This document shows, piece after piece, positions 1-64,000 of a stretch of 64,000 nucleotides of DNA. The notes beneath the pieces are model-generated. The model worked only from the letters and a program-made list of their open reading frames with translations, did not search any database and was not told where the DNA came from. Both the position numbers and the translations under genes were made by a program. Source of the DNA: Candidatus Bathyarchaeota archaeon BA2. Lineage in GTDB: Archaea; Thermoproteota; Bathyarchaeia; Bathyarchaeales; Bathyarchaeaceae. Location: assembly GCA_001399795.1 (NCBI GenBank), contig LIHK01000056.1, positions 89,873-153,872 on the forward strand, given 5' to 3'. Positions within the stretch are counted from its first letter, which is position 1. Every line of letters starts with the position of its first letter.

Positions 1-585
1 GCAAGGCTTTTCGCATCAGCTAGGAAATCTGCTAATGGAGGATACCCATCCATAGTTTTCATCGACGAATTGGACTCGTTGATTGGGATACGCTCAACCG
101 AAGTTGGGGGAGAAGCGAGAGTTCGCAACCAGTTCCTAAAAGAGATGGACGGAATTATAGATAAAGGCAAGAACATTCACGCTTACGTGATTGGAGCCAC
201 CAACAAGCCTTGGGCTCTAGACTGGCCCTTCATAAGAAGATTCCAGAAGCGGATACTGGTTCCCCTACCCGATCACCAAGCCCGCTTGGAGATGATCAAA
301 CTATACACGACTCATCTGAAACTGGCTCCGGATGTGGATATCCACGAACTTGCTAGATTGTCTGAGGGTTTTTCTGGAAGCGACATACGGGACTGTTGCC
401 AAGCCGTACACCTAAGGGTTATTGGAGAACTCTTCGAGTCGGGTATGGCGAGCGACAAAAAGGCTCAGCCGAGACCCATAACCATGAACGACTTTAAGGA
501 GATACTGGAGGAAAGAAAGCCCAGCGTCTCCCTAGACATGGTGGCATCCTACAACAGATGGTTTGACGCGTTTAAGGCCCTTTAG
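1..585 (+). CDS. AAA+ ATPase, C-terminal portion (Vps4/CdvC-katanin clade-like); 5' end lies outside the window
   Basis: Frame 1 is open from base 1: ...GGYPSIVFIDELDSLIG (Walker B), then IGATNKPWALDWPFIRRFQKRILVPLPD (sensor-1/Arg-finger region as in Vps4-type AAA) and a C-terminal KPSVS...YNRWFDAF helix. Confidence 0.7.
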   Translation, partial: ARLFASARKSANGGYPSIVFIDELDSLIGIRSTEVGGEARVRNQFLKEMDGIIDKGKNIHAYVIGATNKPWALDWPFIRRFQKRILVPLPDHQARLEMIKLYTTHLKLAPDVDIHELARLSEGFSGSDIRDCCQAVHLRVIGELFESGMASDKKAQPRPITMNDFKEILEERKPSVSLDMVASYNRWFDAFKAL

Positions 586-621
586 CCCCGAGGAGGTGAC
601 GCCAAATCTAGGCTCTAGACG

Positions 622-724
622 ACGTGGCCTTGGAAAGGTTTAGAGAGATGCCTTTCTTCTGTAGTTGTTGAAAAACTCCTTTCTCTCTCAGCAATGCTCT
701 TTCTAAACCCCAAAAAGGCCACGT
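622..724. repeat. 10-bp perfect inverted repeat ACGTGGCCTT / AAGGCCACGT separated by 83 bp
   Basis: Arms read directly at 622-631 and 715-724, in the convergent gap between the AAA ATPase stop and the mobB stop. Confidence 0.6.
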
Positions 725-728
725 GTTT

Positions 729-1439
729 TCAATCATGCCTAGAAAAGCTCTTAATAGTTATTGAAACGCCTCCTCCTCCCTTGATCGTTACGCCTTTTAA
801 GGTTGAAACCATTCCGAGGATTGTGTTTCTTATGAATTTCTGAACAAAGGGGTTTAGTGGCAAGGCGTGTTCGTCGATTTGGATTTTCAGCTCCTCTTTG
901 TGTTTCCGTTTTCTTTCAACTAGCGCTGCGACTTTTTCGTCCATTAGGTTTATCAACCTCTCCTGCTCTTTAAGCACATTAACGTAGGGAATTTTCAATT
1001 TCGCTTCTTCCGGAATGGGGCCTACGAACGTCAGTATGGGTTTAAAGCGTTTAGAAGCATCGAGAACCTCTTCAGCTGTTTTAGCAGCGATTATTTTTGG
1101 CACTTTTGGGTTCTGTCCTATCAATTTTGTGAAGCCTTCAAGAATTATGATTTCAGCTTCGTCTTCGCAGTCTTTGATTATTTGTTCCAGACTGTATTTT
1201 GTGGTGTCAGCTTTTCTGATGGTGGCAATTTCGTTGGGCGCCACGCTGATGATGGTTTTGGCTCCAGCCTTTGCGTGTCTCCAGGTGTCTTTTCCCTTGG
1301 TGTCTATTGTGAAGTCTGGTTCTGGAACGTGTTTGACCGTGGCGACTTTGTATCCCCTTTTTGTCAGTCCTTGAACTAGGGTTTCTATGGCTGTGGTTTT
1401 GCCGGACTTCTTACTTCCTACAACAGCGATTATGGGCAT
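729..1439 (-). CDS. mobB: Molybdopterin-guanine dinucleotide biosynthesis adapter protein MobB with extra C-terminal domain
   Basis: N-terminal P-loop MPIIAVVGSKKSGKTT...GYKVATVKH and overall MobB-like layout; about 70 extra C-terminal residues. Confidence 0.75.
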   Translation of the reverse strand: MPIIAVVGSKKSGKTTAIETLVQGLTKRGYKVATVKHVPEPDFTIDTKGKDTWRHAKAGAKTIISVAPNEIATIRKADTTKYSLEQIIKDCEDEAEIIILEGFTKLIGQNPKVPKIIAAKTAEEVLDASKRFKPILTFVGPIPEEAKLKIPYVNVLKEQERLINLMDEKVAALVERKRKHKEELKIQIDEHALPLNPFVQKFIRNTILGMVSTLKGVTIKGGGGVSITIKSFSRHD

Positions 1440-1621
1440 TTTTTCACCGTGTTATAGGGAACTCTCCACACTGGCTATTTACATTTTCTAAAGTATAGCA
1501 AACTGTCTTTCTTGCAGACATATTCAAAGCAAACTTCCAGAAACTCTTAACCAACGTGACGTTCCTAGTTCCTCGCCAATATTCTTATCAAGAACTAACT
1601 TGATTAAACTAACAAGGAGAC

Positions 1622-2777
1622 ATGTTTACAATAGGCGGGCAATATGGAATGTTAACACATAAAGAAATTGAGGAAATTGTTGTACGAGATTTACAGCAAA
1701 AAGGATACAAAATCGAACTAGGCGTTAATATTTACAAGGAGTTTTCTGCAGATATTTTGGCTGAAAAGGAAGGAAAGAAAAGTTTTATCGAAATAAAATC
1801 AAAAAGAGACGATGTCCTATCCTCTCTAATTAATTCAAAAATTTTGAAAGGCCTGCCCAATAAGCTATATTTATTTAGCTATACCCTCGGAGTTATTAGA
1901 AGAAGACATCGAAAAGATTGCTCAATACATTGGATTTGGTTTATATAAAGTAGCAAAAGAGGGGATCATAGATGAAATTCATGCTAGAGAACTTCCACAG
2001 GCTTCTTTAGAGGGCGGAGGAGGATATCCTTCCTTCGTTTTACCTGGCCAGATTTTTGAAGTTCGTGTGGACCTTGCTGCACGAGGAAAAATAGTTCCAA
2101 ACATTACAGTTTCTTATTTGCGGGGAGGCCCATTCAGTGTTCCCCCTGGCGAAAGTAATACCCGAAAAATAGACGAATTAAAACCAGGCGACCGCATCGA
2201 CGTTGCCTTTAAAGTCAAGGTTAATGAAGACACGAAACCGGGGGAATATCCTCTCTTCATAGTAAGAGCCACTGGTGTAACGCCCTTAGATATTAGCATG
2301 CATGAAATTGAAGTAAAAGAAAAAACTAGCGAATCGATAGAACAAGAAGTTAGGAAGGCCGTTACAGCATTAAACTATGCGGTGACAACTAACATTGGAA
2401 ACATTCTTTCTAGAATTGATGAAGCAATTATGATTGGTATAATAGATATTAAAGAAAATGTAATAGATAAATCAGTGTGGAATGATATCGGAATCTATTG
2501 CATTAATAATGGGCTATTCCGTCAGGCTGAATTTGTCTATAGAAAAATGTTGGAAACGATTCAAAAATGTGAAAAGAGAAATAATGAGCAATTACATAAA
2601 GGCTTAGCTCTTCATAACCTCGGCGTTGCCTTATATTATCAAGGAAGAAAAGAAGAGGCGAAACAAAGATTTTCAGAAGCCCGCGAAGAAGATAGACGAA
2701 CATACGGCCGTGAAGAAGCTAAAAACAAACCAGCTCAGACAGCACTAACTCAACTTTTTGGTGAACCTGTTACATAA
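1622..2777 (+). pseudogene. Frameshifted gene: PD-(D/E)xK-like N-terminal domain + beta-sandwich (CARDB/S-layer-like) domain + TPR-like C-terminus
   Basis: ORF 1622-1948 (ADILAEKEGKKSFIEIKSK, D..E.K nuclease-like motif) continues in the +1 frame, which opens at 1848 (..AIPSELLEEDIEKIAQYIGFGLYKV..) and runs into ORF 2067-2777. The shift lies in the tandem TTATTTAT run near 1870. The C-terminus HKGLALHNLGVALYYQGRKEEAKQRFSEA is TPR-like. Confidence 0.45.
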
Positions 2778-2799
2778 CTATAATTGGAGAAGATAAGAA

Positions 2800-3307
2800 A
2801 TGGCCCCCTCCGATCAAGAAGAAACTGTAAGACCAGTTGGGGCCCGAAAATATACAGAAGAAAAAGAGCAGGTAAAGGTTTTTCTCAGTTTTTGCGAAAG
2901 AAACCCGAAAAACGAATACTTAATTGAAAAGATAGTTGCACCCTTTCTTGACGAATTAGATTTCGAGGTTCATTATTATAAAAAAGATGTGTCATTGGAT
3001 ATGCCATTTAAACGAATAGAAGATCTTATAAATAAATGCAATACTTATAATTGGTTTCTACACTAGAGACAAAGAAAACGTAGATGGTTCATTTTCAGCA
3101 GCAGACAACGTGATATCTGAAATGAATTATGCCTATGAAAAGAAAAGACTTGCCTTAGTTGAAGAGGGAACTATCTTAGGGTCACTTGATTATACTAAGA
3201 TCCCAAATATTCCATTTACTAGAGAAGAATATGGAAAGTTATTGGTAGATATGTTAAGAGTTTTAAAAAAATTCTGGTTTGCTCAATATTGGAATCTCAT
3301 AACCTGA
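2800..3307 (+). pseudogene. Frameshifted TIR-like (DUF1863/ThsB-like) domain protein
   Basis: VKVFLSFCERNPKNEYLIEKIVAPFLDELDFEVHYYKKD resembles the TIR betaA-alphaA-betaB start. The second frame opens at 3032 (AILIIGFYTRDKENVDGSFSAADNVISEMNYAYEKKRLALVEEG) and joins ORF 3110-3307. The shift lies in the AATAAA run near 3035. Confidence 0.4.
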
Positions 3308-3390
3308 ACTCAGTTATTTCATCGAGCGTTACCTTATATTTTTTGTTAAGAAGGGCGATGCTAGCTGCACGCGCATCTAAACATTATGGT

Positions 3391-3577
3391 CTATTCAAGG
3401 CTGCCTACTAACTCTTTAAGCGATTCCACTTCCTTCCTTAGCGTGGCGACCTCTTTCTCCAAAGTGCTAGCCTTTTCCTCTCCCGCTTTCTTAAGCTTCT
3501 CAATTTCCTCCAGAAGATCGGCCTTCTCGCTTTCCAAATTCTCAATTTTTTTTCCGTAAATCTCTCAAAGTTTGCAT
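3391..3577 (-). pseudogene. Small coiled-coil protein interrupted by a homopolymer frameshift
   Basis: Minus strand ATG at 3577: MQTLRDLRKK then stop. Removing one base of the 8-nt A run (T8 at 3546-3553 on the plus strand) restores ..IENLESEKADLLEEIEKLKKAGEEKASTLEKEVATLRKEVESLKELVGSLE*. Confidence 0.25.
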
Positions 3578-3629
3578 AAGCGTCCCTTCCTCAATTCCCT
3601 AATTATCCTTTCTCTTCCAAGAACTTTTA

Positions 3630-3968
3630 ATGCAGATTTGCACTAAAGGTTTTACGGTTAAGGGTGAGAAAATGAGGGCGCGAACTTTCTTAGCTTCCAC
3701 ACATTTACTGAATTTTCTGATCGGAATTTTTGCGACCGGTTATGTTCTAAACAGTTATTGGAATTATCTAGAGACATGGCAAATATCTCTCTACATTTAC
3801 TATCTTGTGCTAGGTTTTTGCGGTGTGGCGATTGCCTGCTGGATTGTGATGGATGGAAAGCATGTTGAACACTGCGCCGTTGAGATACGGAACTTGGAAA
3901 GGAGAATTCTGGATTTAGAAAGGCAAATTGGCCGCATCAAAACAGTGAGATTGAGCAAGATCCAATAA
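3630..3968 (+). CDS. Small membrane protein with C-terminal coiled coil (true start possibly Met at 3672)
   Basis: Two hydrophobic helices (FLASTHLLNFLIGIFATGYVL; LYIYYLVLGFCGVAIACWIV) followed by EIRNLERRILDLERQIGRI. Confidence 0.4.
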   Translation: MQICTKGFTVKGEKMRARTFLASTHLLNFLIGIFATGYVLNSYWNYLETWQISLYIYYLVLGFCGVAIACWIVMDGKHVEHCAVEIRNLERRILDLERQIGRIKTVRLSKIQ

Positions 3969-3981
3969 CTCAAAATTGCGT

Positions 3982-4968
3982 TTATGGTCTGTACCCATTT
4001 AGGATGCTTATTGCCAAGACAGTTTCCGTAATGTCCGCTGTTGTTCCCGGACTCAGTTCATGAGCTGGGTCCCTGAGTTTTTTGTCGAACTCCCAAAGCA
4101 GGCTCCTTCCAGACCGGGTTGTTAAACCACCCTTTTCTAGTACCTGCCTTGCTTCAGCTGAAACCAGCTTTGCCTTTGCTAAACCCACCTTTCGAGCGAT
4201 AAAAGTGTCTGGAACTTCGGATAAAATCTTTAGAAGGGTATGCACTGTTGCCGTGTTTACGTCTTTAGTTTCTTCAAGCTGTTGAATGAAATAGGGATAG
4301 CCCAGGTCAAAGGTGACGGGATAGTTGTTTACCCATTCAGACGCGATTGAATCGTATCCGGAAGCTATCTTAAACACTTCAAAAAGAGTTACTTGATCGT
4401 CCAGAATTTTCTGTTTCGAAACTGGATCGGTTACGTCGAGTTTTGGGGCCTTACCCAATCCGCTGGGCTTAGCGATCAATATTGCGTCGTAGACGTCTAT
4501 TGCATCTATTGGAGTGCTGGATTCAACGATCAACTTCACATTTTCCCTAAGTTTGGCGATGGAAAACTTCTCTTTGGCAAGCACCATTCCAGCCGCAACA
4601 GCCACTGGCGAAAGCAGGACAATCGATCCTAAAAGCGTGTTTCCGCCACGTTGCCACAAACCTACATTCTTCACCGCATCCTTCATTATAGTTCCAATTC
4701 CAACATGGACTGGACCAATTTCTCCTTCAGAAACACGGATTCCTTGCTCGGCTGCGTGTTTAAAGTGGGGTGCCACGGCGACCGCTGACGCCAAAAAATG
4801 TTCGTATCTGGTTTCTAGAAAGTCAGCGGTTCTATGGACGTTTCCAGGCTTAGGATAGGCACTGACTTCGAGGAGAATAGCCAGCTCTAGGCATCTGGAA
4901 ATATGTTCCGCTGTTTCCGCGGATGAACAGAAATCCATACCTTTCAGCCTCAAACTACTGTAACTCAT
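3982..4968 (-). CDS. Triphosphoribosyl-dephospho-CoA synthase (CitG/MdcB) family protein
   Basis: LEVSAYPKPGNVHR motif and about 330 aa length, typical of the CitG family. Confidence 0.6.
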   Translation of the reverse strand: MSYSSLRLKGMDFCSSAETAEHISRCLELAILLEVSAYPKPGNVHRTADFLETRYEHFLASAVAVAPHFKHAAEQGIRVSEGEIGPVHVGIGTIMKDAVKNVGLWQRGGNTLLGSIVLLSPVAVAAGMVLAKEKFSIAKLRENVKLIVESSTPIDAIDVYDAILIAKPSGLGKAPKLDVTDPVSKQKILDDQVTLFEVFKIASGYDSIASEWVNNYPVTFDLGYPYFIQQLEETKDVNTATVHTLLKILSEVPDTFIARKVGLAKAKLVSAEARQVLEKGGLTTRSGRSLLWEFDKKLRDPAHELSPGTTADITETVLAISILNGYRP

Positions 4969-5191
4969 CTTATCTGGAGCCTAATAAAAGGGTGTGTTGA
5001 GAAATTCTTTGAAAAAGCAACTGCGCCACGGATTGTGCTCTCTGTAGATAGCTCCCCTAGTTTTCTTTATATACTCCCAACACAGAAACGGCGGAATGCG
5101 GTGCATGCTAGTTATGGGTAGAGTATGTAATTTAAATACATCTTGTGTAAAAAATTACACAACAACCTCCTGTTGGTAGTGGGCGAAGGTT

Positions 5192-6184
5192 ATGAACCAG
5201 GTTAAACTGTCCTCACGTGATGTAGCGTTTATGGCTGTTTTTGCCGCTCTATCTGCCGTCGTTTGTAAATTTATTCCTGGAATTCCGATTATCGGTGTAC
5301 CAGAAGCCAGCATCAAGTTTGATGCGGCTCTTGCGCCAATCTATGGATTGGTTATTGGTCCATATTTAGGATTCTTGGCAGCCCTTTTTGGAGGTTTAAT
5401 TGTTGCTGGCAGTTTTTTCAGTGTTCTCACGTCTTTCTGTACCGCGTTTTCAGCGTTGGTTGCAGGGTTGTTAGTGAGGGAGAACTGTAGTTTTCGTGGT
5501 TACACTGTGAGAGGTTGGGTGTTAGCTGCCTTGGTTCTTGGCTTACTAATTTTGGGTTGGTATGGAACTTGGGTTGGTCAGCAAGCTCCCTTATATCCAG
5601 TGCTCCACTTGTTTGGGCTCTTTATCATCTTGACTTTCAGAGGGCGAATCGCAACTTATTTCAAAGGAGATAAAGGTAAGATTGTCAACGAAGAGAAGTG
5701 GGTGGTGAAACCATATTATGTAATGCCTGGAATTTTAGCTGTGTTTTCAGCGTACATTATCTCCAAACCATATTGGCTAGACCTAGGTTGGACGGGTTTC
5801 CTTCCATATCTTTCTCTTCCTCTATACTTTCTCGGTGGAATAGCCATCATCTACGGAATATTTGGCGGAGGTGAAGGAAGAAGAAAAATTGCCTTTGCTG
5901 TTGGTCTCTCATCTTACTGTGGAATAATTGCTGATCATATGCTTGGAAACATCATTTTCATAAGCGTTATTAACATACTAATACCCCTTGAGGTTATCCA
6001 AGAATACTTTTTGGAACCACTCGGTTTACCAGGCATTCCGTCCCTATTTATGTATATGATACCAATTTCGGCTGCGGAGAGATTTCTCATAACAGCAATT
6101 GCAACTATATTTGGAGTCTGTTTGATCCTTGCCCTATACAGGGGAGGTTTACTTTCCCAAGACAGACGCAGAAGGTATAAATGA
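5192..6184 (+). CDS. Polytopic integral membrane protein, function unknown
   Basis: 330 aa, at least 8 hydrophobic segments, Gly-rich helices; divergent from the CitG-like gene. Confidence 0.5.
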   Translation: MNQVKLSSRDVAFMAVFAALSAVVCKFIPGIPIIGVPEASIKFDAALAPIYGLVIGPYLGFLAALFGGLIVAGSFFSVLTSFCTAFSALVAGLLVRENCSFRGYTVRGWVLAALVLGLLILGWYGTWVGQQAPLYPVLHLFGLFIILTFRGRIATYFKGDKGKIVNEEKWVVKPYYVMPGILAVFSAYIISKPYWLDLGWTGFLPYLSLPLYFLGGIAIIYGIFGGGEGRRKIAFAVGLSSYCGIIADHMLGNIIFISVINILIPLEVIQEYFLEPLGLPGIPSLFMYMIPISAAERFLITAIATIFGVCLILALYRGGLLSQDRRRRYK

Positions 6185-6210
6185 GCTCTTAGACTTCAAG
6201 AGCAATTGCA

Positions 6211-7227
6211 ATGAAAGTTAAAGCTCGCGAAGGCGACTTACTCGAAACCACGGATAAAGTTTTTTTCGACGTTAAAGGATTGGTCCATCCTTCTAGCAGA
6301 GTTATCGCCTTCCTCCGCTATGTTCCTGACCCAAGCAGTGACAGGAAAAAAGATGGAACAACCTATCGAAAGGTTTACGCTCTCTCCGAACGTTATGCCT
6401 TGCTAAAGCAGGTTTTTCCACGATACTTGGTGTATGATCCAGTGTTTAATGAAAGTCTTTGCGAGGTTCCTTTCGAGGCTATTAAACGCCATTATAAGCC
6501 AGTTGACTATCTGCAAAAGCTTCGTCGTCGAGACGGATTAGATGGGGTAGAAAGTCAAGCGTTGCATTTTATGGAGCTTTTAAAGGAAAGTGCAAATGTT
6601 TCTTGGGGCAAGCTGGGTATATCCGGCTCTATTCTCGTGAAGCTCCACACTCAGACTTCTGACATAGACCCCATAGTTTATGGCTCTGAAAACTGTTACA
6701 AGGTCTATTTGGCGTTAGGGTCCCTGTTAGAAAATGGGGAAAGCCCATTTAAGCCCTATGGTCTGAGGGAGTTAAAGGAGTTGTTCGATTTCCGTTCGAA
6801 GGACACGTCCATGCGCTTCGAAGAGTTTGTTAGAACCGAATCTAGGAAGGTTTTGCAGGGCAAGTTTATGGGAAGAGACTATTTCATTCGTTTCGTGAAG
6901 GATTGGAACGAAATTGAGGAAAAGTATGGCACAATTCTTTACAAGCCAGAAGGTTATGCTAAAATTAAAGCTAAGGTTATAGAAGATTCAGAAGCCATTT
7001 TCACTCCTTGCCGCTACAAAATCGACAACGTGAAAATTCTTGAAGGAAAACGCATCGAAGTAATTGAAGAAATCGTGTCTTTTCGAGGAAGATTTTGCGA
7101 ACAAGCCAAGAAAGGCGAGACCGTGATTGCGCAGGGTAAAGTTGAAAAGTTACAAAAAGAGGGAGAGCGTGAACACTACAGACTGCTCCTAGGAAACAAG
7201 ACTTCAGACCACATGATTTTGGCGTAA
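6211..7227 (+). CDS. Pol-beta-superfamily nucleotidyltransferase fused to a C-terminal OB-like domain
   Basis: LGISGSILVKLHTQTSDIDPIVYG (hG[GS]..D.D NTase motif). The C-terminal part resembles its paralog at 8152-9096. Confidence 0.55.
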   Translation: MKVKAREGDLLETTDKVFFDVKGLVHPSSRVIAFLRYVPDPSSDRKKDGTTYRKVYALSERYALLKQVFPRYLVYDPVFNESLCEVPFEAIKRHYKPVDYLQKLRRRDGLDGVESQALHFMELLKESANVSWGKLGISGSILVKLHTQTSDIDPIVYGSENCYKVYLALGSLLENGESPFKPYGLRELKELFDFRSKDTSMRFEEFVRTESRKVLQGKFMGRDYFIRFVKDWNEIEEKYGTILYKPEGYAKIKAKVIEDSEAIFTPCRYKIDNVKILEGKRIEVIEEIVSFRGRFCEQAKKGETVIAQGKVEKLQKEGEREHYRLLLGNKTSDHMILA

Positions 7228-7416
7228 ATTGATTCCCTTTTCCAAACATTTTAATGTTAGGCGGTAAAGAAACGTAGTCGAAACAAAATGAAAGGTAGCC
7301 ATTCTGAACCAAAAAATCGTTTACAGCGTACTTTTAGACAATAAAAACTCAAAGCCGTTCAGCACCTAAATATGCGTCGAACATGAACGCTTTTAAACTA
7401 TGCGCTGCAGATTATA

Positions 7417-7710
7417 TTGACTGAGTGTGCGTCGTTGATGACGACGAAGAAAGAAAAAAGATCACCAGAGCTTGAGGCCTTTGAAAGAGAAAGACAAGCT
7501 TTTCTGAGGATGAAGGATTCCCTTCTGGGCAACCCCGAATATAGAAGAAAATTTGTGGCCATATATAAAGGGGAAATCGTAGGCCAAGATGAAGACAATC
7601 GGGAATTAGCAAGGAGGGTTTATAGCAGATACGGATACGTTCCGATTTATATAGGCAAGATAGAAAGAGAAAGAAGAGTTATTGAAATGCCTTCTCCTGA
7701 GGGCGTATAA
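7417..7710 (+). CDS. Small DUF5678-like protein
   Basis: FVAIYKGEIVGQDEDNRELARRVYSRYGYVPIYIGKI pattern; stop is 3 nt before the protease gene start. Confidence 0.4.
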   Translation: MTECASLMTTKKEKRSPELEAFERERQAFLRMKDSLLGNPEYRRKFVAIYKGEIVGQDEDNRELARRVYSRYGYVPIYIGKIERERRVIEMPSPEGV

Positions 7711-7713
7711 CCG

Positions 7714-8097
7714 ATGCCCAGATACGACCCGACATACTCGCCACCGGCACCAATTCTGAAAGTCACGGTTTCTAATCCACATAAGCCGGAAGTTGAGGGA
7801 ATTGAAGAAGAAGCTTTAATTGATTCTGGAGCTTTCATGACAGCAATTCCAAAAGATTTTGTTAAAAAACTTAAGATTCTTCCAGCTGGAGAAGTTGAGG
7901 GCGTGAAAGGGCACAAGGGAAAAGGGCAAAACCATCTCATTTATTTCGTAGATGTGAGCTTTAATGGTTACTCCTTCTACACAGAAGTTATGGCTGTAAA
8001 AAGAAAAAATGTCCTGATAGGAAGGGATATCCTAAATCAACTGAAACTCATTTTGGACGGGAAAAACCTCAACTTTGACATTTTAGATCCCCCATAA
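7714..8097 (+). CDS. Retropepsin-like aspartic protease
   Basis: ALIDSGAFMTAIP (D-S-G-A catalytic motif) and C-terminal VLIGRDILNQLKLILDG. Confidence 0.55.
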   Translation: MPRYDPTYSPPAPILKVTVSNPHKPEVEGIEEEALIDSGAFMTAIPKDFVKKLKILPAGEVEGVKGHKGKGQNHLIYFVDVSFNGYSFYTEVMAVKRKNVLIGRDILNQLKLILDGKNLNFDILDPP

Positions 8098-8151
8098 ACT
8101 ACGAAACGTAAATTCTAAAAGATGCGCGCGCAATCTTGCTTACAAAAGTTC

Positions 8152-9096
8152 TCAGACTTCAAAATGCGAGTTTTGTCCGAAGGTCTTCAATACTTGTTCG
8201 TAGTACCTAGGACCGTACGTTAGCGTAACCTGGTGAAACCTCTTCGTCTCAGTGACCGCTTCCTCAAGGTTTCCTTCCACGTAAACTATCTCGTCCCTTT
8301 TTGCTTGCATCCTAAACTCTTCAACATAAGAAACAATTCGCTGAATGTCCTCAACCTCTGGTCCCTCCAAAATTTCGAGGAGTTCAATCTGGTAAATTGA
8401 GGGAATGAAAGGCGCATCGCGGCCATCAGTTATGCGGGCAATAGCCTTTATCCATCCCTTCCTTATGATTCGTGTGTTTGAGCTATATTCGTTGCAGATT
8501 TCCCTCCAGTCCTTCACCGGCTCAAACTCCGTTTTAATAACCCGCTCACTTTCTGCATCCTTGAATAACGCGTAAATCATCTTTCTTCGCTGGTGCCAAA
8601 GGTACTCCTTCGGGCTGTAGTTCACGAATTTCCAGCGTTTCCCCTCAATAGCCTTCTCGTTTTCAAACTCGTTTTGCAGAGAACCATCTTGGTAGAGCCC
8701 GTTTAAGGTTTCACAGAGTTTCCCCAATTTTTCTCCGCCATACACGACGAGGTCGAGGTCTGAAAATTTTGGGTGATAAAATCCATGGAGGAGCGAGCCG
8801 AAAACCCCAAAATCTTTTTCCGACAGTCCCGACCTAGACGTAACTAACCTAAACAGCTCGTGCAATGCTTTGACAAGGTCATCTTCAGGTTGTTTTTTCA
8901 TTAACCGCCGAAGGCCCTCGTCTGGCTTTCGCATTTCCATGATATACACTTGCGGTACGCCTACAATTCGCTCTTGCAGGGGCTCGTAAAAAAATGTGTA
9001 GCGCGGATATTTTTCCCGAACGAAGCGTAAGCCCTCGTCTGAGTAGAATTTGTAGTAAATCGGCTTTTTCGTCCCTCGAAAGGCTCGGGGGTCCAT
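8152..9096 (-). CDS. Pol-beta-superfamily nucleotidyltransferase + OB-like domain (paralog of 6211-7227)
   Basis: FGVFGSLLHGFYHPKFSDLDLVVYG. C-terminal IPSIYQIELLEILEG..IQRIVSYVEEFRMQAKRDEIVYVEG parallels TPCRYKIDNVKILEG..IEEIVSFRGRFCEQAKKGETVIAQG. Confidence 0.55.
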   Translation of the reverse strand: MDPRAFRGTKKPIYYKFYSDEGLRFVREKYPRYTFFYEPLQERIVGVPQVYIMEMRKPDEGLRRLMKKQPEDDLVKALHELFRLVTSRSGLSEKDFGVFGSLLHGFYHPKFSDLDLVVYGGEKLGKLCETLNGLYQDGSLQNEFENEKAIEGKRWKFVNYSPKEYLWHQRRKMIYALFKDAESERVIKTEFEPVKDWREICNEYSSNTRIIRKGWIKAIARITDGRDAPFIPSIYQIELLEILEGPEVEDIQRIVSYVEEFRMQAKRDEIVYVEGNLEEAVTETKRFHQVTLTYGPRYYEQVLKTFGQNSHFEV

Positions 9097-9332
9097 GGAT
9101 TTGTATATTTTGGCTGGGGCGTATTCTGGGTCGCAGATGTATGCGTCTGGTGGGTGAAAATAGCCGTAAACACGGAAAATGATGTTCTCCCCAGTGATTA
9201 TGGCGTCACGGTCTCTAAGCTTTAAAGGAGCTAAATGTTATTCCCCCGCAAACTCCCATTCTTTTTCTATGTTAGGAATAGATCGATAAATAATTCGCGC
9301 ACGCAACGTGCAAGTGCATGAGGTAGAAAATC

Positions 9333-10808
9333 TTAAGCATTCAGGATTTTTGGACCGAAAGGACAAGAAGCATCAGGTCCTAGCCAGTCTCCACGAGTGA
9401 CGTATGCTGTGTATCTGCAACCGCCGCATAGATCGCTGTATGCACATATTCTGCAAGAACCTTTCAGCGCTTTTCGGTTTCTAATGTAATTTAGGAGTTC
9501 ATTGTTGATCCAGATTTCTTCTAGGCTTTGTTCGAGAAGGTTGCCCAGTTTTATTGATGAGGCAGGAACGCAGGGAATCAAATCTCCAGAAGCAGTGACC
9601 CCCGCGTAGGTTAAGCCAGCCGAGCATCCGCCGAAACCTGTTGCAAGCTTTCTCACAATATTAGAAACTGCAAGTCCAAATTTCTCTTGAAACATCCTTT
9701 CGTACCCTGACAAAGCTTCGCTTACTGTGAAAACTTTGCCTTTTGAACGTTCGTAGCCGAGGCGAGTGTAATAGGTCATTCCTCGAGCGTAACATTGCAT
9801 ACCGAATCCTTCTGTTACGCTTTTGTAGAACTTGTTGTACAATGCTTCCAGAGCCTCAATCTTCTCTCTAGCAGTCACATCAAGGTAGCATGCTTCTATT
9901 CCACGACCAGCAGGAATAAGCCGGTTTAGATAGAATCTTGTTGCTCCAAGCTTTTCTGCTAAATTAATGGTTTCTTCTAATTCATGGATGTTCTTTGAGT
10001 GTAGGGTCATAGTGGTGGCCAACTCGTCAAAGCCTACAGCAGCACAATTTCTTATTCCCTCAATCGTTGCTTCAAAACTTCCAAGCTTGTTTCTTAGGAA
10101 ATCGTGAGTTTCAGCTCTTGCCCCGTCCAAGCCTATTTCTACCCGTTTGATACCCACTTTAGCGAGCTTTTTCGCCACCTTAGGAGTTATAAGAGTTCCA
10201 TTAGATGCAATTGTGCATAGCATGCCGTTGTCGTTGGCTCTCTTAATTACGTCATAAAGGTCCCTGCGTAGTAGTGGTTCACCCCCTGAGAAGGTTAGTA
10301 TAACTACTCCTGCATCACTCATGTTGTCTATCACCTTGAAGGCTTGAGAAGTCGTTAGTTCCGCATGAGAAGATGTGGACGAAGAGTCTTGATGGCAGTG
10401 CAGGCAGCTGAGGTTGCATCTGTTGGTGAAGTTCCAGACAATGGTTATTGGAGCGCCAGTGGGCTGTGGATACCTTATTCCGAAATTGGCAATTCCCTCC
10501 ACTACGTTGAGCATGCATTTACGGATAAGCGAGTCTTTCAGCAGCCGTTTTATCATGCTGTCATTGACTCCGAGACGGAAGAACAACAGATGAACTAATG
10601 GCATCAGAACTGTTGATGTCGGCAAGCAACTTTCACAAAGAAAGTGCCGACTTGACGAGTAGGCGTCAAAGACTGAAAACAATCGCTCTTGTCCACATTT
10701 TTCACATTTACTTGTCAAATAACGAGCGAGGTCTCTCCAAAAAGGGTTAAAGAATAGAGTTAGAGAGTGGTCGCCGTCAGGTATTTTAGTCATTGTTTGC
10801 CTAACCAA
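9333..10808 (-). CDS. Radical SAM / SPASM-domain protein with N-terminal Cys-rich extension
   Basis: NFTNRCNLSCLHCHQD (CX3CX2C), FSGGEPLL, and a C-terminal Cys cluster CRICAYSDLCGGCRYTAY...CPF typical of SPASM/twitch domains. Confidence 0.7.
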   Translation of the reverse strand: MVRQTMTKIPDGDHSLTLFFNPFWRDLARYLTSKCEKCGQERLFSVFDAYSSSRHFLCESCLPTSTVLMPLVHLLFFRLGVNDSMIKRLLKDSLIRKCMLNVVEGIANFGIRYPQPTGAPITIVWNFTNRCNLSCLHCHQDSSSTSSHAELTTSQAFKVIDNMSDAGVVILTFSGGEPLLRRDLYDVIKRANDNGMLCTIASNGTLITPKVAKKLAKVGIKRVEIGLDGARAETHDFLRNKLGSFEATIEGIRNCAAVGFDELATTMTLHSKNIHELEETINLAEKLGATRFYLNRLIPAGRGIEACYLDVTAREKIEALEALYNKFYKSVTEGFGMQCYARGMTYYTRLGYERSKGKVFTVSEALSGYERMFQEKFGLAVSNIVRKLATGFGGCSAGLTYAGVTASGDLIPCVPASSIKLGNLLEQSLEEIWINNELLNYIRNRKALKGSCRICAYSDLCGGCRYTAYVTRGDWLGPDASCPFGPKILNA

Positions 10809-10965
10809 TTTTCTCCTAATAATTCTAAGCTCCTTAAGTTCCCGTTTCTGATATAAATCGTCTGCCAGACGTCTTTGCTTATCTTGTTGCGTGCGCTAGC
10901 TCGGCCTTTGAGTACGTCATCGAGATGACGACGGCAAAATCTTTCTTAACATAAATAATGTGGAA

Positions 10966-11517
10966 TTAACCCTCAACAACGTATCTATAGGCAACGTATT
11001 TCCCAGCGGTTGGGCTTTCCCTAATAATTCTAACCATGTCTCCTGGATTAGCGCCAATGGCCTTAGCCGCTGGATCCGAGGCTTTGATCCGAGGAAGTTG
11101 GTAGGGTTTCATCCGATATTTTGCTAGTATTTTTTCTCTTTCTTCGGACGTGAGAATTTCGTGCTTTGGCACGAATTCGTGTTCGAAGATGTTGAAGGAT
11201 GGAAAGTTTCTTGGAATCAATTCTATTCCCTTTTTCTTTGCATTAACTTTAGCCGCTGGGGTGTACCTCCCGCTGGTAACTATAATTCCCCTTTCAGTCT
11301 CCGCCTCTTTCATAGCCTTACTCAGCTGGCTGGTGTACTGAATTCCAACAGTACTTTCGGTTGGAATGCACCAAATAAGCGCTTTCTTTTTATCTTTAGG
11401 CATCTTAACTGTAAAGCTGATGGCATTTTTCGTTTCCTCCCGTTTCAACAGCTTGTAACCTCGAAGCTTCATGAGAACCTTAGCCTTCCTTTCCTCCAAA
11501 GTTACCTTAGAGTTCAA
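10966..11517 (-). CDS. rpoH: RNA polymerase subunit H/Rpo5, extended full-length Rpb5-like form
   Basis: C-terminal VPKHEILTSEEREKILAKYRMKPYQLPRIKASDPAAKAIGANPGDMVRIIRESPTAGKYVAYRYVV is canonical RpoH. The roughly 105-aa N-terminal extension has a restriction-endonuclease-like pattern. Confidence 0.8.
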   Translation of the reverse strand: MNSKVTLEERKAKVLMKLRGYKLLKREETKNAISFTVKMPKDKKKALIWCIPTESTVGIQYTSQLSKAMKEAETERGIIVTSGRYTPAAKVNAKKKGIELIPRNFPSFNIFEHEFVPKHEILTSEEREKILAKYRMKPYQLPRIKASDPAAKAIGANPGDMVRIIRESPTAGKYVAYRYVVEG

Positions 11518-11687
11518 ACTTTCAATCTCCGTGTCTAGAGAATGATTGTAAGTGGAAATAATCTAAATCACCCTTAAACTTTACGCTTCAATGTTTGGAA
11601 CCGAATGTTCCCCTCCTAAGAAACGACTTGACGCACCAGAGACTTTAGTGTCGGAAGGCGTATCCTGCGAATAAATATCAAGGGAAA

Positions 11688-12352
11688 CGTGCCTCGACAT
11701 GTTTTACTTTCATATTTCGTCTGTGTAGAGGGCTTCCAGGTTCTCCACATTAACGGTCTTGTAGAGGTGGCGGAGCACCGTTCTGGCGGCCACATCAGCC
11801 ATGGGGATAAGCCTCACAAGCCCACCTCGCTCAACCACCCCCAAGATGGGGGAGTTTATCCACGATTAGCTGCCCCTCCCACGACGCCTCAATCTCCTGG
11901 TCCTTGGTTGCCTTTTGAGGCCCCTCTTGCCCTTGAGGCCGGCTGTCACATAGACCTCGTCCAGCCCCACGATGCCTTCGAGGCTCACGGTGGAGGCGGT
12001 TAGGTAAAGGTTCTCCCTCAGCTTCCTCACGGTCCTGAACATGGTGTTGTAGGGCAGCCCAAGGATTTCGGCCAGCTCACGAACGCTGACCTTAGACTGT
12101 ATTTGGAAGGCCGTGAAAAACAAGTCCTCAAAGGCAGCTTTGAGTGGGCTAGGACAGTGCCGGACCTGTCGTTGAACCAGCGTCCACAATTCTTGCAGCG
12201 GTGCCGCTGGTAGAGGCGCTTCCTCCAACCACGCCTGACAACAGACCTGCTGCCGCAGTGGAGGCATAGAAGCCTGCAGCCCACCTAACCTCCCTCAACG
12301 CCCCGGCACATTCAGCATCAGAAGGCATGAAAGACTGGATAGTTAAAGCCAT
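11688..12352 (-). mobile_element. Degraded IS1595-family-like transposase remnant (multiple frameshifts, 3'-truncated), GC-rich
   Basis: Pieces in four minus-strand frames: MPSDAECAGALREVRW.. / ..CLHCGSRSVVRRGWRKRLYQRHRCKNCGRWFNDRSGTVLAHSKLPLRTCF (Zn ribbon) / ..VSVRELAEILGLPYNTMFRTVRKLRE..GLDEVYV.. / ILGVVERGGLVRLIPMADVAARTV..LYTDEI*. GC is visibly higher than in the flanks. Confidence 0.6.
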
Positions 12353-13679
12353 TAGAGCATGAAAAGGTAGAGAAAGCTAAATAAGCGCCATCTTCGTAAC
12401 AAGAGCGAATCCATTTAGATATACCCTGAACCCATTCGAGTTATCTGCGGTAAACCCGTATTTATTATATCCTATCTAATTCAATGCGGAGTACATCGGT
12501 TAAGCATATTTTATTCATAAATGATTCTTTTGTATATGAGATTAACGAATAAACATTACAATATTATCTGTAGGAGGGAGATATTCCAACTCGAAATGGC
12601 GATTTCACTATATATGCAGCCCTTTTCCAGTATCTCGATATATTCTTGCAGAACTTATCTCAATACAGTGGTCTAACAATACCCCATTCCAGAAACTTGA
12701 TGGATAGGGCTGAGTGGCTCCGATTTCAAATAAGAACAATGTCTGAACTATGGACTTAGCAATTTACATCTTCCCACCATTGGGGGTAAAATTGACACTC
12801 TATTAATAACTCCAAGTGGCTTTGATGATTGTGGTTTAACTCTTTAAACAGTTTTGCCCCTTTATGGCAATCGGCATTGTTGTTCTTTACTCGGTCGTTC
12901 CTTCGGGAGAGAGCGTAAATTTCAAAGAGGAAAACGAATAATGCCGAAGCAAAGTCAAGTCACCGAATCTTTTTTGATTCACCTTTGTACGCTTATATTA
13001 AGGAGACGGGACATGGTTCTCCTTCCATGTGTAGGGAGGGTTTCATCCTCTTTTAAGCCCAAAACGGGCTTATTTCACTCAAATTTAACAGTTCGAAAAG
13101 GCATGTCCCATCAGCTTTAAATGAGCGAAAGTATTTATATCGAGTAAAAGTAAATCATTCTTCTCCAACTTCAGTTATTTCAATATGAGGTAATTTTGCT
13201 TCTGTATGAGGTTGAATGGAATAAAAGTATTCAGGAATTATAATTTCATTGCCATAAGTTCTTTCACAGTGATTAGAGATACTTTCCGTAAACTACAACA
13301 ACCTTTGTTAGATAAAGCTGTAGAAAACCTAGCAACCATCGGACAATCAGAAAAGAATTTATTACTCGCAATGATTAGAAGCTCGCTTTATGAAAGAGAG
13401 AAAGTTAAGCCAGATGATTTAAAAATTGCATATCATGCTATTTTCGGAGAAACGATGAAGGAGGGCGAGTATACAGCCCACTTCAGCAGTGACGTATAGA
13501 AACCCTGGCGTCATAGGGCTTCCTCCCAACCCCCCCTTCCAACGGCTGTCCCAAGGAGGGGGAAGCGAGTCTACATCTCCAGGGGTATAAGCAAAAACAT
13601 GGATGCAGAAAACGGCGTTCTTTAGCGGGCCTACACAGAGCTTGCGATTATTAATCGTTTTGGCTATGTTTCTTCCAAT

Positions 13680-14564
13680 TTATGAAAGTTTTGAGGTAAA
13701 AGTTTGAATTTGAGTTTTATTTTTATTTAAGCTTACATCTTCTGAAGACATACCGAGGGCTAAACCCAAAAGTTGAGTCATAAAAACCACTGGAAGCTCG
13801 TATTTTTTCCCTATTTTTTCGGTTAGTTCGATTTGACCTGTATCAAATTGGTAATGACAGAAAGCGCACGGTGTAATTAGGCAATCCGCTTCAGCGTCAA
13901 CCATATTCTCAATCTTCCTCCTTGTATAGCCAAGGGCAACATCTAAGTTTGCGGCTCTTACCCCGCCGCCTGCCCCACAGCACATCATCTTGTCCTCGTA
14001 ATCAACACTTTCCGCACCTAGGGCTCTCACAAAATCGTCGAGGATTGTTGGCCGTTCAACGGTTCCATGCATCCTGATATCGCTGGGCTTTAGAAAGTGA
14101 CACCCGTAGTGAACTGCTACTTTAATCCCTTTAAGGGGATGCTTAATTCTCTTTTGAATAGTTTCATATCTAATGTTTTCATCTAGAATTTCAATAATAT
14201 GTTTTACTTCAACTGTGCCCCTATATTCTCGACCAATGTTTTTCAAAATGTTGTTTACTTTATTTTTTAGTTCATCGTTTTGTTTTAGAAGATGCTTTGC
14301 TTCTTGGATGGTTGCATAACACCCATTACATGTTACCGTTATGTCAGCACCCATTTCTTCGGCAATAGAAATGTTTCTCGCAGCAACCGTCAACCATGTC
14401 CGTAAATCGAAGGATCCAAAAACACCCGGAGCCGGACAACATGAAGCCCCCTCCATATCCAAAACTTCAATTCCAAATTCCTCTAACACCCTTCTTGTGG
14501 CTAGTTCAATTCCAGGATAGCGATTTGGCGTGATGCATCCGAGAAAGTAGGCATACCTATTCAC
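13680..14564 (-). CDS. hdrB: Heterodisulfide reductase subunit B
   Basis: MNRYAYFLGCITPNRYPGIE...ASCCPAPG and a second CCG-type motif MMCCGAGGG; 294 aa. Confidence 0.85.
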   Translation of the reverse strand: MNRYAYFLGCITPNRYPGIELATRRVLEEFGIEVLDMEGASCCPAPGVFGSFDLRTWLTVAARNISIAEEMGADITVTCNGCYATIQEAKHLLKQNDELKNKVNNILKNIGREYRGTVEVKHIIEILDENIRYETIQKRIKHPLKGIKVAVHYGCHFLKPSDIRMHGTVERPTILDDFVRALGAESVDYEDKMMCCGAGGGVRAANLDVALGYTRRKIENMVDAEADCLITPCAFCHYQFDTGQIELTEKIGKKYELPVVFMTQLLGLALGMSSEDVSLNKNKTQIQTFTSKLS

Positions 14565-15106
14565 TTCGCAGTCCTCTCCACTATCTTCTTGAACCCCGTT
14601 TCTTCGGCGAGTTTAAGAACTTCTGCTAGGCTTTCTGGATGGCTGTGAACTGTAGGTGGGGCCTCAGCCAGACCTAAGTCCTTTCTAACTTGCCTCGTTT
14701 CATCATTAATTGGAACTGCATGACCATATGTGAGAAAGAATTCGCAGATTCTTCGATGATTATTCTTAATATAGCCATATTTCACGGCAAGATTTCTGAT
14801 AATTCTAACAGTGTTCGTTGTATGCACACCTCTTGGGCATCTTTCCTGACAAGTATAACAAGTAGTGCAATTCCAAAGATTATCGTCCGAGAGAACCGTT
14901 TCTTTTAATCCTAACTGTGTCTCTCTAAAAATCTTTCTAATACGCAACGCGCTTATTCTTCCCGACGGACAGCCTCCAACACATGTGCCGCATTGTATGC
15001 AGAACCTAAGTCTTTCCAATTCTTCCTTTGGAAAGACTCTTGATCCATCCTGTATGACTTCATTCAAGAAATCCCACGTCACGTTTCTAATAACCTTTGA
15101 AGCCAA
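14561..15106 (-). CDS. hdrC: Heterodisulfide reductase subunit C
   Basis: Two ferredoxin-type motifs, CIQCGTCVGGCP and CTTCYTCQERCP; 4-nt overlap with hdrB. Confidence 0.85.
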   Translation of the reverse strand: MASKVIRNVTWDFLNEVIQDGSRVFPKEELERLRFCIQCGTCVGGCPSGRISALRIRKIFRETQLGLKETVLSDDNLWNCTTCYTCQERCPRGVHTTNTVRIIRNLAVKYGYIKNNHRRICEFFLTYGHAVPINDETRQVRKDLGLAEAPPTVHSHPESLAEVLKLAEETGFKKIVERTAK

Positions 15107-15198
15107 GGCTTTTTCATCTACTTATCTATGAGCATGTATTATCTAGAATCTTCAACGGACTGATTGTTTAGATAAAAACATTTTGGTAAATGAAATGA

Positions 15199-15352
15199 AG
15201 GACGTGGCAACTTAAGGCTTTCTATGATGAAAATGGTCTCGTAGTGCGCTGTTAAAAAATGAACGTTTTAGAGTTTTAAGTTTCTTCAGGTTTCTTGTTG
15301 GTGGGGTATAGCCATTTTGACCAGTCAAAGATGGTCTTAAGTTGTCACGTCC
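15199..15352. repeat. Inverted pair of a 17-nt motif (GGACGTGGCAACTTAAG / CTTAAGTTGTCACGTCC) spaced about 120 bp apart
   Basis: Read directly at 15199-15217 and 15336-15352 in the divergent hdrC / radical-SAM intergenic region; a third copy lies at 28435-28453. Confidence 0.55.
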
Positions 15353-15493
15353 AATGTAAACTTAGCCCTTATTAACATGCGAAAGCGCGCGGACGCGGTT
15401 ATTGCATCATAAGTAAGATTCTTGCTCGGTAGACTAGCGAGTATGATAAGTATAAATAAATGCGGGAACATCTCTTAATTTGATGAGTTTTGG

Positions 15494-16615
15494 ATGTTAC
15501 ATGAGCAGAGGGGGAAAGACGTAGAAGCTGAAATCCTGAAGCTTAAAGTAGAGTTGCTATGCAGAGGAGCTAGGTTAGGTACAAAAATTGATAGGGGAAG
15601 AAAAGTGGGAGCTGGGCCCGCTGGCGGAAGATGCATCATATTACCTGGAGGGTCTTGTGTAAACACTCCTTTATGGGGTGACTTTGTAAAGGAATCGAAG
15701 CTTGTGTTAATCAAAAGAGGAGATGAGTGGGGGTTACTTAAAGGTGATAATTTGGAAGCAGAGGTAGAGCTGGTGCCCTACCCAAGATTTTATTCCCAAA
15801 AAACTTCTGATGGAGTTCCTATGTGGAAAGTTGCCCTTTTACATGGAAAAGATTGTTTGGCAACAACTGTTTATCAAAAATGCGTTTATTGGGATACCGG
15901 CAAAAAGTGTAAATTCTGCGGAATAGAGTTGTCACTCAATGCAGACAAAACTATTGCTATCAAAAAGCCTAAGCAGTTTTGTGAAGTCGTTGAAGCCGCG
16001 GTAGAGGAAGGGGTCTGTGGCCACATCACGCTAACAACCGGGACCACGGCGTCGCGAGACCGCGGTGCCAAGTTGCTGGCTGAGGTTGTTGGGGAGGTGA
16101 AGGCGTATAAAGAAATTCCAGTTCATGTGCAGTTAGAACCCCCAAAAAATAGTAGATATTTAGAACTTTTAGCTGAAAACGGTGCTGATACTATCGGGAT
16201 TCATGTAGAAAGTTTCGACCAAAGGGTCCTTAAGGAAGTGTGCCCAGGCAAGGTTAAAACTGAGATAGAAAAGTATTTTGAGGCTTGGAGGCATTCGGTA
16301 GAGCTCTTTGGAGAAGGACAGGTAAGCTCCTTCATAATAGCTGGCTTAGGCGAGGATGATGAGAGCATATTGAAAGGAAGTGAGGAATTGGCTAGAATTG
16401 GAGTTATTCCATACCTTGTTCCTCTTCGACCTATAATTGGCACAGAATTTGAAAACAGATGGCCTCCAAGTCCATTAAGAATGATCAGACTCTACGAGGG
16501 CATAGCTAATATTCTGATTCGTTATGGTTTAGATCCTAGGAAAAGTAAGGCGGGTTGCGTGCGTTGTGGGGGTTGCTCAGCACTTAGCGAAGCATTCGCG
16601 CAACATCACCACTAG
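15494..16615 (+). CDS. Radical SAM protein (BioB/ThiH-like core) with about 100-aa N-terminal extension
   Basis: Cys motif QKCVYWDTGKKCKFCG, TTGT, GADTIGIHVESFD, IIAGLGEDDE; C-terminal CVRCGGC. Confidence 0.6.
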   Translation: MLHEQRGKDVEAEILKLKVELLCRGARLGTKIDRGRKVGAGPAGGRCIILPGGSCVNTPLWGDFVKESKLVLIKRGDEWGLLKGDNLEAEVELVPYPRFYSQKTSDGVPMWKVALLHGKDCLATTVYQKCVYWDTGKKCKFCGIELSLNADKTIAIKKPKQFCEVVEAAVEEGVCGHITLTTGTTASRDRGAKLLAEVVGEVKAYKEIPVHVQLEPPKNSRYLELLAENGADTIGIHVESFDQRVLKEVCPGKVKTEIEKYFEAWRHSVELFGEGQVSSFIIAGLGEDDESILKGSEELARIGVIPYLVPLRPIIGTEFENRWPPSPLRMIRLYEGIANILIRYGLDPRKSKAGCVRCGGCSALSEAFAQHHH

Positions 16616-16663
16616 GTTAAGCTTACGGATTAAGGGTTACATCGTGTAGAATTTTGTCGCAAT

Positions 16664-17614
16664 TCAACTATGGGGCTTAACTCCGAAGATGGATTCACGT
16701 TTTAAATCTAAAAATAATGCGTGTTGCTCATTATAGGATAACCATATCTCTTTACCTGCCGCGATTTCTCCGACTGTTGCGGCTGCTAACTTATGGCTTC
16801 TCAGTACCTGCATGCATTCTAGTGGTCGGTTTGTTGAAATTATGAAACCTATACCTGGATAAGTGGTTAACCAATCCTCTAGCTCGACATCTACGGGCTT
16901 TGGTATGCTCCCTAGGTCAACTCTTGCGCCGATCTGACTGGACTCGCAGAGCATGGCGAGGGTTCCTGTGATGCCAGGTCCGCTAATGTCTCTGGCAGCA
17001 TGCGCTAAACCCTCCTCAGCCAGCTCGATCATGGAGTTTAAACGCTCTAAGACCTCTTGGCTCGACTTCATGGTTGTTGAGTCAAAGGTTTTTAGCCAAC
17101 CTTTAGAGCTGAATTTTCCGTCGAGGTCAACGGCGATTATGAGCGAGTCTCCCGCCTTCGCGGCGGTGCTTGGGAGGACGTTTCTCGCTATGCCAACGGC
17201 TGCTGCATCCACGCTGTCATAGGAGGTGTCTGGGTGGGTGTGGCCCTTCAACAGCTTCAGCCCGTATTTCCTCAAGCCGTCTTGCATCCCTTCCGCAACC
17301 TTACGCCTTACCTCACTTGAACTTGAAGAAATGATATTGACGAAGCCTATTGGTCGAGCTCCCTTTGCCACCACATCATTCACGTTAACAAGAACCGAGA
17401 AGTAACCAGCCAACAGTGGGTCGCTTTTCACGAGACTCTCCACTATTCCATCGCATGAAACAACTACCTTAAAATCGCCCACATCAAAGAACCCTGCGTC
17501 GTCGTAAGTCATCTCTCCCAGAATACTCAAGATTTCCCCAAGGGCAAATTTACGGGTCAAACCTTTAAAATCCCTTAGTTTCTTAATCAAATCCGCTATT
17601 TGATGGGCAACCAT
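16664..17614 (-). CDS. AIR synthase-related (PurM/ThiL/HypE superfamily) protein, methanogenesis-marker-2-like
   Basis: 316 aa; VVSCDGIVE, NVNDVVAKGARPIGFVNII, HTHPD and DISGPGITGTL motifs typical of the PurM-like fold. Confidence 0.55.
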   Translation of the reverse strand: MVAHQIADLIKKLRDFKGLTRKFALGEILSILGEMTYDDAGFFDVGDFKVVVSCDGIVESLVKSDPLLAGYFSVLVNVNDVVAKGARPIGFVNIISSSSSEVRRKVAEGMQDGLRKYGLKLLKGHTHPDTSYDSVDAAAVGIARNVLPSTAAKAGDSLIIAVDLDGKFSSKGWLKTFDSTTMKSSQEVLERLNSMIELAEEGLAHAARDISGPGITGTLAMLCESSQIGARVDLGSIPKPVDVELEDWLTTYPGIGFIISTNRPLECMQVLRSHKLAAATVGEIAAGKEIWLSYNEQHALFLDLKRESIFGVKPHS

Positions 17615-17814
17615 TCTATAAAGACCTCTTACTTAAGCAAAAACTATCTACCTTACTTAAGTTTTGTTCGCAGTTATAGGACATGGTTGAATTGTACTTG
17701 CAGGTTGCTGCCTACGACGTTGGTGGAACTTGTTATTATGGATTTGTAACTTTAAGTTTTATTGTTTCATATGAAACATAAAATCTATAAGCAATAAAGC
17801 ATCCCCATTTCATC

Positions 17815-19413
17815 ATGCAAAAAGACTTAGCAATCCGCACCGTATTAGTGCTAACAGCAATATTGGTGGCGACTCCTCTTCTTGGGTTGGTGCGCAGCTA
17901 TACCTTAAGCACTTTGCAATCTACCGAGCCTGGCGAAATAACGGTAGTCGATTGGAGAGAAAAAAATGTGACGTTGCCAGGGGTTCCGGAGAAAATAGTC
18001 TCCCTAGCGGCTCCCTGTACAATAATATTATATGCTCTTGGTGCTGGTGATAAGGTTGTTGGAGTTGACAAATACAGTATCGATTATGCAAAAGAGGGCT
18101 CAAGTACGTTTTGGGGGGCGCCTGGAAAGTTCGATCGCTATGTTAAGTTCTGCGACGAAGTGTCAAACAAACCTAACTTAGGTTTATCTTGGAGTCCAAG
18201 CATAGAGCCAATACTGGGCATCCAGCGTGATGTGGTATTCATGTATTATTACCCAGGCACTGTGGGAGTAATGGAAAAGCTTGAAGAGATGGGTGTACCC
18301 GTAATAGGCGTCTCGGCGAAGACTTCTGACGACATTTGCCGGTTGATAGGTTTAATCGGTAAGGTTATAGACGCGGAAGAGGAAGCTAATGCACTTATCA
18401 ACGAGATAAAATCCAGAATCGATGTAATTAGCAGAAATGTCGAAAATCTAACAAGACCAAAGGTCTATTATGAACTTACGGAGGTACTTAGGACAATTGG
18501 AAATGACACATTCAGCAATTGGATGATTGAAACAGCAGGAGGTGTAAACATATTCAATGATATGATACGCTTCCCAAAAGTATCAGAGGAGGCGGTAATT
18601 GAAAGGAACCCCGATGTAATAATCTTCGGGCACTATCTTCCAATAGCTCAAAAGGCGTTGAAAGAAGGAAAGAGCATAGCTGATGTATTGTTAGAGGAGA
18701 GGCCCGCTTGGAAGGACATTAAAGCGGTTAAGGATCGCAGGGTCCACATACTGCCAACTTATTACGCGACTTATGATCAGAGGTTCGTGATTGGGGTTGA
18801 ATTGATGGCAAAGTGGTTCCATGCAGAGATATTCGGTATTGAAAAGTCTGTTGAAAAACCTATTATGTATATACAGCCAGGGGTAAGCAGCCCGATTGCC
18901 ATAGAGGGCATCGCTATAACTCAAGTCGCAATTACAGCGGCACCCGACAAATGCATTAGAGAGGTGATGCTGTGCATTAGGCAGATGCCGCCTGATATCA
19001 GTTTAACTCTATGGAACGTAAGTGCATTTGAAAAGCCGGGTTTCACAGTTCATATTTACAAATATCTAGAGATTAAACTCGAACCCTACATCCCAGAGAA
19101 TATAAGTGAAGTGAAACTGAGCTTCTGCGTAGAGAATTCTTGGCTAATGGCAAATGGACTATCTGCAGATGATGTAGCGCTATTTAAGTGGAATGAAAAT
19201 GCCGAATCTTGGGATGAAGTAGCCACGTATACAAGTTACGAAGCGATTTCACCAGGGCTTTCAATGTTCGTAATAGCTGGCATCAAGCCTGTTCCTCCAC
19301 TGATTTGGGCGCAACCTTGGCTTTGGGGGATGGTGGTTACCATTGTGATCGCGGTATTAGCGCTAATAGCTACGCTGCGATTACAAGTGTTAAGGAAGAC
19401 CAAACCAACTTAG
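17815..19413 (+). CDS. ABC transporter substrate-binding protein (BtuF/FecB class) fused to a surface-domain and C-terminal TM anchor
   Basis: Signal/TM helix, then PEKIVSLAAPCTIILYALGAGDKVVGVD and NPDVIIFG. The C-terminal part (FKWNENAESWDEV...SPGLSMFVIAG) resembles a PGF-pre-PGF-type domain and is followed by a hydrophobic anchor and RKTK. Confidence 0.7.
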   Translation: MQKDLAIRTVLVLTAILVATPLLGLVRSYTLSTLQSTEPGEITVVDWREKNVTLPGVPEKIVSLAAPCTIILYALGAGDKVVGVDKYSIDYAKEGSSTFWGAPGKFDRYVKFCDEVSNKPNLGLSWSPSIEPILGIQRDVVFMYYYPGTVGVMEKLEEMGVPVIGVSAKTSDDICRLIGLIGKVIDAEEEANALINEIKSRIDVISRNVENLTRPKVYYELTEVLRTIGNDTFSNWMIETAGGVNIFNDMIRFPKVSEEAVIERNPDVIIFGHYLPIAQKALKEGKSIADVLLEERPAWKDIKAVKDRRVHILPTYYATYDQRFVIGVELMAKWFHAEIFGIEKSVEKPIMYIQPGVSSPIAIEGIAITQVAITAAPDKCIREVMLCIRQMPPDISLTLWNVSAFEKPGFTVHIYKYLEIKLEPYIPENISEVKLSFCVENSWLMANGLSADDVALFKWNENAESWDEVATYTSYEAISPGLSMFVIAGIKPVPPLIWAQPWLWGMVVTIVIAVLALIATLRLQVLRKTKPT

Positions 19414-19422
19414 CGCTGGTCG

Positions 19423-20529
19423 ATGACCTTGCGATTAAGGAAGATTGCACCTAACACTAGACTGATGGAGACCTACATGGTGAGGAGAGCTTGGAGGGTT
19501 CTTGCGATTTCCATAGCTTCCGCGGTCCTCTTTGGTGCGATAGTGCTAGCTACAGTAATAGGCCCTGTGTATATACCTCCAGCCACCGTCGCCGCCATCA
19601 TACTCAACAAAACCCCTTTAGTAGATTCATTGTTCAAGCCTAACTGGCCATCCGCGTATGAGTCGATAGTTATTCTCGTAAGACTGCCTAGGGCAATATT
19701 GGGAGCATTAGTGGGGGCAGCTTTAGCGCTTTCTGGCGCAGTGATGCAAGGGATGTTCAGAAATCCCCTAGCCGATCCTTATGTGCTTGGCTTGGCAGCT
19801 GGAGGGACCTTCGGAGCGTCAGTTTCAATAGTATTGGGTGTAAGCTTAGGCTTGGGGCTTGCGAAATACTCAATCCTATTTTTCGCATTTGTGTTTACGC
19901 TATTAACCGCCTTGCTCGTTTATGGAATATCTAGGGTTGGGTCCAAAGTTCCAGTGGAGACCCTTCTATTGGCAGGAGTAGCTGTTAGCACCTTCTTTTG
20001 GTCCATAAACTCATTCATGAAATACTTAGCTGGCGAGAAGCTTGAGGCAATCGTCTTTTGGATAATGGGCGGGCTCTGGCTTGCAGGTTGGGGCGATGTT
20101 GCCTTAGTAGTTTTACCGATAACCTTAGGCAGCATAGCGATTCTGCTGTTTTCGAGGGACCTAAACGCTATGTTAACCGGTGAAGAGGTAGCCAGCAGTT
20201 TAGGCGTCAACGTGGAAACCGCAAAAAAGGCACTATTAGCTTTATCTTCACTTCTCGTGGCTTCAGCAGTAGCGGTGAGCGGCCCCATAGGGTTTATAGG
20301 ACTCGTGGTGCCCCACATGGTAAGGCTAATCACCGGACCTGACCATAAAATATTATTGCCATTGTCCTCCCTAACAGGCGCGACGTTCTTAACATTGTCC
20401 GATTTAGCAGCAAAGCTAATCATAAGGCCAGCCGAACTACCAGTGGGCATAATAACAGCATCTACGGGCGCACCTTTCTTCATCTACTTATTGCGCAGAA
20501 GAAAGCGAGCCATGGGCTGGGTGAGCTAG
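19423..20529 (+). CDS. FecCD/BtuC-family ABC permease
   Basis: RLPRAILGALVGAALALSGAVMQGMFRNPLADPYVLG and GIITASTGAPFFIYLL, typical of the FecCD family. Confidence 0.85.
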   Translation: MTLRLRKIAPNTRLMETYMVRRAWRVLAISIASAVLFGAIVLATVIGPVYIPPATVAAIILNKTPLVDSLFKPNWPSAYESIVILVRLPRAILGALVGAALALSGAVMQGMFRNPLADPYVLGLAAGGTFGASVSIVLGVSLGLGLAKYSILFFAFVFTLLTALLVYGISRVGSKVPVETLLLAGVAVSTFFWSINSFMKYLAGEKLEAIVFWIMGGLWLAGWGDVALVVLPITLGSIAILLFSRDLNAMLTGEEVASSLGVNVETAKKALLALSSLLVASAVAVSGPIGFIGLVVPHMVRLITGPDHKILLPLSSLTGATFLTLSDLAAKLIIRPAELPVGIITASTGAPFFIYLLRRRKRAMGWVS

Positions 20530-20530
20530 C

Positions 20531-21316
20531 ATGAAGTTGAAAATAAGGGGCCTAGACTTCAGCTACGATAGCGTGAAGGCATTGGAAAGTGTTAGCCTTG
20601 AAGTCAATGAAGGAGAAATTTTGGGTGTGATAGGGCCAAACGGCTCCGGAAAAACAACCTTGCTTAAATGCATAAATTTAACGCTCAGGCCCAAAGCTGG
20701 TGTGGTGCTGATTGGCGGGGAAGATGTGTTCAACATGGGAAGGAGGAAGATAGCTAGGGAGGTGGCCGTCGTGCCTCAAAACTCCTCTATATCATTTCCA
20801 TTTACCGTTTTGGACATCGTGCTGATGGGGAGAATCCCTCATCTAAGCAGGCTTGGAAGGGAAGGCGAAAGGGACTTAAAGACTGCGGAAGAAGCCATGA
20901 GGGCAACTGATACTTTGCGCTTTGCCAGTAGGCCGATTGACGGGCTTAGCGGAGGGGAACTCCAAAGAGTGATGATAGCCAGGGCACTGGCTCAAGAGCC
21001 AAGCATATTGCTGTTGGACGAGCCCACCTTACATCTTGACATTAACCATCAGCTTGAAATCTTGAAGCTGATAAGGAAGCTGACTGGCGAAAAGGGATTG
21101 GCGACTATAATGGTCTCTCATAACCTGAACCTAGCGGCTAGGTATAGCGATAAACTGCTACTCTTAAACTCAGGGAGAATATACTCAGTTGGCTCCATCG
21201 AGGAAGTCCTGACGCCTGAAAATATTAAGAATACATACAAGGTTGAAGTCGACGTCCGCTATCATGAGGCCACGAGGTCCTATAACGTCATCCCAATATT
21301 CCCAATTGATGCTTAA
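20531..21316 (+). CDS. ABC transporter ATP-binding protein (FepC/BtuD type)
   Basis: GPNGSGKTT, LSGGELQRVMIARAL, LLLDEPTLHLD. Confidence 0.9.
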   Translation: MKLKIRGLDFSYDSVKALESVSLEVNEGEILGVIGPNGSGKTTLLKCINLTLRPKAGVVLIGGEDVFNMGRRKIAREVAVVPQNSSISFPFTVLDIVLMGRIPHLSRLGREGERDLKTAEEAMRATDTLRFASRPIDGLSGGELQRVMIARALAQEPSILLLDEPTLHLDINHQLEILKLIRKLTGEKGLATIMVSHNLNLAARYSDKLLLLNSGRIYSVGSIEEVLTPENIKNTYKVEVDVRYHEATRSYNVIPIFPIDA

Positions 21317-21348
21317 ATTGAAGCTATCGTCATGCCCCCTCTTTTTCC

Positions 21349-21474
21349 GGACAAAACGTACATGGCGCTTCGCGCCCTTAAAAGAAGCATGAAAAAGCCT
21401 TCAATTCTTCTCCCTTTAGCCAATTCATGGCTAATATGAACGTTTCTTGATGGAAGCATTTTTTCATGGCAAAA
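21349..21474 (-). repeat. Dispersed structured repeat, copy 1 (long form, minus orientation)
   Basis: The reverse complement aligns with 47686-47810 and 62745-62840. It contains hairpins TTAGCCA-TGAAT-TGGCTAA and GGCGC-GAA-GCGCC. Confidence 0.7.
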
Positions 21475-21513
21475 TTTCTAGATTAGAAGGTTTTACTTCT
21501 TTAATCCAAGCTT

Positions 21514-21996
21514 TCAAACTTCTTTTTCGTACGTTTGGACTAGCATTTCTTTAGCTTGTTCCCATAAACCCCCCTTCTTGTGAAAGCCAAGTTTGTCCAC
21601 ACATTTCTTACTTGCAATCTGATTTGGTAAAATATTCACATGGATTTTTTTGCATTTTTTCTTCTTAGCGAAGTTTATCAATTGCTTATACATGGTAGTG
21701 GCCAGGCCTCGCCCTTGATAGGATGGATGGATTGTTTGATGTTCTCCCAGGACAGTGTCCTTCTTGATGCTTGCTTTATATAAACCAACGATTCGACCGT
21801 CCACTCTAACCCCAAAATAGTAATAGTCCCCCTTCATCTCCTTCACTATTTCCTCTCGGCTTAGAGTTCTTTTCTTTCTCCATTTCTCAGGATATTCTAT
21901 TGCTGTGGGCCACACCTCCTTAAATAAACTTTCAATTTCAGCAGCATCCTTTGAGGATAAGAGTTCCACCCTAGTTTTATCCACTTGAAGCACCAC
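21514..21996 (-). CDS. GNAT-family N-acetyltransferase
   Basis: IHPSYQGRGLATTMYKQLINFAKKKKCKKIHVN (acetyl-CoA binding Q/RxxGxG/A motif). Confidence 0.8.
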   Translation of the reverse strand: MVLQVDKTRVELLSSKDAAEIESLFKEVWPTAIEYPEKWRKKRTLSREEIVKEMKGDYYYFGVRVDGRIVGLYKASIKKDTVLGEHQTIHPSYQGRGLATTMYKQLINFAKKKKCKKIHVNILPNQIASKKCVDKLGFHKKGGLWEQAKEMLVQTYEKEV

Positions 21997-22031
21997 TAAA
22001 TTAAAATCTTAACTTTTTAATTATTACAGGT

Positions 22032-22268
22032 ATGACAAATAAAAGAATAACACCTGAAAAATGTACTAATTGCTTAACCTGTCAGCTTATATGCTCTTAT
22101 TTGCATACGCGCAGTTTTAATCCCTCAAAATCAAAGATTAAAATAAAGCCTGGATATTTCAAAAATGGCGCTTGGATATCTAACCAAATAAGTTTTGAAA
22201 ATTGTGTGAAAGGATGTGGGCTCTGTATTAATTATTGCGTGTATGGCGCTATAATGGTGGATGAGTGA
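22032..22268 (+). CDS. Small 4Fe-4S ferredoxin-like protein coupled to AOR
   Basis: CTNCLTCQLIC and CVKGCGLCINYC motifs; 4-nt overlap with the downstream AOR gene. Confidence 0.6.
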   Translation: MTNKRITPEKCTNCLTCQLICSYLHTRSFNPSKSKIKIKPGYFKNGAWISNQISFENCVKGCGLCINYCVYGAIMVDE

Positions 22269-24211
22269 TGGCGTATTATGGGTATGCTGGCTCAATTCTT
22301 CGGGTGGATTTAACTGAAGAAAAAATCCGAAACGAGTTGCTTACTCAAGAACTTATAGAAAAATTCATAGGAGGATGGGGAATCAACAACAAGCTGTTCT
22401 ATGATCTCCAAAAGCCCAACATAGATCCTTTTTCACCCCAAAATCCAATTATAATGGGAGCTGGTCCTTTAGTTGGCACAATTGTTCCGGGAGCCAGCAA
22501 AATTGTTGGGACTACGAAATCCCCGATTGCCGATAAACAAGGAAAACATTTCATTGACAATGCTGTAGCTGGTAGTAGCAGATTCGGTGTTATGCTCAAA
22601 AATGCAGGTTACGATCATTTAATCGTAACTGGGAAAGCAAGAAAGCCTGTTTATCTAAAAATGATTGATGATGATGTGGAAATTTGCGGCGCAACTGCTC
22701 TTTGGGGGAAAAAAGACACCTACCAAACAACTGATTGGTTTATTGACAAATATGGAAGTTGCGGTGTAATTTCAATAGGGAAAGCTGGTGAAAATTTAGT
22801 AAGATATGCTATGGCTATAGTTGATTATTGCGCCACCCTAGGTAGATTCGGTTTTGGAGCCGTAATGGGTTCCAAGAATTTAAAAGCAATTATTGTCAAG
22901 GGCACAAAAGGGGTGAAAATCGCTAAACCAGAAGAGTTCCTAAGATTAACTAACGAGTGGAGAAAAGATACAAGCAAAATACCCCTCATTGAGGATTTCC
23001 GCACTTTAGGAATAGCATCGGGCTGGAATATTCACGCCCCTTTAGTTCGTGAGGGAGTTTGGAAATACTCAAAGTGGACTGAGTTATATGGTCCCGATAA
23101 ATGGCTTAAAGTAAAAAAGATGCAAAATTTAGCTTGCAATGCTTGTACACTAGCTTGCAGGGTCAATTATGAGGTAAGGGATGGGGAGTTCAAAGGGTTA
23201 ATTTCTTTCACTGGATTTTACATGCTCCCCGCTAGAGTTGGCCAGAGGCTAGAAATCGAGGATTATAGAAAGGCCGTTAAGCTGCTGGACATTTGCAATA
23301 GAACGGGTATGTGCTACTTCACAACTAGTGGCATAGTAAATTGGGTAACTAGACTTTATGAAAACGGAAACCTACCTCAACATAAGACAGAAGGCTTAGA
23401 GCTGAAGAGAAAATTTGATGTTTATCTTGATTTATTTAATAAAATAGCAAAAAGAGAAGGTTTTGGAGATCTTTTAGCCGATGGATGGTATCCAGCCTCA
23501 AAGAGGATAGGCGCAGATCCAGATGAATTTACAGAGGGTACTGGCATATTCAAGGGCGCCGATGTTATTCAAGACGCTAGATTTACTAAGTTACACCCAC
23601 AAGGATTTGCTTATTTAACAAATCCCAGACCACATCATGGAGGCCTTCAATCTCTTTACACTCTGCCAAATATAGATATTAGTTTACTTAGGGAGGATGC
23701 TAAGAGAATGGGCATTTCTGAGGAGGAACTTTATAGGATTTTTGCGTATACACCTGAATACGGAATGTTTAATGTTGCCAGATATGCAAAGCATTGCGAA
23801 GATCATATGGCTGTCCACAATTCTTTGGGTACTTGCATAGTGCACGCGCTTTGGGGATGGTTAGGATTAAAATACTTGAATACAGAGTTAATTGCTCAAA
23901 TATACTCGGCAGCAACAGGAATTGAAGTAGACGCTAGAGAGCTTAAAAAGCGCGGTGAAAGAGCTTTCAATCTTTTTAAGCTTCTTAATGTTAGAGAGGG
24001 CTTCTCAAGAAAAGATGATAATTGTTCAAAAATTTGGCTTACTCCAAGAAAGACTCCGGATGGGGTAAGAGTAATGATGGATTACTATGAAGAAAAACAA
24101 ATTTCAAAGGATGATATTGACAAGTTGTTAGATGACTACTACGATGAAAGAGGCTGGAAATTAGAGGACGGCACTCCCGAGAAGCAAAAATTAGCAGAAC
24201 TAGGACTTTAA
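22265..24211 (+). CDS. Aldehyde:ferredoxin oxidoreductase (tungstopterin AOR family)
   Basis: 648 aa; GSILRVDLT..., GAGPLVGT, GRFGFGAVMGSKNLKAIIV, CNACTLACR, and a C-terminal LDDYYDERGW.. motif shared with the other AORs in the window. Confidence 0.85.
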   Translation: MMAYYGYAGSILRVDLTEEKIRNELLTQELIEKFIGGWGINNKLFYDLQKPNIDPFSPQNPIIMGAGPLVGTIVPGASKIVGTTKSPIADKQGKHFIDNAVAGSSRFGVMLKNAGYDHLIVTGKARKPVYLKMIDDDVEICGATALWGKKDTYQTTDWFIDKYGSCGVISIGKAGENLVRYAMAIVDYCATLGRFGFGAVMGSKNLKAIIVKGTKGVKIAKPEEFLRLTNEWRKDTSKIPLIEDFRTLGIASGWNIHAPLVREGVWKYSKWTELYGPDKWLKVKKMQNLACNACTLACRVNYEVRDGEFKGLISFTGFYMLPARVGQRLEIEDYRKAVKLLDICNRTGMCYFTTSGIVNWVTRLYENGNLPQHKTEGLELKRKFDVYLDLFNKIAKREGFGDLLADGWYPASKRIGADPDEFTEGTGIFKGADVIQDARFTKLHPQGFAYLTNPRPHHGGLQSLYTLPNIDISLLREDAKRMGISEEELYRIFAYTPEYGMFNVARYAKHCEDHMAVHNSLGTCIVHALWGWLGLKYLNTELIAQIYSAATGIEVDARELKKRGERAFNLFKLLNVREGFSRKDDNCSKIWLTPRKTPDGVRVMMDYYEEKQISKDDIDKLLDDYYDERGWKLEDGTPEKQKLAELGL

Positions 24212-24497
24212 AACATGAAACACCAAGCACTCCCAAAAAACTTTATAATTACGATAATTTGTTTCTTAATCTTAATTCATTGATATTTCCATTTTTTCTA
24301 GGAGGCATGTGTCGGTATTTTACCAGGTGCTATTGTTCTTTTTTGTAGTAGGTACTAATTGGTGTTTACTTTATGAAATATATTAAGAATAGTAGGTTCA
24401 GGAATAAACTCAGATATTTTTACGACTAATTCCACGTCGAGCCTGAATTCTTCGGTGGAAAGATTGTTTTCCCACGATACTTTCGCCTTTTTGTCAG

Positions 24498-25823
24498 TCA
24501 TAGTTTCTTAAGAGCTTCTTCTTTAGCTGCGTTGGCTACTGGCAGCTGAGCTATGGCCGCTGCTATCGGGATATAAAGTAGCCAGTTTAAGTTGTTGAAT
24601 TTGTCAGTGAAGAAGCCAGCAATTGGTGACCCCGTCATTCCCCCCAGATTTCCGAAGAAGATGGTGAAGCCCATAGATCCTCCGTAGTTGCCCGCTGGCG
24701 CACTTTCTATAATAAACGTGTAAAGCGAGCTGAACTCTCCTAATTCGAAGAAACTGGTCGCCATCGACAGGGTAAGTGTGAGGAAGTAAGGAGCGCTTGG
24801 AGGAATAAGAGTAACAAGGAAAAGACAAATCGCATCGCATATCAACGTGCCTATTAGCGTTGGCTTCCTGCCGAACCTGTCGGCCACCCACCCAAGCAGG
24901 ACAGCCCCAGCCATACCCGATGCTGCACATGCTCCCTTAGTGGCGGCTGCAAGAATAGGCGTCATGCCAATTTTCTCTCTAAAATAGAAAACAAGCCAGT
25001 CGTCTATCGTCCAAATTTCAAAGAGATCTAAAGCCGCGAAGCCCCAAAGGTAAAGCAGATTCGGCACGGAGAACAAGGTTCTGGCAGTAGACTTAAACGT
25101 GGTCTTCGATTCATATTCTTGGGGTTTCTCTTTAACAATTAACCAAAAGAGTAACCCTACAATAAACATTGGGACGGCGCAAACCTGGAAAGACAGCCTC
25201 CAACTTTTAAAAGTTTGGACAACATAGCCAGCTGATGTCCATCCGATGATAGATCCAAGTATAGCCCCGGTTAGATAGAGGCCTATGGCTTTCGATCGCA
25301 CTTCCTTTGGGAAGGTTTCGGCAACAAAGGACGCCGCAACAGGAAAGAAGGCTCCTATTGATGCTCCTGCGAGGGCTCTAAAGATCACCAACGTCACGAA
25401 ATTTCCGGCTAAGCCTGTAGTCCACATCATAACACTGAAAAGGAACATGCTTGGAACTATTAGTTTCTTCCTTCCAATTCTATCGGACATCAAGCCGCCA
25501 AATAAAGCCGTGCAAATATATAAAGCCCAAAAAGTAAGATCTAGGCCCAGCCCCGCAGATAAGAGGCTTAAATTAAATTCATCAATAATCTCTTTCTTCG
25601 TTACGTCGATTACCTGCCGATTGGCCGCCGTTATGAGCCAACCAAGCCAGCAAAAGATCAAAATAGTGTATTTGCCGCTTATTCGACCTTGATATGCTCT
25701 AGTCACGCAACTGTGGGATGATTTTTGTTGCCGATTTTCAAGTTGGCGCCATATTCCAGACTTCAAACGGTCTACAAAGCCATCAACGCTCTTTCTTTCT
25801 ATCAGGCCCATCGGCCACCCCAA
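24498..25823 (-). CDS. MFS transporter
   Basis: About 12 hydrophobic helices with the MFS signature MSDRIGRKKLI, and WVADRFGRKPTL in the second half. Confidence 0.8.
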   Translation of the reverse strand: MGWPMGLIERKSVDGFVDRLKSGIWRQLENRQQKSSHSCVTRAYQGRISGKYTILIFCWLGWLITAANRQVIDVTKKEIIDEFNLSLLSAGLGLDLTFWALYICTALFGGLMSDRIGRKKLIVPSMFLFSVMMWTTGLAGNFVTLVIFRALAGASIGAFFPVAASFVAETFPKEVRSKAIGLYLTGAILGSIIGWTSAGYVVQTFKSWRLSFQVCAVPMFIVGLLFWLIVKEKPQEYESKTTFKSTARTLFSVPNLLYLWGFAALDLFEIWTIDDWLVFYFREKIGMTPILAAATKGACAASGMAGAVLLGWVADRFGRKPTLIGTLICDAICLFLVTLIPPSAPYFLTLTLSMATSFFELGEFSSLYTFIIESAPAGNYGGSMGFTIFFGNLGGMTGSPIAGFFTDKFNNLNWLLYIPIAAAIAQLPVANAAKEEALKKL

Positions 25824-25944
25824 GATTCAACACCTGAAAGATGCAAATAACGAAAATTTGCCAAAGTTTAGTTTCGATAACAGATACACGGGGATTATAT
25901 TTATATGAAAAATTTTCGGTCAGTCGACATCTTTGGGTGCAATT

Positions 25945-27117
25945 TTACTTCAATGCTTGATCTAAATCGACGATAATGTCGTTGGAGTCTTCAATTCCTA
26001 TTGATAGTCTTATTAATCCGTCAGTAATACCTAGTTGGAGCCTTTCTTCTTGTGGGATCATTCGGTGCGTCATGGTGGCAGGATGTTCGATTAAGGTGGC
26101 TGTATCCCCTAGACTTACCGCGCACCGGCATAATTTCACCTTCTCCATCATTGTGTAGGCTTCTTTCATGCCTCCTTTTATTTCAAAGGCGAGTATGCCG
26201 CCAAAATCACGCATTTGTTTTTTGGCTAATTCATGTTGCGGGTGACTTGGTAGTCCAGGATATAATACTTTTTTTACTTTTGAGTGTTCGCTTAGGAATT
26301 TAGCGACAGCCATGGCATTTTCACTGTGTTTATCCATACGCAAGGCTAGGGTCTTCAATCCTCTAACTATTAGCCAAGCATTAAACGGATTAGTCACTCC
26401 TCCAGTTAAAGCCAAGGTCCTTCGGACTTCCATAACGAAATTTCGAGAACCCACAACGATTCCCCCCAAAGTATCTCCATGCCCGCTAAGATATTTTGTG
26501 GCGCTATAAACCACAGCGTCAGCTCCAAGCTCCATGGGACGCTGATAATAGGGCGTCATAAACGTATTATCAACAACTACTTTAGCATCAGACTCATTGG
26601 CTATTTCAGAAACAGCCCTGATATCAACTATATCCATTGTGGGATTGGCGGGAGTTTCAATAAATATCATTTTGGTTTTATTTGTTAAAGCATTTTTCAT
26701 GTTAGCCGGATTTGTAGCATCAACAAAAACGGTCTTTACACCCAGTTTCGGCATTATTTCTTTAAAAAGAGTATAAGTGCTGCCGTATAAGGTGTCGGAG
26801 GAAATAATTTGGTCTCCCTCTTTAAGCAGCGTGAATATCACGGTTGAAATGGCCGCCATTCCGGAAGCCGTTGCTAAGGCTGCTTCGCCCCCTTCTAAGA
26901 TAGCCATTTTTTCCTCCAGTACTGTGTGGGTTGGATTTCCAGCCCTCGTATAAATGTAAGCCGTCCGCCATTCAGTAGTAGGAGGCTGTTCAACGTTTCT
27001 TTTTAGTACAAAAGTTGAAGTTTGATAGATGGGTGTTGCATGGGAGCCGGTTAGTGGACAAGGCTTCTCACCTGCGTGTACGGCCTTTGTAAAAAAGCCA
27101 GCTTTTTCCAGATTCAT
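25945..27117 (-). CDS. Cys/Met-metabolism PLP-dependent enzyme (cystathionine gamma-synthase / methionine gamma-lyase / O-acetylhomoserine sulfhydrylase family)
   Basis: YSATKYLSGHGDTLGG (PLP-lysine region), TPANPT, SLG..ATLIEHPATMTH. Start taken at the internal Met (MNLEKAGFF). Confidence 0.85.
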   Translation of the reverse strand: MNLEKAGFFTKAVHAGEKPCPLTGSHATPIYQTSTFVLKRNVEQPPTTEWRTAYIYTRAGNPTHTVLEEKMAILEGGEAALATASGMAAISTVIFTLLKEGDQIISSDTLYGSTYTLFKEIMPKLGVKTVFVDATNPANMKNALTNKTKMIFIETPANPTMDIVDIRAVSEIANESDAKVVVDNTFMTPYYQRPMELGADAVVYSATKYLSGHGDTLGGIVVGSRNFVMEVRRTLALTGGVTNPFNAWLIVRGLKTLALRMDKHSENAMAVAKFLSEHSKVKKVLYPGLPSHPQHELAKKQMRDFGGILAFEIKGGMKEAYTMMEKVKLCRCAVSLGDTATLIEHPATMTHRMIPQEERLQLGITDGLIRLSIGIEDSNDIIVDLDQALK

Positions 27118-27540
27118 AAAACTTCCCCGTAATCTTGTAAGTTTGATTTTAATTCTAAACTTTGGCAAATTTTAATTTTTCTGTCTTATATTGATACTGT
27201 CAAGTTATCTTTTATGGGAGCTTTAAGAAGCCGCTTTTGGGAGGCAATCCTTATCAAATGGCTCCTCAAAGTCCTTAAGGATAGTGGTTTGTTCAAGATC
27301 AAGCTCTTCATAAGGCTCTTCGTTCTATGGTACAACTTCATAAGGCCGCACCAAACCCTGAAAAGACTGCCAGCGACACCAATAACTTGACAATATCTCT
27401 TATATTAATATAAAGCTTTAAATAGACATGGTGGTTCTCCACAAACTCTTTTTTCTTGGTTTATTTGGATTCTAATTAGAAGAATGTTGAAATCAGTGTT
27501 TTTCTGAATGCGATTGCAGTGGACTGTTGTTGTTCGGGCT

Positions 27541-27672
27541 ATAGCCCCTATTTATAGTTTCAACATAGAAATCGGACTTGCGGTGCGTGCTCTGTACTGG
27601 ATAGACCCTATCTAGACAGTATATATCCTCAACATAAAAATTGGACGATGCGGTGCAGATGGCTATCTGTGG
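27541..27672. repeat. Two degenerate tandem repeat units (60 and 72 nt)
   Basis: Units start ATAGCCCCTAT / ATAGACCCTAT and share CAACATA(G/A)AAAT(C/T)GGAC..GCGGTGC. They lie in the 568-bp gap upstream of the PLP-enzyme gene. Confidence 0.5.
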
Positions 27673-27736
27673 ATATACTCTTCCGAAAACCAAAATGAAG
27701 CTTTAAACAATTCTTAAATATAAGCACCATCCTCAA

Positions 27737-28312
27737 TTAGCGGGTTACTTTTATTGGTTCATCGTGACCCGGCACTATGATATCCGCGATCTTCAAAATT
27801 TTTAAGAGACTCTTCATGGCCATTTCTGCATCAGAGTGAACTCTCGGGATAATCCTCCTAGCATAATGATTCCTTGTGGGAATAGCATCTCCAGCCATTA
27901 CGACTTTTCCTTTCTTAAAGACTATGGAAATATGACCATCCACATGCCCTGGTGTTTCAAGGACGAAAGCTCTTTCAGAAATTTTCCTCGGGCTTGGAAT
28001 ATATTCATGAGCATTAACACGTTGAATTTCTTTAGGGTGAGCGTACTTCTTAGCTTTAAATTTGTTGTTGCATCCAATGTGATCCCGGTGGAGGTGAGTA
28101 TTCACTATAACGTCGATTTCTGAGGGGTGGAATCCTGCTTCTTCAATTCCCGTTTTAATAAGGGGCCAGTCTTCCTCTAAGCCTGTATCAACTAAAATGA
28201 GAAGACCATCATCAATTAAAGTCACCGTGGAAGACGCGTATTGAATAATTTCTTTATTATATATAGCTTTTCCAGGCTTAACAATGTAAAGGTCGCCATT
28301 GATTTTAATCAT
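27737..28312 (-). CDS. MBL-fold metallo-hydrolase
   Basis: NTHLHRDHIG (HxHxDH), GHVDGH, PGHD. Confidence 0.8.
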   Translation of the reverse strand: MIKINGDLYIVKPGKAIYNKEIIQYASSTVTLIDDGLLILVDTGLEEDWPLIKTGIEEAGFHPSEIDVIVNTHLHRDHIGCNNKFKAKKYAHPKEIQRVNAHEYIPSPRKISERAFVLETPGHVDGHISIVFKKGKVVMAGDAIPTRNHYARRIIPRVHSDAEMAMKSLLKILKIADIIVPGHDEPIKVTR

Positions 28313-28434
28313 AACTTCTTACTCCACGACCTTGAAGACCCAACTATTTTTAAAGTCAACCCCATATCAAAAGTTTTTGCATCCAAACACTAAACATAGG
28401 TGAAACAAAACCAAAGGAAACCTAAAAACCTAAA

Positions 28435-28453
28435 CCTTAAGTTGCCACGTCGG
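28435..28453. promoter_or_regulatory. Third copy of the GACGTGGCAACTTAAGG motif, about 100 bp upstream of the 28550 gene
   Basis: CCTTAAGTTGCCACGTCGG read directly; lies in the divergent MBL / 28550 intergenic region. Confidence 0.35.
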
Positions 28454-28549
28454 TCATATACCATCAGCTTTATATGAGCTGCCCAATTTAAATATCACAA
28501 AAGTTAAGATAACGTATCAAAGCGGAGAAATCCATTTCAGGAGTCTTGA

Positions 28550-29947
28550 ATGCTTCTTCTCTATGATATTAAGCCTGAAATAGACCCACATGGGGCTCGT
28601 ATACGCTTAGTTCGACTTCTCAGAAAATTAAATGCAATACAATTGCAGCGTTCAACCTGGCTAATTCAACATGTTACGCCGGAATTGCTAAAAATGATTA
28701 ACGAAATCCGAGCTTTAGGCGGGGTTGTCGTGTTTTCTGAATGGAAGCCCATTTCATTAAACCGATTTAAGGGTGAAGGCTTTAGAAATTTAGACTCAAG
28801 TTACGTTGTTGGGGTTGTTGTGCATGGGCCTGAAATCGTTGATACGGGCTGGGCTGAGAAAATACTTGGTTTCCTAAAGGGAACTAGATGTGAAGTTAGG
28901 GCAAAAATTGGGGGAACGATGGGGAGGGTAGCAGTCCTCGACGCAAAACTAGATGATAGAATTGATGTAAAACAGCCAATGCGCCCAAGCCAGGTTATAG
29001 ATGAATTTGAACGAGAAAATGTTGATCTAATAATTTTATTAAACCATGGGAAGTCGATTGAAGCTGGAATTTCGCTTGGGATGGGAATTCTTGAAAATGC
29101 AAAATTAATTCAGCTATTAAAAGTTCCATTAATTCAAATTGAGAGACCTGGGGAACATGATGGAGGAATTATACCTTGGACGGGAAATACTGATGAATTA
29201 GTTCAATGGTTTGCATCAAAATTAAACCTTAACATCATACAACCACCAATTATAACGAAGTGCATTGAAGTAAAGGAAGGCAAAACATATCGAACCCTTC
29301 TAGGGGTGCACCCCGGAGAGAAAATCCTCATAAATGGCAATGTTATTGGGGAAAGCTCGTCTACAAACGTAACCCTCATAGCTGAAAATGGTAAGATAAT
29401 AGACATAATGGGCGGCAAATTAAACAGGCATGGATTGGAGAAATTAGGTGATGTTGACCTCACTAAAGCGATTGTTAAAACTCTCAGAGTTTTGAGAAGA
29501 ACATATCCAAAGGAAAAAGGCTTCAGGCAAACACCTCCAAAAAGGCAAGGAGTAGCTTTAATAGACAAAGCTGAAAATACTCTTGAGATTATTGAACATG
29601 CTAATTTTGCGGTATCAATTGGGGACGATACAACCATAGTCGCGGGTGAAATTCTTTCTAGATTTGGAATACCCATAATAGGTGTCGTGGATGGAGATGC
29701 TGATGGGATACTCTTGCACATCACTGAAAAAGCCCCTATCGCAGAAATTTTAAAGGCAACTCCATCCCGCTCCGTAATTATACTGGTAAAGGCAGGATCC
29801 GATGATGAGGCAGGAAGACTCATTAGGAACCAAATTTTCCATGGCAAAGAAGTCATCAATTTTCGTGGAAAAGTGAATATTGACAGTTTAAAAACTCGAA
29901 TAATCAGATTACTTGGCGATCTAGTTCTAGAAGTAGTCACCACGTAA
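28550..29947 (+). CDS. Conserved hypothetical protein; N-terminal Cas2-like (ferredoxin-fold) module plus large C-terminal domain with GDDT...DGDADG motif
   Basis: [43 protein letters not shown] follows a Cas2-like beta-alpha-beta-alpha-beta pattern. C-terminal part: [32 protein letters not shown]. Confidence 0.5.
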
Positions 29948-30050
29948 ACATTTAGCTTTTAGTCCAGCTATCTAATTTTCCAGTTTGGATTTTCAGGTAT
30001 TTCAAAAACCAGTAAACTTTACAATGTAACTTAAGAAAACTATATACTTC

Positions 30051-31274
30051 TTGAAGGGATACTCCCCTTCTAAATTTGGTGAGAGATCTAAAGTGAAATT
30101 AGAAGAATATTTAGGGGAGTTGTATCACTGTTTCCACTGCCATTTATGTAGCATGTCTAATTGGCATCGTCTTGATGCATGGGTTCCTATTTGTCCCAGC
30201 TTTGCGCGCTTCTGCTTTGAATCTTTTTTAGCTTCGGGACGAATAGAAATAACTCGAGCTATAATTGAAAAAGAAATAGATAAGCCTACCTCCCGCCTAC
30301 TCGAGAGCATATTTAGCTGCACTGGGTGTGGAGCATGTTATGAGCAGTGTAAAGGCCTTACAGGGTTTAAAGCAAATCATGTAGAGTTGTTTGAAGAGTT
30401 AAAAGCTAAATTGGTGGAGCTTGGCTGGGGGCCCTTAACAAAACATGCTGAGTTTTCCAGAAGCATCCGAGAAAACTATAACCCCTATAAGGAGCCTCAT
30501 GAAAAAAGAGCAGCCTGGCTTAAGAAAGATGTTCCAAAAAAGGCTGAAACCATATATTTTGTAGGGTGCACCTCATCCTACAGAACACACAAAATTGCGG
30601 AGGCAACTGTTGACGCCTTAGAGATAGCGGGAATCAACTTCAGAATAATGCATCCAGACGAGTGGTGTTGCGGTTCCCCTCTTCTACGCACCGGGCAAAG
30701 AAAAATGGTGAAGGATTTAGTGAGGCATAACGTAGACGCAATAAAAGCTAGTGGAGCAAGGAGAGTCGTTTTCTCTTGTGCGGGTTGCTACAGGACATTT
30801 AAGAAAGATTATCCCGCAGTCCTCGGCCAAGAATTGGGGTTCGATGTTTTACATACAACGGAATATTTTTCTCAATTAATAGAGGAAGGAAAATTAAAAC
30901 TAAAAAACATAGTTTCAGGAGTCATTACGTATCATGATCCATGCCATTTAGGAAGAGGGGTTGGATTGTATGAGCCTCCAAGAAAACTGTTAACAAGCAT
31001 GGTTGGTAACAAATTTGTTGAGATGAAAAGGAACAGGGGCGATGCGTGGTGTTGTGGGGCTGGGAGTGGAGTGAAGTCAGCTTTCCCGGACTTTGCTGTT
31101 TGGGCAGCCTTAGAACGTTTAAAGGAAGCTAAAGCTATAGGGGCATCAATCCTCTCTTCATCCTGTCCCTTCTGCAAACACAATTTTATGGATGCTTTAA
31201 AGCAAGCTCCAGCTGAACTTAAAACACTGAAAATTAGAGATATAAGCGAACTTGTAGCGGAGGGAGCGAAATGA
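30051..31274 (+). CDS. HdrD/GlcF-like Fe-S protein with two CCG domains (copy 1)
   Basis: CFHCHLCS, CTGCGACYEQC, EWCCGSPLLRTG, AWCCGAGSG, CPFCKHN. Confidence 0.75.
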   Translation: MKGYSPSKFGERSKVKLEEYLGELYHCFHCHLCSMSNWHRLDAWVPICPSFARFCFESFLASGRIEITRAIIEKEIDKPTSRLLESIFSCTGCGACYEQCKGLTGFKANHVELFEELKAKLVELGWGPLTKHAEFSRSIRENYNPYKEPHEKRAAWLKKDVPKKAETIYFVGCTSSYRTHKIAEATVDALEIAGINFRIMHPDEWCCGSPLLRTGQRKMVKDLVRHNVDAIKASGARRVVFSCAGCYRTFKKDYPAVLGQELGFDVLHTTEYFSQLIEEGKLKLKNIVSGVITYHDPCHLGRGVGLYEPPRKLLTSMVGNKFVEMKRNRGDAWCCGAGSGVKSAFPDFAVWAALERLKEAKAIGASILSSSCPFCKHNFMDALKQAPAELKTLKIRDISELVAEGAK

Positions 31275-32680
31275 GCTATATTGAAAGACAGTTAATAGAC
31301 ATTGTTGGTTCTGAACACGTTTCCTCTGATCTAGCCGATCTCGTGCCCTATGAAAGGGATGATCAATTTGCTTTAGTTCCTCCACATAGACCTGATTTTG
31401 TCGTTAAACCCTCAACTAGGGACGAGGTTCAAGCAATTATTCGATTAGCAAACCGATATCGAATACCCGTTGTGCCTTTAGCAGCTGGAATCAACAGGAA
31501 GGGATTATGTATACCTACTGAAGCAGGCATCCTACTTGATCTAAGGAGAATGAATCGCATTTTGGAGGTAAACGAGGAAATGATGACAGCAACCATAGAG
31601 CCCGGGGTAACTTTCGGCCAACTTGTCCAAGAAGTCAGTAAAACAAATCTTCGAGTCATAACGCCATGGGCCCCATCCACAGTTTCTGTTTTGGCAAACT
31701 ATATGTTGAGGGGAATTTATGGTCCAGCCACACGGTATGGAACCGACCATTTAATAACTATTGAAGTGATCCTTCCAAACGGCGATATTCTTCAAACAGG
31801 ATCCGCAGCTACGCCAAAGGGAATGCCCTATTGTGGGATTGTTAATGGCCCCGACTTATGTAAACTATTTCAGGCAAACCCTGGGAATTTGGGGGTGCTG
31901 ACGAAGGGAACCCTTAGGCTTTACCCTAAGCCTGAAGTAATAAAGCCTCTAATGACTTCTCATCCTAACTACGAGGCTATGGTTGAGCCCGCCATAAAAA
32001 TGACCAAACAAAATTTAGTTGCAGCATGTTGGACTATGATGTTTTCTCGTTCAGCTTTAAAGACGTTAACGGAAGGATCAATACTAGAAAATTTTGTTGA
32101 TCTTCTTGAGGGAGACTTTTACACTATGTGGCTGTACGTTGAAGGAGATAGAGGGCAAGCGGAGGCTGATGAAAAGGCTGTCCGAAAATTGGTTGAGGGT
32201 GCTGGGGGGACTGTTTTGCCGATCCCCCACGAAACAGAAGAGGAAATGATAAAGGACCATGTATGGGGGAGAACAACTGTTAGAGGGTGGAAAAAGGGGA
32301 GCTTATATGGATGCTCATTTTATGGAGTAATGAAACACGCCCCAAAATATTATGAGGCTACCTACAAAATCAGCCTGAAATACGGGTTTGACGAATTTCA
32401 TTATGAGGCGGTTCCCGTAGCACCCTTCCATGGGCAACTAGCCTATAACGACCCTTGCATACTTTGGGATTCTGGAAATCCCAGCGAGGTTAAAAGAATA
32501 AGGAAACTTCATAAAGAATTGATGAAAGCTCTACTGGACGTTGGAATTTATGGGTGGTTCCGACCCTTCCCAGGTGTTGTTGATGCTGCGATGCTTGGAA
32601 AATATGGAGAATTGTGGAGGGAAATAAAGAGGTTAATAGACCCAAACAACATAATGAATCCCGGTAAACCTCCTCTTTAG
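31271..32680 (+). CDS. FAD-binding oxidase, GlcD/D-lactate dehydrogenase/VAO family (copy 1)
   Basis: PDFVVKPSTRDEVQAIIRLANRYRIPVVPLAAGIN, TATIEPGVT, C-terminal DPNNIMNPGK; ATGA overlap with the upstream gene. Confidence 0.8.
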   Translation: MSYIERQLIDIVGSEHVSSDLADLVPYERDDQFALVPPHRPDFVVKPSTRDEVQAIIRLANRYRIPVVPLAAGINRKGLCIPTEAGILLDLRRMNRILEVNEEMMTATIEPGVTFGQLVQEVSKTNLRVITPWAPSTVSVLANYMLRGIYGPATRYGTDHLITIEVILPNGDILQTGSAATPKGMPYCGIVNGPDLCKLFQANPGNLGVLTKGTLRLYPKPEVIKPLMTSHPNYEAMVEPAIKMTKQNLVAACWTMMFSRSALKTLTEGSILENFVDLLEGDFYTMWLYVEGDRGQAEADEKAVRKLVEGAGGTVLPIPHETEEEMIKDHVWGRTTVRGWKKGSLYGCSFYGVMKHAPKYYEATYKISLKYGFDEFHYEAVPVAPFHGQLAYNDPCILWDSGNPSEVKRIRKLHKELMKALLDVGIYGWFRPFPGVVDAAMLGKYGELWREIKRLIDPNNIMNPGKPPL

Positions 32681-32693
32681 CCAAAATAGATTC

Positions 32694-33542
32694 TTAAGAT
32701 AAAGGGAATGGGGGTCTCCTAAGGGCGATCTTTAGGATTCGATTATTTTTCGAGATTGCTTTTTCTTGAACCCTTAAAACCTCTTCTCCAAGCTTTGTAA
32801 GAGCATAGGCAGGAATGTTTTTTCCAAATGTGGATAATGCTTTAGGTCCGATAGTTTCTCGAACCACTTTGGAGGCGCAACCATAAACGATATCAGCTTT
32901 TTCAATAAAGGGGGCAAGCTCTTGCCCAATGCCGGTGGTATGCACCACTATTACTAGAACTGTAGCCTTATTTTCTTCTTCTAATAATCTTATTTTCGGT
33001 ATAGCTTGGGCATCTGGTCCCATCATTGTAACCCCAACTTTTCTATACCCCATTTTGAAAGACTTTTTAACACCAGCCACTTGATTTATTTCCGCAGTGT
33101 GGGGATTTAGAATAGTTGCTCCCTTTTTCTCAAGTTCACTTATAACTTCAGGGATCGGGGTGGTTTCAATTAATGCACTCATAAATACGCCGATTCCCTC
33201 CACAAGCGTCGGCTTTTCAGTGATAACAGTTCCCGCTCCGTCGCAAACCGTTACCGTTACGTCAATTATTTTTTGCTTCAAGGCCGTCATCAATGATTCA
33301 GATGCTCCAAAGCCAACAGCGGAGATGTCTGTCTCAAGAATCCTTTCGGGAGTGCAGAGGCCGAAAGCCCCTATTCTAAATTCTATAGACTTTTTTACCG
33401 TTTCCTTAGTTTGCTTTTCGGTTCCCCAAGCACTGTAATTAATGGGGCAAAATTTGGTTAACGGCTCACTCACCACTGAAACAACTCTACCCCCACTGAC
33501 TATAACCTTTGATTTACCAATCTCCCAAACATGCCTATCCAT
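32694..33542 (-). CDS. mmp8: Methanogenesis marker protein 8-like (DUF2099)
   Basis: 282 aa; size and position directly downstream of mcrC. N-terminal HVWEIGKSKVIVSGGRVVSV..PLTKFCP pattern recalled for this family. Confidence 0.5.
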   Translation of the reverse strand: MDRHVWEIGKSKVIVSGGRVVSVVSEPLTKFCPINYSAWGTEKQTKETVKKSIEFRIGAFGLCTPERILETDISAVGFGASESLMTALKQKIIDVTVTVCDGAGTVITEKPTLVEGIGVFMSALIETTPIPEVISELEKKGATILNPHTAEINQVAGVKKSFKMGYRKVGVTMMGPDAQAIPKIRLLEEENKATVLVIVVHTTGIGQELAPFIEKADIVYGCASKVVRETIGPKALSTFGKNIPAYALTKLGEEVLRVQEKAISKNNRILKIALRRPPFPLS

Positions 33543-33592
33543 GTTTCATCTACCCAAAAATTGAGGAAAAATCTCCTTTATTATGGTAATGT

Positions 33593-34222
33593 TTACGCAC
33601 GGCTTTCAGCCAATTTTCTAAACCAATATTTCACTTTCCTAACGATCTCATCAATTTTGCCTTGGGGACATGTTTGACCTCTAATTACTTCTGTTACAAT
33701 GTCTACAATTGTCCCTTTAGTTTCAGGCTTTTCAGGCTCCACTACTCTGGTTCTAACCCCAGCCTTAGCGAAATCTTCAAAATCCGCAGGAGCTTGACAA
33801 ATAACGATCGCTGGAATATTCACGTTCCTCAAAAAAACTTTAGTTTTGTGCACAAAGTGGCGTGGGACATTTCCGTGATGGATTATAGCTAATTTATGGC
33901 GGGCAATTTGATCCTCTTCCTCAGGGCTTATCCCAGAAACTCCGCCTGCTCCAGGCATGGGACCATACGGATATTCTTCTGGGGGCCCTATCCCCGCCTT
34001 TAAGACGAGAACACTTACTTGGAAGCCAGCTTCTCTTAATCCGTAGGTAATTTCGCAAACAGGTTTCGTTATATGACGTGTGCTGGGGCCCATTGAAAGT
34101 ACGATTATGTCTGGCTTTTCTGCCTCCGAGAAGGTTCCTCTCTGAGAAAGTCCCCCGCCAAGGCCAAGTCCAGCCGTTTCCCGGCAATCTATAACTTGGG
34201 TTTCTCTGCCAATCCTTGCCAT
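33593..34222 (-). CDS. mcrC: Methyl-coenzyme M reductase operon protein C
   Basis: MARIGRETQVIDCRETAGLGLGGGLSQRGTFSE matches the conserved McrC N-terminus; 209 aa. Confidence 0.85.
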   Translation of the reverse strand: MARIGRETQVIDCRETAGLGLGGGLSQRGTFSEAEKPDIIVLSMGPSTRHITKPVCEITYGLREAGFQVSVLVLKAGIGPPEEYPYGPMPGAGGVSGISPEEEDQIARHKLAIIHHGNVPRHFVHKTKVFLRNVNIPAIVICQAPADFEDFAKAGVRTRVVEPEKPETKGTIVDIVTEVIRGQTCPQGKIDEIVRKVKYWFRKLAESRA

Positions 34223-34248
34223 CTATCTTTCTCCATTAAATAAGCCGA

Positions 34249-34752
34249 TTATTCCTCGCCCCCCAAAAAATCCATCCGAATGACCGGAGGGCGCTTCCCT
34301 ACTCTATCTTCAGCCGTCTCTTTGCGTTTGCTGAATCTTCCAATTTTAGTGCTAAATCCGTAGGGGAAAGTTTCATTACAAACGTCCTTTATTTTGTCCA
34401 CTTCATCGATTTCGGCTGCTTCAATCCAAAATTTAGAAACTTGAATTTTAAGTGGAATAATTTTTCCGGCTACATCGATTTTTGTTTCATAGTAAACTCG
34501 AGGGCCCTGCATCGTTATTTGAGTGATTCCCATTAATTTCTGCATTTTCCGCAGAAATTTAGCTACAGTCTCTGCGCTCGGTAGGCGGTGGGGAAAAATC
34601 TCAATTTCAGGTTTAAAGGGAAGCCCCCTTGCATGTTCCTTGGCTTCCATGAAGCGTTTCTCTTCAAGAGCTTTTTCTAAAATTCTATAAACTTTCTCAA
34701 AAGTTCTCTGAGCGTTTTCCTTTGCATCAGGTTTCGACTTAATGGTGCTCAT
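34249..34752 (-). CDS. mcrD: Methyl-coenzyme M reductase operon protein D
   Basis: EIEIFPHRLPSAETVAKFL...GPR...IPLKIQV...FPYGF..KIGRF follows the McrD pattern. Start taken at the Met forming an ATGA overlap with the upstream gene. Confidence 0.75.
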   Translation of the reverse strand: MSTIKSKPDAKENAQRTFEKVYRILEKALEEKRFMEAKEHARGLPFKPEIEIFPHRLPSAETVAKFLRKMQKLMGITQITMQGPRVYYETKIDVAGKIIPLKIQVSKFWIEAAEIDEVDKIKDVCNETFPYGFSTKIGRFSKRKETAEDRVGKRPPVIRMDFLGGEE

Positions 34753-35714
34753 GCAGATATCCCACCTTTGTGGTTCCACTGAGAATTAATTAACTCCAAC
34801 TCTTTTAACCTTACGTATGATTTGGGATAAAGCTTTATTAAAATGTAGTTTTTCATCATAGACCTCCTTACCTCAGCAACATCCTCTAATATGTAATTGC
34901 CAACTCTAATTTTTTTAATAATTGAGGCAAACTTATCGTACCGCAATTTGACTCTCACTCCATCAAGTTGGGGGACGATGGGCGCTGGTGAATAGCAAGT
35001 TTTAACTTCTTCTATCTGTTTTTCGATTTCACTTTTAAGTATGAAAGGTGAAGTTATCAGGGGGTCTGCCGCTATCATTTCTCGTCGCCCATCTAGACAT
35101 TTTCCAACAGCTTTAGCTAATTCATCTAGCTTCCTTATTTCGCTTAGAAATCTGGTTCTATAGGGAATTCGGCCTATCCCACTGATGTATGCAGATGCGT
35201 AGGGGACATGGTCCAATTTAGGGCCGCCTGCCACGATAACTGGTATCCGTAAATCCTTATAGAGCTTCCACTTATGCTCTAGGAGGCAATAATCAAAATT
35301 TCCAAGAAGAAATACAGCGGCATCGTGTTCCTCTATCAGCGTTTTTTCTCTCCTTGTTATTTGCGCGACGCGTTGACCAACCCCCCTTGCGAGACCAATA
35401 ATGTTAGTCTTAGCTCCCATTCTCCGAAGATACTCTGCGATGTCGCATGCGGGGTGGGGAAGATGATGTCTGGTTATGGTGGGGGAAACTACGGCAATTT
35501 CAGATCCTACAAGTGGGATTTCTCTAAGTCTAGCTCTAAGTTCAAGAACTAGTTTTCTTAGCGTTGGGGTATCTTCCTCGGGAATGATGAATGTGATTGT
35601 TGCCTCTTGTGCAATGATTCTTACATTAAGGATAGAGCCTCCAAGATCTTCTACTAGTTCAAGGAGCTCTCGATGCCTATAGGCTTCCCCCTCAAATATG
35701 AATCCATTATACAT
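34749..35714 (-). CDS. mmp7: Methanogenesis marker protein 7-like
   Basis: 321 aa; size and position in the mmp cluster between the mmp17-like gene and mcrD. Confidence 0.55.
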   Translation of the reverse strand: MYNGFIFEGEAYRHRELLELVEDLGGSILNVRIIAQEATITFIIPEEDTPTLRKLVLELRARLREIPLVGSEIAVVSPTITRHHLPHPACDIAEYLRRMGAKTNIIGLARGVGQRVAQITRREKTLIEEHDAAVFLLGNFDYCLLEHKWKLYKDLRIPVIVAGGPKLDHVPYASAYISGIGRIPYRTRFLSEIRKLDELAKAVGKCLDGRREMIAADPLITSPFILKSEIEKQIEEVKTCYSPAPIVPQLDGVRVKLRYDKFASIIKKIRVGNYILEDVAEVRRSMMKNYILIKLYPKSYVRLKELELINSQWNHKGGISA

Positions 35715-36411
35715 CGTGCATCAAGTCATTGATTGGTTTCTTCCATGGTTTGTATATTTCTTCAGTTTTCTTAGGCTCTCTTTTAATTTCTTCAAACATT
35801 TCTGGCGGTATGGGCTTTGGTGGCTGAGCTAAGGTGGCTTTAACAATTTCAATCCATTCTTCCTGAATTGGATTTTCTGAGGTTATTATTGTTAGGCCGC
35901 TAGCCTCAGGTAAGAGGTGTTCTATCCTAAATGCTTCTGGAATAATTCTAGTTATTGCATCCAATATTTTTTCCATCATCTTTTCCCTCGGATCTGCAAC
36001 GATTACATTTTGAAGTTCATTTATGGTGGTTAGGTTGCGTGGAATGACGGTTTCCCATCTGTCAATTTGGGCGACATTATTTTTTCCAAAGGAGTTCCAA
36101 AGGACTTTTAACAGTTCAGGCGCGTATGTTTCGTCGTGGATTATAATGTGAATGCCATCCGTCCCCTCCTCTAGACGGGCGTAGTCTTTCATTCTGATTG
36201 GTTGACGTGGAAGACTAAGCTGGACTGAAACTGCAAAGAGGGGCTTCTTTATATCTATTAACACCCTCATCTGCTGGATTGCCTGTCCGATGACTAAATC
36301 ACTAAGTATGTACTCAGCAATAATTTTGTAAATTAAAATGCCAAAATCATGCTGGCACGTTTCATCAAGAGATTCTACAAAAATTTTCTCAGACAAATGA
36401 CAATCTCCCAA
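35707..36411 (-). CDS. mmp17: Methanogenesis marker protein 17-like
   Basis: 234 aa; assigned from its position between mmp15 and mmp7, not from a recognised motif. Confidence 0.45.
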   Translation of the reverse strand: MGDCHLSEKIFVESLDETCQHDFGILIYKIIAEYILSDLVIGQAIQQMRVLIDIKKPLFAVSVQLSLPRQPIRMKDYARLEEGTDGIHIIIHDETYAPELLKVLWNSFGKNNVAQIDRWETVIPRNLTTINELQNVIVADPREKMMEKILDAITRIIPEAFRIEHLLPEASGLTIITSENPIQEEWIEIVKATLAQPPKPIPPEMFEEIKREPKKTEEIYKPWKKPINDLMHDV

Positions 36412-36414
36412 ATG

Positions 36415-37635
36415 TTAAACGATTCCGGAGACTAGAAGGGCAGCTCCGACTGCCCCTCCATATTGAGGCATTTTTGGAACTAATATTTTAATTCCTAGAA
36501 TAGACTCCATTGCTTTAACGAGACCTGGAACAAGGGCTGTACCCCCAACTTCGATGATGGGTTGCCTTAAATCTATCTCCTGCAGTTGTGTCTCAAAAAC
36601 TTGTTGTGCTACACTATTGCAGGCAGCAGCAGCAACATCCTCTGCTAAACTTCCCCTAGCAAGAGCTGATACAAGATCTTGGATGCCAAAGATGGAGCAA
36701 AAGCTATCCATCCTAACTTTTTTATGGTTTCCCTTTAAAGCAAGCTCCCCTAACTTCGCAACATCTATGCCAAGCCTGGAAGCGGCTATTTCTAAAAATC
36801 TGCCAGAGGCTCCGGCGCATAGACCTCCCATGGTGAAGTTGTCTGGAATTCCATTGAGGAGGGTCATTACTTTGTTATCTAGTCCCCCTACGTCTATTAC
36901 GGTTGCCTCCCCCTTTTGCTTATTTGACATGAAGGCTGCACCTTTCGACGCAACAGTCAGTTCTTCTTGAATCAGGTCTGCGTTGAGTTTGCTTCCAATT
37001 AGATGCCTCCCATAACCCGTGACCCCCATTCTATGATTCCAATCGGCAGGAAGTCCAGCATTTTTCAAAGCTTCTTTCTTCACTTTTTCGGCTGACTTAA
37101 ATATGTCAGTTGTGGGGGCCCAACTTGCTCCAATTACCTCATTGTTTTCCATTACTACAGCTTTAGTCATGGATGAGCCTGAGTCAATACCCAAGGTTAG
37201 CCCCTCCTGTCTCTCGCGAGCTAAAAGAGACTTTCTCTCCACTATTGTAGCTAAAGCTTCCATTCTTGTTAGAAGTTCACCTAATTTCGGCTTTTCTGTG
37301 AAAGAATACATAACTAATGGTAACTCTGTTTTTTTCTGTAGATATTTTCTTAATGCATGTTTAGTGAGAGCTCCTTCACCACATCTAAAACATGTAACCA
37401 TGAAGATGGCGTCAGCCTCTGAAGGATCATCAATAATCGATTTTGCTCTTGCAATCATCAATTTTAGGTTTGGGCTTTCAACATCTAACCCAAATTCTTC
37501 AACTGATTTCTTGATGGATTCTAAATCAACTTCGGGGAAGACGAGTTTTGCCCCAATCATATCAGCCGCTTTTTCTAACTCTCCTTGAACGCCACTCCAC
37601 TCGGTTCCACAAGAAATTTGAGCAATCTTTATCAT
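36415..37635 (-). CDS. mmp15: Methanogenesis marker protein 15-like (BadF/BcrA/HgdC-type ATPase domain)
   Basis: 406 aa; [21 protein letters not shown] and [11 protein letters not shown] acetate/sugar-kinase-fold phosphate motifs in the C-terminal half. Confidence 0.7.
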
Positions 37636-37669
37636 GGGAAACAGTCCTTTAAACAGATCTTAATCAACA

Positions 37670-38110
37670 TTATGGTTTACTTAGATTCTTAAGGAAGTCA
37701 ACTATTTTCCTCACCATCACCTCAGCATTTTCCACGGTTGATGGATACTCAACTTTCAAAATTGGGATTTCCTTCTGTCCAAGTAGATATTTAACTAAAA
37801 TATTTGTCCGAGCGCACCCGGAGCAACCGAAGGCGAAGTCTGCGTTTTCTATGATAACGGCGGCTTCAGCTTGATCTATAAGCGGACCTAATATTCCCAT
37901 TCTACCTCTAATTCCGGATGGAGTTTCAACCGCCACATACCTTAACCCTCGAATAAGCTCTTCCTCGCTCACATTGAGAGGAGGACTATCAATTTCAGGT
38001 GTAGTAACTTTTTTCCTAATTTCCTCCATAATTACAATGGGTTCATGACCGAATCTTTCTACTAGATCTGCTAAAATTAAACTATTTGGAGGAAATACGA
38101 AGACCTTCAT
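37670..38110 (-). CDS. mmp5: Methanogenesis marker protein 5-like
   Basis: [24 protein letters not shown]...GCSGCARTN; about 146 aa; ATGA overlap with the upstream gene. Confidence 0.55.
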
Positions 38111-38553
38111 GATCTCCTTGCCCATCCATGTTTCTTAATTAGCTTTCTAATCATCTGAATAGGAACTATTTTCTCTTCTGGAGGCTTTGCAACTATGACT
38201 TTTTCTTTCGCTTCCAATGATTCAAGAGCAGCTCCTATTAAAGGGAGCAGTTGATGTTCAAATTCTATAAAGTGGAGGCCTGGTCTTGGGCCTCCACCCT
38301 TACTGGCTCGACATATTCGAATATCCCCGGGGGGATAGGCTCGAACTTTAGAAAAAATGTGATGTTTATCGACCTCCCCGATTTTTTGAAGCAACTCCTT
38401 TACCGCATTTTTCTTCCCTTCAACGATTAGGCCGAAACATGTTTCCTTCATTTTCAGCGTTAACTTTTGACTTATTAAATACTGGTAAAGGAGGGGTGGC
38501 GTGAGATCTGAATTTGGGGAAATTACAAATATACGCGCTTCTGTTTCCTTCAT
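38107..38553 (-). CDS. mmp6: Methanogenesis marker protein 6-like
   Basis: 148 aa; [12 protein letters not shown]...[19 protein letters not shown]; 4-nt overlap with the upstream gene. Confidence 0.55.
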
Positions 38554-40103
38554 TCACATTTTTCCTCCATAAAGTAAATGGTATCCCCTGCATTTTTGTT
38601 TTTTAATAAATCAAGGTCTCCAATTATTCTTCCAATTATATTTGTAGCTTCAAAAGGCTCCCCGGTTGGTCCATAGGTTTTGCTTGCTTTAAGTCTGATA
38701 CCTATTAATCCGCTGAGTTTTTTGCGGGAATTGGTAACCCCTATTGTCCCTTCTTCAACTGTATTCGATGGGGTTGTTTCAACAGATACGGATTTAATGG
38801 TCTTAATATTTCCGGGGCCTGAAAGTATCAGTGCCTCCCCAGTATTTTCAAATACATGAAGTTTACCGATTGGTGAATAAATCATGTCCGCTACCATTCT
38901 AAAGTGTAGGACGCTTCGAGGAGACTCCTCATCATGCATGTTTATATGATTGATAAATTTTGGGTTAACCCCTAGAGTGACTACAGACCCCTGGCCCTTC
39001 ACTTCCATGGTTAATTTGGGACGCTGTTCGATGATTATTGCCTGATCATTTTCATCCCCAACCCGAATATGCCTGATTCTCCGCTGAGATAAATAGTTGG
39101 CAGCTTGCCCCTGACTCATTCCCACCACCATAAGGCGTTCAGGGGTTGTTTTCACCAAGATTTTGTCACCTGGGTTTGCATGTTCCACTAACTCGACCCC
39201 ATGAACTACACTCCCCACAACGCTGTGGGATGAAGTAAAGGGGGCATCGTTTCGATAAATATAGATAGCTCCCACTTTGGTGCCTGTGTTTCTAACAGTG
39301 ATTGCCCCCTTAGGCCTGTAACCTGTATTTTCCTTTGGTAGGGGTATTCCAACGAATTTTTCATTGCAAATGAACATGCTACTTGCATGGCTCACCTTAA
39401 AAAAATCCCCAACGGTTGCTAAGAAATGTTCAGCACAGTTTGAGGTTCTCTCATCAAGGGTTGCTTTAACGTAGGTTAAAATTTGTATGTTGTCTTCTAC
39501 TGTTTTCTCCCCGATTTCTTCAGGTCTCAAAACCAATACTTTCCTACCCTCGATAGTTGATGGATATATGCGCAAAATCGAGTCGCCTCTTTCCAATTCC
39601 AAAATAACGTGGCCCCCACTAATTACTCTCCCAATTATTCCCCAATTCTCCTTCGGGGCCCCATAGACTCCTTCATGGTCCACCCAACTGAAGCATATGT
39701 AGGAAAAAGCTGGATCGAATCCTCCAAAGCTTAGAAAAACATCCCAACAATGATATTTAATCTTCTCCTTGGTTGCCTTAAGCCCTGAATGCGAGAGGTC
39801 TATTGAGCCAAATGTAACTGCCTTTTTGGTAATCCACCCAAATTCAACTCCCTGAAAATCTTGGTAATGCTTTAACCAGAAAGGGAGAAGGGAATCTTCT
39901 ACTCTAATAGAGAATTTCCCTTTGGGGGTTTCTATGAAAAAGTCTCTAGGCAGGTGAGGTTCTGAAATCGATTCTCCTCCTCTTTTTATAGCAATTATTT
40001 TGCAATCCTTTGCGTAAGGTGCTTTAATAATGTTTATAGCATCGAGAATGGTTGATTTTTCATAAACCTCTAGTTTTTCCCCGTTAACCTCTATTTTGAT
40101 CAT
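38550..40103 (-). CDS. mmp3: Methanogenesis marker protein 3-like
   Basis: About 517 aa from the Met at 40103 (MIKIEVNGEKLEV); first gene of the cluster; size matches the family. Confidence 0.55.
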   Translation of the reverse strand: MIKIEVNGEKLEVYEKSTILDAINIIKAPYAKDCKIIAIKRGGESISEPHLPRDFFIETPKGKFSIRVEDSLLPFWLKHYQDFQGVEFGWITKKAVTFGSIDLSHSGLKATKEKIKYHCWDVFLSFGGFDPAFSYICFSWVDHEGVYGAPKENWGIIGRVISGGHVILELERGDSILRIYPSTIEGRKVLVLRPEEIGEKTVEDNIQILTYVKATLDERTSNCAEHFLATVGDFFKVSHASSMFICNEKFVGIPLPKENTGYRPKGAITVRNTGTKVGAIYIYRNDAPFTSSHSVVGSVVHGVELVEHANPGDKILVKTTPERLMVVGMSQGQAANYLSQRRIRHIRVGDENDQAIIIEQRPKLTMEVKGQGSVVTLGVNPKFINHINMHDEESPRSVLHFRMVADMIYSPIGKLHVFENTGEALILSGPGNIKTIKSVSVETTPSNTVEEGTIGVTNSRKKLSGLIGIRLKASKTYGPTGEPFEATNIIGRIIGDLDLLKNKNAGDTIYFMEEKCE

Positions 40104-40353
40104 GCGTGTTCTAAGATAGAAAATGGATGAATAATAGAAAAAGGTTGTGGGCACTGACACAATCTAGCTGAATTGAACATTTCCATGCTTTAACGGGGAA
40201 GTCGATGCTGGCGAGGTACTGTGAGGCTGGTGTTAGAAGCAGGGTTGTTATGTGTAGCTTAGTGATAGTTGATACAGACTGTAACTAATACAAACCTTTT
40301 TATTTTTAGACTCTGATTTACATACTCACGAAATAAGGTTTATAACAGTTAAA

Positions 40354-41799
40354 GTGATGAAGATGCCCGAAAAAATCATTCTGAGATTGTTGGAAGATGC
40401 TGTTGGAAAGGAAAACGTATCTGATGATGAAAGCATTTTGATTGCTTACTCCAGGGATCAATATTGGAACTTTGTTCCACCTAAAATGCCTGATTATGTT
40501 GTGAGACCAAAAAATACCGAAGAAGTTCAGGCTGTAATGCGTATCGCAAACAGATATCGCATCCCTGTTATCCCGATGAGTAGTGGAGTAAACGTCCGAG
40601 GACTCTGCATTCCGGAGCAGGGTGGAATCGTCCTTGAATTGAAAAGGATGAATAGAATTATTGAAATAAACAAGGATGCTATGACTGCCACGGTTGAGCC
40701 AGGCGTTACAATGGTCGAATTCGTAGCAAGTGCTAGGAAACTCGGCCTCAGGCCTGCAGTCCCGGGCGCCCCTGCTGTGGTCTCGCCAGTATCAAATTAC
40801 ATGCTAAGAGGGGTTTATCATCATATTTCTTCCATTGGAATCGATCATGTTCTTTCGATGGAAATAGTTCTGCCGAATGGCGAACTTTTATACACTGGTT
40901 CAGCAGCCTTCCCAAATATTGGTCCGTATTCAAGATTTGGATTTGGTCCAGATCTCACAGGTCTTTTCATGGGTCAGCCAGGAACGATGGGTGTTGTAAC
41001 AAAATTGACTTGCCGTATGTATCCGCTTCCTGAGGCTGAGGAGTGGCTTGGAGCCGGGTTCAATGATCTGAGTAAAGCTGTAAAATTTGTGGATGAATTA
41101 ATGACTGAAAAGCTGTTGGCAAGCTGCTGGTTGCTACACTGGTCTGTTCCCTTAATTACGATGGCGCCTTCACGCGATCTTCAAAAACTTAGGGAGGATG
41201 TGCTTGGGGGATGCGAATGGTTTATAAACCTAACATTCGAGTCGAGCAAAGGCCTCATAGACTATAAGAGAAAAGCCGTTGAAAAGATTGTTCAAAAGTA
41301 TAAACCCGACCTTATCGGAGGGCCGCTCCCCATGGAAGTGGGACCAATAAAGAATGAATGGATGTATCCGAGAAGGATATTTAATTGGTTTAAGTTCGGA
41401 AATTACTTCGCACTAGCCTTCTGGGGACCACTAACTAAATTTGAAGAATATCACGATTTAGGCCTTAAGTTCTGGAAAAAACATGGGCTTGACCCCGAGA
41501 AATTTTCAATTATAGCCGCGCCAACCGAGCCTTATTGCGGTAAACTTAGTTACATAGAAATGGAATGTTTTTACGACTCAACAAACCGAGCTGAGGCTGA
41601 ATCACTGACCGCATTTACATCAGATATGACGAATGAACTTATAGAACTTGGGATATATGGATGGTTTAGGCCTTACGCATTGGCAGTGAAAGCTTCACTT
41701 GGTAAACTTAAGGGAAATTATGTAGAGCTTTGGAAGAAGATTCACGACATTATTGATCCAAATAATACAATGAATCCTGGCAAGCTTTGGCCAGTTTAG
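40354..41799 (+). CDS. FAD-binding oxidase, GlcD/VAO family (copy 2)
   Basis: PDYVVRPKNTEEVQAVMRIANRYRIPVIPMSSGVN, TATVEPGVT, DPNNTMNPGK; paralog of 31271-32680. Confidence 0.8.
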   Translation: MMKMPEKIILRLLEDAVGKENVSDDESILIAYSRDQYWNFVPPKMPDYVVRPKNTEEVQAVMRIANRYRIPVIPMSSGVNVRGLCIPEQGGIVLELKRMNRIIEINKDAMTATVEPGVTMVEFVASARKLGLRPAVPGAPAVVSPVSNYMLRGVYHHISSIGIDHVLSMEIVLPNGELLYTGSAAFPNIGPYSRFGFGPDLTGLFMGQPGTMGVVTKLTCRMYPLPEAEEWLGAGFNDLSKAVKFVDELMTEKLLASCWLLHWSVPLITMAPSRDLQKLREDVLGGCEWFINLTFESSKGLIDYKRKAVEKIVQKYKPDLIGGPLPMEVGPIKNEWMYPRRIFNWFKFGNYFALAFWGPLTKFEEYHDLGLKFWKKHGLDPEKFSIIAAPTEPYCGKLSYIEMECFYDSTNRAEAESLTAFTSDMTNELIELGIYGWFRPYALAVKASLGKLKGNYVELWKKIHDIIDPNNTMNPGKLWPV

Positions 41800-43007
41800 G
41801 AGGTGTCGTGAGCATGCAAGGTTTAAGGGATTTAGAGAAATGGCGTAAATTCTCGTATTTATGTGCCCATTGCCGTTGTTGCTCCGCGGCGGATTATCAT
41901 ACGTTAGGAGAATATATGCAGATATGCCCTTCCGGAACATACTTTGGATTTGAAAGCTACTTTTCATCTGGCAAAATGGAAGTCATTCGTGGTTTGATAG
42001 AGGGACTGATTTCGAAACCATCAGAAAAACTACTCGAAATAGTTTATGTCTGTACCTTATGTGGTGCTTGCGAAAAAAACTGCGAGGAATTCACTCTGTT
42101 AGGAGAAGACTCTGGAGGCTTGACGCACATCTTTGAGGATGCTAGAGCCTTCCTCGTAGAAAGTGGGTGGGGGCCACTTGAGAAACATAAAGAGTTTGCC
42201 AGTAGCATCAGAGTTAATCACAATCCATACTTAGAACCGCATGAAAAAAGAGAAAGCTGGACAGAAAAAAGTTCGTTAAGAAAAGGGTCTCTGGTTTATT
42301 TCACAGGCTGTACTTCGTCTTATAGACAGAAGGAAGTGGCGAAGGCTACTGTTAAAGCATTGGAAGCAATGGAAGAAAAATTTGTGATAATGGGTAGCGA
42401 AGAATGGTGTTGTGGTTCTCCGCTTTTGAGGACAGGACAGATAGATCAGATAACTGAACTGGCTGAACATAATGTAAAAGCCTTAAAAGAAATAGGGGCT
42501 AAAAAAGTAATAACTTCTTGTGCAGGTTGCTATAGAACTTTAAAAAGCGAATACCCAAAAATATTAGGCGCACAACCAGACTTTGAAGTGGTGCATTCTT
42601 CTCAATTTTTTGCGGGGGCGCTTGACAAAAATAAATTGAAGCTCACTAAAGATGTTGATGCTACGGTTACCTACCATGATCCATGTCACCTGGGCAGGCA
42701 TATGGGCGTGTACGACGAACCGAGAAATCTTCTTAAAAAGATTCCAGACCTAAAACTGGTGGAAATGCCTAGGAGCCGACAAAATAGTTGGTGTTGTGGT
42801 GCGGGAGGCGGCGTCAAATCTGCGTTTCCAGATTTTGCGACATCAACAGCCGTTGAGAGATTGAGGGAGGCTGAGGCAATTGGAGTTAAAAAAATAGTGT
42901 CGATGTGTCCCTTTTGCAAACATAACCTCACAGACGCAGCCAAACTACTTAAGAACAAATTCGAAGTCTACGATGTTGTAGAGCTACTTTCAAAGGCAAT
43001 AGGCTAA
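41787..43007 (+). CDS. HdrD/GlcF-like Fe-S protein with two CCG domains (copy 2)
   Basis: CAHCRCCS, CTLCGACEKNC, EWCCGSPLLRTG, SWCCGAGGG, CPFCKHN; roughly half the residues are identical to copy 1 by eye. Confidence 0.75.
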   Translation: MASLGGVVSMQGLRDLEKWRKFSYLCAHCRCCSAADYHTLGEYMQICPSGTYFGFESYFSSGKMEVIRGLIEGLISKPSEKLLEIVYVCTLCGACEKNCEEFTLLGEDSGGLTHIFEDARAFLVESGWGPLEKHKEFASSIRVNHNPYLEPHEKRESWTEKSSLRKGSLVYFTGCTSSYRQKEVAKATVKALEAMEEKFVIMGSEEWCCGSPLLRTGQIDQITELAEHNVKALKEIGAKKVITSCAGCYRTLKSEYPKILGAQPDFEVVHSSQFFAGALDKNKLKLTKDVDATVTYHDPCHLGRHMGVYDEPRNLLKKIPDLKLVEMPRSRQNSWCCGAGGGVKSAFPDFATSTAVERLREAEAIGVKKIVSMCPFCKHNLTDAAKLLKNKFEVYDVVELLSKAIG

Positions 43008-43087
43008 ATAAGCTTATCAAAAATATTTTTAACTCTTTATAAACAAATAACTAAAATTATTATGGAGAACTGGTAGAGGGGGACTAT

Positions 43088-43546
43088 ATGCCTTTAATTG
43101 GAACTAAAAAATGGTTTGAGGCTACTACAAAAGCTTGGAATTCTGACCCTGACAACGTAAAAAGCATGGCAGAAGTACAGGAATCAATTCTCTTGGTTGT
43201 AGATGATCCACCCATAAAGGGGTTAAGAGAGAAAGTAGAAAGCGATGTAATAGACCCTGAAATTTTGAAACGGATGGAAGCTGAGAATAGAGCGGAGTTA
43301 ATTCTCAACATTGAGGATGGCCAAATCAAGGAGTTTAGATTTGCTAGACCCGATGATAGACCTACGGTTATCTTGAGTGGGAAATACGAAGAATTCGAAA
43401 AGGTTGGGAAGGGGGAGGCTGAAACCGTCTGGCAAATTTTAGATGCAAAAGTCAAGTTTAAAGGCGTATTACCTAGATTCGCTACATATATAGATGAGTA
43501 TACTAAACTCTGGCAAATTATAATAGCGAATACAGAGGTTCCTTAG
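43088..43546 (+). CDS. SCP2 (sterol/lipid carrier)-like domain protein
   Basis: GTKKWFEATTKAWNSDPD..., PTVILSGKYEEFEKVGKGEAETVWQILDAKVKFKG follows the SCP2 C-terminal pattern (G-x-l-d-p..A...GK+k.kG). Confidence 0.55.
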   Translation: MPLIGTKKWFEATTKAWNSDPDNVKSMAEVQESILLVVDDPPIKGLREKVESDVIDPEILKRMEAENRAELILNIEDGQIKEFRFARPDDRPTVILSGKYEEFEKVGKGEAETVWQILDAKVKFKGVLPRFATYIDEYTKLWQIIIANTEVP

Positions 43547-43559
43547 GAGATTAAGCAAA

Positions 43560-45032
43560 ATGGAAGAAATCGGTTTAGAGGAAAAATTTGAAATAGAAAA
43601 AGTAAAATGGGAGAAGACTTTGGAGGAAATGGGCCTTGACAAAATCTGGAAGAAGATGGTAGCAATAACCCCATTCCCTGGCAAAACCCCGATGTTTGCT
43701 GAAGTATGGTTTGTCATGCCTTTTACGCGGAATTTTTTCAGAGAAGTTGGCATAAATCCCGAACTCTGGCAAAGGCTGAAGTATGAAAATTTTGTCGAAT
43801 GGTCGTACCGCGTGGATCGAGCCGTTGAAACATCCGACCGCTGCATGAAAGAAAAGATCCCTAAGGAAGAGATCTACTGGACCAAAAACCTATGCTACTT
43901 GAGCCATCCACCCGCATATCTATGTAGACCTGATGTCGGGAAATCCTCTTGCGTAGCGCTTTACGGAAAATACGCGACATGTGAATACGTGCATGTAGAC
44001 GATTTTACTAGGGAGGTCTACTGGGTCAACGGCTACCATAACGAAGACGGGATACCCGTTCATAGGTGGACTGTTGGAGCGGATGAAAACATAAGCAAAT
44101 ATTTCGATGCGGAGGATGATGTAGCGTTCACGCAAAGCACGGCTGAGCATACCGCACCAGCCAGCAGGAAGGAACTGGACGAAAGGCTAGATAGGAGACA
44201 CCTCCGAACCGGGATAAAGATTAGGGATGCTCCTAAAAAACACTGGGATCCATATGATTGGGGGATGGCTGTGCGCGATGTGATCACTGACCTTAGAATT
44301 GAAAGCTTTCCCAAGTGGGTCCATGCGACACTATACATGTCTTGTGTTTCAATGATCTCTAGCACGATAGCCCAAAGCGTGCTAACTAGCTCCGAATTTT
44401 TCATTTACGTGTATTACGGGCTTAACACCACAGCTCTGGGTATCAACTACAATTTATTTTCATACGTGCCCCTCCCGCCCATGATCAGAGTCCTCATCGG
44501 TCTACCTCAAGAAACATTTGTCAAGCGCATGAGTCAACTCTTTCTAGGCGGTTATGATGCATTCCACAGGTACACATGTAAAGAGAAGAAAATCCCAAAT
44601 CTCTTCAAACTGAAGAGATACACGTTTGAACACGGGCAGTTCTTCCCACACTACAAGGGAATACCCCCACCCATGGTTATAGCTCGTGCTATCCCACCCT
44701 CTCTCCAAAAGATCAATTTGAAACAATTCTTGGAGACGCCTCCAAGCAAGGAGTTTTGGGAAATCCTGGAGAGTGAAGCAAGGGCGAATCGTGAGACAGG
44801 TGAAATCCCACCGGCGGATGAGACCGGTAGGATGTATTTCCTATTAGACCCATCGATAGAGCCACTTAAAGCCAAAGACTTCCCCCCGATGGACTTCAAT
44901 GAGGGACAGATTTGGCCATTCGACATCACCCGGGAGAAGGTTGAAATTATGGTCGAAGAAGGGTACGATGGATCTGGAAGGAATATAGAGTATTATAGCG
45001 AACTTGCAAACAAAAAAATGGGCAAAAAATAG
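43560..45032 (+). CDS. Orphan 490-aa protein of unknown function (Cys-rich segment plus central hydrophobic region)
   Basis: Long uninterrupted ORF 14 nt after the SCP2-like stop. It has 5 Cys within CMKEKI..CYLSHPPAYLCRPDVGKSSCVALYGKYATCEYVH. No family recognised. Confidence 0.6.
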   Translation: MEEIGLEEKFEIEKVKWEKTLEEMGLDKIWKKMVAITPFPGKTPMFAEVWFVMPFTRNFFREVGINPELWQRLKYENFVEWSYRVDRAVETSDRCMKEKIPKEEIYWTKNLCYLSHPPAYLCRPDVGKSSCVALYGKYATCEYVHVDDFTREVYWVNGYHNEDGIPVHRWTVGADENISKYFDAEDDVAFTQSTAEHTAPASRKELDERLDRRHLRTGIKIRDAPKKHWDPYDWGMAVRDVITDLRIESFPKWVHATLYMSCVSMISSTIAQSVLTSSEFFIYVYYGLNTTALGINYNLFSYVPLPPMIRVLIGLPQETFVKRMSQLFLGGYDAFHRYTCKEKKIPNLFKLKRYTFEHGQFFPHYKGIPPPMVIARAIPPSLQKINLKQFLETPPSKEFWEILESEARANRETGEIPPADETGRMYFLLDPSIEPLKAKDFPPMDFNEGQIWPFDITREKVEIMVEEGYDGSGRNIEYYSELANKKMGKK

Positions 45033-45091
45033 ATTAAAAGCCGTTAAAGAGTTCTTTGCAGCATCCCCGTACATTATTAGACTTTAACTCG

Positions 45092-45583
45092 CTACGGGGC
45101 TCCAAGAGACCATGCGGAGGGCCTTCCACTTCTCGGTCGTCCAGCAGCCACATCGAAAATGTCTTTTAAATCCATCGCTGCAGCTATGTTCCCTTTTATA
45201 TCACCTCTGCCACTAAAGAATGCTGACATTATATCTATTTCCCCGATCATAGACCTGGCGAGGTCGTAATACTTGAGCGTGAGTACTAAATCGGGCTCCT
45301 CACCCTCTGGTTCCCCTGGCTTCATCGAGACAGGGGCAAACATTAGGGTGAGAGGTTCGATTCCACGTTTCGGGTGCTCCGCCCTAATTACTATTAACCT
45401 AGGTGGAATTTGGGCTGCAATATCTAGCGCCTCTGGAGTTATCATAACTTTCCCGATAGTAAATCCATACATTAATTCTTCAAACATGGGTTCTTTTTCA
45501 TGTGCTTTCAGCCATTCTACTTTTTTCCACCATCCATCGGGTAACTCTTTATATTCAGCTTCTTCCGACGACAAACAAATCAC
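45092..45583 (-). CDS. SCP2-like domain protein
   Basis: DLVLTLKYYDLARSMIGEIDIMSAFFSGRGDIKGNIAAAMDLKDIF is a classical SCP2 C-terminal motif; divergent from mcrA. Confidence 0.65.
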   Translation of the reverse strand: MICLSSEEAEYKELPDGWWKKVEWLKAHEKEPMFEELMYGFTIGKVMITPEALDIAAQIPPRLIVIRAEHPKRGIEPLTLMFAPVSMKPGEPEGEEPDLVLTLKYYDLARSMIGEIDIMSAFFSGRGDIKGNIAAAMDLKDIFDVAAGRPRSGRPSAWSLGAP

Positions 45584-45676
45584 CGATTGAATTTAAGGTA
45601 AAAACCTTTATATCTTTTCCGTCACTACTAAGTCTAGGAGACCAACAGATATTTTAAAAATAGAAGGGGTAGAATC
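45584..45676. promoter_or_regulatory. Divergent promoter region between the SCP2-like gene and mcrA-like gene
   Basis: TATA-like boxes TTTATATC (45607-45614, about 24 nt from the minus-strand ATG at 45583) and TTTTAAAAAT (45652-45661); purine-rich GAAGGGGT sits before the TTG start of mcrA. Confidence 0.3.
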
Positions 45677-47500
45677 TTGGAGGAGAAAGAAGAAAGAAAA
45701 AAGTTTTATGACGATAAAGGTCAAATAACGGCTAGAGAGCGCGATTACGTAAGGGAACTCTACGCTGTATCCAAAAAGTTCCTTCCAACCGAAAGAAGAA
45801 GAGCAATCTACTCTAGATTAGAGAAGCAATTTGGCGCAGACCCCCTCAGCCTTGTGGATTCAGAAATGTATAAACGGGGTGGGTACAGGCAATCAAAACG
45901 TAAACAAGAATTCGTTAAGTCGGGTCGACAAATTGCCATAGAAAGAGGCATACCAGCCTATAATCGAGCTGTTGGAATTCCTCTAGGTCAAAGAATTCTT
46001 GAACCTTACGTAATCACTGGGACTGATATTACAGTAGAACAGGATGATACTCATCATGTTAACAATCCAGCCATCCAACAGATGGTGGACGACATCAAGA
46101 GAACCACAATAGTCAACATCGACATCGCCCACAGAATGCTTCAAGTAAGGGCTGGAAAAGAAGTAACTCCGGAAACAATCAACCTCTACTTAGAAACCCT
46201 TAATCATACTATGTGCGGTGGCGCCGTAGCCCAAGAACACATGTCCGAGATTAATCCCTTGCTGGTGAAAGACGCGTATGCTAAGGTGATTACTGGAAGC
46301 GACGAAATTAAAGACGCTCTAGACAGAAGGTACGTCATTGATATTGACAGACTTTTTCACCCAACCAGGGCGGAGCAACTGAAGAAAGCCCTTGGCAACA
46401 GCATCTGGGTGGTTCTTAGAACCCCGACAATAGCGATAAGGATGGCTGATGGTGACGAGGCTCATAGGTGGGCTGCTATGCAGAACACGATGGCTTTTAT
46501 CGGATCCTACGGCCTTTCGGGAGAACACGTAGTTTCCGACCTAGCCTACTCCTTCAAGCACGCCAGAGTTGTAAACATGGGTAACAAAATGTGGTACCAA
46601 AGAATGCGCGGAAGGAATGAGCCCGGCGGCTTCCCAGACGGCTACATATGCGACTTCATCCAATCCGAGCGAGACCTACCGGCAAGACCTTTCTTGGAAG
46701 TTTCAGAGGAGGATCCGGAAGAGGCTAAGAAATATTCCCGTGCTATGTACGAAGGTATCGGCGCAATCGCAGCAGTTCTTGACAATATGATATGGCTGGG
46801 ATTCTACATGAGTGGCGGTATAGGATTCTCAAACACGGTATCCGCTGCAGGTCTCGCAGGAGGCGTAATAGAAGATATCACAGAAGAGCTTATTGAAACG
46901 ACCCACAGATATATCCGAGGTATAAAGAAGGTACCACCAAAATGGGATATTGTCAGATTCATAGTCGATATGATCATACAGTACGTGATGGAATCTTATG
47001 AAAAGTTCCCAGCATTGTCCGAATTCCATTGGGGAGGAGCCCATAAGGTTTCAATCATAGGTAGTATGGGTGCTGGTGTGGCTTCACTTCTCACAGGTAG
47101 TTCAACAATGGGCATGTGGGCTGGCCACTATGCTATAGCGCTGGTTATGAAAGAGGGGTGGTTGAGAACTGGATGGGCTGGACAAGAAATCCAGGATCAC
47201 ATAGGTTTGCCGAGCCTATGTAGCTTTAGGCCTGAAGAAGGCAATTTCGCGGAATTAAGAGGTCTTAACTACCCGATGCAATCATTCAGCGCAGCCCATG
47301 GTTCTCTAAGGGATGCAGCTATATATGGAGCAATGATAGGAAGAGGTTCAGCATGGAGTGCCAGTCCAGTGGTTAAGGTAGCTTTCGCTGATCCGCATCT
47401 GGTCTTTGACTTCAAGAATCCAAGATTATGCATTGCGAAAGCGTGTATAAAGCAATTCATGCCAGCCGGAGAAAGGGGCCCGTCGCTCCCAGCGCATTAG
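45677..47500 (+). CDS. mcrA: Divergent methyl/alkyl-coenzyme M reductase alpha subunit (ACR-like McrA)
   Basis: 607 aa; GGYRQSKRKQEF, ERGIPAYN, GKEVTPETINLYLE, MRGRNEPGG, YMSGGIGFSNTVSAAG, ELRGLNYP, FMPAGERG align with McrA landmarks. TTG is the only start candidate after the in-frame stop at 45635. Confidence 0.9.
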   Translation: MEEKEERKKFYDDKGQITARERDYVRELYAVSKKFLPTERRRAIYSRLEKQFGADPLSLVDSEMYKRGGYRQSKRKQEFVKSGRQIAIERGIPAYNRAVGIPLGQRILEPYVITGTDITVEQDDTHHVNNPAIQQMVDDIKRTTIVNIDIAHRMLQVRAGKEVTPETINLYLETLNHTMCGGAVAQEHMSEINPLLVKDAYAKVITGSDEIKDALDRRYVIDIDRLFHPTRAEQLKKALGNSIWVVLRTPTIAIRMADGDEAHRWAAMQNTMAFIGSYGLSGEHVVSDLAYSFKHARVVNMGNKMWYQRMRGRNEPGGFPDGYICDFIQSERDLPARPFLEVSEEDPEEAKKYSRAMYEGIGAIAAVLDNMIWLGFYMSGGIGFSNTVSAAGLAGGVIEDITEELIETTHRYIRGIKKVPPKWDIVRFIVDMIIQYVMESYEKFPALSEFHWGGAHKVSIIGSMGAGVASLLTGSSTMGMWAGHYAIALVMKEGWLRTGWAGQEIQDHIGLPSLCSFRPEEGNFAELRGLNYPMQSFSAAHGSLRDAAIYGAMIGRGSAWSASPVVKVAFADPHLVFDFKNPRLCIAKACIKQFMPAGERGPSLPAH

Positions 47501-47685
47501 CGTACTCTTGTTAATACGCCTAATGGATTAATTTTCCCTCTTAAAGCCACATTAAATAAGGGTTACTACCGTTTTTTGAAGTAACTTTTACTTTTTCTTT
47601 CTTCGAAACTCTAGTGTTAGGAGTTTTCAGTTCCAATCTGAAATCTTTGAGATAGACTAAATTAGGGGGATCGACCTTTCTGGCT

Positions 47686-47810
47686 TTTTGCCATGAAAAA
47701 ATGCTTCCACCAAGAAACGTCCATGTTAGCCAATCCATGGCTAAAGGGAGAAGAATTGAGGCTATTTCATGCTCTTTTAAAGGCGCGAAGCGCCATGTAC
47801 GTTTAGTCGG
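47686..47810 (+). repeat. Dispersed structured repeat, copy 2 (long form)
   Basis: TTTTGCCATGAAAAAATGCTTCCACCAAGAAACGTCCATGTTAGCCAATCCATGGCTAAAGGGAGAAGAATTGAGGCTATTTCATGCTCTTTTAAAGGCGCGAAGCGCCATGTACGTTTAGTCGG; 186 nt downstream of mcrA. Confidence 0.7.
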
Positions 47811-48013
47811 CAACGCCTGATATCGTCTTCCAGCCCTTCGGATTCTTCAACTCCAAAATCTCTCCAAACCCCTCTTCGCGACTCATTTAAACTGCTCTCC
47901 CTAACATCGGCAAATAATCTTCTAACTTCTTCCATTTGTGGTAGCACCGATCAATCCTGAATATACTTTCATGCTGGCAGCGCAAATTTCGAGACAATAA
48001 AAAGGGGAGAATC

Positions 48014-48583
48014 TTAGGCTTTAAACCGTTTAGTCAAGCTCGTCATTACCGGAACTAATTTTATTCCTGTCGCCAAATCTCCTTCCAGTTTGAACTGACC
48101 TGCTATGTATCCCTTAACTGGATCAACATCACCTATCAACAGTCCTATCAAAGTCTTCGCATCTGACGAAACCTTGAGATCAGGGGCATCCAAAAGGGCT
48201 GAGCCACCAGAAATTTTTCCACCACTCAGTTTAAAATGACCCTTTAAGGGGCTGTCGGTGGCTTCAAAGTTAACCTTTATTTCCCCTGCATTTACCACTT
48301 TTTTCTTAACTTCCTCGTCTTTCTCAACGAGTATGCCTACACCTTCCCACAAAACGTCCGTGAATGCTGCTGATGCTTCAGGTGCCTCGGTCACGAATTT
48401 TCTAACGTCGATCGATCTTAAGTTATTTACTAACCTCAATGCTAAATCCGGCATTGCCTCCATCAGGTTTCCAACGCCAAATGCTTTTACTCTCTCCACT
48501 AAAGGAGGGAGAGCAGTTTTCAGCTCATTTTCTGACATCTTGAGCGCTTTGTCTACGTCTTTCTTCAATTCTTCCGCACTCAT
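48014..48583 (-). CDS. SCP2-like domain protein (189 aa)
   Basis: DLKVSSDAKTLIGLLIGDVDPVKGYIAGQFKLEGDLATGIKLVPVM is an SCP2 C-terminal motif. Confidence 0.7.
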   Translation of the reverse strand: MSAEELKKDVDKALKMSENELKTALPPLVERVKAFGVGNLMEAMPDLALRLVNNLRSIDVRKFVTEAPEASAAFTDVLWEGVGILVEKDEEVKKKVVNAGEIKVNFEATDSPLKGHFKLSGGKISGGSALLDAPDLKVSSDAKTLIGLLIGDVDPVKGYIAGQFKLEGDLATGIKLVPVMTSLTKRFKA

Positions 48584-48776
48584 TACTCATCACCAGACTT
48601 CTCATCACCAGACTTTTTTTTCTTTATGAGGTCTTAAATAAAAGATTTTTGGCATAACAAAAACAAAACATAGCCTTAGCCTGAATGTTAAAATATCAAT
48701 TCATTTTGGGACAAAAATTGGAAAAAAGTTTATGGCCGTTAAAACTCTTGAAAAACTTTCTATATTCTTATAGTTT

Positions 48777-50141
48777 TTATGTGAGCGTACTATGTCTAGT
48801 ATCCTTATAGAATTCCTTTAATATAATCGTGATTAACCTAATTTCTTCTCCTTGCTTTTTTACCTCTCGCAAAAATGTGTTGTATAGTTCATTTGTGATG
48901 GGTAGGGGTCGAGACCTAACCATTGAAGCTGTGAGCATTAAATCGAATGCTCTTGCCTCTGCAACCGTTAATTTATGTAAAACGCCGAGTTTACTGGAAT
49001 CTTTAATGAATACAGGGTTCTCCTCCCGAGATAATTGGACAACTTCCCCGGCTAGTAAGGTTCCCGGTAAAGGGTCCGCTATGCTTATAGAATAATCATC
49101 CAACATTAGTTCCTCCACCAACTCTTTGGTTTCAGCATAATCTTCGTCTGTCTCCCCAGGGTATCCAACGATGAAAGCCCCCGCCACCTCCAACTTGGCT
49201 TCGCGGGCTCTTTTAACTCCCTCCATAATTTTGTCAACCGTTATTCCTTTCCTCATTTTAGCAAGTATTCTGTTGCTCCCAGATTCCATTCCATAAATAA
49301 CAAATCCAATCGTATACTTTCTAACAGCTTTTAACATAGCTTCATTAACCATGTCTACCCTCAGGTCGGGAACTGAAAGATTGTAGGGTCCCGTTATTCG
49401 GCTAACTTCTTTTAGCATGGTGATAAATGCTTCATCATTTAATTTAGACCCCTTACAGCCATATTGATTTGATGTACCCCCAAAAAGCGCTATTTTTTGT
49501 GCTCCAGCTTCTACGAAGGCTTTTACCTCCACAACTATGTCATTTACTGGACGCGATCGGACTTCACGACCGAAGAAGCATGGAACTTGACAGAAACTAC
49601 AATTCCCTAAACAGCCCCTATGCGTCTCTATATAAACATTAGCCCCTCGAATGTTTTGCCGTCCAATATTTTGAGGAATCTCCGGTAAGGCTCGGCCATC
49701 TAAACTGGCTGGCTTCCGGGGATGGGTCTTAACCATCTCGTTATCATGTTTAAACGATATCCCGTTAACTTCCTCTAAATTCCTCTTGGTTTTGAGGGCT
49801 TCTATGAGTTCGGGGGCTGTTTCTTCTCCCTCACCAATTACAACCACATCTATTTCCGGCAAGATTCTGAAGACAAGTTCGGAAATTTGGCTTATGGGAC
49901 CGCCAACTATGATTAAAGGTTTCAAGCCTACTTTAAGCTTTGAAACTAACTCCCTTGCATTTAAGAGATGAGAAACGGAGGTTAAACTTAAACCGATAAT
50001 ATCCATGCCCATTACGTTTTGTGGGCGAAGATTATTGAATAAACTAATTTGGTGTCCTCCTTTTTTTAATATACCACCAATTAACATTGCTCCATAAGAG
50101 AATACTTCTGGTGAAATTATTGCAATTTTCACCCTTCCCAT
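48777..50141 (-). CDS. B12-binding-domain radical SAM enzyme (class B)
   Basis: N-terminal Rossmann-like B12 domain (KIAIISPE...LIIVGGP...VVIGEGE), then HRGCLGNCSFCQVP (CX3CX2C). Confidence 0.8.
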   Translation of the reverse strand: MGRVKIAIISPEVFSYGAMLIGGILKKGGHQISLFNNLRPQNVMGMDIIGLSLTSVSHLLNARELVSKLKVGLKPLIIVGGPISQISELVFRILPEIDVVVIGEGEETAPELIEALKTKRNLEEVNGISFKHDNEMVKTHPRKPASLDGRALPEIPQNIGRQNIRGANVYIETHRGCLGNCSFCQVPCFFGREVRSRPVNDIVVEVKAFVEAGAQKIALFGGTSNQYGCKGSKLNDEAFITMLKEVSRITGPYNLSVPDLRVDMVNEAMLKAVRKYTIGFVIYGMESGSNRILAKMRKGITVDKIMEGVKRAREAKLEVAGAFIVGYPGETDEDYAETKELVEELMLDDYSISIADPLPGTLLAGEVVQLSREENPVFIKDSSKLGVLHKLTVAEARAFDLMLTASMVRSRPLPITNELYNTFLREVKKQGEEIRLITIILKEFYKDTRHSTLT

Positions 50142-50214
50142 CTAAATCCCGCATTAACATTTTTTAAGTTCAAGGATTCCCTAATAAAATATGAGAGCTA
50201 CTGGCTGTTGAGTA

Positions 50215-51969
50215 TTGTCCCTTAAATGGGTGACTTTAATCATGACGCGTAGAGACACCGCAGTTCGGGTAGTTAATTTATCTAAAAGCTATACTCTCGA
50301 GTGTGGGGAGAAAGTTCGAGTTCTAGAAAATATCTCCTTTAATCTTTATCGAAACGAAATTTTAGGATTTATTGGCAGAAGTGGTGGGGGTAAAACAACA
50401 CTTATCCGAGTGCTTAGGGGTGTTGAGCCCTTTGATGAGGGGGAAATTTGGATTAACAATGTTCACCTCACTCCTAAGGCATCAGAAGATGATATAAGGA
50501 AAGTTCGCGAAACAACTGCCATACATCTTCAACGCTCTTTTGGCCTTTGGGCGGCAAGCACCCTAGAAAATGTGATGAGACGACTATATGCCTTAGAGAC
50601 AGGAGACGAAACTGCTCCACTCCCATACGACGAGTCCGACTATAGGAGACTTGAGGAGGAGAGTATGAGGATACTTAAAGCAGTAATGTTAGCTCAAAAA
50701 GCTAATCATCCCGCACATACGCTAAGCGGCGGGGAAAAGCAAAGACTGGTGTTGGCAAGGCAACTTGCAATGGCCAGCCGAAAGCCAATAACATTACTAT
50801 TAGACGAGCCTGTTACAATGTCTTGTCTGGCAACAAAACAAGTAGCCTTGGACTGGATTAAAAAAATACGGGATCAACTTGACGTATCCATAATTATTGC
50901 TTCCCATCTCCCCTCCATCCTCAAATATCTAGCGGATAGGGCGATTTGGCTGGAAAAGAAGATTATTGCAGTTGGCAAACCCAAGGAGATCATCGACAAA
51001 TTTCTCGCCCAAATGGAGGTACCCGTAAGTTTGAAAACCGTACCTAGATCTAAAAAGAAGATCATTAAGGTTCAAGACTTAACCCAAAGCTACCGTGCTG
51101 AAATATCTGAGGATTCATTTGAAATGAAAAACTTGAATTTTGAGGTTTACAATGGGGAAATCCTAGTTATAATTGGTCCATCTGGAGTAGGAAAAACTGT
51201 TTTAATTCGTTTACTCTCAGGATTGGAGCTTCCTGAAAAAGGTAAGGTACTTTATAAGCTGGAAAATAAAAGGGTGAACATCGCAAAATTAGGCTATGAA
51301 GCCGTGATGACCCGTAGAAGGATCGGCGTGGTTCATCAAGAATTAGATTTGGCCTACGGCGCTACAGTCAAGGATTTAGCTTTGGCGAGGCTTGGATTAA
51401 AGGGTGAAAAAGCGTTAATTATGGCCAAAGAAAAGGCGAAGGAGTTGGGGTTGAAGGAGGAGATTGTGGATTCTATCTATCGGTTGTGGGATTACCCAGA
51501 ACGGGAAATGATTAAAAAATTTGAGAAACTGGGATTAGAAAAAGAGGTGGTAAAGAGTCTTTTCCCAATTGCCCCCTGGGAAGCCGTATCAGAAATGTTT
51601 GAACCGATGTTTAGACTATTCAATTTATCACCCGATCTGTTAAATAGGAAATCTCACGAATTGTCGGGTGGGGAGAAAATAAGAGTTGCCATCGCTCTAG
51701 AACTCCTCTCTAGGCCAGAGGTCCTCTTTTTAGATGAACCTTTCGGTGACTTAGATCCGATAACTCTTAGAAACTTGTCAAACGTTCTAAAGTTTGTCAA
51801 CAATGAGTTTAATGTAACCATAGTCCTTGTGAGTCATCATGTGGATTTTGTTAAGGAAGTTGCCCATCGAGCAATACTCATGAGGGAAGGAGAAATAGTG
51901 GAAGAAGGAGACCCGATAAAACTTTGTGAACGCTTTATCGGGGAAAGCCAAGCTCAGTTTATTAACTAA
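50215..51969 (+). CDS. Double-ABC ATPase, component-A2-like paralog (lacks the Zn-ribbon insert)
   Basis: Two ABC cassettes: GRSGGGKTT / LSGGEKQRLVLARQL / LLLDEP and GPSGVGKTV / LSGGEKIRVAIALEL / LFLDEP. The A2-like IIASHLPSILKYLADRAIWLE is present. Confidence 0.65.
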   Translation: MSLKWVTLIMTRRDTAVRVVNLSKSYTLECGEKVRVLENISFNLYRNEILGFIGRSGGGKTTLIRVLRGVEPFDEGEIWINNVHLTPKASEDDIRKVRETTAIHLQRSFGLWAASTLENVMRRLYALETGDETAPLPYDESDYRRLEEESMRILKAVMLAQKANHPAHTLSGGEKQRLVLARQLAMASRKPITLLLDEPVTMSCLATKQVALDWIKKIRDQLDVSIIIASHLPSILKYLADRAIWLEKKIIAVGKPKEIIDKFLAQMEVPVSLKTVPRSKKKIIKVQDLTQSYRAEISEDSFEMKNLNFEVYNGEILVIIGPSGVGKTVLIRLLSGLELPEKGKVLYKLENKRVNIAKLGYEAVMTRRRIGVVHQELDLAYGATVKDLALARLGLKGEKALIMAKEKAKELGLKEEIVDSIYRLWDYPEREMIKKFEKLGLEKEVVKSLFPIAPWEAVSEMFEPMFRLFNLSPDLLNRKSHELSGGEKIRVAIALELLSRPEVLFLDEPFGDLDPITLRNLSNVLKFVNNEFNVTIVLVSHHVDFVKEVAHRAILMREGEIVEEGDPIKLCERFIGESQAQFIN

Positions 51970-52435
51970 ACTTGTAGTTTAGTCAACTTCTAGGGTTTCG
52001 GGAGAATTGCGTTTTCCGAAATTCTGCAATTATTGGAACTATTTTTCAAAAGGGATTGATGAAATGGAGACCGCCTAATCTATTAGAGAGTAGTTATGGC
52101 TCTTTTAAAAACATCTCGTATATGTTGATGTGTTGTCGCCTTTAGTTCATCAAAAGCTTCTTTCATGTAGTAGTTACTTACTTATAGAAGAATGGCATTT
52201 CTCTTCAACTCAGTGCTTTCAGGTGTCTCAAGCAGTTCAATAACACAATACAAGTTGTCGTGTTCTTGTATTGTTTTAAATCTTCTAGTATTTTTTGCTC
52301 TGCCAACTTCTTTATTTGTTGAGCCCAGTGCAATCCCTTGGATTTTAGTTGGTGTTTTTCGAGGTCTTCTAATCCTCAAGCCCCTATTCCTTCTGCATCT
52401 AAAGTCATTTGGACACCTAATTTTTAGCAGAAGAC

Positions 52436-52687
52436 TTACACTTTCTTTAGATAAGGATTTGCACATTTTGGGCATTCAGGCTCTCTTAAAGCCTCTTCGG
52501 GGTCTCCCATCCACGCACACCTGGGACATTGTAGCTTTCCGTCTCTCCTTTTTAGAATCCTGAAAGTCTTGATGTGACCTGTGAGGCAATCAGGGCAAAC
52601 TGGAACAAAAGCGGCTTCTTTGTCGTCTCCCTTCCATCCGCAGGTGCATTCCAACAACAGGTTCTCCACCCTCTTACTTTTTACCAA
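52436..52687 (-). CDS. Small multi-zinc-ribbon protein
   Basis: 83 aa with CTC..., CPDC, CPRC, CPKC pairs; overlaps the stop of the upstream QueG-like gene by 14 nt. Confidence 0.5.
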   Translation of the reverse strand: MVKSKRVENLLLECTCGWKGDDKEAAFVPVCPDCLTGHIKTFRILKRRDGKLQCPRCAWMGDPEEALREPECPKCANPYLKKV

Positions 52688-53525
52688 CAGGGCAAACTTC
52701 TGCGCAAATTTGACAATACGGAAAGTCTCCCTTTTCTCTTTGCCACTTCAGGTATTCTGTTATGAGTGGATATTTAGCGCTATACCTTGGGAGCACTATC
52801 AACGCTGTAGGTCTTGCATTTATCCAGTCACTAGGAGGAATTTCAATCTTAGAAAGACGAACTAATCCTTGAATTCCCCATAGATGTCTATTCAAGTCAA
52901 AATTGTAAGGGGGCGCCTTTTCTCTACTCAGGGCCTGAGGTGGACAGGCCTCCACGCATCGGAAGCACTTTCTGCAGGTTTCTTCATATATTTTTCCAGC
53001 CAACCGGGGACCATCCGGCTTTAGTGGGGCATTAGTGATTATGCTGGTTAATTCAATCCTTGGTCCCCACTCTGGAGTTAATAAGAAGTTGTTGGCACCT
53101 ATGTCCCCCAGACCAGCTATCTGACCTACATACCTATGTGAAAGCATGCAGCTAACCCAACGTCTTTCATCTACAGAAATGTTGGGGTCGAGAGGCACGG
53201 CGCTGTAACCTTTCTTCTCCAAAAACTTAGTTAGGATCATGGATTTCTCGCGTAGCTCATCTTGCAATGTTTGTTTTACAGTGGCAAAGGTAGACAGGAC
53301 TATGAATATGTCTTCTTTTGATTGTTCGAAAGCACCTTCTGGATACTTAATGCATAATGATATTATGGACTTAGCGTCCTTTAGGATTGAGAAAGGTGAT
53401 GTGAAGAACATCGGGGTTTTATCTGCTCTTTCGGCCTCTGCAACACCAACTTTGTCAAGTCCTATGCTCAGTGCGTTTTGTTTAACTTCACTTGTTAATA
53501 TTTCATCATATGTCAAAATTGTCAC
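52674..53525 (-). CDS. QueG / reductive-dehalogenase-family 4Fe-4S protein
   Basis: SHRYVGQIAGLGDIGANNFLLTPEWGPRIELTSIITNAPLKPD, CRKCFRCVEACP, CQICAEVCP. Confidence 0.55.
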   Translation of the reverse strand: MTILTYDEILTSEVKQNALSIGLDKVGVAEAERADKTPMFFTSPFSILKDAKSIISLCIKYPEGAFEQSKEDIFIVLSTFATVKQTLQDELREKSMILTKFLEKKGYSAVPLDPNISVDERRWVSCMLSHRYVGQIAGLGDIGANNFLLTPEWGPRIELTSIITNAPLKPDGPRLAGKIYEETCRKCFRCVEACPPQALSREKAPPYNFDLNRHLWGIQGLVRLSKIEIPPSDWINARPTALIVLPRYSAKYPLITEYLKWQREKGDFPYCQICAEVCPVGKK

Positions 53526-53526
53526 C

Positions 53527-55119
53527 TCAAAATCCAGTTGAAATCAAAGCCTTTTTCTCTGTTTCCACCATGATGTTTACAACATCTTCCGGGTCGCCAA
53601 TAGTTTCTATTTTACCATTTCTCATGTAAGCAGCTCGATCGCACGCTATCCTGATGAAGTCAATATCATGGCTTATGATTAAATATGTTTGCCCTAAAGC
53701 GTCTCTCGCGTTTCTAATGCTCCTCGCAATCTCAACCCGCGTTATTGGATCCGCAGTGCCAGTCGGCTCATCCAACAGCACGATCTTAGGTTCCTTCATA
53801 AGAGAACGGGCGATACATACTCTATGTCTTTCTCCCTCACTAATCTGGTCTGGATATTTGTAAAGCAAGTATTCTATTTCTTTATCTGTAAAGTTTACCC
53901 CCCTCAAAACCTCGTAGGCCTTTTTGGTCTTTTGTTCTTCTGGCAAGGGTTCTTCCACAGCGCCAACAAGGTTCTCTAGAATTATTCTTCCGGCGTGCAA
54001 CGTGTACTCTTGGTGTAGAATATCCATTTTTGATGCAATCATTCCTCTTTCATCAGGTCCAGGAATACTCATGTCAAACCATTCTTCTCCTCTCTTCACC
54101 AGTATTTTGCCAGTGGTTGTAGGCTTTATGCCCATCATCATGTGCGCCAACGTAGTCTTTCCGCTTCCACTAAGACCCACAATTCCGAATATTTCACCTT
54201 CATATATTTTAAGATCAACGCCGTCCACTGCCTTCACGAGACCTCTATCGAATGTGTAATACCATTTCTTTACACCCTCACACTCCATTATCGGGTTGGT
54301 TCCTCTATACCTTTCAACTTGCACTTTTTCCACTTTCTCCATAAAAGCATTGTAGACATCTTCGGATTTTCCCATCACAGTTAACTCTCCGTTTTCTAGT
54401 AGGGCAGCCTCTTCAGATAACGCTTTAATAGCTTCTGGCCAATGCGAGGTTATGACAAGAGTTATGTGATCCCTATTGACGGCTTCCCTAATCACTTCAT
54501 GCACCACTTCGCTGGTGATCGGGTCCAAGGTGCCTGTGGGCTCGTCTGCAAGGAAAAGCAACGGATTCCTCGCTAAGCACATGGAAAATATGACTCTTTG
54601 CTTTTCGCCTCCGGAGAGGTCTCTTCCCAGATGAAGAAGCCGATGATCCAGCTTGACATGTGATATAAGCTCCGCAGCCCTCATGTCAATTTCCCCCTCG
54701 GGGTATCCGACGCTGATCAAAATTCTTCTGACGTTTTCTATGGCTGGAAATTCGCTGTATAGAGAGAAGCCTCGTTGAGGCATGATCGCGATCCTGTCAT
54801 GTAGCGTCAAGGACAGTCTAGTTTGCTTCTTCAACTCCTCCCAGTAATCAACCTCTCTAAACTCCATCGTCGTGGAGCACTTGGGGCATGGTTCCTCCTT
54901 CTTGGAAGGATACTCGACCCAGTGACAGTTAGGGCAATATGAAAGCCTGAAGATAATTTGTCCGTATGTCGGTTCATATTCAAGGATTCCCCTAATTGAC
55001 TGCATGATAATAGATTTCCCGTGACCGCTTTTGCCTAGTAGTCCAAAGGTTCCCCCTTCCCTAATTGTGAATGATATGTTTTTGATTATGGGGAGCCCTC
55101 TGACGAACTCTTTTGTCAA
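53527..55119 (-). CDS. atwA: Methyl-coenzyme M reductase system component A2 (double-ABC ATPase)
   Basis: GKSGHGKSIIMQSIRGILEYEPTYGQIIF, Zn-ribbon insert CPNC...CPKC, DLSGGEKQRV, FLADEPTGTLDP, ITSHWPEAI, and a second cassette GLSGSGKTT. Confidence 0.8.
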   Translation of the reverse strand: MTKEFVRGLPIIKNISFTIREGGTFGLLGKSGHGKSIIMQSIRGILEYEPTYGQIIFRLSYCPNCHWVEYPSKKEEPCPKCSTTMEFREVDYWEELKKQTRLSLTLHDRIAIMPQRGFSLYSEFPAIENVRRILISVGYPEGEIDMRAAELISHVKLDHRLLHLGRDLSGGEKQRVIFSMCLARNPLLFLADEPTGTLDPITSEVVHEVIREAVNRDHITLVITSHWPEAIKALSEEAALLENGELTVMGKSEDVYNAFMEKVEKVQVERYRGTNPIMECEGVKKWYYTFDRGLVKAVDGVDLKIYEGEIFGIVGLSGSGKTTLAHMMMGIKPTTTGKILVKRGEEWFDMSIPGPDERGMIASKMDILHQEYTLHAGRIILENLVGAVEEPLPEEQKTKKAYEVLRGVNFTDKEIEYLLYKYPDQISEGERHRVCIARSLMKEPKIVLLDEPTGTADPITRVEIARSIRNARDALGQTYLIISHDIDFIRIACDRAAYMRNGKIETIGDPEDVVNIMVETEKKALISTGF

Positions 55120-55549
55120 ATTTTTAACTATAAGAAAATTGTCAGCCAGATTTACTCACCGAGTATTATTAGACCTTCACTATATAAATTATTTTTGAGA
55201 ATTTAGAGAGGCTGAAAAGTTTGAGAGACTGCAAGTTTTTCCATTAGCCGCATCATGAGGATGTGAATACAAACCTAGTTGAAGATGAAGTGTAGACGCT
55301 GAACCAATTCTGAGGTCTGTTTAGGTCGTCGTGCCCGGCTCTATAAGTCTTAGAAGTTCATGATGCAACTTGTATTCTTCATGCTTTCTGTTATTAACGT
55401 TTATCATGCCAAAGCTCAACTTATCCGAGCCTTCCAAGATTTCTTATTGCCAGCTCAGATTCTGGCATAAATTCCTTTGTAATTTCAGCGTAAACATTAA
55501 ATAATTTGAGAAATTATAATTTTTTGTTTTAGCGAGAAAGGGACGAGTA

Positions 55550-56941
55550 TTGTCAAACCTGTCTTTAAAATATAAAGATACATTAGACCTATACGATGAT
55601 CATTCCAATTGTATTGCAAAAGAAGTGCCGCTGCAAGCTCTCTCACCGTTATATAACCCCTATATGAGGGAGGTTTTAAATCTTTTCAAAAGAACAGCTT
55701 TTATTGACCTAGCCAAGCTGGAGCAATATGTAAAGTCTGGAAGAGCAGGCTGGGAAACAGTCGTTGGGCAAGATGAGATTCAAATGCCTTGGTACGGTAG
55801 GGACCTGCCTATGGTTGAGCGTTCAGAGGAAATAGCTGAGAGAATAAAAGAGAAAATCGCAAAATTCGATGACGGAGAGGAGGAGCTTGTGAAGCCTGTA
55901 GCAGGTGGCAAGCTAATCATTGTTAAGATACCGAGAAGAATGATGGAAGTTTCAGCCAGCCGCGACCCACCGCTCACATGGACGATGGTGGCTTTATGTC
56001 AAGCTATATCTGAAACTTTCAATTTGAATCCTGAAACTGACCCGGATGGCTGCAACATGGTGAGAGGAGCCATCTTTGGAAGGTACCCTCAATCCCCTGA
56101 GTTGCCTCCTGGTGGACCTGTTTTCGGACTTTTGAGGCAAAGCAACATCGTGGACGGTTTGGGGAGCGGGTTTAGAGGAATAATGGTGAATCACATTGTG
56201 GCCCTAGTTAATAAAAGAACTATGGACGGTGTTGCTTTAGCCACAATTTTGGAACAAGGTGCACAGTGGGAGATGGGTAACGTGTTGGGATGGTTTGAAA
56301 GATATAATCTCCTTGCGTCAGCCTACCAAGGCTTCAACGCAAACAATCTTGTTCTAGACCTCGTTCTGGAGAACAGGGAGGGAACTATAGGAGACGTTGC
56401 ACGTAGCACGGTGAAAAGGGCTGTAGAGGACGGGGTCATAAAAGTCAAAAAAACTTTTCCATCGGGGTACAAGGTCTATAGTACGAGTGACTATCCTCTT
56501 TGGAACGCATATGGTTGCGCTGGAGTGCTAGCTGCGGTAATAGTTAACGTTGGAGCGAGTAGAGCTGCACAAAGTGTTTCAACCGTTACAGGTTATTTTG
56601 GCGACCACTTGATTTTTGAGACTGGGGGGTTACCTGACCCTGACACTGGCAGAATTGAAGGCACAGGCATAGGCTATGCGTTCTACACCCATTCCATATA
56701 TGGCGGAGCGGGTCCTGGTGCGTATACTTTAGACCATGTTGTCGTAAGGAGTACCTCAGGTTTCTTAACTCCATGTGTCGTTGCAGGTATGTGTCTCGAT
56801 TCTGGAACTCAACTTTTCTCTCCTGAAATGACCTCCAGTGCTTTGTTCAAGATAAGAGATCACATGCCGTTACTCAACGAGCCGTTGAAAAAAGTGGCTG
56901 AGGCAGCTGAAAAGGTTAAAGGAGAATTAACAAAGGCATAG
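55550..56941 (+). CDS. mcrB: Methyl/alkyl-coenzyme M reductase beta subunit
   Basis: YKDTLDLYDD at the N-terminus; HSIYGGAGPGAYTLDHVVVRSTSGFLTPCVVAGMCLDSGTQLFSPE parallels the canonical HSIYGGGGPG...CVAAA..DAGTQMFSPE; TTG start. Confidence 0.9.
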   Translation: MSNLSLKYKDTLDLYDDHSNCIAKEVPLQALSPLYNPYMREVLNLFKRTAFIDLAKLEQYVKSGRAGWETVVGQDEIQMPWYGRDLPMVERSEEIAERIKEKIAKFDDGEEELVKPVAGGKLIIVKIPRRMMEVSASRDPPLTWTMVALCQAISETFNLNPETDPDGCNMVRGAIFGRYPQSPELPPGGPVFGLLRQSNIVDGLGSGFRGIMVNHIVALVNKRTMDGVALATILEQGAQWEMGNVLGWFERYNLLASAYQGFNANNLVLDLVLENREGTIGDVARSTVKRAVEDGVIKVKKTFPSGYKVYSTSDYPLWNAYGCAGVLAAVIVNVGASRAAQSVSTVTGYFGDHLIFETGGLPDPDTGRIEGTGIGYAFYTHSIYGGAGPGAYTLDHVVVRSTSGFLTPCVVAGMCLDSGTQLFSPEMTSSALFKIRDHMPLLNEPLKKVAEAAEKVKGELTKA

Positions 56942-56942
56942 T

Positions 56943-57761
56943 TTGAAGGTGATGCACGTGGCAAGTGAAAAGAGAGAGGAAAAAAGTGAATTCGAGCCTC
57001 AAATCTACCCTGGACAGGATGAGGTGTCAGAAAGAAGGAGAAAGCTTTGGGATAAGCGTCGACGCCTAACAAAGTATCGAGACGTACCAGACGATGACAT
57101 AACCCGCCTTCTGGGTCATAGGCCGGTTGGAGCACTATATGTAAGTGTCCATCCACCTCTTGATGAACTTATAGAACCATACGACCCGATAAAAAGTCTA
57201 GTTGCTCCGACACCAGGGGCGAGAGCAGGGGATAGGATAAGATTTGCTCAGTTTTCAGATAGTTTTTGGCATCCTCCAATAACTCCCTATGCTAGGCAAA
57301 GACTCTATTTTAATAGACTCAGAGGTGTCGATGTTGTCACCTATAGCGGCAGAACAATGTTAGAGATGAGGGAGCGGGATTTAGAAACAGCTGTAAAGCC
57401 TCTAATCGAAACCGAAGTATTCAACCCAGCTAGAACAAGTTTGAAAGGAATAACTATTCACGGACACTCTTTAAGGCTTGATGAAGATGGCCTAATGTTC
57501 GACGCTAGGCGAAGATTCGTTTACGATAAAGAGACAGGCGAGGTAGTTTACATTAAGGATCAATTCGGCAAAGTTTTAGACAGGCCAGTGCCAGTCGGGC
57601 GCCCCCCCTCAGAAGAGGAATGTAGAAAACTGAGTATAACCTACAGTTGGGATACCCGACAATTTAAATCCAGAACCGAAGTAATAGAGCTAATCTCAAG
57701 AGTTGCAAATATGAGGGTATTGGCAGGATTCAATCCCGAATCAATCAACGAGGAGATTTAA
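56943..57761 (+). CDS. mcrG: Methyl/alkyl-coenzyme M reductase gamma subunit
   Basis: PQIYPGQDEVSERRRK, FAQFSDSFWHPP, MLEMRERDLE, GHSLRLDEDGLMFD align with McrG. The true start may be ATG 56952 or GTG 56958. Confidence 0.9.
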   Translation: MKVMHVASEKREEKSEFEPQIYPGQDEVSERRRKLWDKRRRLTKYRDVPDDDITRLLGHRPVGALYVSVHPPLDELIEPYDPIKSLVAPTPGARAGDRIRFAQFSDSFWHPPITPYARQRLYFNRLRGVDVVTYSGRTMLEMRERDLETAVKPLIETEVFNPARTSLKGITIHGHSLRLDEDGLMFDARRRFVYDKETGEVVYIKDQFGKVLDRPVPVGRPPSEEECRKLSITYSWDTRQFKSRTEVIELISRVANMRVLAGFNPESINEEI

Positions 57762-58096
57762 ACCTGAGGTTATGGCGCTCCCAAACTAACCAATATTATT
57801 AAAGCTCCCTTTGGATCGTATACATTTTTTCTTTATCTCGGAACACGTTAGTTTGCGATCCTGTAACCTGTACATTAAGTCCGAAGTTAAATGTAAGCTA
57901 ACCAATTTTTATCTCCTGATTCCAAGTCCTTGCTTAGAGATAGATGAATTAACGACTTCTTTAAGTAAATATCTAGTTTCCAAAGCATGCCGCATTTACA
58001 ACAACTATCTGTGGTGAAGATGAAAACCCGCCTGCTAGTTCTTCTAGACTTAGGTTAACAAACTTTTTTGCATGCCAATTTTTAATTAGTACAGCT

Positions 58097-58225
58097 ATGA
58101 CAAATAAAAGAATAACACCCGAAAAATGTACTAATTGCTTAACCTGTCAACTTATATGCTCTTATCTACATACACGCAGTTTTAACCCCTCAAAATTAAG
58201 GATTAAGATTAAAATAACGCTCTAA
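58097..58225 (+). pseudogene. Truncated copy (42 codons) of the AOR-coupled ferredoxin-like gene
   Basis: MTNKRITPEKCTNCLTCQLICSYLHTRSFNPSK is identical to the first 33 aa of ORF 22032. There are 6 nucleotide differences in about 100 nt, all synonymous, followed by divergence and a stop. Confidence 0.6.
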
Positions 58226-58365
58226 AATATGAATATTGCCGTTTCATGGCTTAAACTAACCCCTTTTCAGCCAAATAAAGCTTAAGAAAATTTTACGCCA
58301 AACCCCTGAAGGTGGAAACTTTAAATAAGAAAATGGGCAGCTCAGAACTTTGGAGAGTAGAGTGA

Positions 58366-59187
58366 ATGGAGCTGAAACTTCTTCGAGTAGACCTTTCGAC
58401 AGAAATCATCAAAGAAGAGAAAGTAGACGAAGCAACAACCAAGAAGTTTGTGGGAGGCCGTGGAGTCGGAGTAAAGATCCTTTTCGATGAACTTAAACCA
58501 GGAACAGACCCATTAGGTCCAGAAAACAAGCTGATCTTCATGACGGGTCCGGCTACAGGAACAGCATTTCCAGCGAGTGGAAGATTCCACGTAATTACCA
58601 AATCCCCCCTCACAGGCAGGATCGGGGATACAAACTGCGGTGGCAACTGGGGTCCAGAACTGAGATTCGCTGGCTTTGAGGGTATCATTTTTGAAGGAAA
58701 GGCGAAGGAACCTGTTTACCTTTGGGTTCACGAAGGCGAAGCCGAACTGCGAAGCGCTAGAAAATATTGGGGTAAGGGGGTCTGGGACACTGAAGATGGG
58801 ATTTGTGAAGAACTCGGGGAACCCAAGGCAAAGATAGCGAGCATAGGGCCAGCAGGCGAGAACCTAGTTTTATCCGCAGCCATTATGAACGACAAACACA
58901 GAGCGGCTGGCAGAACGGCTGCAGGAGCTGTAATGGGTTCCAAAAACTTGAAAGCTATAGCAGTCCATGGAACAGCCAAACCCCCCGTGGCTGACCCAGA
59001 AGGATTACGAGAGACTGTAAAGAGAATTCTAGAAAAACTTAAAGAGAACATGGTCACTGGCGAATCGCTTCCAACCTATGGGACCTCTGCCCTAATTAAT
59101 GTTATCAATGCATTTGGCATCTTTCCGACTCGTAACTTCCAAACTGGAGTATTCCCTACGGCTGAGAAGATAAGTGGTGAAACAATA
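58366..59187 (+). pseudogene. AOR-family gene, N-terminal fragment (codons 1-274), interrupted by an insertion
   Basis: LLRVDLS..., GGRGVGVKILFDE, GPATGT, AGAVMGSKNLKAIAVHGT, ...FPTAEKISGETI, then out-of-family sequence and a stop. Confidence 0.8.
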
Positions 59188-61496
59188 AATTTCATGTTTT
59201 CCATAAATCTATTTTGAAATCTCCAATTAGCAAAAGCGGTGAACATGGATTGGTAAGTATGTACCACTCAAAACACGTACTCCGCTCCTAAAAACAAAAG
59301 GATAAAATAACGGTTATACCGACTATTTGGTTCTCTAGGGGTCTAGAATTGTTTGGTTACATGGGAAAGATTTTAAGAGTTGACTTGTCAAAATCAAAAA
59401 TAACCAAAGAATTTCCTGATGAGAACACTCTTAAGATGTTTTTGGGCGGAAGCGGACTAGCAACCAAATATCTCTTTGATGAAGTTAAAAAGGGAACAGA
59501 CCCCTTGGGCCCAGAAAACAAGCTAATATTCACGACTGGACCTTTAACTGGAACGCCGTCACCTACTACTGGAAGATATACGGTAGTCGCCAAATCTCCC
59601 CTTACTGGTTTTTGGGGGCAGGCAAACTCAGGTGGTTTTTGGGGAGCAACTTTCAAAAGGTCGGGTTTTGACGGAGTAATATTTGAAGGTATCTCACCGA
59701 AACCAGTCTACCTTGTTACCGATGACGGGAAGGCCGAGCTTAAAGATGCAAAAGACCTCTGGGGTAAGAACACTTCAGAAACTACAAGATTGATCAAAGA
59801 GGAGCTTGGAGAGAATTTCCGTGTCACTTGTATAGGCGTTGCTGGAGAGAATCTAGTCAAATACGCTGCTATCATAAATGACGCTGATAGACCAAACTGG
59901 GGCAGAGCGGCTGGAAGATGCGGAATGGGAACCGTAATGGGTTCGAAACGCTTGAAAGCTATCGCTTCAAGAGGGACAATAAAGATCGAAGTGGCAAAGG
60001 AAGATGCTTACAGGGAAGAGGCCAAAAAAAGATACAACTGGGTTAAGGAGGAAGTAGAGAAAACAGCCACTCTTTCATACTTCTTTAGGAGGTATGGAAC
60101 GGCCGTTGCCCTTGATTTCGTGAACATTCGGGGTGGACTTGCAACCAGAAATTGGCAAACCGGCGTCTTTCAAGGTGCAGACAATATAAACGGACCTGCA
60201 ATTGTAGAAAAGATTCTTACAGACAAAAAAGCTTGCTTTGCGTGTCCACTCTCTTGTGGAAGAATATCTGAAATTAAAACAGGACCATATGCAAGCAAAG
60301 GAGAAGGCCCGGAATGGCAAGCTCTTGCAGCTTTTGGTAGTAAGTGTGGAATCGACAATCTAGAAGCAATTACCTACGGGCAATTTCTATGCAATGAATA
60401 TGGTCTCGATTTTATTTCTGCTGGAAATACAATAGCTTTTGCTATGGAATGCTATGAGAAAGGAGTATTGACCAAAAAAGACACCGACGGATTGGAGCTT
60501 AAATTTGCCGATTCTGATGTCATGATAGAACTTGTGCACAAAATAGCTAAAAGGGAAGGCGTTGGAAATCTACTAGCCGAAGGAACAAAGATCGTCTCAG
60601 AAAAACTGGATAAAGGAACCGAAAAATTTGCTATGCATGTTAAAGGTCTAGAGCTGCCAGGTTATGATCCCAGAGCTGCCAAGATAGCTGGGCTAGCCTA
60701 TGCTACTGCAAATCGAGGAGGTTGCCACACGACGGCTTACATAGCAGTCTTGGTTTTTATTGGAATACCCTCCTTTCTTGAAGAAATCGATGTTGGAGAT
60801 ATACTTCAGGAAATTCCTGAAACTGCTAAGGTTGTCAAAGATCTGGAGGATGTGCTTGCCGTTTTTGATGCGATGGGGGGATGCAAATTTATGGGAATGG
60901 TTTCAACCACAGAGGACTGGGCAACTTTGATATCGAATCTTACCGGCTGGGAATTTACTACAAAGGACTTTAGAAGAACTGGTGAGAGAATTTACAATCT
61001 TGAAAGAGCCTTTAACATAAGAGAGGGATTAACTAGAGCCGATGATACTCTTCCAAAGCGTTTACTAGAGGAACCAATGCCCGAAGGCCCAGCTGAAGGA
61101 CAGGTAGTAAATCTAAATCCACTCTTGGATGCTTATTACGAGTTTCGTGGATGGGACAAGAAAACTGGCAAACCAACTCCTGAGAAGCTTAAAGAACTTG
61201 GACTAGATGAGGTAATTAAAGAGATTTACTAGCGATAAAACCTAAACCCAAACACCTGATTATTCCTTGCCCGAAATAAAAGAAAACTTAAGAATAGCTA
61301 AGATGAAGGAAAAGGGAGAAATAAGTGGTTAAACTAGTTTTCTAAACTGCTAGAAGTCCACTTTCTCCCCCTTGAACGCACAAACAACCAACACCCTAGC
61401 TTATACACAAAAGGTTATTGTTTGAAGTTGGCATTTAAGCCTTAAGTATAAAGTTCGGAGGTTTTAACCATGGAAAATATGCACACCTAGACAATA
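59188..61496. other. 2309-bp inserted segment carrying an intact AOR paralog, flanked by 6-bp direct repeat ACAATA
   Basis: ACAATA lies at 59182-59187 and 61491-61496. Excising the segment fuses ...ISGETI to AKTVLVKNKPCWGCTIACGR in frame. Imperfect subterminal inverted repeat CAT(G/A)TTTTCCAT. No transposase gene. Confidence 0.6.
59349..61232 (+). CDS. Aldehyde:ferredoxin oxidoreductase (tungstopterin AOR family), intact
   Basis: 627 aa; KILRVDLS, GGSGLATKYLFDE, GPLTGT, CFACPLSCGR, GLELPGYDPRAAKIAGLAYATANRGGCH, DAYYEFRGWDKKTGKPT. Confidence 0.9.
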   Translation: MFGYMGKILRVDLSKSKITKEFPDENTLKMFLGGSGLATKYLFDEVKKGTDPLGPENKLIFTTGPLTGTPSPTTGRYTVVAKSPLTGFWGQANSGGFWGATFKRSGFDGVIFEGISPKPVYLVTDDGKAELKDAKDLWGKNTSETTRLIKEELGENFRVTCIGVAGENLVKYAAIINDADRPNWGRAAGRCGMGTVMGSKRLKAIASRGTIKIEVAKEDAYREEAKKRYNWVKEEVEKTATLSYFFRRYGTAVALDFVNIRGGLATRNWQTGVFQGADNINGPAIVEKILTDKKACFACPLSCGRISEIKTGPYASKGEGPEWQALAAFGSKCGIDNLEAITYGQFLCNEYGLDFISAGNTIAFAMECYEKGVLTKKDTDGLELKFADSDVMIELVHKIAKREGVGNLLAEGTKIVSEKLDKGTEKFAMHVKGLELPGYDPRAAKIAGLAYATANRGGCHTTAYIAVLVFIGIPSFLEEIDVGDILQEIPETAKVVKDLEDVLAVFDAMGGCKFMGMVSTTEDWATLISNLTGWEFTTKDFRRTGERIYNLERAFNIREGLTRADDTLPKRLLEEPMPEGPAEGQVVNLNPLLDAYYEFRGWDKKTGKPTPEKLKELGLDEVIKEIY

Positions 61497-62463
61497 GCGA
61501 AAACCGTTTTAGTTAAGAATAAGCCCTGCTGGGGTTGCACCATAGCCTGTGGACGAGTTAGCCGCGTGGTCAAGCCGCCTTATCAAGTTGAGGGCGAAGG
61601 TCCTGAGTACGAAACCGACTGGTCCCTGGGAGCTCAATGCGGTATCGACGATCTGGACGCCATAACTAAAGCTCACAATATTTGCGATGAAATGGGCATT
61701 GATCCAATATCCTTTGGAAACACCGTAGGTTGTGCAATGGAACTTTATGAGAAGGGAAAAATACCCAAGGAAAAACTCTACGGACTTGAATTAAAGTTTG
61801 GTAATTCTCAAGCAATAGTGGAACTGGCTTGGAGAACTGCCTACCGCATTGGTTTTGGCAACGACATAGCGTTAGGGGCTAAACGTTTAGCAGAGAAGTA
61901 TGGAGCTCCTGAGATCGCCATGCACGTTAAAGGCTTGGAACTCCCTGCCTACGACCCACGAGGCGCCAAGGGGTACGGTTTGGCGTATGCCACATCTAAC
62001 CGTGGAGGATGTCACCTAAGAGCCTACATGATCGCCCCAGAAATTCTAGGTATTCCAGAGAAGCTCGACCCGCTCAAGACAGAAGGGAAGGCATCATGGG
62101 TTAAAACGCTCCAAGACGTCTGCTCAATATGCGACTCGCTTGTTCGTATGCAAATTCTTGGCCTTTGCGCTAGGGGCTGAAGACCTCATCAATCCCATTA
62201 CGGGATGGAATTGGTCCACAGACGACCTCTTAAAGACCGGTGACCGCATCTACACGCTTGAGCGCATGTTCATCAACCGAGAGGGCTTCGACCGAAAAGA
62301 CGACACACTCCCACTGAGGTTACTGAAGGAACCCATGCCTGAAGGTCCCGTCAAAGGGCATGTTGTTGAGCTAGAAAAGATGCTTGATGAATACTACGAG
62401 GCCAGAGGCTGGAAAAACGGCAAGCCCACAAAAGAGAAACTAGAGGAGCTAGAGTTAACTTAA
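61491..62463 (+). pseudogene. AOR-family gene, C-terminal fragment (continuation of 58366-59187) with an additional 1-nt frameshift near 62144
   Basis: The frame opens exactly at 61491 after a TAG: TIAKTVLVKNKPCWGCTIACGRVSRVVKPPYQVEGEGPEYE...GLELPAYDPRGAKGYGLAYATSNRGGCH. DSLV then shifts frame into CKFLAFALGAEDL...EYYEARGWKNGKPT. Confidence 0.8.
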
Positions 62464-62498
62464 TCTTCTTTTCTTTCCTCCTTTTTTGGTGACTCGAA

Positions 62499-62759
62499 AT
62501 GCCTAAAGTTACTGTTCGGGCGTTTGCCACCTTGAACGGACTTCTCGGATCAAAAACCATGGATGTTTTCACCCTTGGCTCAACAATTAGGGAGCTGATA
62601 GACCTTATTGCGACAGAGTATAACCCACAATTCAAGGATCGGTTAATTGACCCAAAAAAAGGCGAGGTTCATAAATTCTACAGAATACTCATTAACGGTC
62701 GGGATATTGATTTTCTGGATATATTGGAAACAAAAATGAAAGAGGGCAACATTTATTAG
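62499..62759 (+). CDS. MoaD/ThiS-like beta-grasp protein, apparently C-terminally truncated (no terminal Gly-Gly)
   Basis: MPKVTVRAFATLNGLLGSKTMDV...ILINGRDIDFLDILETKMKEGNIY*. The stop codon lies inside repeat copy 3. Confidence 0.55.
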   Translation: MPKVTVRAFATLNGLLGSKTMDVFTLGSTIRELIDLIATEYNPQFKDRLIDPKKGEVHKFYRILINGRDIDFLDILETKMKEGNIY

Positions 62760-62840
62760 CCATGAATTGGCTAAAGGGAGAGGAATTGAAGGTTTTTCAT
62801 GCTCCTTTTAAGGGCGCGAAGCGTCATGTACGTTTAGTCG
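62745..62840 (+). repeat. Dispersed structured repeat, copy 3 (short form)
   Basis: ..TTAGCCATGAATTGGCTAAAGGGAGAGGAATTGAAGGTTTTTCATGCTCCTTTTAAGGGCGCGAAGCGTCATGTACGTTTAGTCG; overlaps the 3' end of the MoaD-like ORF. Confidence 0.7.
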
Positions 62841-62939
62841 AAAGTGAAAATCTTTCTGAATTATAGCCTAATTAATTGGATGAGGAAGAAACTTTAAATT
62901 AATCGAATGTGTTTGGTGCTAGCAATTCCTAGAAGCAAA

Positions 62940-63914
62940 TTATCCATGGGAAAAATTGCCCGTAGAGTTCGGGAGAGGCAGCCTCAACTCTTCATATAAT
63001 ACTTTTGAAAAGTCTTTTCCACCAAGAATACCCATAGCATCTGCACGACAGCGTTGGCAGTGCCTAAATACTGGCATAATGCGTTCCACTTGTTCTCGGG
63101 TTTGCTTTAGTCGTTCGCATGTTGGTGGAGGTATATGGCTTAGCTTGTGTTGAGGTATTAATGGAATGATGTTGATTATCGAAGCTCCCGCCTCTTGGAC
63201 AGCTTTAGCTGTAGCCTCTATGTGATTTTGATTTATGCTAGGTATGAGGACGGTGTTCACTTTTACTGCCAAACCATTCTTAACCGCTTCTTCGATTCCA
63301 GATAATTGCGCCTGTATAAGGTGATTCGAAGCTTCTACCCCATGCAATAACTTGCCGTTAACTCGAACATGCGAATATATTTTGGCAGCTATCCTCGGAT
63401 TCACAGCATGGACGCTCACAGTTACACTTTTCACATTCAAATCAGCAAATTTCTTTGCTTCTTCTTCCAATTTTAATCCATTTGTACTGAAACATTTAAT
63501 GAGATGAGGATAATGTTGATCTACCAAGGTGAAGGTTTCAAGCGCGTGGTTAGTAGCGAGGGGGTCTCCGGGCCCAGCAACCCCAACCACAGCAATTTCA
63601 GGACATATTTCAATTGCTTTTCGAAGAATAAATAGGGCTTCCCTTGGACTTAGAATGGAACAAGCGACCCCAGGCCGAAACTCAGTCTTATTAAAAGACA
63701 GAACGCAAAAATTGCATTGGATATTGCATTCTGGGGAGATGGGCAAATGGACACGCCCAATTTTATGGAGCTGAATAGTTTTGTTAAAGCATGGATGAAC
63801 CCGAGTAATATGAGAGAAATTTATTTCGGCAATATCACGAATTTTGTTTCTCCAAACAAACTTATTTCCCCTATATTCTTCCTCAGTTCTGGGATGATTA
63901 TCCTCCACCCGCAA
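62940..63914 (-). CDS. nifB: NifB-like radical SAM protein
   Basis: HPCFNKTIQLHKIGRVHLPISPECNIQCNFCVLSFNKTEFRPGVACSILSP...VVGVAGPGDPLAT parallels the NifB core (HPC..., APACNIQCNYC, RPGV, GIAGPGDPLA). Confidence 0.75.
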   Translation of the reverse strand: MRVEDNHPRTEEEYRGNKFVWRNKIRDIAEINFSHITRVHPCFNKTIQLHKIGRVHLPISPECNIQCNFCVLSFNKTEFRPGVACSILSPREALFILRKAIEICPEIAVVGVAGPGDPLATNHALETFTLVDQHYPHLIKCFSTNGLKLEEEAKKFADLNVKSVTVSVHAVNPRIAAKIYSHVRVNGKLLHGVEASNHLIQAQLSGIEEAVKNGLAVKVNTVLIPSINQNHIEATAKAVQEAGASIINIIPLIPQHKLSHIPPPTCERLKQTREQVERIMPVFRHCQRCRADAMGILGGKDFSKVLYEELRLPLPNSTGNFSHG

Positions 63915-64000
63915 CCTGAACCATTCCTAAACAAATTGATTAGGTTTCTCTCTGGGATATATTCATGTACATGATTGAGAACAGATAAGAACAGATATAA

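What the first reader, a model, noticed from the sequence alone, without database searches (positions are those of the whole stretch)
43088..48583. Three SCP2-type lipid-carrier-like genes bracket the lone mcrA
SCP2-like C-terminal motifs can be read in three genes:
- 43088-43546: ..ILSGKYEEFEKVGKGEAETVWQILDAKVKFKG.
- 45092-45583: ..MIGEIDIMSAFFSGRGDIKGNIAAAMDLKDIF. This gene is divergent from mcrA, with only 93 bp between the starts.
- 48014-48583: ..LIGDVDPVKGYIAGQFKLEGDLATGIKL.

SCP2 domains are known as carriers of sterols, fatty acyl-CoAs and other lipids. I do not recall them being part of mcr operons.

Three copies within 5.5 kb of a divergent mcrA suggest hydrophobic ligand handling, for example delivery of a long-chain alkane or alkyl-CoM, or removal of the product. 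This may be a previously undescribed accessory layer of an ACR system.
Basis: partly seen in the sequence, partly recalled or inferred. Interest (0 to 1): 0.85.

Follow-up and report, generated by a model that had tools for sequence, protein, structure and literature searches.

The report
SCP2-like gene built into ACR operons
One of the three flagged small genes belongs to a lipid-carrier-like (SCP2) protein family that sits directly beside the alkane-activating enzyme genes (alkyl-coenzyme M reductase) in archaea from at least four phylum-level lineages; I found no paper describing this linkage, and it marks the protein as a likely helper of that enzyme.

Summary
The window is from Ca. Bathyarchaeota archaeon BA2. 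All three ORFs exist and are under purifying selection. Two are SCP2-superfamily proteins: B (45092-45583) and C (48014-48583) pass the Pfam cut-off and match solved SCP2 domains. ORF A (43088-43546) shows only four weak SCP2 signals and is unproven. The mcrA is not orphaned; mcrB and mcrG lie 8 kb downstream.

The main result concerns B. It defines a distinct subfamily found next to ACR-type mcrA in 16 of 19 loci from species-representative genomes (Hadarchaeota, Helarchaeota, Syntrophoarchaeum, unclassified MAGs). All 13 informative metagenome loci that encode a B relative also carry mcr genes beside it. B starts -4 to +30 nt after the stop of mcrA or component A2 and co-diverges with McrA (Mantel r=0.88). 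Only 4 of 20 members reach Pfam SCP2 at E<=0.01, so most would likely be annotated as hypothetical. Searches of the paper library found no description of it.

C is loosely linked: some copies sit near mcr genes, others between acyl-CoA dehydrogenase genes. A always precedes an uncharacterised, ACR-linked 490-aa family.

B is probably an ACR accessory protein that binds a hydrophobic or amphipathic ligand. Ligand and mechanism are inferred. Both AlphaFold models were unusable.

The parts
45092..45583 (-). SCP2-B: the ACR-operon-associated SCP2-like protein (163 aa). It is the core of the finding.
   Evidence: Pfam SCP2 34.7 bits, E=2.4e-8. The family profile hits solved SCP2 domains (4uei at 3e-6, 1c44 at 4e-5). 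Homologs sit beside mcrA or A2+mcrB in 16 of 19 genome loci and 13 of 13 informative metagenome loci. Family invariants in window-B numbering are W18 W19 W24 E31 P32 R62 H70 E76 P84 G90 D98 Y105 G125 G131 N132 D138 D141 R154 W158 G161 P163. dN/dS is 0.05-0.25.
45584..45676 (.). 93-bp divergent spacer between B and mcrA
   Evidence: Read directly from the sequence. It contains two A/T-rich TATA-like elements. A promoter function is inferred only.
45677..47500 (+). ACR-type mcrA (607 aa, TTG start)
   Evidence: MCR_alpha_N and MCR_alpha domains. TIGR03256 scores 515 bits, below the 768-bit equivalog cut-off. It shares a clade-specific insertion with P0014 and P0015. It is 74-77% identical to Hadarchaeota ACR McrA.
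48014..48583 (-). SCP2-C: an SCP2 domain with an ~85-aa N-terminal extension (189 aa)
   Evidence: Pfam SCP2 28.4 bits. PDB profile hits are AF_1534/3cnu at 7e-5, 3bn8 and 1c44. The ortholog in L001 keeps the GlnMT-C-mcrA order. Other family members lie between ACAD genes, beside the MCR-activation cluster, or in an unrelated context.
43088..43546 (+). ORF A: a 152-aa protein, possibly SCP2-like, always directly upstream of the long form of ORF490
   Evidence: No hit above threshold. Weak SCP2 signals appear. Synteny with ORF490 holds in L005, L018 and L022. dN/dS is 0.34.
43560..45032 (+). ORF490: an uncharacterised family linked to ACR genes
   Evidence: No Pfam, NCBIfam or PDB relative. Homologs are present in 15 of 19 genome ACR loci, including Alkanophaga. 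dN/dS is 0.18.
40354..43007 (+). GlcD-like FAD oxidoreductase plus a CCG/HdrD-like Fe-S protein
   Evidence: Pfam and NCBIfam hits. The same pair lies divergently upstream of mcrA in L009, L010 and L031.
48777..50141 (-). McrA glutamine C-methyltransferase (B12/radical SAM)
   Evidence: TIGR04014 scores 543.6 bits against a 360-bit cut-off.
53527..55119 (-). Component A2 (AtwA)
   Evidence: TIGR03269 scores 638 bits against a 517-bit cut-off. In Helarchaeota-type operons A2 lies directly upstream of B.
55550..57761 (+). mcrB and mcrG
   Evidence: TIGR03257 scores 415 bits and TIGR03259 scores 277 bits.

Best explanation
Gene B (45092-45583) encodes a dedicated accessory protein of multi-carbon alkyl-coenzyme M reductases. 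It is a small soluble protein with an SCP2-type core, made together with McrA from the same operon. It most likely binds a hydrophobic or amphipathic small molecule used by the enzyme and passes it to or from the ACR active-site tunnel. Candidate ligands are the alkyl-CoM product, the alkane, or coenzyme B/heterodisulfide, which carries a C7 chain and anionic head groups. Shown here: SCP2-superfamily membership of B and C; strict, ancient operon linkage of B to ACR genes; co-divergence with McrA; purifying selection. Inferred: ligand binding, the identity of the ligand, and physical contact with ACR. C is a second SCP2 protein, more generally associated with alkyl/acyl handling. A, together with ORF490, forms a separate ACR-linked pair of unknown chemistry.
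For: B is SCP2 by Pfam, and its 20-member profile matches solved SCP2 domains in its nine best PDB hits. A B homolog is adjacent to mcrA in 16 of 19 ACR loci from 11 of 13 species-representative genomes: Hadarchaeota, Helarchaeota, Syntrophoarchaeum and two unclassified MAGs. In the inverse test, all 13 informative metagenome loci encoding a B relative have mcrA or A2+mcrB beside it. B's first candidate start codon lies -4 to +30 nt from the stop of mcrA or A2 in 29 cases. The McrA and B identity matrices correlate with Mantel r=0.88, p=2e-4, and cluster almost identically. dN/dS is 0.05-0.25. The family keeps invariant aromatic residues (W18 W19 W24 Y105 W158) and basic or polar residues (R62 H70 R154 E76 D138 D141); this pattern would suit a specific cavity plus an anionic head-group site, or an interface. 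Other SCP2 genes recur near ACR genes: C in the window, L001, L018 and L022, and canonical small SCP2 genes in L013, L020, L029 and L042. From established knowledge, SCP2 domains bind fatty acyl-CoAs, fatty acids, sterols and isoprenoid lipids in a hydrophobic tunnel, and SCP2-type UbiJ/UbiT hold hydrophobic intermediates for a soluble enzyme complex.
Against: There is no structural or binding evidence. Both AlphaFold models were low confidence (pLDDT 48 and 42), and the deep alignment could not be submitted. Only the C-terminal half of B aligns to SCP2. B is missing within 10 kb of mcrA in the two Alkanophaga loci and in L011, so it is not universal. It is present in a butane oxidiser, whose ligand is too short to need a classic SCP2 tunnel. 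B's position next to A2, and ORF490's position next to ycaO in Alkanophaga, fit an assembly or activation role equally well. From my own knowledge, the solved ethyl-CoM reductase contains only alpha, beta and gamma subunits; that clade was not sampled here.
Confidence: 0.45

Rival explanations
1. B is an assembly or activation factor of ACR rather than a substrate or product carrier. In this view it plays the role McrD or McrC plays in canonical mcrBDCGA operons, for example delivering (modified) F430 to apo-ACR or holding McrA open during maturation.
For: ACR operons lack in-operon mcrD and mcrC, and B occupies an intra-operon accessory position. In one operon type B directly follows the activation ATPase A2, in the order mcrA-ORF490-A2-B-mcrB-mcrG. 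The window is packed with MCR maturation genes: mmp3/5/6/7/15/17, mcrC, mcrD and the Gln methyltransferase. The ORF490-like gene is adjacent to ycaO in Alkanophaga. ACR-type A2 proteins form their own co-evolving group (bioRxiv 10.64898/2026.03.18.712670). McrD is known to bind MCR during assembly (PMC10288656, title and abstract listed).
Against: B shows no homology to McrC or McrD. BA2 already has mcrC and mcrD genes at 33593-34779. As far as I know, the SCP2 fold has no precedent as a tetrapyrrole chaperone. Several other SCP2 genes cluster in the same neighbourhoods (C and the canonical SCP2 genes), and C also pairs with acyl-CoA dehydrogenases, which points to alkyl or acyl ligands.
Confidence: 0.27
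2. B is a stoichiometric fourth structural subunit of multi-carbon ACRs. It would dock on McrA to extend or gate the substrate tunnel and would not act as a free carrier.
For: B's start codon is tightly coupled to the end of mcrA. Each of the two mcrA copies in Hadarchaeota has its own B paralog (L006). B co-diverges strongly with McrA. The N-terminal GWW...W motif and the C-terminal R-x3-W-P-x-G-x-P tail are strictly conserved and look like interface elements.
Against: In BA2, B is uncoupled and inverted, and it has diverged far more than its McrA (35-41% against 77% identity to Hadarchaeota). B is absent near the Alkanophaga mcrA genes. No complex prediction could be run. Co-divergence is also expected from simple co-inheritance within an operon.
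Confidence: 0.13
3. The clustering has no ACR-specific function. B, C and A are ordinary lipid or acyl-CoA carriers of alkane and fatty-acid catabolism that were carried along when the mcr cluster moved between lineages by horizontal transfer.
For: C homologs lie between two acyl-CoA dehydrogenase genes (L002-L004) or in an unrelated context (L044). ACR clusters are known to move horizontally (PMC6478937), so shared gene order is not independent evidence in each lineage.
Against: For B, linkage survives McrA divergence down to 43% identity, three different operon layouts and four phylum-level lineages. No B-family gene was seen away from mcr genes. dN/dS is as low as 0.05. A passenger gene would be lost or scattered over that distance.
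Confidence: 0.08

Closest known systems
SCP2 / nonspecific lipid-transfer protein domain (Pfam PF02036; e.g. rabbit and human SCP2 1c44/1qnd, the MFE-2 SCP2-like domain 1ikt, archaeal AF_1534 3cnu)
   Same: B and C score above the Pfam gathering score. Both share the hallmark C-terminal strand-helix-strand-helix motif (D-x-strand, G-x5-G-N/D, amphipathic last helix), and their top matches among PDB sequences are these domains.
   Different: B has a conserved ~30-70-residue N-terminal region with an invariant GWW...W...EP motif and an H-P-x-R-G-x-E motif. Its last helix is acidic (D138, D141), and it carries an invariant C-terminal tail R-x3-W-P-x-G-x-P. None of these features is part of the Pfam model. 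Only 4 of 20 members are recognised by Pfam at E<=0.01. C has an ~85-aa N-terminal extension. No ligand is known for either protein.
UbiJ/UbiT SCP2-type accessory factors of ubiquinone biosynthesis
   Same: This is a functional analogy only: a small SCP2 protein encoded with an enzyme system, thought to hold a hydrophobic substrate for soluble enzymes. C gives a faint UbiT hit.
   Different: The UbiT hit is far below its cut-off (15.4 bits against 46.9), so C is not a member. B gives no hit. The pathway and the organisms are different.
McrD and McrC, the accessory proteins of the canonical mcrBDCGA operon
   Same: They occupy a similar intra-operon position among mcr structural genes, and a role in assembly or activation is plausible.
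   Different: B has no sequence similarity to either (no TIGR03260 or TIGR03264 hit). BA2 has separate mcrC and mcrD genes. The fold class is different.
SCP2 domains attached to beta-oxidation enzymes (SCPx thiolase, MFE-2) and to alkylsulfatases (Alkyl_sulf_C)
   Same: In both cases an SCP2 module is associated with enzymes that act on alkyl or acyl chains. The ACAD-C-ACAD arrangement in a Hadarchaeon and the weak Alkyl_sulf_C hits of C echo this.
   Different: Here the SCP2 proteins are stand-alone, not fused to an enzyme. B is linked to a nickel-F430 alkane-activating enzyme rather than to beta-oxidation.

Membership tests
SCP2 superfamily (Pfam PF02036): gene B | Sequence match to the family model above the curated gathering score | tested here: met
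   34.7 bits against a cut-off of 21.3, E=2.4e-8, covering model positions 33-101. The family profile hits nine SCP2 structures at E between 3e-6 and 1.6e-3. Only 4 of 20 family members pass E<=0.01 individually.
SCP2 superfamily (Pfam PF02036): gene C | Sequence match to the family model above the curated gathering score | tested here: met
   28.4 bits against a cut-off of 21.3, covering model positions 7-100. The family profile hits 3cnu, 3bn8, 1c44 and 4uei at E between 7e-5 and 6e-4.
SCP2 superfamily (Pfam PF02036): ORF A | Sequence match to the family model above the curated gathering score | tested here: not met
   There is no hit for the window protein or for two Hadarchaeal orthologs. 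The homolog P0005 scores 14.9 bits, below 21.3. There is no PDB hit. hhalign against the B family gives E=1.2e-3 and against a canonical SCP2 pair E=1.1e-3, both at about 20% probability.
SCP2 superfamily: A, B and C | Alpha/beta SCP2 fold: a five-stranded sheet packed against helices, closed by a C-terminal helix | tested here: inconclusive
   AlphaFold models of A (pLDDT 47.9) and B (pLDDT 42.4) are too poor to use. The order of secondary-structure elements is compatible with SCP2. The top Foldseek hit for A is SCP2 2cx7, but at E=0.17 and TM 0.25.
SCP2 superfamily: A, B and C | A hydrophobic tunnel or cavity that binds a lipid-like ligand | not testable with these tools
   This needs a confident structure or binding assays.
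Canonical MCR operon accessory proteins (McrC, McrD) | Match to TIGR03264 (McrC) or TIGR03260 (McrD) | tested here: not met
   A, B and C give no NCBIfam hit to either model. The window's own mcrC and mcrD are at 33593-34779.
UbiT/UbiJ SCP2 accessory factors | Match to NF047962 above its cut-off | tested here: not met
   C scores 15.4 bits against a cut-off of 46.9. A and B give no hit.
Proposed 'ACR-operon SCP2-like protein' family (defined here) | Full-length match to the B-family profile, with the invariant motifs, and a position adjacent to ACR-type mcrA or A2+mcrB | tested here: met
   The window's B aligns over its full length with 19 homologs. It lies 93 bp from mcrA but in divergent orientation, unlike the 29 co-directional cases.

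The most novel reading that the evidence does not exclude
The conserved unknown genes embedded in ACR clusters are the SCP2-like B, the ORF490 family, and either ORF A (Bathyarchaeia and Hadarchaeota) or a Cys-containing small protein (Alkanophaga and Syntrophoarchaeum). Together with the adjacent FAD/CCG oxidoreductase and the AOR genes, they may form the missing machinery that takes alkyl-CoM from ACR and converts it to an aldehyde, an acid or an acyl-CoA. In that scheme B would be the alkyl-CoM shuttle and ORF490 the unknown catalyst.
Probability: 0.15. Interest if true: 0.92.

Novelty: new variant of a known kind. Interest (0 to 1): 0.72.

Why it matters
Alkyl-coenzyme M reductases let archaea oxidise ethane, butane and oil alkanes without oxygen. 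How hydrophobic substrates reach the enzyme, how the enzyme is assembled, and how alkyl-CoM is converted to acyl-CoA are all open questions, and heterologous expression of an active enzyme remains a goal. A 2022 review treats ACR clusters as mcrBGA only and calls for the discovery of further accessory proteins (PMC9081873). A small protein that has stayed inside ACR operons across four phylum-level lineages, together with a second linked family that has no known relatives (ORF490), gives concrete and cheaply testable candidates. They could be included in expression constructs, looked for in native enzyme preparations and proteomes, and assayed for binding of alkyl-CoM, CoB, F430 or alkanes. 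The B-family profile would also serve as a genomic marker for multi-carbon ACR operons.

Tried and rejected
- **Recent paralogs:** rejected. B against C is 24% identical over 45 aa, and A matches neither.
- **Structure prediction of A and B:** both models were unusable (pLDDT 48 and 42). The fold search on the A model was not significant. No fold search was run on the B model because its confidence was too low.
- **K-mer-limited protein searches:** these found only 2-8 relatives per protein. The wider family came from locus retrieval.
- **First metagenome scan with the full B alignment:** it failed because no stretch was conserved enough. A closer subset worked.
- **SCP2-like gene at the Alkanophaga loci:** the 161-aa ORF there is not SCP2-like. 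It is homologous to a Syntrophoarchaeum 184-aa ORF instead.
- **Identity of ORF490:** no Pfam, NCBIfam or PDB relative.
- **Literature:** A broad six-term search returned only animal SCP2 papers. Two Helarchaeota papers and one review describe the clusters as mcrABG or mcrBGA without the extra genes.
- **Not possible within the caps:** sampling of ethane-type ECR, Methanoliparia ACR and canonical MCR loci as explicit negative controls. The statement that the canonical mcrBDCGA operon has no such gene rests on established knowledge and the review read.


Full report
**Source and context.** The window matches a 154.5-kb contig of Candidatus Bathyarchaeota archaeon BA2. The three proteins have 99-100% identical database entries from that MAG, where B and C are already named "SCP-2 sterol transfer family protein" and A is "hypothetical protein AOA66_1758".

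The region is a large MCR/ACR gene neighbourhood:
- mmp8, mcrC, mcrD, mmp7, mmp17, mmp15, mmp5, mmp6 and mmp3 at 32.7-40.2 kb on the minus strand.
- A GlcD-like FAD protein and a CCG/HdrD-like protein at 40354-43007.
- ORF A, a 490-aa ORF with no family hit, then B on the opposite strand.
- A divergent ACR-type mcrA (TIGR03256 515 bits, below the 768-bit cut-off), then C.
- The McrA glutamine C-methyltransferase, an A2 paralog, an RDH/QueG-like Fe-S protein and component A2.
- mcrB and mcrG at 55550-57761.

The mcrA is therefore detached from mcrBG by 8 kb but is not orphaned.

**The observation.** The ORFs, the quoted peptides and the 93-bp divergent spacer are all as described.
- **B** scores 34.7 bits and **C** 28.4 bits on Pfam SCP2, against a gathering score of 21.3.
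- A 20-sequence B-family profile searched against all PDB sequences returns SCP2 domains as its nine best hits (4uei at 3e-6; rabbit and human SCP2 at about 5e-5; MFE-2 at about 6e-4).
- The C-family profile returns AF_1534, a putative SCP2 and rabbit SCP2.
- **ORF A** is different. It has no Pfam, NCBIfam or PDB hit. Its support comes from four weak, mutually consistent signals: a sub-threshold Pfam SCP2 hit in its 73%-identical homolog (E=0.034), which JGI names "putative sterol carrier protein"; hhalign E of about 1e-3 against the B family and against an independent canonical SCP2 pair, in the right register; and a non-significant top Foldseek hit to Thermus SCP2 from a low-confidence model. 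I rate A as possibly SCP2-like but not shown.
- The three proteins are not recent duplicates.
- All are under purifying selection, with dN/dS of 0.34 (A), 0.25 (B) and 0.31 (C) against orthologs.

**Conserved linkage of B.** A deep McrA search gave close ACR-clade representatives. An alignment of those retrieved 19 ACR loci from species-representative genomes:
- Four Hadarchaeota (McrA 74-77% identical to BA2).
- Three Helarchaeota.
- Two unclassified MAGs.
- Two Ca. Alkanophaga.
- Two Ca. Syntrophoarchaeum.

Searching six-frame ORFs of these loci with the window's proteins showed a full-length B homolog beside mcrA in 16 of 19 loci, from 11 of 13 genomes. Three layouts recur:
- mcrB-mcrG-mcrA-B.
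- mcrA-ORF490like-A2-B-mcrB-mcrG.
- In Hadarchaeota, mcrA-B-mcrB-mcrG-ORF490-mcrA'-B', where each mcrA copy has its own B.

The exceptions are the two Alkanophaga loci and one of three loci in a single MAG.

For the inverse test I searched metagenome contigs with a B-family alignment and recovered 18 loci. In all 13 where neighbouring sequence is visible, mcrA or A2+mcrB is immediately adjacent. Four have B cut at the contig edge, and one is a weak partial match. No B-family gene was seen away from mcr genes anywhere in the retrieved DNA.

In 29 co-directional cases B's first candidate start codon lies -4 to +30 nt from the stop of the upstream mcrA or A2 gene. McrA and B identity matrices correlate with Mantel r=0.88, p=2e-4, and give nearly the same clusters. 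B has therefore been inherited with its mcrA throughout this part of the ACR radiation.

BA2 and its close relative L005 are the only cases where B is inverted. BA2's B is also unusually diverged: 35-41% identity to Hadarchaeal B, against 77% for McrA.

**What defines the B family.** The alignment shows conservation over the whole length, not only the part Pfam recognises:
- An N-terminal G-W-W...W...E-P motif.
- R62 and an H-P-x-R-G-x-E motif.
- E-P-D followed by Y-Y-D at the start of the SCP2 helix.
- The SCP2 hallmark G...G-N.
- An acidic last helix (D138, D141).
- An invariant C-terminal tail R-x3-W-P-x-G-x-P.

Only 4 of 20 members reach Pfam SCP2 at E<=0.01. That probably explains why the gene is annotated as hypothetical in most genomes and why its recurrence has not been noted.

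**C and A.** C's ortholog keeps its place between the Gln methyltransferase and mcrA in a related metagenomic contig (L001). In two Hadarchaeota loci C lies in the block ORFA-ORF490-C(-)-AOR, about 4 kb from mcrA-B. Other members lie beside the MCR-activation cluster and a FAD/CCG pair (L043), between two acyl-CoA dehydrogenase genes in an ACR-bearing Hadarchaeon (L002-L004), or in an unrelated context (L044). A second C paralog exists elsewhere in BA2 (P0007), but its context could not be retrieved. C is thus a looser associate that also points to acyl-CoA metabolism.

A is found only in Bathyarchaeia and Hadarchaeota, and always directly upstream of the long form of ORF490. Helarchaeota-type loci carry yet another canonical 117-128-aa SCP2 (Pfam 47-57 bits) upstream of mcrB.

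**Mechanism.** Three things are shown: an SCP2-superfamily protein is an integral, ancient and selected component of multi-carbon ACR operons; it is produced from the same transcription unit as McrA or A2/McrB; and further SCP2 proteins accumulate nearby.

The rest is inferred. By analogy with SCP2 domains generally, and with the UbiJ/UbiT type of accessory factor, B probably binds a hydrophobic or amphipathic ligand for the enzyme. The invariant aromatic and basic residues would suit a ligand with an aliphatic part and an anionic head, such as alkyl-CoM, CoB or the heterodisulfide. I cannot distinguish this from a protein-protein interface.

Long-chain alkane solubilisation is not favoured, because B occurs in the butane oxidiser and was not found near the Alkanophaga mcrA genes.

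The main rival is an assembly or activation role, like that of McrD/McrC. Support for it comes from the A2-B adjacency, the surrounding maturation genes, and the ORF490-ycaO adjacency in Alkanophaga. A stoichiometric fourth subunit is a third option. Pure hitch-hiking is unlikely for B, given that linkage persists down to 43% McrA identity and across three operon layouts.

**Comparison with what is known, and novelty.** The genes themselves are annotated in BA2, and SCP2 is a well-known fold. I could not find any description of an SCP2-like gene as a conserved ACR operon member:
- Six searches of the paper library found no paper pairing SCP2 or sterol-carrier terms with ACR, MCR, Bathyarchaeota BA2 or Syntrophoarchaeum: five returned nothing and a broad six-term search returned only animal SCP2 papers.
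- A 2022 review lists ACR clusters as mcrBGA and notes that further accessory proteins may await discovery.
- Two Helarchaeota papers describe mcrABG clusters without the extra genes.
- A 2026 preprint on component A2 reports ACR-specific A2 lineages but not this gene.

The library covers only open-access papers and preprints, so an earlier mention elsewhere cannot be excluded. I classify the finding as a new variant of a known kind: a distinct, operon-embedded SCP2 subfamily and a candidate ACR accessory factor.

**Limits.**
- There is no usable 3D model.
- Canonical MCR, ethane-type ECR and Methanoliparia ACR loci were not sampled.
- Locus retrieval depended on two short peptide patterns and is not a census.
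- Shared synteny is partly explained by common descent and horizontal transfer of the whole cluster.
- Gene starts in the retrieved loci are my own calls.

Noticed in passing
window 43560-45032 (+); homologs include L006:3676-5247, L009:5117-6301, L014:6569-7708 and L016:8188-9312: The 490-aa ORF belongs to a family with no Pfam, NCBIfam or PDB relative. It is present in 15 of 19 genome ACR loci across every lineage sampled, including Alkanophaga, where it sits between a small Cys-containing ORF and ycaO-mcrA. It has long (490-526 aa) and short (335-416 aa) forms and is often tandem in Helarchaeota. Invariant residues are P117 P118 G136 E162 H214 G218 D244 R246 P304 P306 R323. It may be an ACR-specific enzyme or assembly factor.
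   Followed up: partly
window 40354-57761, compared with L009, L010, L031 and L033: The BA2 region holds the same gene set as the compact Helarchaeota operon (GlcD/CCG divergent | mcrA-ORF490-A2-B-mcrB-mcrG | RDH/QueG-like convergent), but spread over 17 kb and rearranged. This suggests a conserved ACR super-cluster.
   Followed up: partly
window 52674-53525 (-): An RDH/QueG-like 4Fe-4S protein is conserved immediately downstream of mcrG on the opposite strand in six Helarchaeota-type loci (274-300 bits in L010, L024, L030, L033, L036 and L037). It is another conserved ACR neighbour of unknown role.
   Followed up: no
L014:6083-6565, L015:6997-7479, L016:9316-9867 and L023:9359-9904: Small ORFs flanking the ORF490-like gene in Alkanophaga (161 aa) and Syntrophoarchaeum (184 aa) are homologous to each other (hhalign 95%, E=2.4e-8). 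They contain conserved Cys residues, are not SCP2-like and have no Pfam hit.
   Followed up: partly
window 58366-62180 (+): A full-length aldehyde:ferredoxin oxidoreductase gene (59349-61232) is flanked by an N-terminal AOR fragment (58366-59217) and a C-terminal AOR fragment (61566-62180). This may be a disrupted second copy or an assembly artefact. AOR genes also lie next to the A-ORF490-C block in L018 and L022, and near C in L001.
   Followed up: no
window 30051-32680 and 40354-43007: Two copies of a CCG/HdrD-like plus GlcD-like FAD oxidoreductase pair flank the MCR-activation gene cluster. The same pair lies upstream of mcrA in Helarchaeota loci and next to a C homolog in L043.
   Followed up: no
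window 45092-45583, compared with L006, L007 and L008: BA2 McrA is 74-77% identical to Hadarchaeota McrA, but BA2 B is only 35-41% identical to their B proteins and clusters apart from them. B either evolved faster or was replaced when it became inverted in the BA2 lineage.
   Followed up: partly
L002:3783-6956 (Hadesarchaea S4B3_HD70): A C-family SCP2 gene lies between two acyl-CoA dehydrogenase genes in an ACR-bearing Hadarchaeon. This is a possible link between this SCP2 subfamily and beta-oxidation of alkane-derived acyl-CoA.
   Followed up: no
window 50215-51969 (+): A component-A2 paralog (TIGR03269 282 bits, below the 517-bit cut-off) sits beside the Gln methyltransferase and C. The arrangement is conserved in L001, and a genuine A2 lies 1.5 kb away.
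   Followed up: no

Follow-up and report, generated by a model that had tools for sequence, protein, structure and literature searches.

Archaea that oxidise long-chain alkanes form alkyl-coenzyme M (alkyl-CoM) by means of Acr, as demonstrated for Ca. Cerberiarchaeum and Ca. Methanoliparum. For the subsequent conversion of alkyl-CoM to acyl-CoA, AOR (in Ca. Ethanoperedens) and MtaAC (in Ca. Syntrophoarchaeum) have been proposed. Long acyl and alkyl chains are bound by SCP2 domains, which adopt an alpha/beta fold of approximately 110-130 aa, with a five-stranded sheet and helices that form a hydrophobic tunnel; examples are Archaeoglobus fulgidus AF1534 (PDB 3bn8), the Aedes SCP-2 with bound palmitate (2ksi) and the C-terminal domains of the YjcS alkyl sulfatase and of Eis. 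The step from alkyl-CoM to acyl-CoA is an acknowledged gap in the archaea with a long-chain Acr, and Ca. Cerberiarchaeum does not possess mtaAC, the candidate proposed for butane oxidisers (PMC10811742). To judge by its name and origin, the MAG S4B3_HD70, obtained from the hexadecane70 culture of that archaeon, probably represents Ca. Cerberiarchaeum.

The locus under study is located in a stretch of 64,000 nucleotides of Candidatus Bathyarchaeota archaeon BA2, which was analysed as a whole and is referred to here as the window. It contains a large alkyl/methyl-CoM reductase cluster with the following features:

22265-24211, plus strand: tungsten aldehyde:ferredoxin oxidoreductase (AFOR)
32694-40160: mcrC, mcrD, a McrC-like protein, DUF2099/2102/2112/2113 methanogenesis-associated proteins, a BcrAD/AtwA-like ATPase and Mmp3
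40354-43007: GlcD/HdrD-like pair, one of two such pairs in the window
43088-43546, plus strand: SCP2-fold gene of 152 aa, translationally coupled to the following ORF
43560-45032, plus strand: the ORF under study, intact, with an ATG start and 490 aa
45092-45583, minus strand: SCP2 (PF02036) protein, between the ORF under study and acrA and divergent from acrA
45677-47500, plus strand: AcrA (mcrA), 607 aa, of the long-chain Acr type and with an N-terminal extension
48014-48583, minus strand: second SCP2-like protein, SCP2 plus Alkyl_sulf_C
55550-56941 and 56943-57761, plus strand: AcrB and AcrG, respectively, approximately 8 kb from acrA
59349-61232, plus strand: second AFOR (AFOR_N plus AFOR_C), downstream of acrBG

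The McrA encoded in the window is 76-78% identical to AcrA of Hadarchaeota and 63% identical to the Acr of Ca. Methanoliparum, as opposed to 42% to the canonical McrA of Methanoliparum, indicating that it is of the long-chain-alkane Acr type; its best matches in the PDB are canonical MCRs, relative to which it carries an N-terminal extension of approximately 45 aa. The distance of about 8 kb between acrA and acrB/acrG represents an unusual arrangement, and the intervening region encodes McmA (a glutamine C-methyltransferase), two ABC transporters, a 4Fe-4S protein and the second SCP2-like protein. Just upstream of the full-length AFOR at 59349-61232 lies a 283-aa ORF (58366-59217, plus strand) that contains AFOR_N and no more than the beginning of AFOR_C; it could represent an AFOR copy that has been truncated or split. 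Additionally, corrinoid/siderophore ABC transport genes (a Peripla_BP_2 binding protein, a FecCD permease and an ABC ATPase) are located at 17815-21316 and possibly serve cobalamin uptake. The host genome comprises 1.46 Mb in 57 contigs, with 'hydrocarbon metagenome' as its recorded origin, and the nearest relatives of its RpoB (83-94% identical) are those of Bathyarchaeia/Bathyarchaeota, including BA1, which identifies the genome as a member of the Bathyarchaeia. A region identical to that analysed here is present in GCA_002509245.1.

An earlier note on this DNA had pointed to a long, clean ORF of 490 codons linked to an SCP2-like gene, and both the ORF and the linkage are borne out by the present analysis. 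The upstream 152-aa gene ends with a TAG stop codon at 43544-43546, leaving a gap of 13 nt to the ATG at 43560, and a Shine-Dalgarno sequence (AGGAG, 43545-43549) overlaps this stop codon at a distance of 10 nt from the ATG; the overlap and the short gap together indicate that the two genes are translationally coupled. The 152-aa protein has no match in Pfam or NCBIfam. Its model in the ESM Atlas aligns with an archaeal SCP2 cluster at a TM score of 0.82 and its language-model matches are SCP2 families, and the label 'SCP2-like' is thus correct despite the failure of Pfam to detect it. For the 490-aa protein, in which no family had been recognised, Pfam (even at E<10) and NCBIfam were likewise empty, and a sequence-profile search of the PDB returned no solved homolog. 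Its position had also been described accurately, as it lies between the GlcD/HdrD-like pair on one side and the divergent SCP2 gene and mcrA on the other.

A protein homolog search identified 24 homologs, which belong without exception to Hadarchaeota/Hadarchaeales and Ca. Methanoliparum. Furthermore, a scan of GTDB-species genomes with two C-terminal peptide patterns, from which the host's own record was excluded, detected the close family only in Hadesarchaea/Hadarchaeota MAGs and in Methanoliparia (Methanoliparum and Methanolliviera), and mcrA/acrA was present in each of the five carrier genomes that were checked. The Hadarchaeota MAGs each encode four to seven paralogs of the family, of which only some are found in acr operons. 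Helarchaeales are also described as carrying a long-chain Acr; they yielded no match to the two C-terminal patterns, a scan that divergent members, such as those of Helarchaeales, would escape. Within the Bathyarchaeia, the 490-aa protein was absent from all 401 genomes sampled across the phylum, and both it and McrA were absent from 24 sampled relatives of the same family. Three other genomes in the sample of 401 bear an McrA, which is of the canonical type (64% identical to the canonical McrA of Methanoliparum), and none of the three possesses the family, from which it follows that the family accompanies the long-chain Acr rather than MCR at large. The close family therefore appears restricted to archaea with a long-chain Acr, across three phyla, which is the phyletic pattern that the earlier note had suggested looking for; the close family is not common among archaea devoid of mcr/acr genes, a distribution that would have told against the note. 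Since the host is the only McrA bearer in its family sample and the other McrAs in the class sample are canonical, horizontal acquisition of its long-chain Acr cluster is likely, and the absence of the 490-aa protein from the 401 genomes, and of both proteins from the 24 relatives, suggests that the cluster and this protein were transferred together.

The neighbourhoods of the homologs, as defined by blastp of the ORFs at each locus against those of the window, connect the family with Acr and with the proposed downstream steps. At five Hadarchaeota loci a paralog with 44% identity constitutes the fifth gene of acrA-scp2-acrB-acrG operons, the second gene of which is a homolog of the SCP2 protein at 45092-45583; one of these operons, that of WYZ-LMO6, reads acrA-scp2-acrB-acrG-X-acrA-scp2 and thus contains a second acrA copy. 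In Hadarchaeales JZ-2 (locus L010) the ortholog (67% identity) lies in the order acrA, scp2, ADP-forming acyl-CoA ligase, homolog of the 152-aa SCP2 protein, ortholog, SCP2 and AFOR, and at locus L011 the order is ortholog, SCP2, AFOR and ABC. A small SCP2 gene precedes the orthologs at L010, L011, L012 and L017, and the coupling is retained at L010, L011 and L017. At four loci of Ca. Methanoliparum the homolog is the first gene of a cluster with ferredoxin, AFOR, an AMP-forming acyl-CoA synthetase (FadD), CMD and DUF483. Homologs of the window's AFOR at 22265-24211 adjoin members of the family in Methanoliparum and Hadarchaeota, as do homologs of the SCP2-like protein at 48014-48583 in Hadarchaeota and Methanolliviera. 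With their AOR and acyl-CoA synthetase genes, these neighbourhoods correspond to the route that has been proposed to lead, downstream of Acr, from alkyl-CoM via fatty acid to acyl-CoA. Several Hadarchaeota paralogs are located away from acr genes, and in one genome the ortholog is not near acrA. A second conserved neighbourhood was observed at six Hadarchaeales loci, where an ortholog group with 60-62% identity adjoins a homolog of the AIRS/PurM-like gene at 16664-17614 in the window (316 aa) and is itself followed by a GPN-loop/MeaB-like P-loop GTPase.

With respect to genomic context, the 490-aa protein resembles the accessory proteins of MCR/ACR systems, i.e. McrC, McrD, AtwA (component A2), the Mmp proteins and McmA, in that it is encoded in or next to MCR/ACR clusters and its close family displays both the linkage to acr genes and the restriction to MCR/ACR archaea by which such proteins are recognised. 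An Acr-specific assembly or maturation factor, comparable to McrC/McrD or the Mmp proteins, might fold or activate the long-chain AcrA, for example by handling its N-terminal extension of about 45 aa. This reading accommodates the operon membership of the paralog, the association with the long-chain Acr and not with canonical MCR, and the coupling of a distant relative to a 607-aa McrA in Syntropharchaeia (see below). We nevertheless regard it as improbable, since the four to seven paralogs per genome exceed one per acrA and many are away from acr genes, the Methanoliparum homolog adjoins AOR and acyl-CoA synthetases and not acr genes, and the fold, to the weak extent that it resembles anything, recalls lipid carriers and not known chaperones. 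Moreover, the known assembly factors McrC and McrD are already encoded in the window, where they and Mmp3 are separate genes, and the 490-aa protein shares neither sequence nor fold with McrC (PF04609), McrD (PF02505) or the methanogenesis markers. It also differs from MCR/ACR accessory proteins in accompanying the long-chain Acr but not canonical MCR and in the presence of several paralogs per genome.

The AlphaFold2 model of the 490-aa protein, built with the 24 homologs, is confident, with a pLDDT of 89.7 and a pTM of 0.90. From the N-terminus onwards it consists of a helical region, a core of mixed alpha/beta structure and a C-terminal region that is conserved; these parts may be delineated as follows:

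residues ~1-100: N-terminal helices
residues ~100-340: core, predicted to be weakly SCP2-like
residues 449-488: family-specific, conserved C-terminal tail

The structure searches that had been recommended gave a divided result. Foldseek against the PDB revealed nothing significant for either the full-length or the core-domain model; a structure search of the ESM Atlas with the model gave no TM score above 0.31, and a search of the Atlas with the protein itself gave no feature-based match, the Atlas's own model of it being poor. Conversely, when VIA-align was run against all 48k PDB clusters, the eight top matches of the full model were SCP2 sterol-carrier structures (Z 4.0-5.0, approximately 105-117 residues within 69-339). 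The core domain (residues 60-400), folded separately with distant superfamily members (pLDDT 87.6), again had SCP2 folds as its top matches (Z 4.2-5.2), followed by the SCP2-like domains of YjcS, UbiJ, Eis and GNATs. Over the two models, the top matches align across 104-118 residues with an rmsd of 3.3-4.1; a Z of about 5 is a weak match, below the best Z of 7-8 that is typical of unrelated models. SCP2 is thus the consistent top family, and these weak matches suggest that the core is an elaborated, SCP2-like fold that would bind lipid. A complex of the 490-aa protein with its 152-aa SCP2 partner was also predicted, although weakly (0.56 versus 0.00 for the best control), with a pLDDT of at least 86 for the partner and agreement of the runs in at least 81% of contacts, an outcome that tells neither for nor against such a complex.

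The operons in which the protein is encoded also contain true SCP2 proteins, from which it differs in several respects. It comprises approximately 490 aa as opposed to about 120, the aligned residues are spread over some 250 residues with insertions, and it possesses a family-specific N-terminal helical region and a conserved C-terminal tail. There is no sequence similarity, not even a PF02036 profile match at E<10, and its conserved polar motifs GYHNEDG and DRRH are not typical of SCP2. These motifs extend beyond the close family, as a profile HMM search identified a wider superfamily of proteins of about 385 aa (E 1e-16 to 1e-30) that is not represented in Pfam and has only the core in common. 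Conserved across this superfamily are H160/E162/D163 (in GYHNEDG, residues 158-164), R212/R213/H214 (in LDRRHL, residues 210-215), a DxRxE motif at residues 244-248, and P304/P306. The superfamily was rejected as part of the same family, as its members share the core without the N- and C-terminal regions and are mostly found outside Acr contexts. Some are encoded in genomes or contexts without MCR and one has a signal-like N-terminus; homologs beyond Acr archaea are therefore found at the level of this core, which indicates that the core, and with it the chemistry, is not specific to Acr. At two loci of Ca. Syntropharchaeia, a 375-aa member follows an ORF of 117 aa and precedes a 607-aa McrA in a translationally coupled array; this layout mirrors that of the small ORF and the 490-aa ORF in the window, and a second McrA (558 aa) is encoded in the same locus.

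The features that had been read from the protein itself fared less evenly. All five cysteines that were noted are present, at residues 95, 112, 122, 131 and 141, but C112 alone is conserved (17 of 24 family members), and the cluster was therefore rejected as a metal-binding motif of the family. The central hydrophobic stretch (residues 256-288) corresponds to a buried strand and helix in the model; with a maximum 19-residue Kyte-Doolittle mean of 1.2 it contains no segment of transmembrane strength, which excluded it as a membrane anchor, and it is not a conserved feature of the family. The C-terminal half is indeed enriched in proline, but only modestly so (8.5%, compared with 5.3% for the N-terminal half); a number of PP motifs (P304, P306) are invariant.

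An SCP2-like core would also suit a carrier for alkane uptake or delivery, i.e. a shuttle that feeds substrate to Acr and does not handle its alkyl-CoM product. The fold suggested by the models, the several SCP2 proteins that flank the acr genes and the occurrence only with the long-chain Acr are all consistent with such a function; nonetheless, it seems quite unlikely, since the conserved Arg/His cluster would favour a ligand with a polar head, for instance the sulfonate of CoM, over a bare alkane, and since the AOR and acyl-CoA synthetase neighbourhoods point downstream of Acr.

A further structural likeness concerns LytR-CpsA-Psr (LCP) phosphotransferases (e.g. 3tep, 6uex), Gram-positive cell wall enzymes that bind a polyprenyl lipid via conserved Arg/Asp residues and whose fold has a conserved Arg cluster for lipid pyrophosphate and Mg2+. 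Residues ~130-315 of the core show weak structural similarity to these enzymes, at very low scores (Foldseek probability at most 0.14, VIA Z at most 3.7), and the 490-aa protein has a conserved Arg/His cluster (R212-R213-H214); there is no Pfam LytR_cpsA_psr match and no sequence similarity, and the taxonomic distribution differs. A lipid-handling or cell-envelope protein that takes no direct part in alkane metabolism, and that passed between lineages on a genomic island which also bears the Acr cluster, would agree with this likeness, with the broader superfamily outside Acr contexts, some members of which have signal-like N-termini, and with the paralogs away from acr genes, but it has little probability in view of the strict co-occurrence with the long-chain Acr over three phyla, the operon membership in Hadarchaeota and the downstream-pathway enzymes in the neighbourhoods.

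The reading that we prefer, and put forward tentatively as possible and somewhat short of probable, is that the 490-aa protein represents a previously undescribed family of the long-chain Acr pathway, with an SCP2-like core that serves to bind alkyl-CoM by its alkyl chain. In such a scheme, the core would accommodate the hydrophobic chain, the R212-R213-H214 cluster may hold the sulfonate of coenzyme M, and the H160/E162/D163 motif would be available for chemistry. Together with the coupled small SCP2 protein, the protein would take alkyl-CoM from Acr and would either pass it on for conversion to the fatty aldehyde or acid or perform this conversion itself, after which AOR and acyl-CoA synthetases would yield acyl-CoA for beta-oxidation. 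The presence of AOR and acyl-CoA synthetases in its neighbourhoods is consistent with a place in the same pathway as the AOR of Ca. Ethanoperedens and the MtaAC of Ca. Syntrophoarchaeum, although the protein is unrelated to AOR or corrinoid methyltransferases in sequence and fold. A more specific version, in which the protein, perhaps with its SCP2 partner, is the enzyme that splits the thioether of long-chain alkyl-CoM, is conceivable but unlikely; it would set CoM free, would supply AOR and acyl-CoA synthetase with a fatty aldehyde or alcohol, and would entail a new active site of His-Glu-Asp and Arg-Arg-His residues within an SCP2-like hydrophobic tunnel.

The earlier interpretation of this ORF, as a candidate for an uncharacterised step of the pathway, is thus partly supported: the Acr-restricted close family, the operon paralog and the AOR and acyl-CoA synthetase neighbours speak for it, while the core superfamily extends beyond Acr. 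The restricted range, the operons and AOR neighbours and the putative lipid-carrier-like core combine to make the protein a concrete candidate, amenable to testing, either for the missing step itself or for the carrier of its substrate. If this is true, the protein would close a gap that is central to the anaerobic oxidation of alkanes and to the methanogenic degradation of oil, and the family would provide a marker gene that distinguishes long-chain alkane degraders from canonical methanogens.

Follow-up and report, generated by a model that had tools for sequence, protein, structure and literature searches.

Does a 490-aa protein of no recognised family, encoded among the alkyl-CoM reductase (ACR) genes of a bathyarchaeon, take part in the archaeal oxidation of multicarbon alkanes? 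ACR archaea, which oxidise alkanes from ethane to long chains, were discovered within the last decade. The steps that lead from alkyl-CoM to acyl-CoA are stated as unknown in papers on their cultures (PMC10811742, PMC11297162, PMC10322722). The protein considered here, designated X, is the product of the ORF at 43560..45032 (+ strand) of a 64,000-nucleotide stretch of DNA (the window).

Gene X and its surroundings

The window is an island with nearly all ACR-related genes. As the preliminary description had it, X stands between GlcD/HdrD-like genes upstream and a divergent SCP2/acrA pair downstream. The upstream pair consists of a GlcD-like FAD dehydrogenase (40354-41799, +) and, adjoining the SCPup-X gene pair directly, an HdrD-like CCG/Fe-S protein (41787-43007, +), both identified with Pfam and NCBIfam. 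SCP2a (45092..45583, −), an SCP2-family protein (Pfam PF02036, 2.4e-8) with relatives next to acrA in the majority of ACR clusters, is encoded convergently with X and divergently from acrA. The acrA gene (45677..47500, +) specifies a divergent methyl/alkyl-CoM reductase alpha subunit of 607 aa (Pfam MCR_alpha_N/C), which scored 515 bits with TIGR03256, where the cut-off is 768; scores far under this curated cut-off for true McrA are usual for ACR alpha subunits. The genes for the remaining subunits, acrB (55550-56941, +; Pfam MCR_beta) and acrG (56943-57761, +; Pfam MCR_gamma), lie further downstream. A second SCP2-family protein, SCP2b (48014..48583, −; Pfam SCP2, 2.1e-6, and Alkyl_sulf_C, 4.7e-4), has relatives in Hadarchaeota and Methanoliparia that stand between X and AOR, and AOR itself, an aldehyde:ferredoxin oxidoreductase (59349..61232, +; Pfam AFOR_N/C), is a recurrent neighbour of X elsewhere. 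X does not match PF02505 or PF04609, the Pfam models for McrD and McrC, and mcrD (34249-34779, −) and mcrC (34749-35714, −) are genes separate from X. The window also encodes a BadF/G-type ATPase, Mmp3, a B12-radical SAM enzyme and two A2-like ABC ATPases, and it holds two GlcD/HdrD-like pairs and several AOR genes in all. The host genome (1.46 Mb, 92.5% complete) contains one X and one acrA. DNA of the window also occurs in a 2015 "hydrocarbon metagenome"; the only data sets found to contain it are two of DNA, possibly the source of the assembly, and none of RNA.

Nop56, another product of the contig, shares 87-92% identity with proteins of Bathyarchaeia; AcrA, AcrB and AcrG are 74-80% identical to Hadarchaeota proteins (74-77% for AcrA); and three genomes of the window's own taxonomic family are without mcrA and without X. 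Taken together, these comparisons indicate an island that is shared horizontally between Bathyarchaeia and Hadarchaeota. Horizontal sharing of Acr itself has already been suggested (PMC10811742).

The reading frame of X runs for 490 codons from an ATG without a stop, while the opposite strand is riddled with stops. Its start is 14 nt past the last base of the stop codon of SCPup (43088..43546, +), a putatively SCP2-like gene of 152 codons, which leaves a 13-nt spacer with a GGAG 9 nt 5′ of the X ATG; a TATA-like element, TTTATAAA, lies 5′ of SCPup. Because of this short GGAG-bearing spacer and the TATA-like element before SCPup, SCPup and X look like one transcription unit. Comparison with an ortholog of 74% identity gave a dN/dS of ∼0.07 (dN 0.17, dS >2.5), and X is a real gene under strong purifying selection.

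X is a protein of 57.5 kDa with a pI of 6.0. The preliminary description had pointed to a central hydrophobic stretch; it is present, but no membrane-type segment was found in X (maximum Kyte-Doolittle 19-residue mean 1.2), and in the structural model described below the stretch forms a buried strand and helices. The maximum hydropathy of 1.2 together with a charged N-terminus rules out a membrane protein, and X is soluble and cytoplasmic. No match was obtained in Pfam or NCBIfam, no DNA-binding domain was found, and a profile of the X family searched against PDB sequences returned a chance match only (E 0.3). The label "orphan", which had been attached to the ORF, does not hold: homologs exist, and X is the founding member of an ACR-linked family.

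Extent, distribution and gene order of the X family

Among 5.8 billion proteins, a search by sequence words recovered 24 close homologs of X (81-36% identity); all carry the annotation "hypothetical", and some come from Ca. Methanoliparum or from MAGs of Hadarchaeales. A profile run exhaustively over 1.84 billion cluster representatives yielded 75 matches, nine of which make up the long family (E up to 1e-30; ∼490-580 residues), while about 60 are shorter, with lengths of 375-430 aa and E values of 1e-31 to 1e-10. These short proteins, which are present in Helarchaeota and Syntropharchaeia MAGs, align to the N-terminal and central parts of X and are missing its final ∼120 residues; in a phylogenetic tree they stand as a distant branch apart from the long family. 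The long family itself divides into two clades, one holding X, its orthologs and the Methanoliparia proteins, the other the copies that lie within acr operons of Hadarchaeota. In the literature searched we found no mention of X proteins or of any link between SCP2 and ACR, and no source gives X-family proteins a name. By sequence the family could be assigned to none that is known, and the predicted fold gives a weak lead only.

The X superfamily was seen only in ACR archaea, namely Hadarchaeota, Methanoliparia, Syntropharchaeia, Helarchaeota and the bathyarchaeon of the window. When one genome was taken for each of 185,579 species, the long family proved limited to ACR-bearing archaea, with six MAGs of Hadarchaeota (one of them S4B3_HD70, a hexadecane degrader), three Ca. 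Methanolliviera and Ca. Methanoliparum thermophilum. Co-occurrence with ACR was then counted in three sets of genomes which are mutually related and often incomplete, and in which the counts describe a pattern, not a statistical test. Among 66 Hadarchaeota species genomes, X was found in 7; of these, 6 also have McrA, and the remaining 59 genomes lack McrA. The sole X-positive genome without a McrA_N match (G268) is an incomplete MAG of 1.1 Mb. In the window's own phylum (201 genomes sampled), only the genome of the window carries X; canonical McrA (at least 466 bits) is present in 21 genomes of that sample, none of which has X. Of 401 Halobacteriota genomes sampled, 12 matched the short-branch profile and 11 encode an AcrA resembling that of the window (E up to 1e-150), with both present in nine. 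In the two that have this AcrA but do not match the short-branch profile, fragments of long X lie at contig ends, so that all 11 carry X or a short X-like gene. Conversely, where X is present and the strict AcrA search gave no match (three genomes), AcrA-like genes of 41-49% identity occur, and in two of the three acrB-acrG adjoins X-like genes. Across these samples homologs are not widespread in genomes without ACR, and G268 is the one exception to occurrence in ACR genomes.

X is also retained, undegraded, in other ACR clusters, often within the operon. Hadarchaeota have one in-operon copy in the order acrA-SCP2-acrB-acrG-X-acrA-SCP2, and acrB-acrG-X-acrA is found in a further genome (G538) too. 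For the short form, Halobacteriota show acrB-acrG-X-X-acrA-SCP2; elsewhere it stands directly upstream of acrA or divergent from acrBGA-SCP2, or arrays of 5-6 X-like genes follow acrB-acrG. Eight Halobacteriota genomes have an X-like gene within 3 kb upstream of acrA. A conserved place in or beside acr operons is therefore found across distant lineages. Among orthologs of the window's X, SCPup-X is followed by SCP2b on the opposite strand and by AOR. In Methanoliparia, X adjoins SCP2b and AOR, or occurs as X-ferredoxin-AOR with an acyl-CoA synthetase nearby. A GlcD-like/HdrD-like pair adjoins X at one locus (L006) and a short X-like gene at another (L042).

Hadarchaeota carry 5-8 X paralogs as against a single acrG. 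Their extra copies adjoin genes for acyl-CoA synthetase, Fe-ADH, SDR, acyl-CoA dehydrogenases and a MacB-type ABC permease, and one paralog is translationally coupled to an acyl-CoA synthetase (L026). These settings fit a protein that serves several enzymes acting on long alkyl chains.

Predicted structure of X and its predicted pairing with SCPup

AlphaFold2 modelled X with confidence as a single body (pLDDT 90.4, pTM 0.91; alignment of 23 homologs), and the core alone (residues 55-345, 47 sequences) gave a pLDDT of 90.1. With Foldseek, neither the full model nor the core had a match in the PDB better than E 0.14-0.16, and the actin-like ATPases and LytR-CpsA-Psr (LCP) proteins found at that level were rejected as noise. 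In the ESM Atlas, comparison by shape gave TM values below 0.3, and comparison by features gave no usable match for X or for its C-terminal part; leads to CLN5, TseH and IcsB-like proteins for a short relative were dropped, all feature scores being below 0.9. The sensitive profile and structure searches that the preliminary description had called for thus returned no convincing sequence or fold match.

An exhaustive alignment with 48,161 chains was more suggestive. SCP2 proteins occupied the top seven places for the full model (Z 4.4-3.5) and the top eight for the core (Z 5.6-4.4, rmsd 3.4-4.7 Å), values that lie under the level of 8 needed to prove a shared fold. The leading matches (yeast, Archaeoglobus, Thermus, mosquito and human) aligned over 104-118 residues, which is the whole SCP2 chain, and the part of X involved spans residues ∼70-340. 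Next in rank were LCP proteins, the SCP2-type domain of the alkyl sulfatase YjcS, and UbiJ. No corresponding similarity was detected between sequences: hhalign gave a probability of 0.1% for the X superfamily core against SCP2 alignments, and X had no match to Pfam SCP2 (PF02036) at E≤0.01. An "SCP2-like core with large insertions" is accordingly offered as a lead that fits the genomic context and not as a family assignment.

The SCP2 fold is an α/β arrangement in which helices pack on a sheet of five strands, and lipid is bound in a hydrophobic tunnel. SCP2 domains present enzymes with hydrophobic or amphiphilic molecules, alkyl sulfates among them, and alkyl-CoM is a chemically similar amphiphile. 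They also occur fused to enzymes, as in SCPx thiolase and as the C-terminal domain of the alkyl sulfatases YjcS/SdsA1. X resembles such proteins in the structural ranking and in being encoded among three SCP2-type genes, one of whose products it is predicted to bind; it differs in being four times their size, in having long insertions and an additional C-terminal part of 145 residues, in showing no sequence or profile similarity and a Z of only 5.6, and in its invariant charged residues, which are missing from SCP2 proteins. UbiJ, which has an SCP2 domain (6h6n; Z 2.9-3.7), suggests a parallel for the pair. UbiJ/UbiK, a lipid-binding accessory protein and its small partner, keep a hydrophobic intermediate accessible to soluble enzymes. 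As part of the ubiquinone-synthesis metabolon they may serve as a working analogy for X and SCPup, although there is no homology and both pathway and organisms are different. The mode of working of X may thus resemble substrate presentation of the SCP2 or UbiJ type. The LCP proteins, second-tier matches to the core (Z 3-4), bind polyprenyl lipids, which are long chains too, but their scores are at noise level and they are extracellular bacterial phosphotransferases without a link to the context of X.

The SCP2-like nature of SCPup, claimed in the preliminary description, is not visible to Pfam even at E≤10, but has support from profile-profile comparison: against an alignment holding Pfam-verified SCP2 neighbours, hhalign gave 89.6% (E 1.9e-6, 97 columns), and a profile search of the PDB placed SCP2-like-3 at E 0.25. 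SCPup orthologs precede X in the ortholog clade, and in Methanoliparum a 388-aa protein encoded before X ends in an SCPup-related domain. The 117-aa gene that precedes the short X-like gene in Syntropharchaeia encodes a Cys-rich protein that is not SCP2-like, and the partnership with SCPup is therefore not extended to the short branch of Syntropharchaeia.

SCPup, co-operonic with X, is its predicted partner. Models of the complex gave an ipSAE of 0.70 (median of three runs) compared with 0.00 for the best control; a value of 0.70 was attained by 58 of 80 solved complexes and by 2 of 110 mismatched pairs, benchmark counts that are only rough when one's own alignments are used. Contacts agreed between runs to at least 91%, with a pLDDT of at least 86 for SCPup. 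Since X has no relative in the PDB, the score does not echo a known complex. The predicted interface places the last strand and helix of SCPup (112-136) on residues 23-35, 363-364, 406 and 419-426 of X, adjoining the invariant R424. The model thereby supports binding of SCPup by X.

Conserved residues and possible roles of X

The five cysteines to which attention had been drawn (C95, C112, C122, C131 and C141) are present in X but are not conserved, being retained in 2, 16, 11, 8 and 4 of 23 homologs, respectively. They are therefore not a metal site, and with no invariant Cys column in the family a Cys-ligated metal or Fe-S cluster is ruled out. Other residues are kept in both branches at 20-25% identity: R84, P117, G136, H160, E162, G164, R212, R213, H214, G218, D244, R246, E248, P251, P304 and P306. 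The C-terminal part of the long family has in addition a highly conserved set (R424, D430, E434, Q450, W452, D455, E459, K460, E467 and Y469). The firmly kept polar residues suggest that X has an active site or binds a specific ligand.

The reading that we favour, at a probability of roughly 0.45, is that X is an accessory protein specific to the ACR pathway that handles the alkyl chain or alkyl-CoM together with an SCP2 partner. The α/β core, loosely SCP2-like, would hold the long alkyl chain, and R84, H160, E162, R212/R213/H214, D244, R246 and E248 would hold a charged head group, for example the sulfonate end of alkyl-CoM. X and SCPup might then take up the poorly soluble substrate of ACR or its detergent-like product, and hand this cargo between ACR and the GlcD/HdrD-like proteins, alcohol dehydrogenase, AOR or acyl-CoA synthetase. 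Because X is specific to ACR genomes, lies in SCP2 surroundings, is modelled as binding SCPup, has paralogs beside long-chain enzymes and has a carrier-like core, an alkyl-handling coupler is the simplest reading; a role in binding lipid or alkyl-CoM and handing it over is what we infer. "Hydrocarbon-carrier proteins" that deliver long-chain alkanes to ACR have been proposed, without a candidate, by Lemaire and Wagner (PMC9118554).

The strength of residue conservation can be read differently. Passive lipid carriers seldom retain invariant His, Glu and Arg at 20-25% identity; such conservation speaks against a passive carrier and would sooner be expected of a site for catalysis or for a specific ligand. 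X could accordingly be a missing enzyme, or a substrate-binding subunit acting with the GlcD-like and HdrD-like proteins, that converts alkyl-CoM to an alcohol or aldehyde and CoM. This we regard as unlikely, though a serious contender: the enzymes leading from alkyl-CoM to acyl-CoA have not been identified in the literature (PMC10811742, PMC11297162, PMC10322722), X is the sole conserved protein of unknown function in clusters of ACR, AOR, Fe-ADH, acyl-CoA synthetase and GlcD/HdrD genes, and the pattern His-x-Glu...Arg-His...Asp-x-Arg-x-Glu, found in both branches, could be a metal or catalytic site. Its stricter form, in which X, alone or with the GlcD-like/HdrD-like proteins, is the long-sought enzyme and the His/Glu/His/Asp/Arg set its active site, seems slightly less probable again. 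The model of X matched no enzyme fold, and no cofactor-binding or known catalytic motif and no conserved Cys were found. Moreover, 5-8 copies per genome and tandem arrays of 5-6 would be odd for a single central enzyme, and paralogs adjoin enzymes that act later, such as acyl-CoA synthetase and acyl-CoA dehydrogenases. The earlier proposal that X is a candidate for an uncharacterised pathway step draws support from its ACR-restricted distribution and its retention in other ACR clusters, but the part played by X need not be catalytic, and X may just as well, or better, be a carrier or adaptor.

X lies between acrG and acrA much as mcrD and mcrC lie within mcrBDCGA (PMC9081873), as a protein of the reductase operon that is not a catalytic subunit, and its island also has Mmp3, McrC, McrD, A2-like ATPases and a B12-radical SAM enzyme. 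An ACR-specific factor for assembly, maturation or activation, comparable to McrD/McrC and concerned for example with modified F430 or the open apo-enzyme, might be expected in just such a place. This role is nonetheless improbable, because McrC and McrD are already encoded, separately, in the genome that carries X, and because the majority of X paralogs are found apart from ACR, next to enzymes of lipid oxidation. The presence of both proteins also rules out X as a replacement for McrD. Further differences point the same way: X has no sequence similarity to McrD or McrC, occurs with ACR only and is absent from the canonical-MCR genomes sampled, its copy number is independent of that of ACR, and its partner belongs to a lipid-binding, SCP2-type family. 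As the island is common to Bathyarchaeia and Hadarchaeota and linked genes travel together, X could also be a passenger of the transferred DNA, or a regulator, with no direct part in alkane oxidation. We give this very little credence, as linkage to acr persists across lineages in which X is only 20-45% identical and gene orders differ, purifying selection on X is strong, and the protein has no DNA-binding domain.

Our preferred reading of X as an alkyl-handling accessory protein makes it a concrete candidate for a missing part of the pathway, and bears as well on how water-insoluble alkanes reach a cytoplasmic enzyme. Its co-occurrence and conserved gene order with ACR extend across four archaeal phyla, and X offers a second genomic marker of multicarbon-alkane metabolism, one that tells ACR from canonical MCR. 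It is also a likely missing ingredient for expression of the ACR pathway in other hosts. If instead X proved to be the enzyme, the gap between alkane activation and β-oxidation would be closed in all archaea that oxidise multicarbon alkanes, with CoM freed in the process.

Gene content around the reductase genes

The window carries further genes that accompany those of the alkyl-CoM reductase (ACR). mcrD, mcrC, a BadF/G-type ATPase gene, two small ORFs and Mmp3 form a single block on the minus strand (34249-40160), and two A2-like ABC ATPases are encoded at 50215-51969 and 53527-55119. Together, these constitute a compact reductase activation/assembly set adjoining the ACR genes. HdrD-like (CCG) and GlcD-like (FAD_binding_4) genes also occur together as a pair at two distinct places, 30051-32680 and 40354-43007. 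Such a pair was seen again adjoining X, the 490-aa protein, or X-like genes in other lineages (loci L006 and L042), and the pairs may represent a dehydrogenase module of the alkane pathway. A complete aldehyde:ferredoxin oxidoreductase (AOR) gene (59349-61232) is flanked on both sides by partial AOR frames (58366-59217 and 61566-62180), each of which spans only the N-terminal or C-terminal part of the enzyme; both are probably either fragments of a gene or copies disrupted by frameshifts.

SCP2-family genes adjacent to acrA

The window carries SCP2-family genes on the minus strand at 45092-45583 (SCP2a) and 48014-48583 (SCP2b). In nearly all ACR clusters examined (L007-L030, L067, L069-L072 and the window), acrA is directly adjoined by an SCP2-family gene, an arrangement that spans Hadarchaeota, Halobacteriota lineages and the Bathyarchaeon studied here. 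The SCP2-family protein has the look of a second accessory conserved with ACR, a role of which no mention was found in the literature searched.

Short X-like genes in other lineages

In two Halobacteriota genomes (L076, G593:C129; L077, G483:C246), acrB-acrG is immediately followed by a tandem array of five to six genes of the short X-like branch, which have been amplified and diversified locally to a striking degree. In Syntropharchaeia, the short X-like gene is preceded by a 117-aa gene (L044, 9645-9998) whose product is Cys-rich (CxxxxxxxxxxxC...C...C pattern) and not SCP2-like, so the branches do not share the same small upstream partner.

In a Helarchaeota MAG (L043), a pyruvate-formate-lyase-like glycyl-radical enzyme gene lies ~2 kb from a short X-like gene (7655-8941, 10858-11894). 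This enzyme class includes fumarate-adding alkane activators.

Origin of the ACR island

The housekeeping gene Nop56, located on the window's own contig (C13:43861-45078), places the host in Bathyarchaeia. The closest relatives of its AcrABG and X are found in Hadarchaeota, and both are absent from same-family relatives of the host. The entire ACR island, including X, appears to be horizontally shared.

Follow-up and report, generated by a model that had tools for sequence, protein, structure and literature searches.

A probable MITE-like deletion derivative of an IS110-family insertion sequence in Candidatus Bathyarchaeota archaeon BA2

Here, we characterized a short dispersed repeat of Candidatus Bathyarchaeota archaeon BA2 that is very probably a non-autonomous, MITE-like element derived by deletion from an insertion sequence (IS) of the IS110 family. 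Each BA2 unit consists of the left end of an IS, a short junction and the right end, the rest of the IS being deleted. A MITE-like element had been one of several candidates named in a first-pass annotation of this DNA, and it is this candidate that stood, in the form of an IS110-family element and hence without terminal inverted repeats or a regular target-site duplication, as is expected of that family. Because both are lacking, we use the label MITE-like and do not call the repeat a MITE in the strict sense. The repeat is an ordinary genomic parasite and not a conserved 3′-UTR RNA, and the tempting view of a new structured RNA next to mcrA gives way to this plain explanation. The kind is already known, as IS110-derived, MITE-like elements are represented by MITEPpu9 of Pseudomonas; the present case is archaeal and lacks a guide RNA. 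Current understanding is not overturned by it.

Copies, anatomy and gene neighborhoods

The window, i.e., the whole 64-kb stretch of DNA that was analyzed, comes from Candidatus Bathyarchaeota archaeon BA2, and the McrA-like protein encoded in it matches, at 100% identity, the entry of that name in the database. ARAGORN reported zero tRNA genes in the window. Four copies of the repeat have been seen so far, at four unrelated sites; three of them, placed essentially as in the first-pass annotation, lie in the window. Strands are given here for the IS orientation, which is the opposite of the orientation that the annotation had called sense.

21351-21474, plus strand: copy A, a complete mini-element of 124 nt in the parental IS orientation (left end to right end)
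47686-47807, minus strand: copy B, a complete mini-element of 122 nt
about 62752/62756-62838, minus strand: copy C, a truncated or decayed mini-element
L004:5291-5414: copy D, the fourth copy, on another contig of the same metagenome assembly

A 23-mer of the repeat (GGCGCGAAGCGYCATGTACGTTT) occurs 3 times in the window vs. 0 times in 100 dinucleotide shuffles. A profile built from the copies returned the copies themselves with E = 1e-30 to 1e-43. As to the wider search for copies that had been advised, the same profile gave no further match in the 64-kb window, and copy D was found outside it, by comparing the six-frame translations of the three window copies, as concatenated peptides, with a protein collection, in which 1 protein matched. 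Exact-pattern scans gave no real match in the genome contig collection (two patterns), in a first scan of the metagenome contigs or in the viral contigs, from which the BA2 genome is absent, and the pattern matches in viral contigs reached no further than the pattern itself. In two independent Logan assemblies, the contigs with the repeat (L002, L003) both stop at the same base inside copy B, in the way that De Bruijn assemblers break at multi-copy repeats. The repeat explains the assembly breaks of the BA2 genome at these sites.

On the IS strand, about 75 nt of the unit stem from the left end, where the tip AC|TAAACGTACATG is followed by the hairpin GGCGC-TTC-GCGCC and by GCATGAAAAAGC, the left copy of a subterminal inverted repeat. 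The right-end part (about 25-45 nt) carries the right copy of this repeat and ends in the tip ...GCATTTTTTCATGGCAAAA. The sole inverted repeat is subterminal, ~35 nt from the left tip and ~5 nt from the right tip, with no inverted repeat at the termini. The individual features are placed as follows, with copy B as the reference.

47800-47807, minus strand: left-end tip, AC|TAAACG, matching the tips of the full-length ISs in L096 and L130 (copy A, 21351-21358; copy C, 62831-62838)
47782-47794, minus strand: hairpin 2, lying some 10 nt in from the left end and reading GGCGC-TTC-GCGCC on the IS strand (copy A, 21364-21376; copy C, 62813-62825)
47761-47772, minus strand: left subterminal inverted repeat, GCATGAAATAGC (copy A, 21387-21398, GCATGAAAAAGC; copy C, 62791-62802)
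47726-47744: hairpin 1, a palindrome of 7 perfectly matched bp around a 5-nt loop, where the parts derived from the left end and the right end meet (copy A, 21416-21434; copy C, 62756-62774)
47686-47704, minus strand: right end, made up of the right subterminal inverted repeat and the tip and reading GCATTTTTTCATGGCAAAA on the IS strand (copy A, 21456-21474)

Copy C has kept the left-end part and hairpin 1; its right-end part is missing or diverged, and the first ~40 nt of copies A and B, read in the orientation of the first-pass annotation, have no recognizable counterpart in it. The mini-element has no coding capacity of its own. As had been noticed before, small ORFs through the copies are broken by indels, and this is true of all six frames; a 90-aa ORF across copy B has no Pfam match. 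A protein-coding fragment was considered as a candidate and rejected: copy B does contain a 38-codon ORF that spans the element exactly, and the copies allow a composite reading frame, but the frames shift by +1/-1 indels between copies, and the sole database protein with the sequence merely runs into copy D.

The left junctions all read ..AC|TAAACG (GGAC, CGAC, CGAC, ATAC), whereas the right junctions read CAAAA|TT, |AG and |AT. AC is lacking from the right junctions, and no clean core-dinucleotide duplication or defined crossover point is evident. Target-site duplications, for which the copy boundaries were to be inspected, proved not to be consistent at the four sites compared. All that the four insertion sites have in common is a weak CGAC on the left. 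The absence of a common target motif is unusual for IS110, a family with specific targets.

The three window copies each lie between convergent genes, identified by Pfam.

Copy A: ABC ATPase gene at 20531-21316 (plus strand) and GNAT gene at 21514-21996 (minus strand)
Copy B: mcrA at 45677-47500 (plus strand) and SCP2-domain gene at 48014-48583 (minus strand)
Copy C: ThiS/MoaD-like gene at 62499-62759 (plus strand) and radical SAM gene at 62940-63914 (minus strand)

Copy A is situated 34 nt past the ABC ATPase stop and 39 nt past the GNAT stop, and copy B is flanked by the stop of mcrA at 47500 and that of the SCP2 gene at 48014. Copy C extends into the ThiS/MoaD-like ORF, covering its final codons and its stop (62757-62759), and the ThiS Pfam match of this ORF ends at profile position 64/76, three residues short of the protein end. 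In this family, the C-terminal part normally bears a Gly-Gly end. From its sequence, the ThiS/MoaD-like gene at 62499-62759 appears to have lost its C-terminus through copy C. Copy D sits between two co-directional genes, the downstream one beginning 20 nt after it, and encodes the last 38 residues and the stop of a 672-aa DUF3131 protein (L004). A host C-terminus has been rewritten by insertion in 2 of the 4 cases, and the two genes concerned, ThiS/MoaD-like and DUF3131, are flagged for annotation on account of their rewritten 3′ ends. Copies would be expected to remain where they do the least damage, namely in spacers where genes converge and at the very 3′ terminus of a gene. Side effects of the copies on the host, as terminators or promoters, are possible, given the T-runs on both strands.

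Full-length relatives and their left-end RNA

A second metagenome scan with an independent pattern returned 120 loci, mostly by chance, from which a profile search picked 6 with similarity well past the pattern. BA2 and these six loci have in common the 3′ module TTTTTCATGCTyCTTTTAAGGGCGCGAAGCGCCATGTACGTTT (orientation of the first-pass annotation), and in two of the loci (L096, L084) an IS110-family transposase (PF01548 + PF02371) on the opposite strand begins little over 100 nt from it. A protein search with this transposase gave 1,381 homologues at E <= 1e-60, for the most part on contigs of 1.3-4 kb, and the module or a diverged form of it was present at the corresponding place upstream of the transposase in every close locus fetched (L129, L130-132, L143, L144-147). 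The PF01548 + PF02371 DEDD recombinase is encoded in L096, L084 and P0078-P0197, including L129-L147. Read in the direction of the transposase, the full-length element starts with (A)C|TAAACGTACATGGCGCTTCGCGCCCTTAAAAGrAGCATGAAAAAGC... and, after the transposase stop, ends with ...GCGrAAAAGCTTTTTCATGGCAAAA, which is the reverse complement of what had been regarded as the 5′ end of the repeat (TTTTGCCATGAAAAAATGC).

The BA2 copies correspond to both of these ends. Of the 50 nt with which the L096 and L130 elements begin, 46-48 are identical in the BA2 copies, and TTTTTCATGGCAAAA, which directly follows the transposase stop in L096 and has close variants in L130, L084, L143 and L144, is the other terminus of copies A, B and D. 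In a reciprocal search, a profile made solely from seven full-length left ends picked out the four BA2 copies and no others (E = 6e-12 to 5e-7), those in the window being matched at 21355-21414 on the plus strand (copy A, E = 5.7e-12), 47804-47749 on the minus strand (copy B, E = 4.8e-7) and 62834-62778 on the minus strand (copy C, E = 1.9e-10). The matches cover positions 1 to ~60 of the left end only and run on the strand opposite to the supposed sense strand. Beyond about nt 78 of the left end, and up to the right end, alignment to the full-length relatives is weak, and the origin of the middle of the element (transposase 3′ end or other) is therefore uncertain.

Profile and tblastn searches found no remnant of a transposase or of the left-end body in the window or in L001-L004, and the window has no transposase gene by Pfam or other searches. 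On L005, a profile search with the left end did not find the guide-RNA body. In roughly 84 kb of BA2 sequence (window, L004 and about 10 kb of L005), there is no full-length cognate IS; the nearest full-length elements (L096, L130) come from other metagenomes, and a search of viral contigs with the transposase protein gave no match.

The subterminal inverted repeats of the IS family are 11-12 nt long (GCATGAAAAAGC and GCTTTTTCATGG). Hairpin 2 is kept in all full-length relatives, with an outer pair that is G-C in 4 and A-T (A-U) in 2 of them and a loop of TTC, GGTG or GTG; hairpin 1 is confined to the BA2 lineage and missing from the related elements. A more distant relative occupies several distinct insertion sites (10 loci, among which three left and five right flanks are represented), and its ends likewise coincide with the outer limits of the homologous region. 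In the more distant relative of P0114 type, the spacer between the subterminal repeats aligns well in both orientations because of the inverted repeats. The relatives point to a large, uncurated IS110-type subfamily in environmental metagenomes whose members would have both a guide RNA at the left end and long subterminal inverted repeats.

Elements of the IS110 group carry a bridge RNA in a long left end (PMC11208160). As judged from sequence comparison and predicted folding, the full-length relatives have a putative left-end RNA of ~250 nt with the signature of a bridge RNA. Their true transposase start is about 250-290 nt from the left tip, and the left end is long and non-coding. Three segments of it, named for their approximate positions, co-vary with the junctions of the element that carries them, as seen in up to six different elements.

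Segment ~103: complement of the right junction and of 2-3 nt of the adjoining host flank (CAAAAAC, CAAAATTA, AGAACAC)
Segment ~127: same sequence as the left junction together with 2-5 nt of flank (AACTAAAC, TTAACTAAAC, GCTAAAC, GATAAAATGG)
Segment ~181: identical to the right-end tip (ATGGCAAA, ATGGCAGA, ATGGCATA, ATGGCAAG)

For seven left ends, RNAalifold predicts a long closing stem with two internal loops and 10 compensatory pairs; segments ~103 and ~127 lie on the two strands of predicted loop one, and segment ~181 lies in loop two. In IS621, left guides pair with the bottom strand, and right guides together with handshake bases pair across LD-core-RT with the top strand (PMC11208158). 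The strand logic of the three segments is the same as that published for IS621 (PMC11208158), in that the same-sense segments resemble left guides and the antisense segment, which spans LD-core-RT, resembles the right target guide plus handshake bases. A search of Rfam with six related loci gave no match at E <= 1. All three segments are absent from the BA2 copies, whose alignment is limited to the first ~60 positions.

Origin of the mini-element and rival readings

Copies A, B and D have one internal junction, one hairpin 1 and a length of 122-124 nt, yet their flanks are unrelated, which suggests that a single deletion was followed by spread. In this scenario, one internal deletion would have removed the transposase gene as well as the guide-RNA body of the left end, and the resulting mini-element would have spread to new sites by virtue of the donor sequences kept on either side of the crossover point. 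A full-length copy would supply, in trans, the recombinase and a bridge RNA with a donor loop matching the ends. We infer that mobilization of the BA2 copies needs both of these in trans, and such a supply is plausible because a donor of 22 bp suffices for a bridge RNA supplied in trans (PMC11208160). The BA2 ends would be the LD and RD that a guide of the L096 or L130 type (segment ~181 and part of segment ~127) would recognize; a matching full-length element would end with LD ...CATGGCAAAA and RD TAAACGTAC..., and its joined ends would read ...CATGGCAAAA-AC-TAAACGTAC... The copies may be natural donor-only elements, i.e., a counterpart of the laboratory finding on a short donor with its guide in trans.

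Two other histories of the DNA were weighed against this one. The copies could be what is left of several inserted full-length ISs after decay on the spot, with no mini-element ever having moved. Decay is plain in copy C, and L089 is a truncated left end without a transposase, as such a history would have it; three independent deletions, however, would not yield the identical junction of A, B and D at three unrelated sites, and we consider in-place decay very unlikely. It is also conceivable that the repeat is a REP-like repeat of the host that serves as the insertion target of IS110 elements, the apparent ends being the halves of a split target. Formally, a half-IS-half arrangement equals left end-IS-right end, and IS110-family elements often target repeated extragenic palindromes (PMC12288879). 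Against a split target, the guide-like segments match 2-5 nt past the outer edges of the shared region; guides that reach into host flanks place the recombination junctions at these outer edges, which would exclude a host repeat split by IS insertion. Moreover, segment ~181 co-varies with the right-end tip in four variants, the hairpin and subterminal repeats diverge along with the transposase in L084, L143 and L144, and the flanks beyond the shared region are unrelated in all loci. A split host repeat is hardly credible in the face of these observations.

The remaining readings give the repeat a function in RNA. The first-pass annotation had proposed a 3′-UTR or terminator element or a small ncRNA transcribed from its sense strand, which would be a functional structured RNA with hairpins under selection. 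Two hairpins are indeed predicted in every copy, every copy is located at the 3′ end of a gene, and T-runs occur on both strands; archaeal termination uses oligo-T. The letters on which the proposal was built had been read correctly, both for hairpin 1 (stem TTAGCCA/TGGCTAA, loops TGAAT vs. ATCCA) and for hairpin 2 (GGCGC-GAA-GCGCC, with GCGTC in copy C), but they do not bear the structure-preserving variation that was seen in them. ATCCA differs by one change from ATTCA, the reverse complement of TGAAT, so that the loop of a perfect palindrome was inverted, in copy B relative to A, C and D, by one DNA-level event and not by five substitutions; nor is hairpin 1 kept outside BA2. The G-U wobble, which had been taken to reveal the sense strand, is a single substitution in the decayed copy C, and the exchange of G-C and A-T at the outer pair of hairpin 2 across the family fits either strand, or DNA. 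Among the 28 pairs of the hairpins and two long-range helices, none changed on both sides in the four copies, where helix variation amounts to a single G-U and two uncompensated mismatches; folding energy z-scores of -0.7 to -1.8 on both strands are unremarkable, and Rfam gave no match for the window at gathering thresholds. The observation that the copies lie 3′ of a same-strand gene was right as to position and fails as support for an RNA orientation, since in a convergent spacer, as at all three window copies, either orientation is 3′ of a same-strand gene. The element does not adjoin mcrA in BA1 (L007, L008) or in the JGI bathyarchaeal contig L006, although gene order differs there and the test is weak. 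Finally, the conserved module is a transposon left end and runs the opposite way. A structured sense-strand RNA is exceedingly unlikely.

An RNA from the IS strand was also weighed. The mini-element might encode its own minimal guide-like RNA there, either as a pared-down loop for donor binding, which would bring a resident bridge recombinase to the mini-element, or as an antisense regulator of the parental IS. The junction region holds a near-copy of the right-end tip (TTCATGGCTAA vs. TTCATGGCAAA), followed by a stretch complementary to the left tip (CATGGACGTTT vs. AAACGTACATG). We regard a guide-like RNA of this kind as quite improbable; if it existed, the mini-element would be a guide-carrying satellite of IS110 elements. 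Somewhat different is the idea, compatible with a mobile IS110 derivative, that the mini-element has been put to use by the host or the IS, as a bidirectional terminator where genes converge or as a small RNA gene. In keeping with it are T4-T6 runs on both strands, an A/T-rich box (CCCTTAAAAG) after hairpin 2, the complementarity in copy B of the internal CATGGACGTTT to the copy's own left tip AAACGTACATG, and the sRNA gene borne by MITEPpu9 (PMC12288879). However, the A/T box is not kept in the relatives (TTAGACG, TTAGATG), mismatches in the complementarity are uncompensated, and the ACGTTT part aligns with the transposase 3′ end in L084 and L143, whose own left tips do not match it. Such a use is on the whole unlikely. 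Two further candidates were rejected, namely a portable archaeal promoter (CTTTTAAG / CTTAAAAG box), of which the box is not kept in the relatives, and a long-range stem of AAACGTyCAT with ATGTACGTTT, which has uncompensated mismatches and of which a part aligns to the transposase 3′ region of relatives with different left tips.

Likeness to known systems

As a probable IS110 derivative, the BA2 element can be compared with MITEPpu9, an IS110-derived MITE-like element of Pseudomonas putida KT2440 (PMC12288879). Like the MITEPpu9/ISPpu9 system, it is found in several copies unlinked to a transposase gene, and mobilization in trans by the IS machinery is the presumed mode in both (PMC12288879). 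MITEPpu9 differs in bearing the sRNA gene ssr9 and in inserting into bacterial REP sequences. The BA2 element, in contrast, is archaeal, has no evident common target, consists only of a left end and a right end with 11-12-nt subterminal inverted repeats, and any RNA product of it would be hypothetical.

The full-length relatives resemble IS621 and the IS110 group (PMC11208160, PMC11208158) in their DEDD/IS110 recombinase, long left end, short right end and lack of terminal inverted repeats, and in a predicted two-loop left-end RNA with strands matching the junctions. Unlike these systems, the BA2 copies have neither the recombinase nor the loops. The full-length relatives also differ from IS621 in that they have no Rfam match and their core dinucleotide is not CT. 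They combine a left-end RNA, which is a trait of the IS110 group, with subterminal inverted repeats of 11-12 nt, usually a trait of the IS1111 group (PMC11208160).

Classical MITEs, such as the SM elements of Sulfolobus, are likewise small, non-coding, dispersed and mostly intergenic, and originate by internal deletion from an autonomous IS; unlike the BA2 element, they are bounded by terminal inverted repeats and flanked by target-site duplications of fixed length, which DDE transposases produce. The palindrome-associated elements of the IS200/IS605 family and REP/RAYT share with the BA2 element the lack of terminal inverted repeats and of target duplication and the presence of subterminal hairpins, whereas the gene associated with the BA2 type in its full-length relatives is that of an IS110-type DEDD recombinase. 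An IS200/IS605-type hairpin element was the lead first taken, because of the GCGAAGC mini-hairpin, and it was rejected: in every full-length locus the neighboring gene encodes the IS110 recombinase and not Y1 TnpA or TnpB.

Left-end RNA and termini of the IS110 subfamily

The IS110 subfamily that includes the full-length relatives closest to the BA2 mini-element (L096 and L130) pairs a guide RNA at the left end, which is a trait of the IS110 group, with subterminal inverted repeats of 11-12 nt, a trait of the IS1111 group. We located the RNA region in five loci from other metagenomes.

Left-end guide RNA regions of the subfamily
L096:631-878
L130:601-851
L084:1262-1508, minus strand
L143:90-340
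L144:912-1160

A search of six related loci returned no Rfam match for this RNA at E <= 1. In the longest transposase ORFs, the N-terminal ~28 residues (MGLEPGWQI...) actually correspond to conserved RNA sequence.

The P0114-type IS, a more distant relative (L133-L142), has a transposase identity of 64% when compared with L096 and L130. The left subterminal repeat lies ~10 nt from its crossover point, and the right one 43 nt. The BA2-type family shows the opposite asymmetry, with distances of about 35 nt (left) and 6-8 nt (right). This places the hairpin-containing spacer in the right end of the P0114-type IS, and an A/T-rich box would not face the left end until the element had circularised. 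The spacer aligns well in either orientation, owing to the inverted repeats.

Damaged and transposase-less copies

The full-length copies nearest to the BA2 element (L096 and L130-132) are damaged. The transposase of L096 contains one in-frame stop, and the called gene in L130-132 encodes just 293 aa, with transposase-like coding sequence extending past its end. Pieces of the IS110-type element that have no transposase occur in other metagenomes as well.

Damaged transposase genes and transposase-less pieces
L096:1472-1474, in-frame stop inside the transposase
L130:852-1733 and beyond, called transposase gene and its extension
L081:2665-2762, minus strand, BA2-type left end carrying a 21-nt insertion and adjoining a MobA-like gene (L040 is identical)
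L089:2905-3002, minus strand, left end cut off after ~110 nt and adjoining a MazE/PIN pair
L118:1155-1253, minus strand, left end with divergent non-coding sequence after it

Across copy B, the mini-element copy between mcrA and the SCP2-domain gene, public assemblies call ORFs of 52-90 aa, for which no family match was found. These ORFs are likely spurious gene calls, open through the repeat by chance.

Small ORFs across copy B
47541-47813, minus strand
L001:11865-12062 and L001:12101-12259

Other repeats and gene arrangement in the window

An aldehyde:ferredoxin oxidoreductase (AOR) gene occupies 22265-24211, and a 134-nt stretch 5' of it recurs at 58079-58212 with 91% identity. The second copy is followed by the remains of an AOR paralogue, of which there are only fragments, matching residues 11-223, 286-417 and 536-638. 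They flank an intact, distinct AOR gene (59349-61232) on both sides. The fragments and upstream repeat look like a duplicate that has been broken up while its promoter or leader stayed conserved.

AOR duplication
22014-22173 and 58079-58244, regions with the AOR upstream repeat
58366-59217 and 61512-62463, regions with the fragmentary paralogue

Another pair of similar stretches (97 nt, 70% identity; 30422-30518 and 42164-42260) was rejected as a dispersed element, being paralogous coding sequence of two CCG-domain (HdrD-like) genes.

The divergent mcrA-like gene (45677-47500) lies ~8 kb from mcrB and mcrG (55550-57761), with opposite-strand genes occupying the stretch between them. The three mcr subunit genes are adjacent in the relatives L006 and L007.
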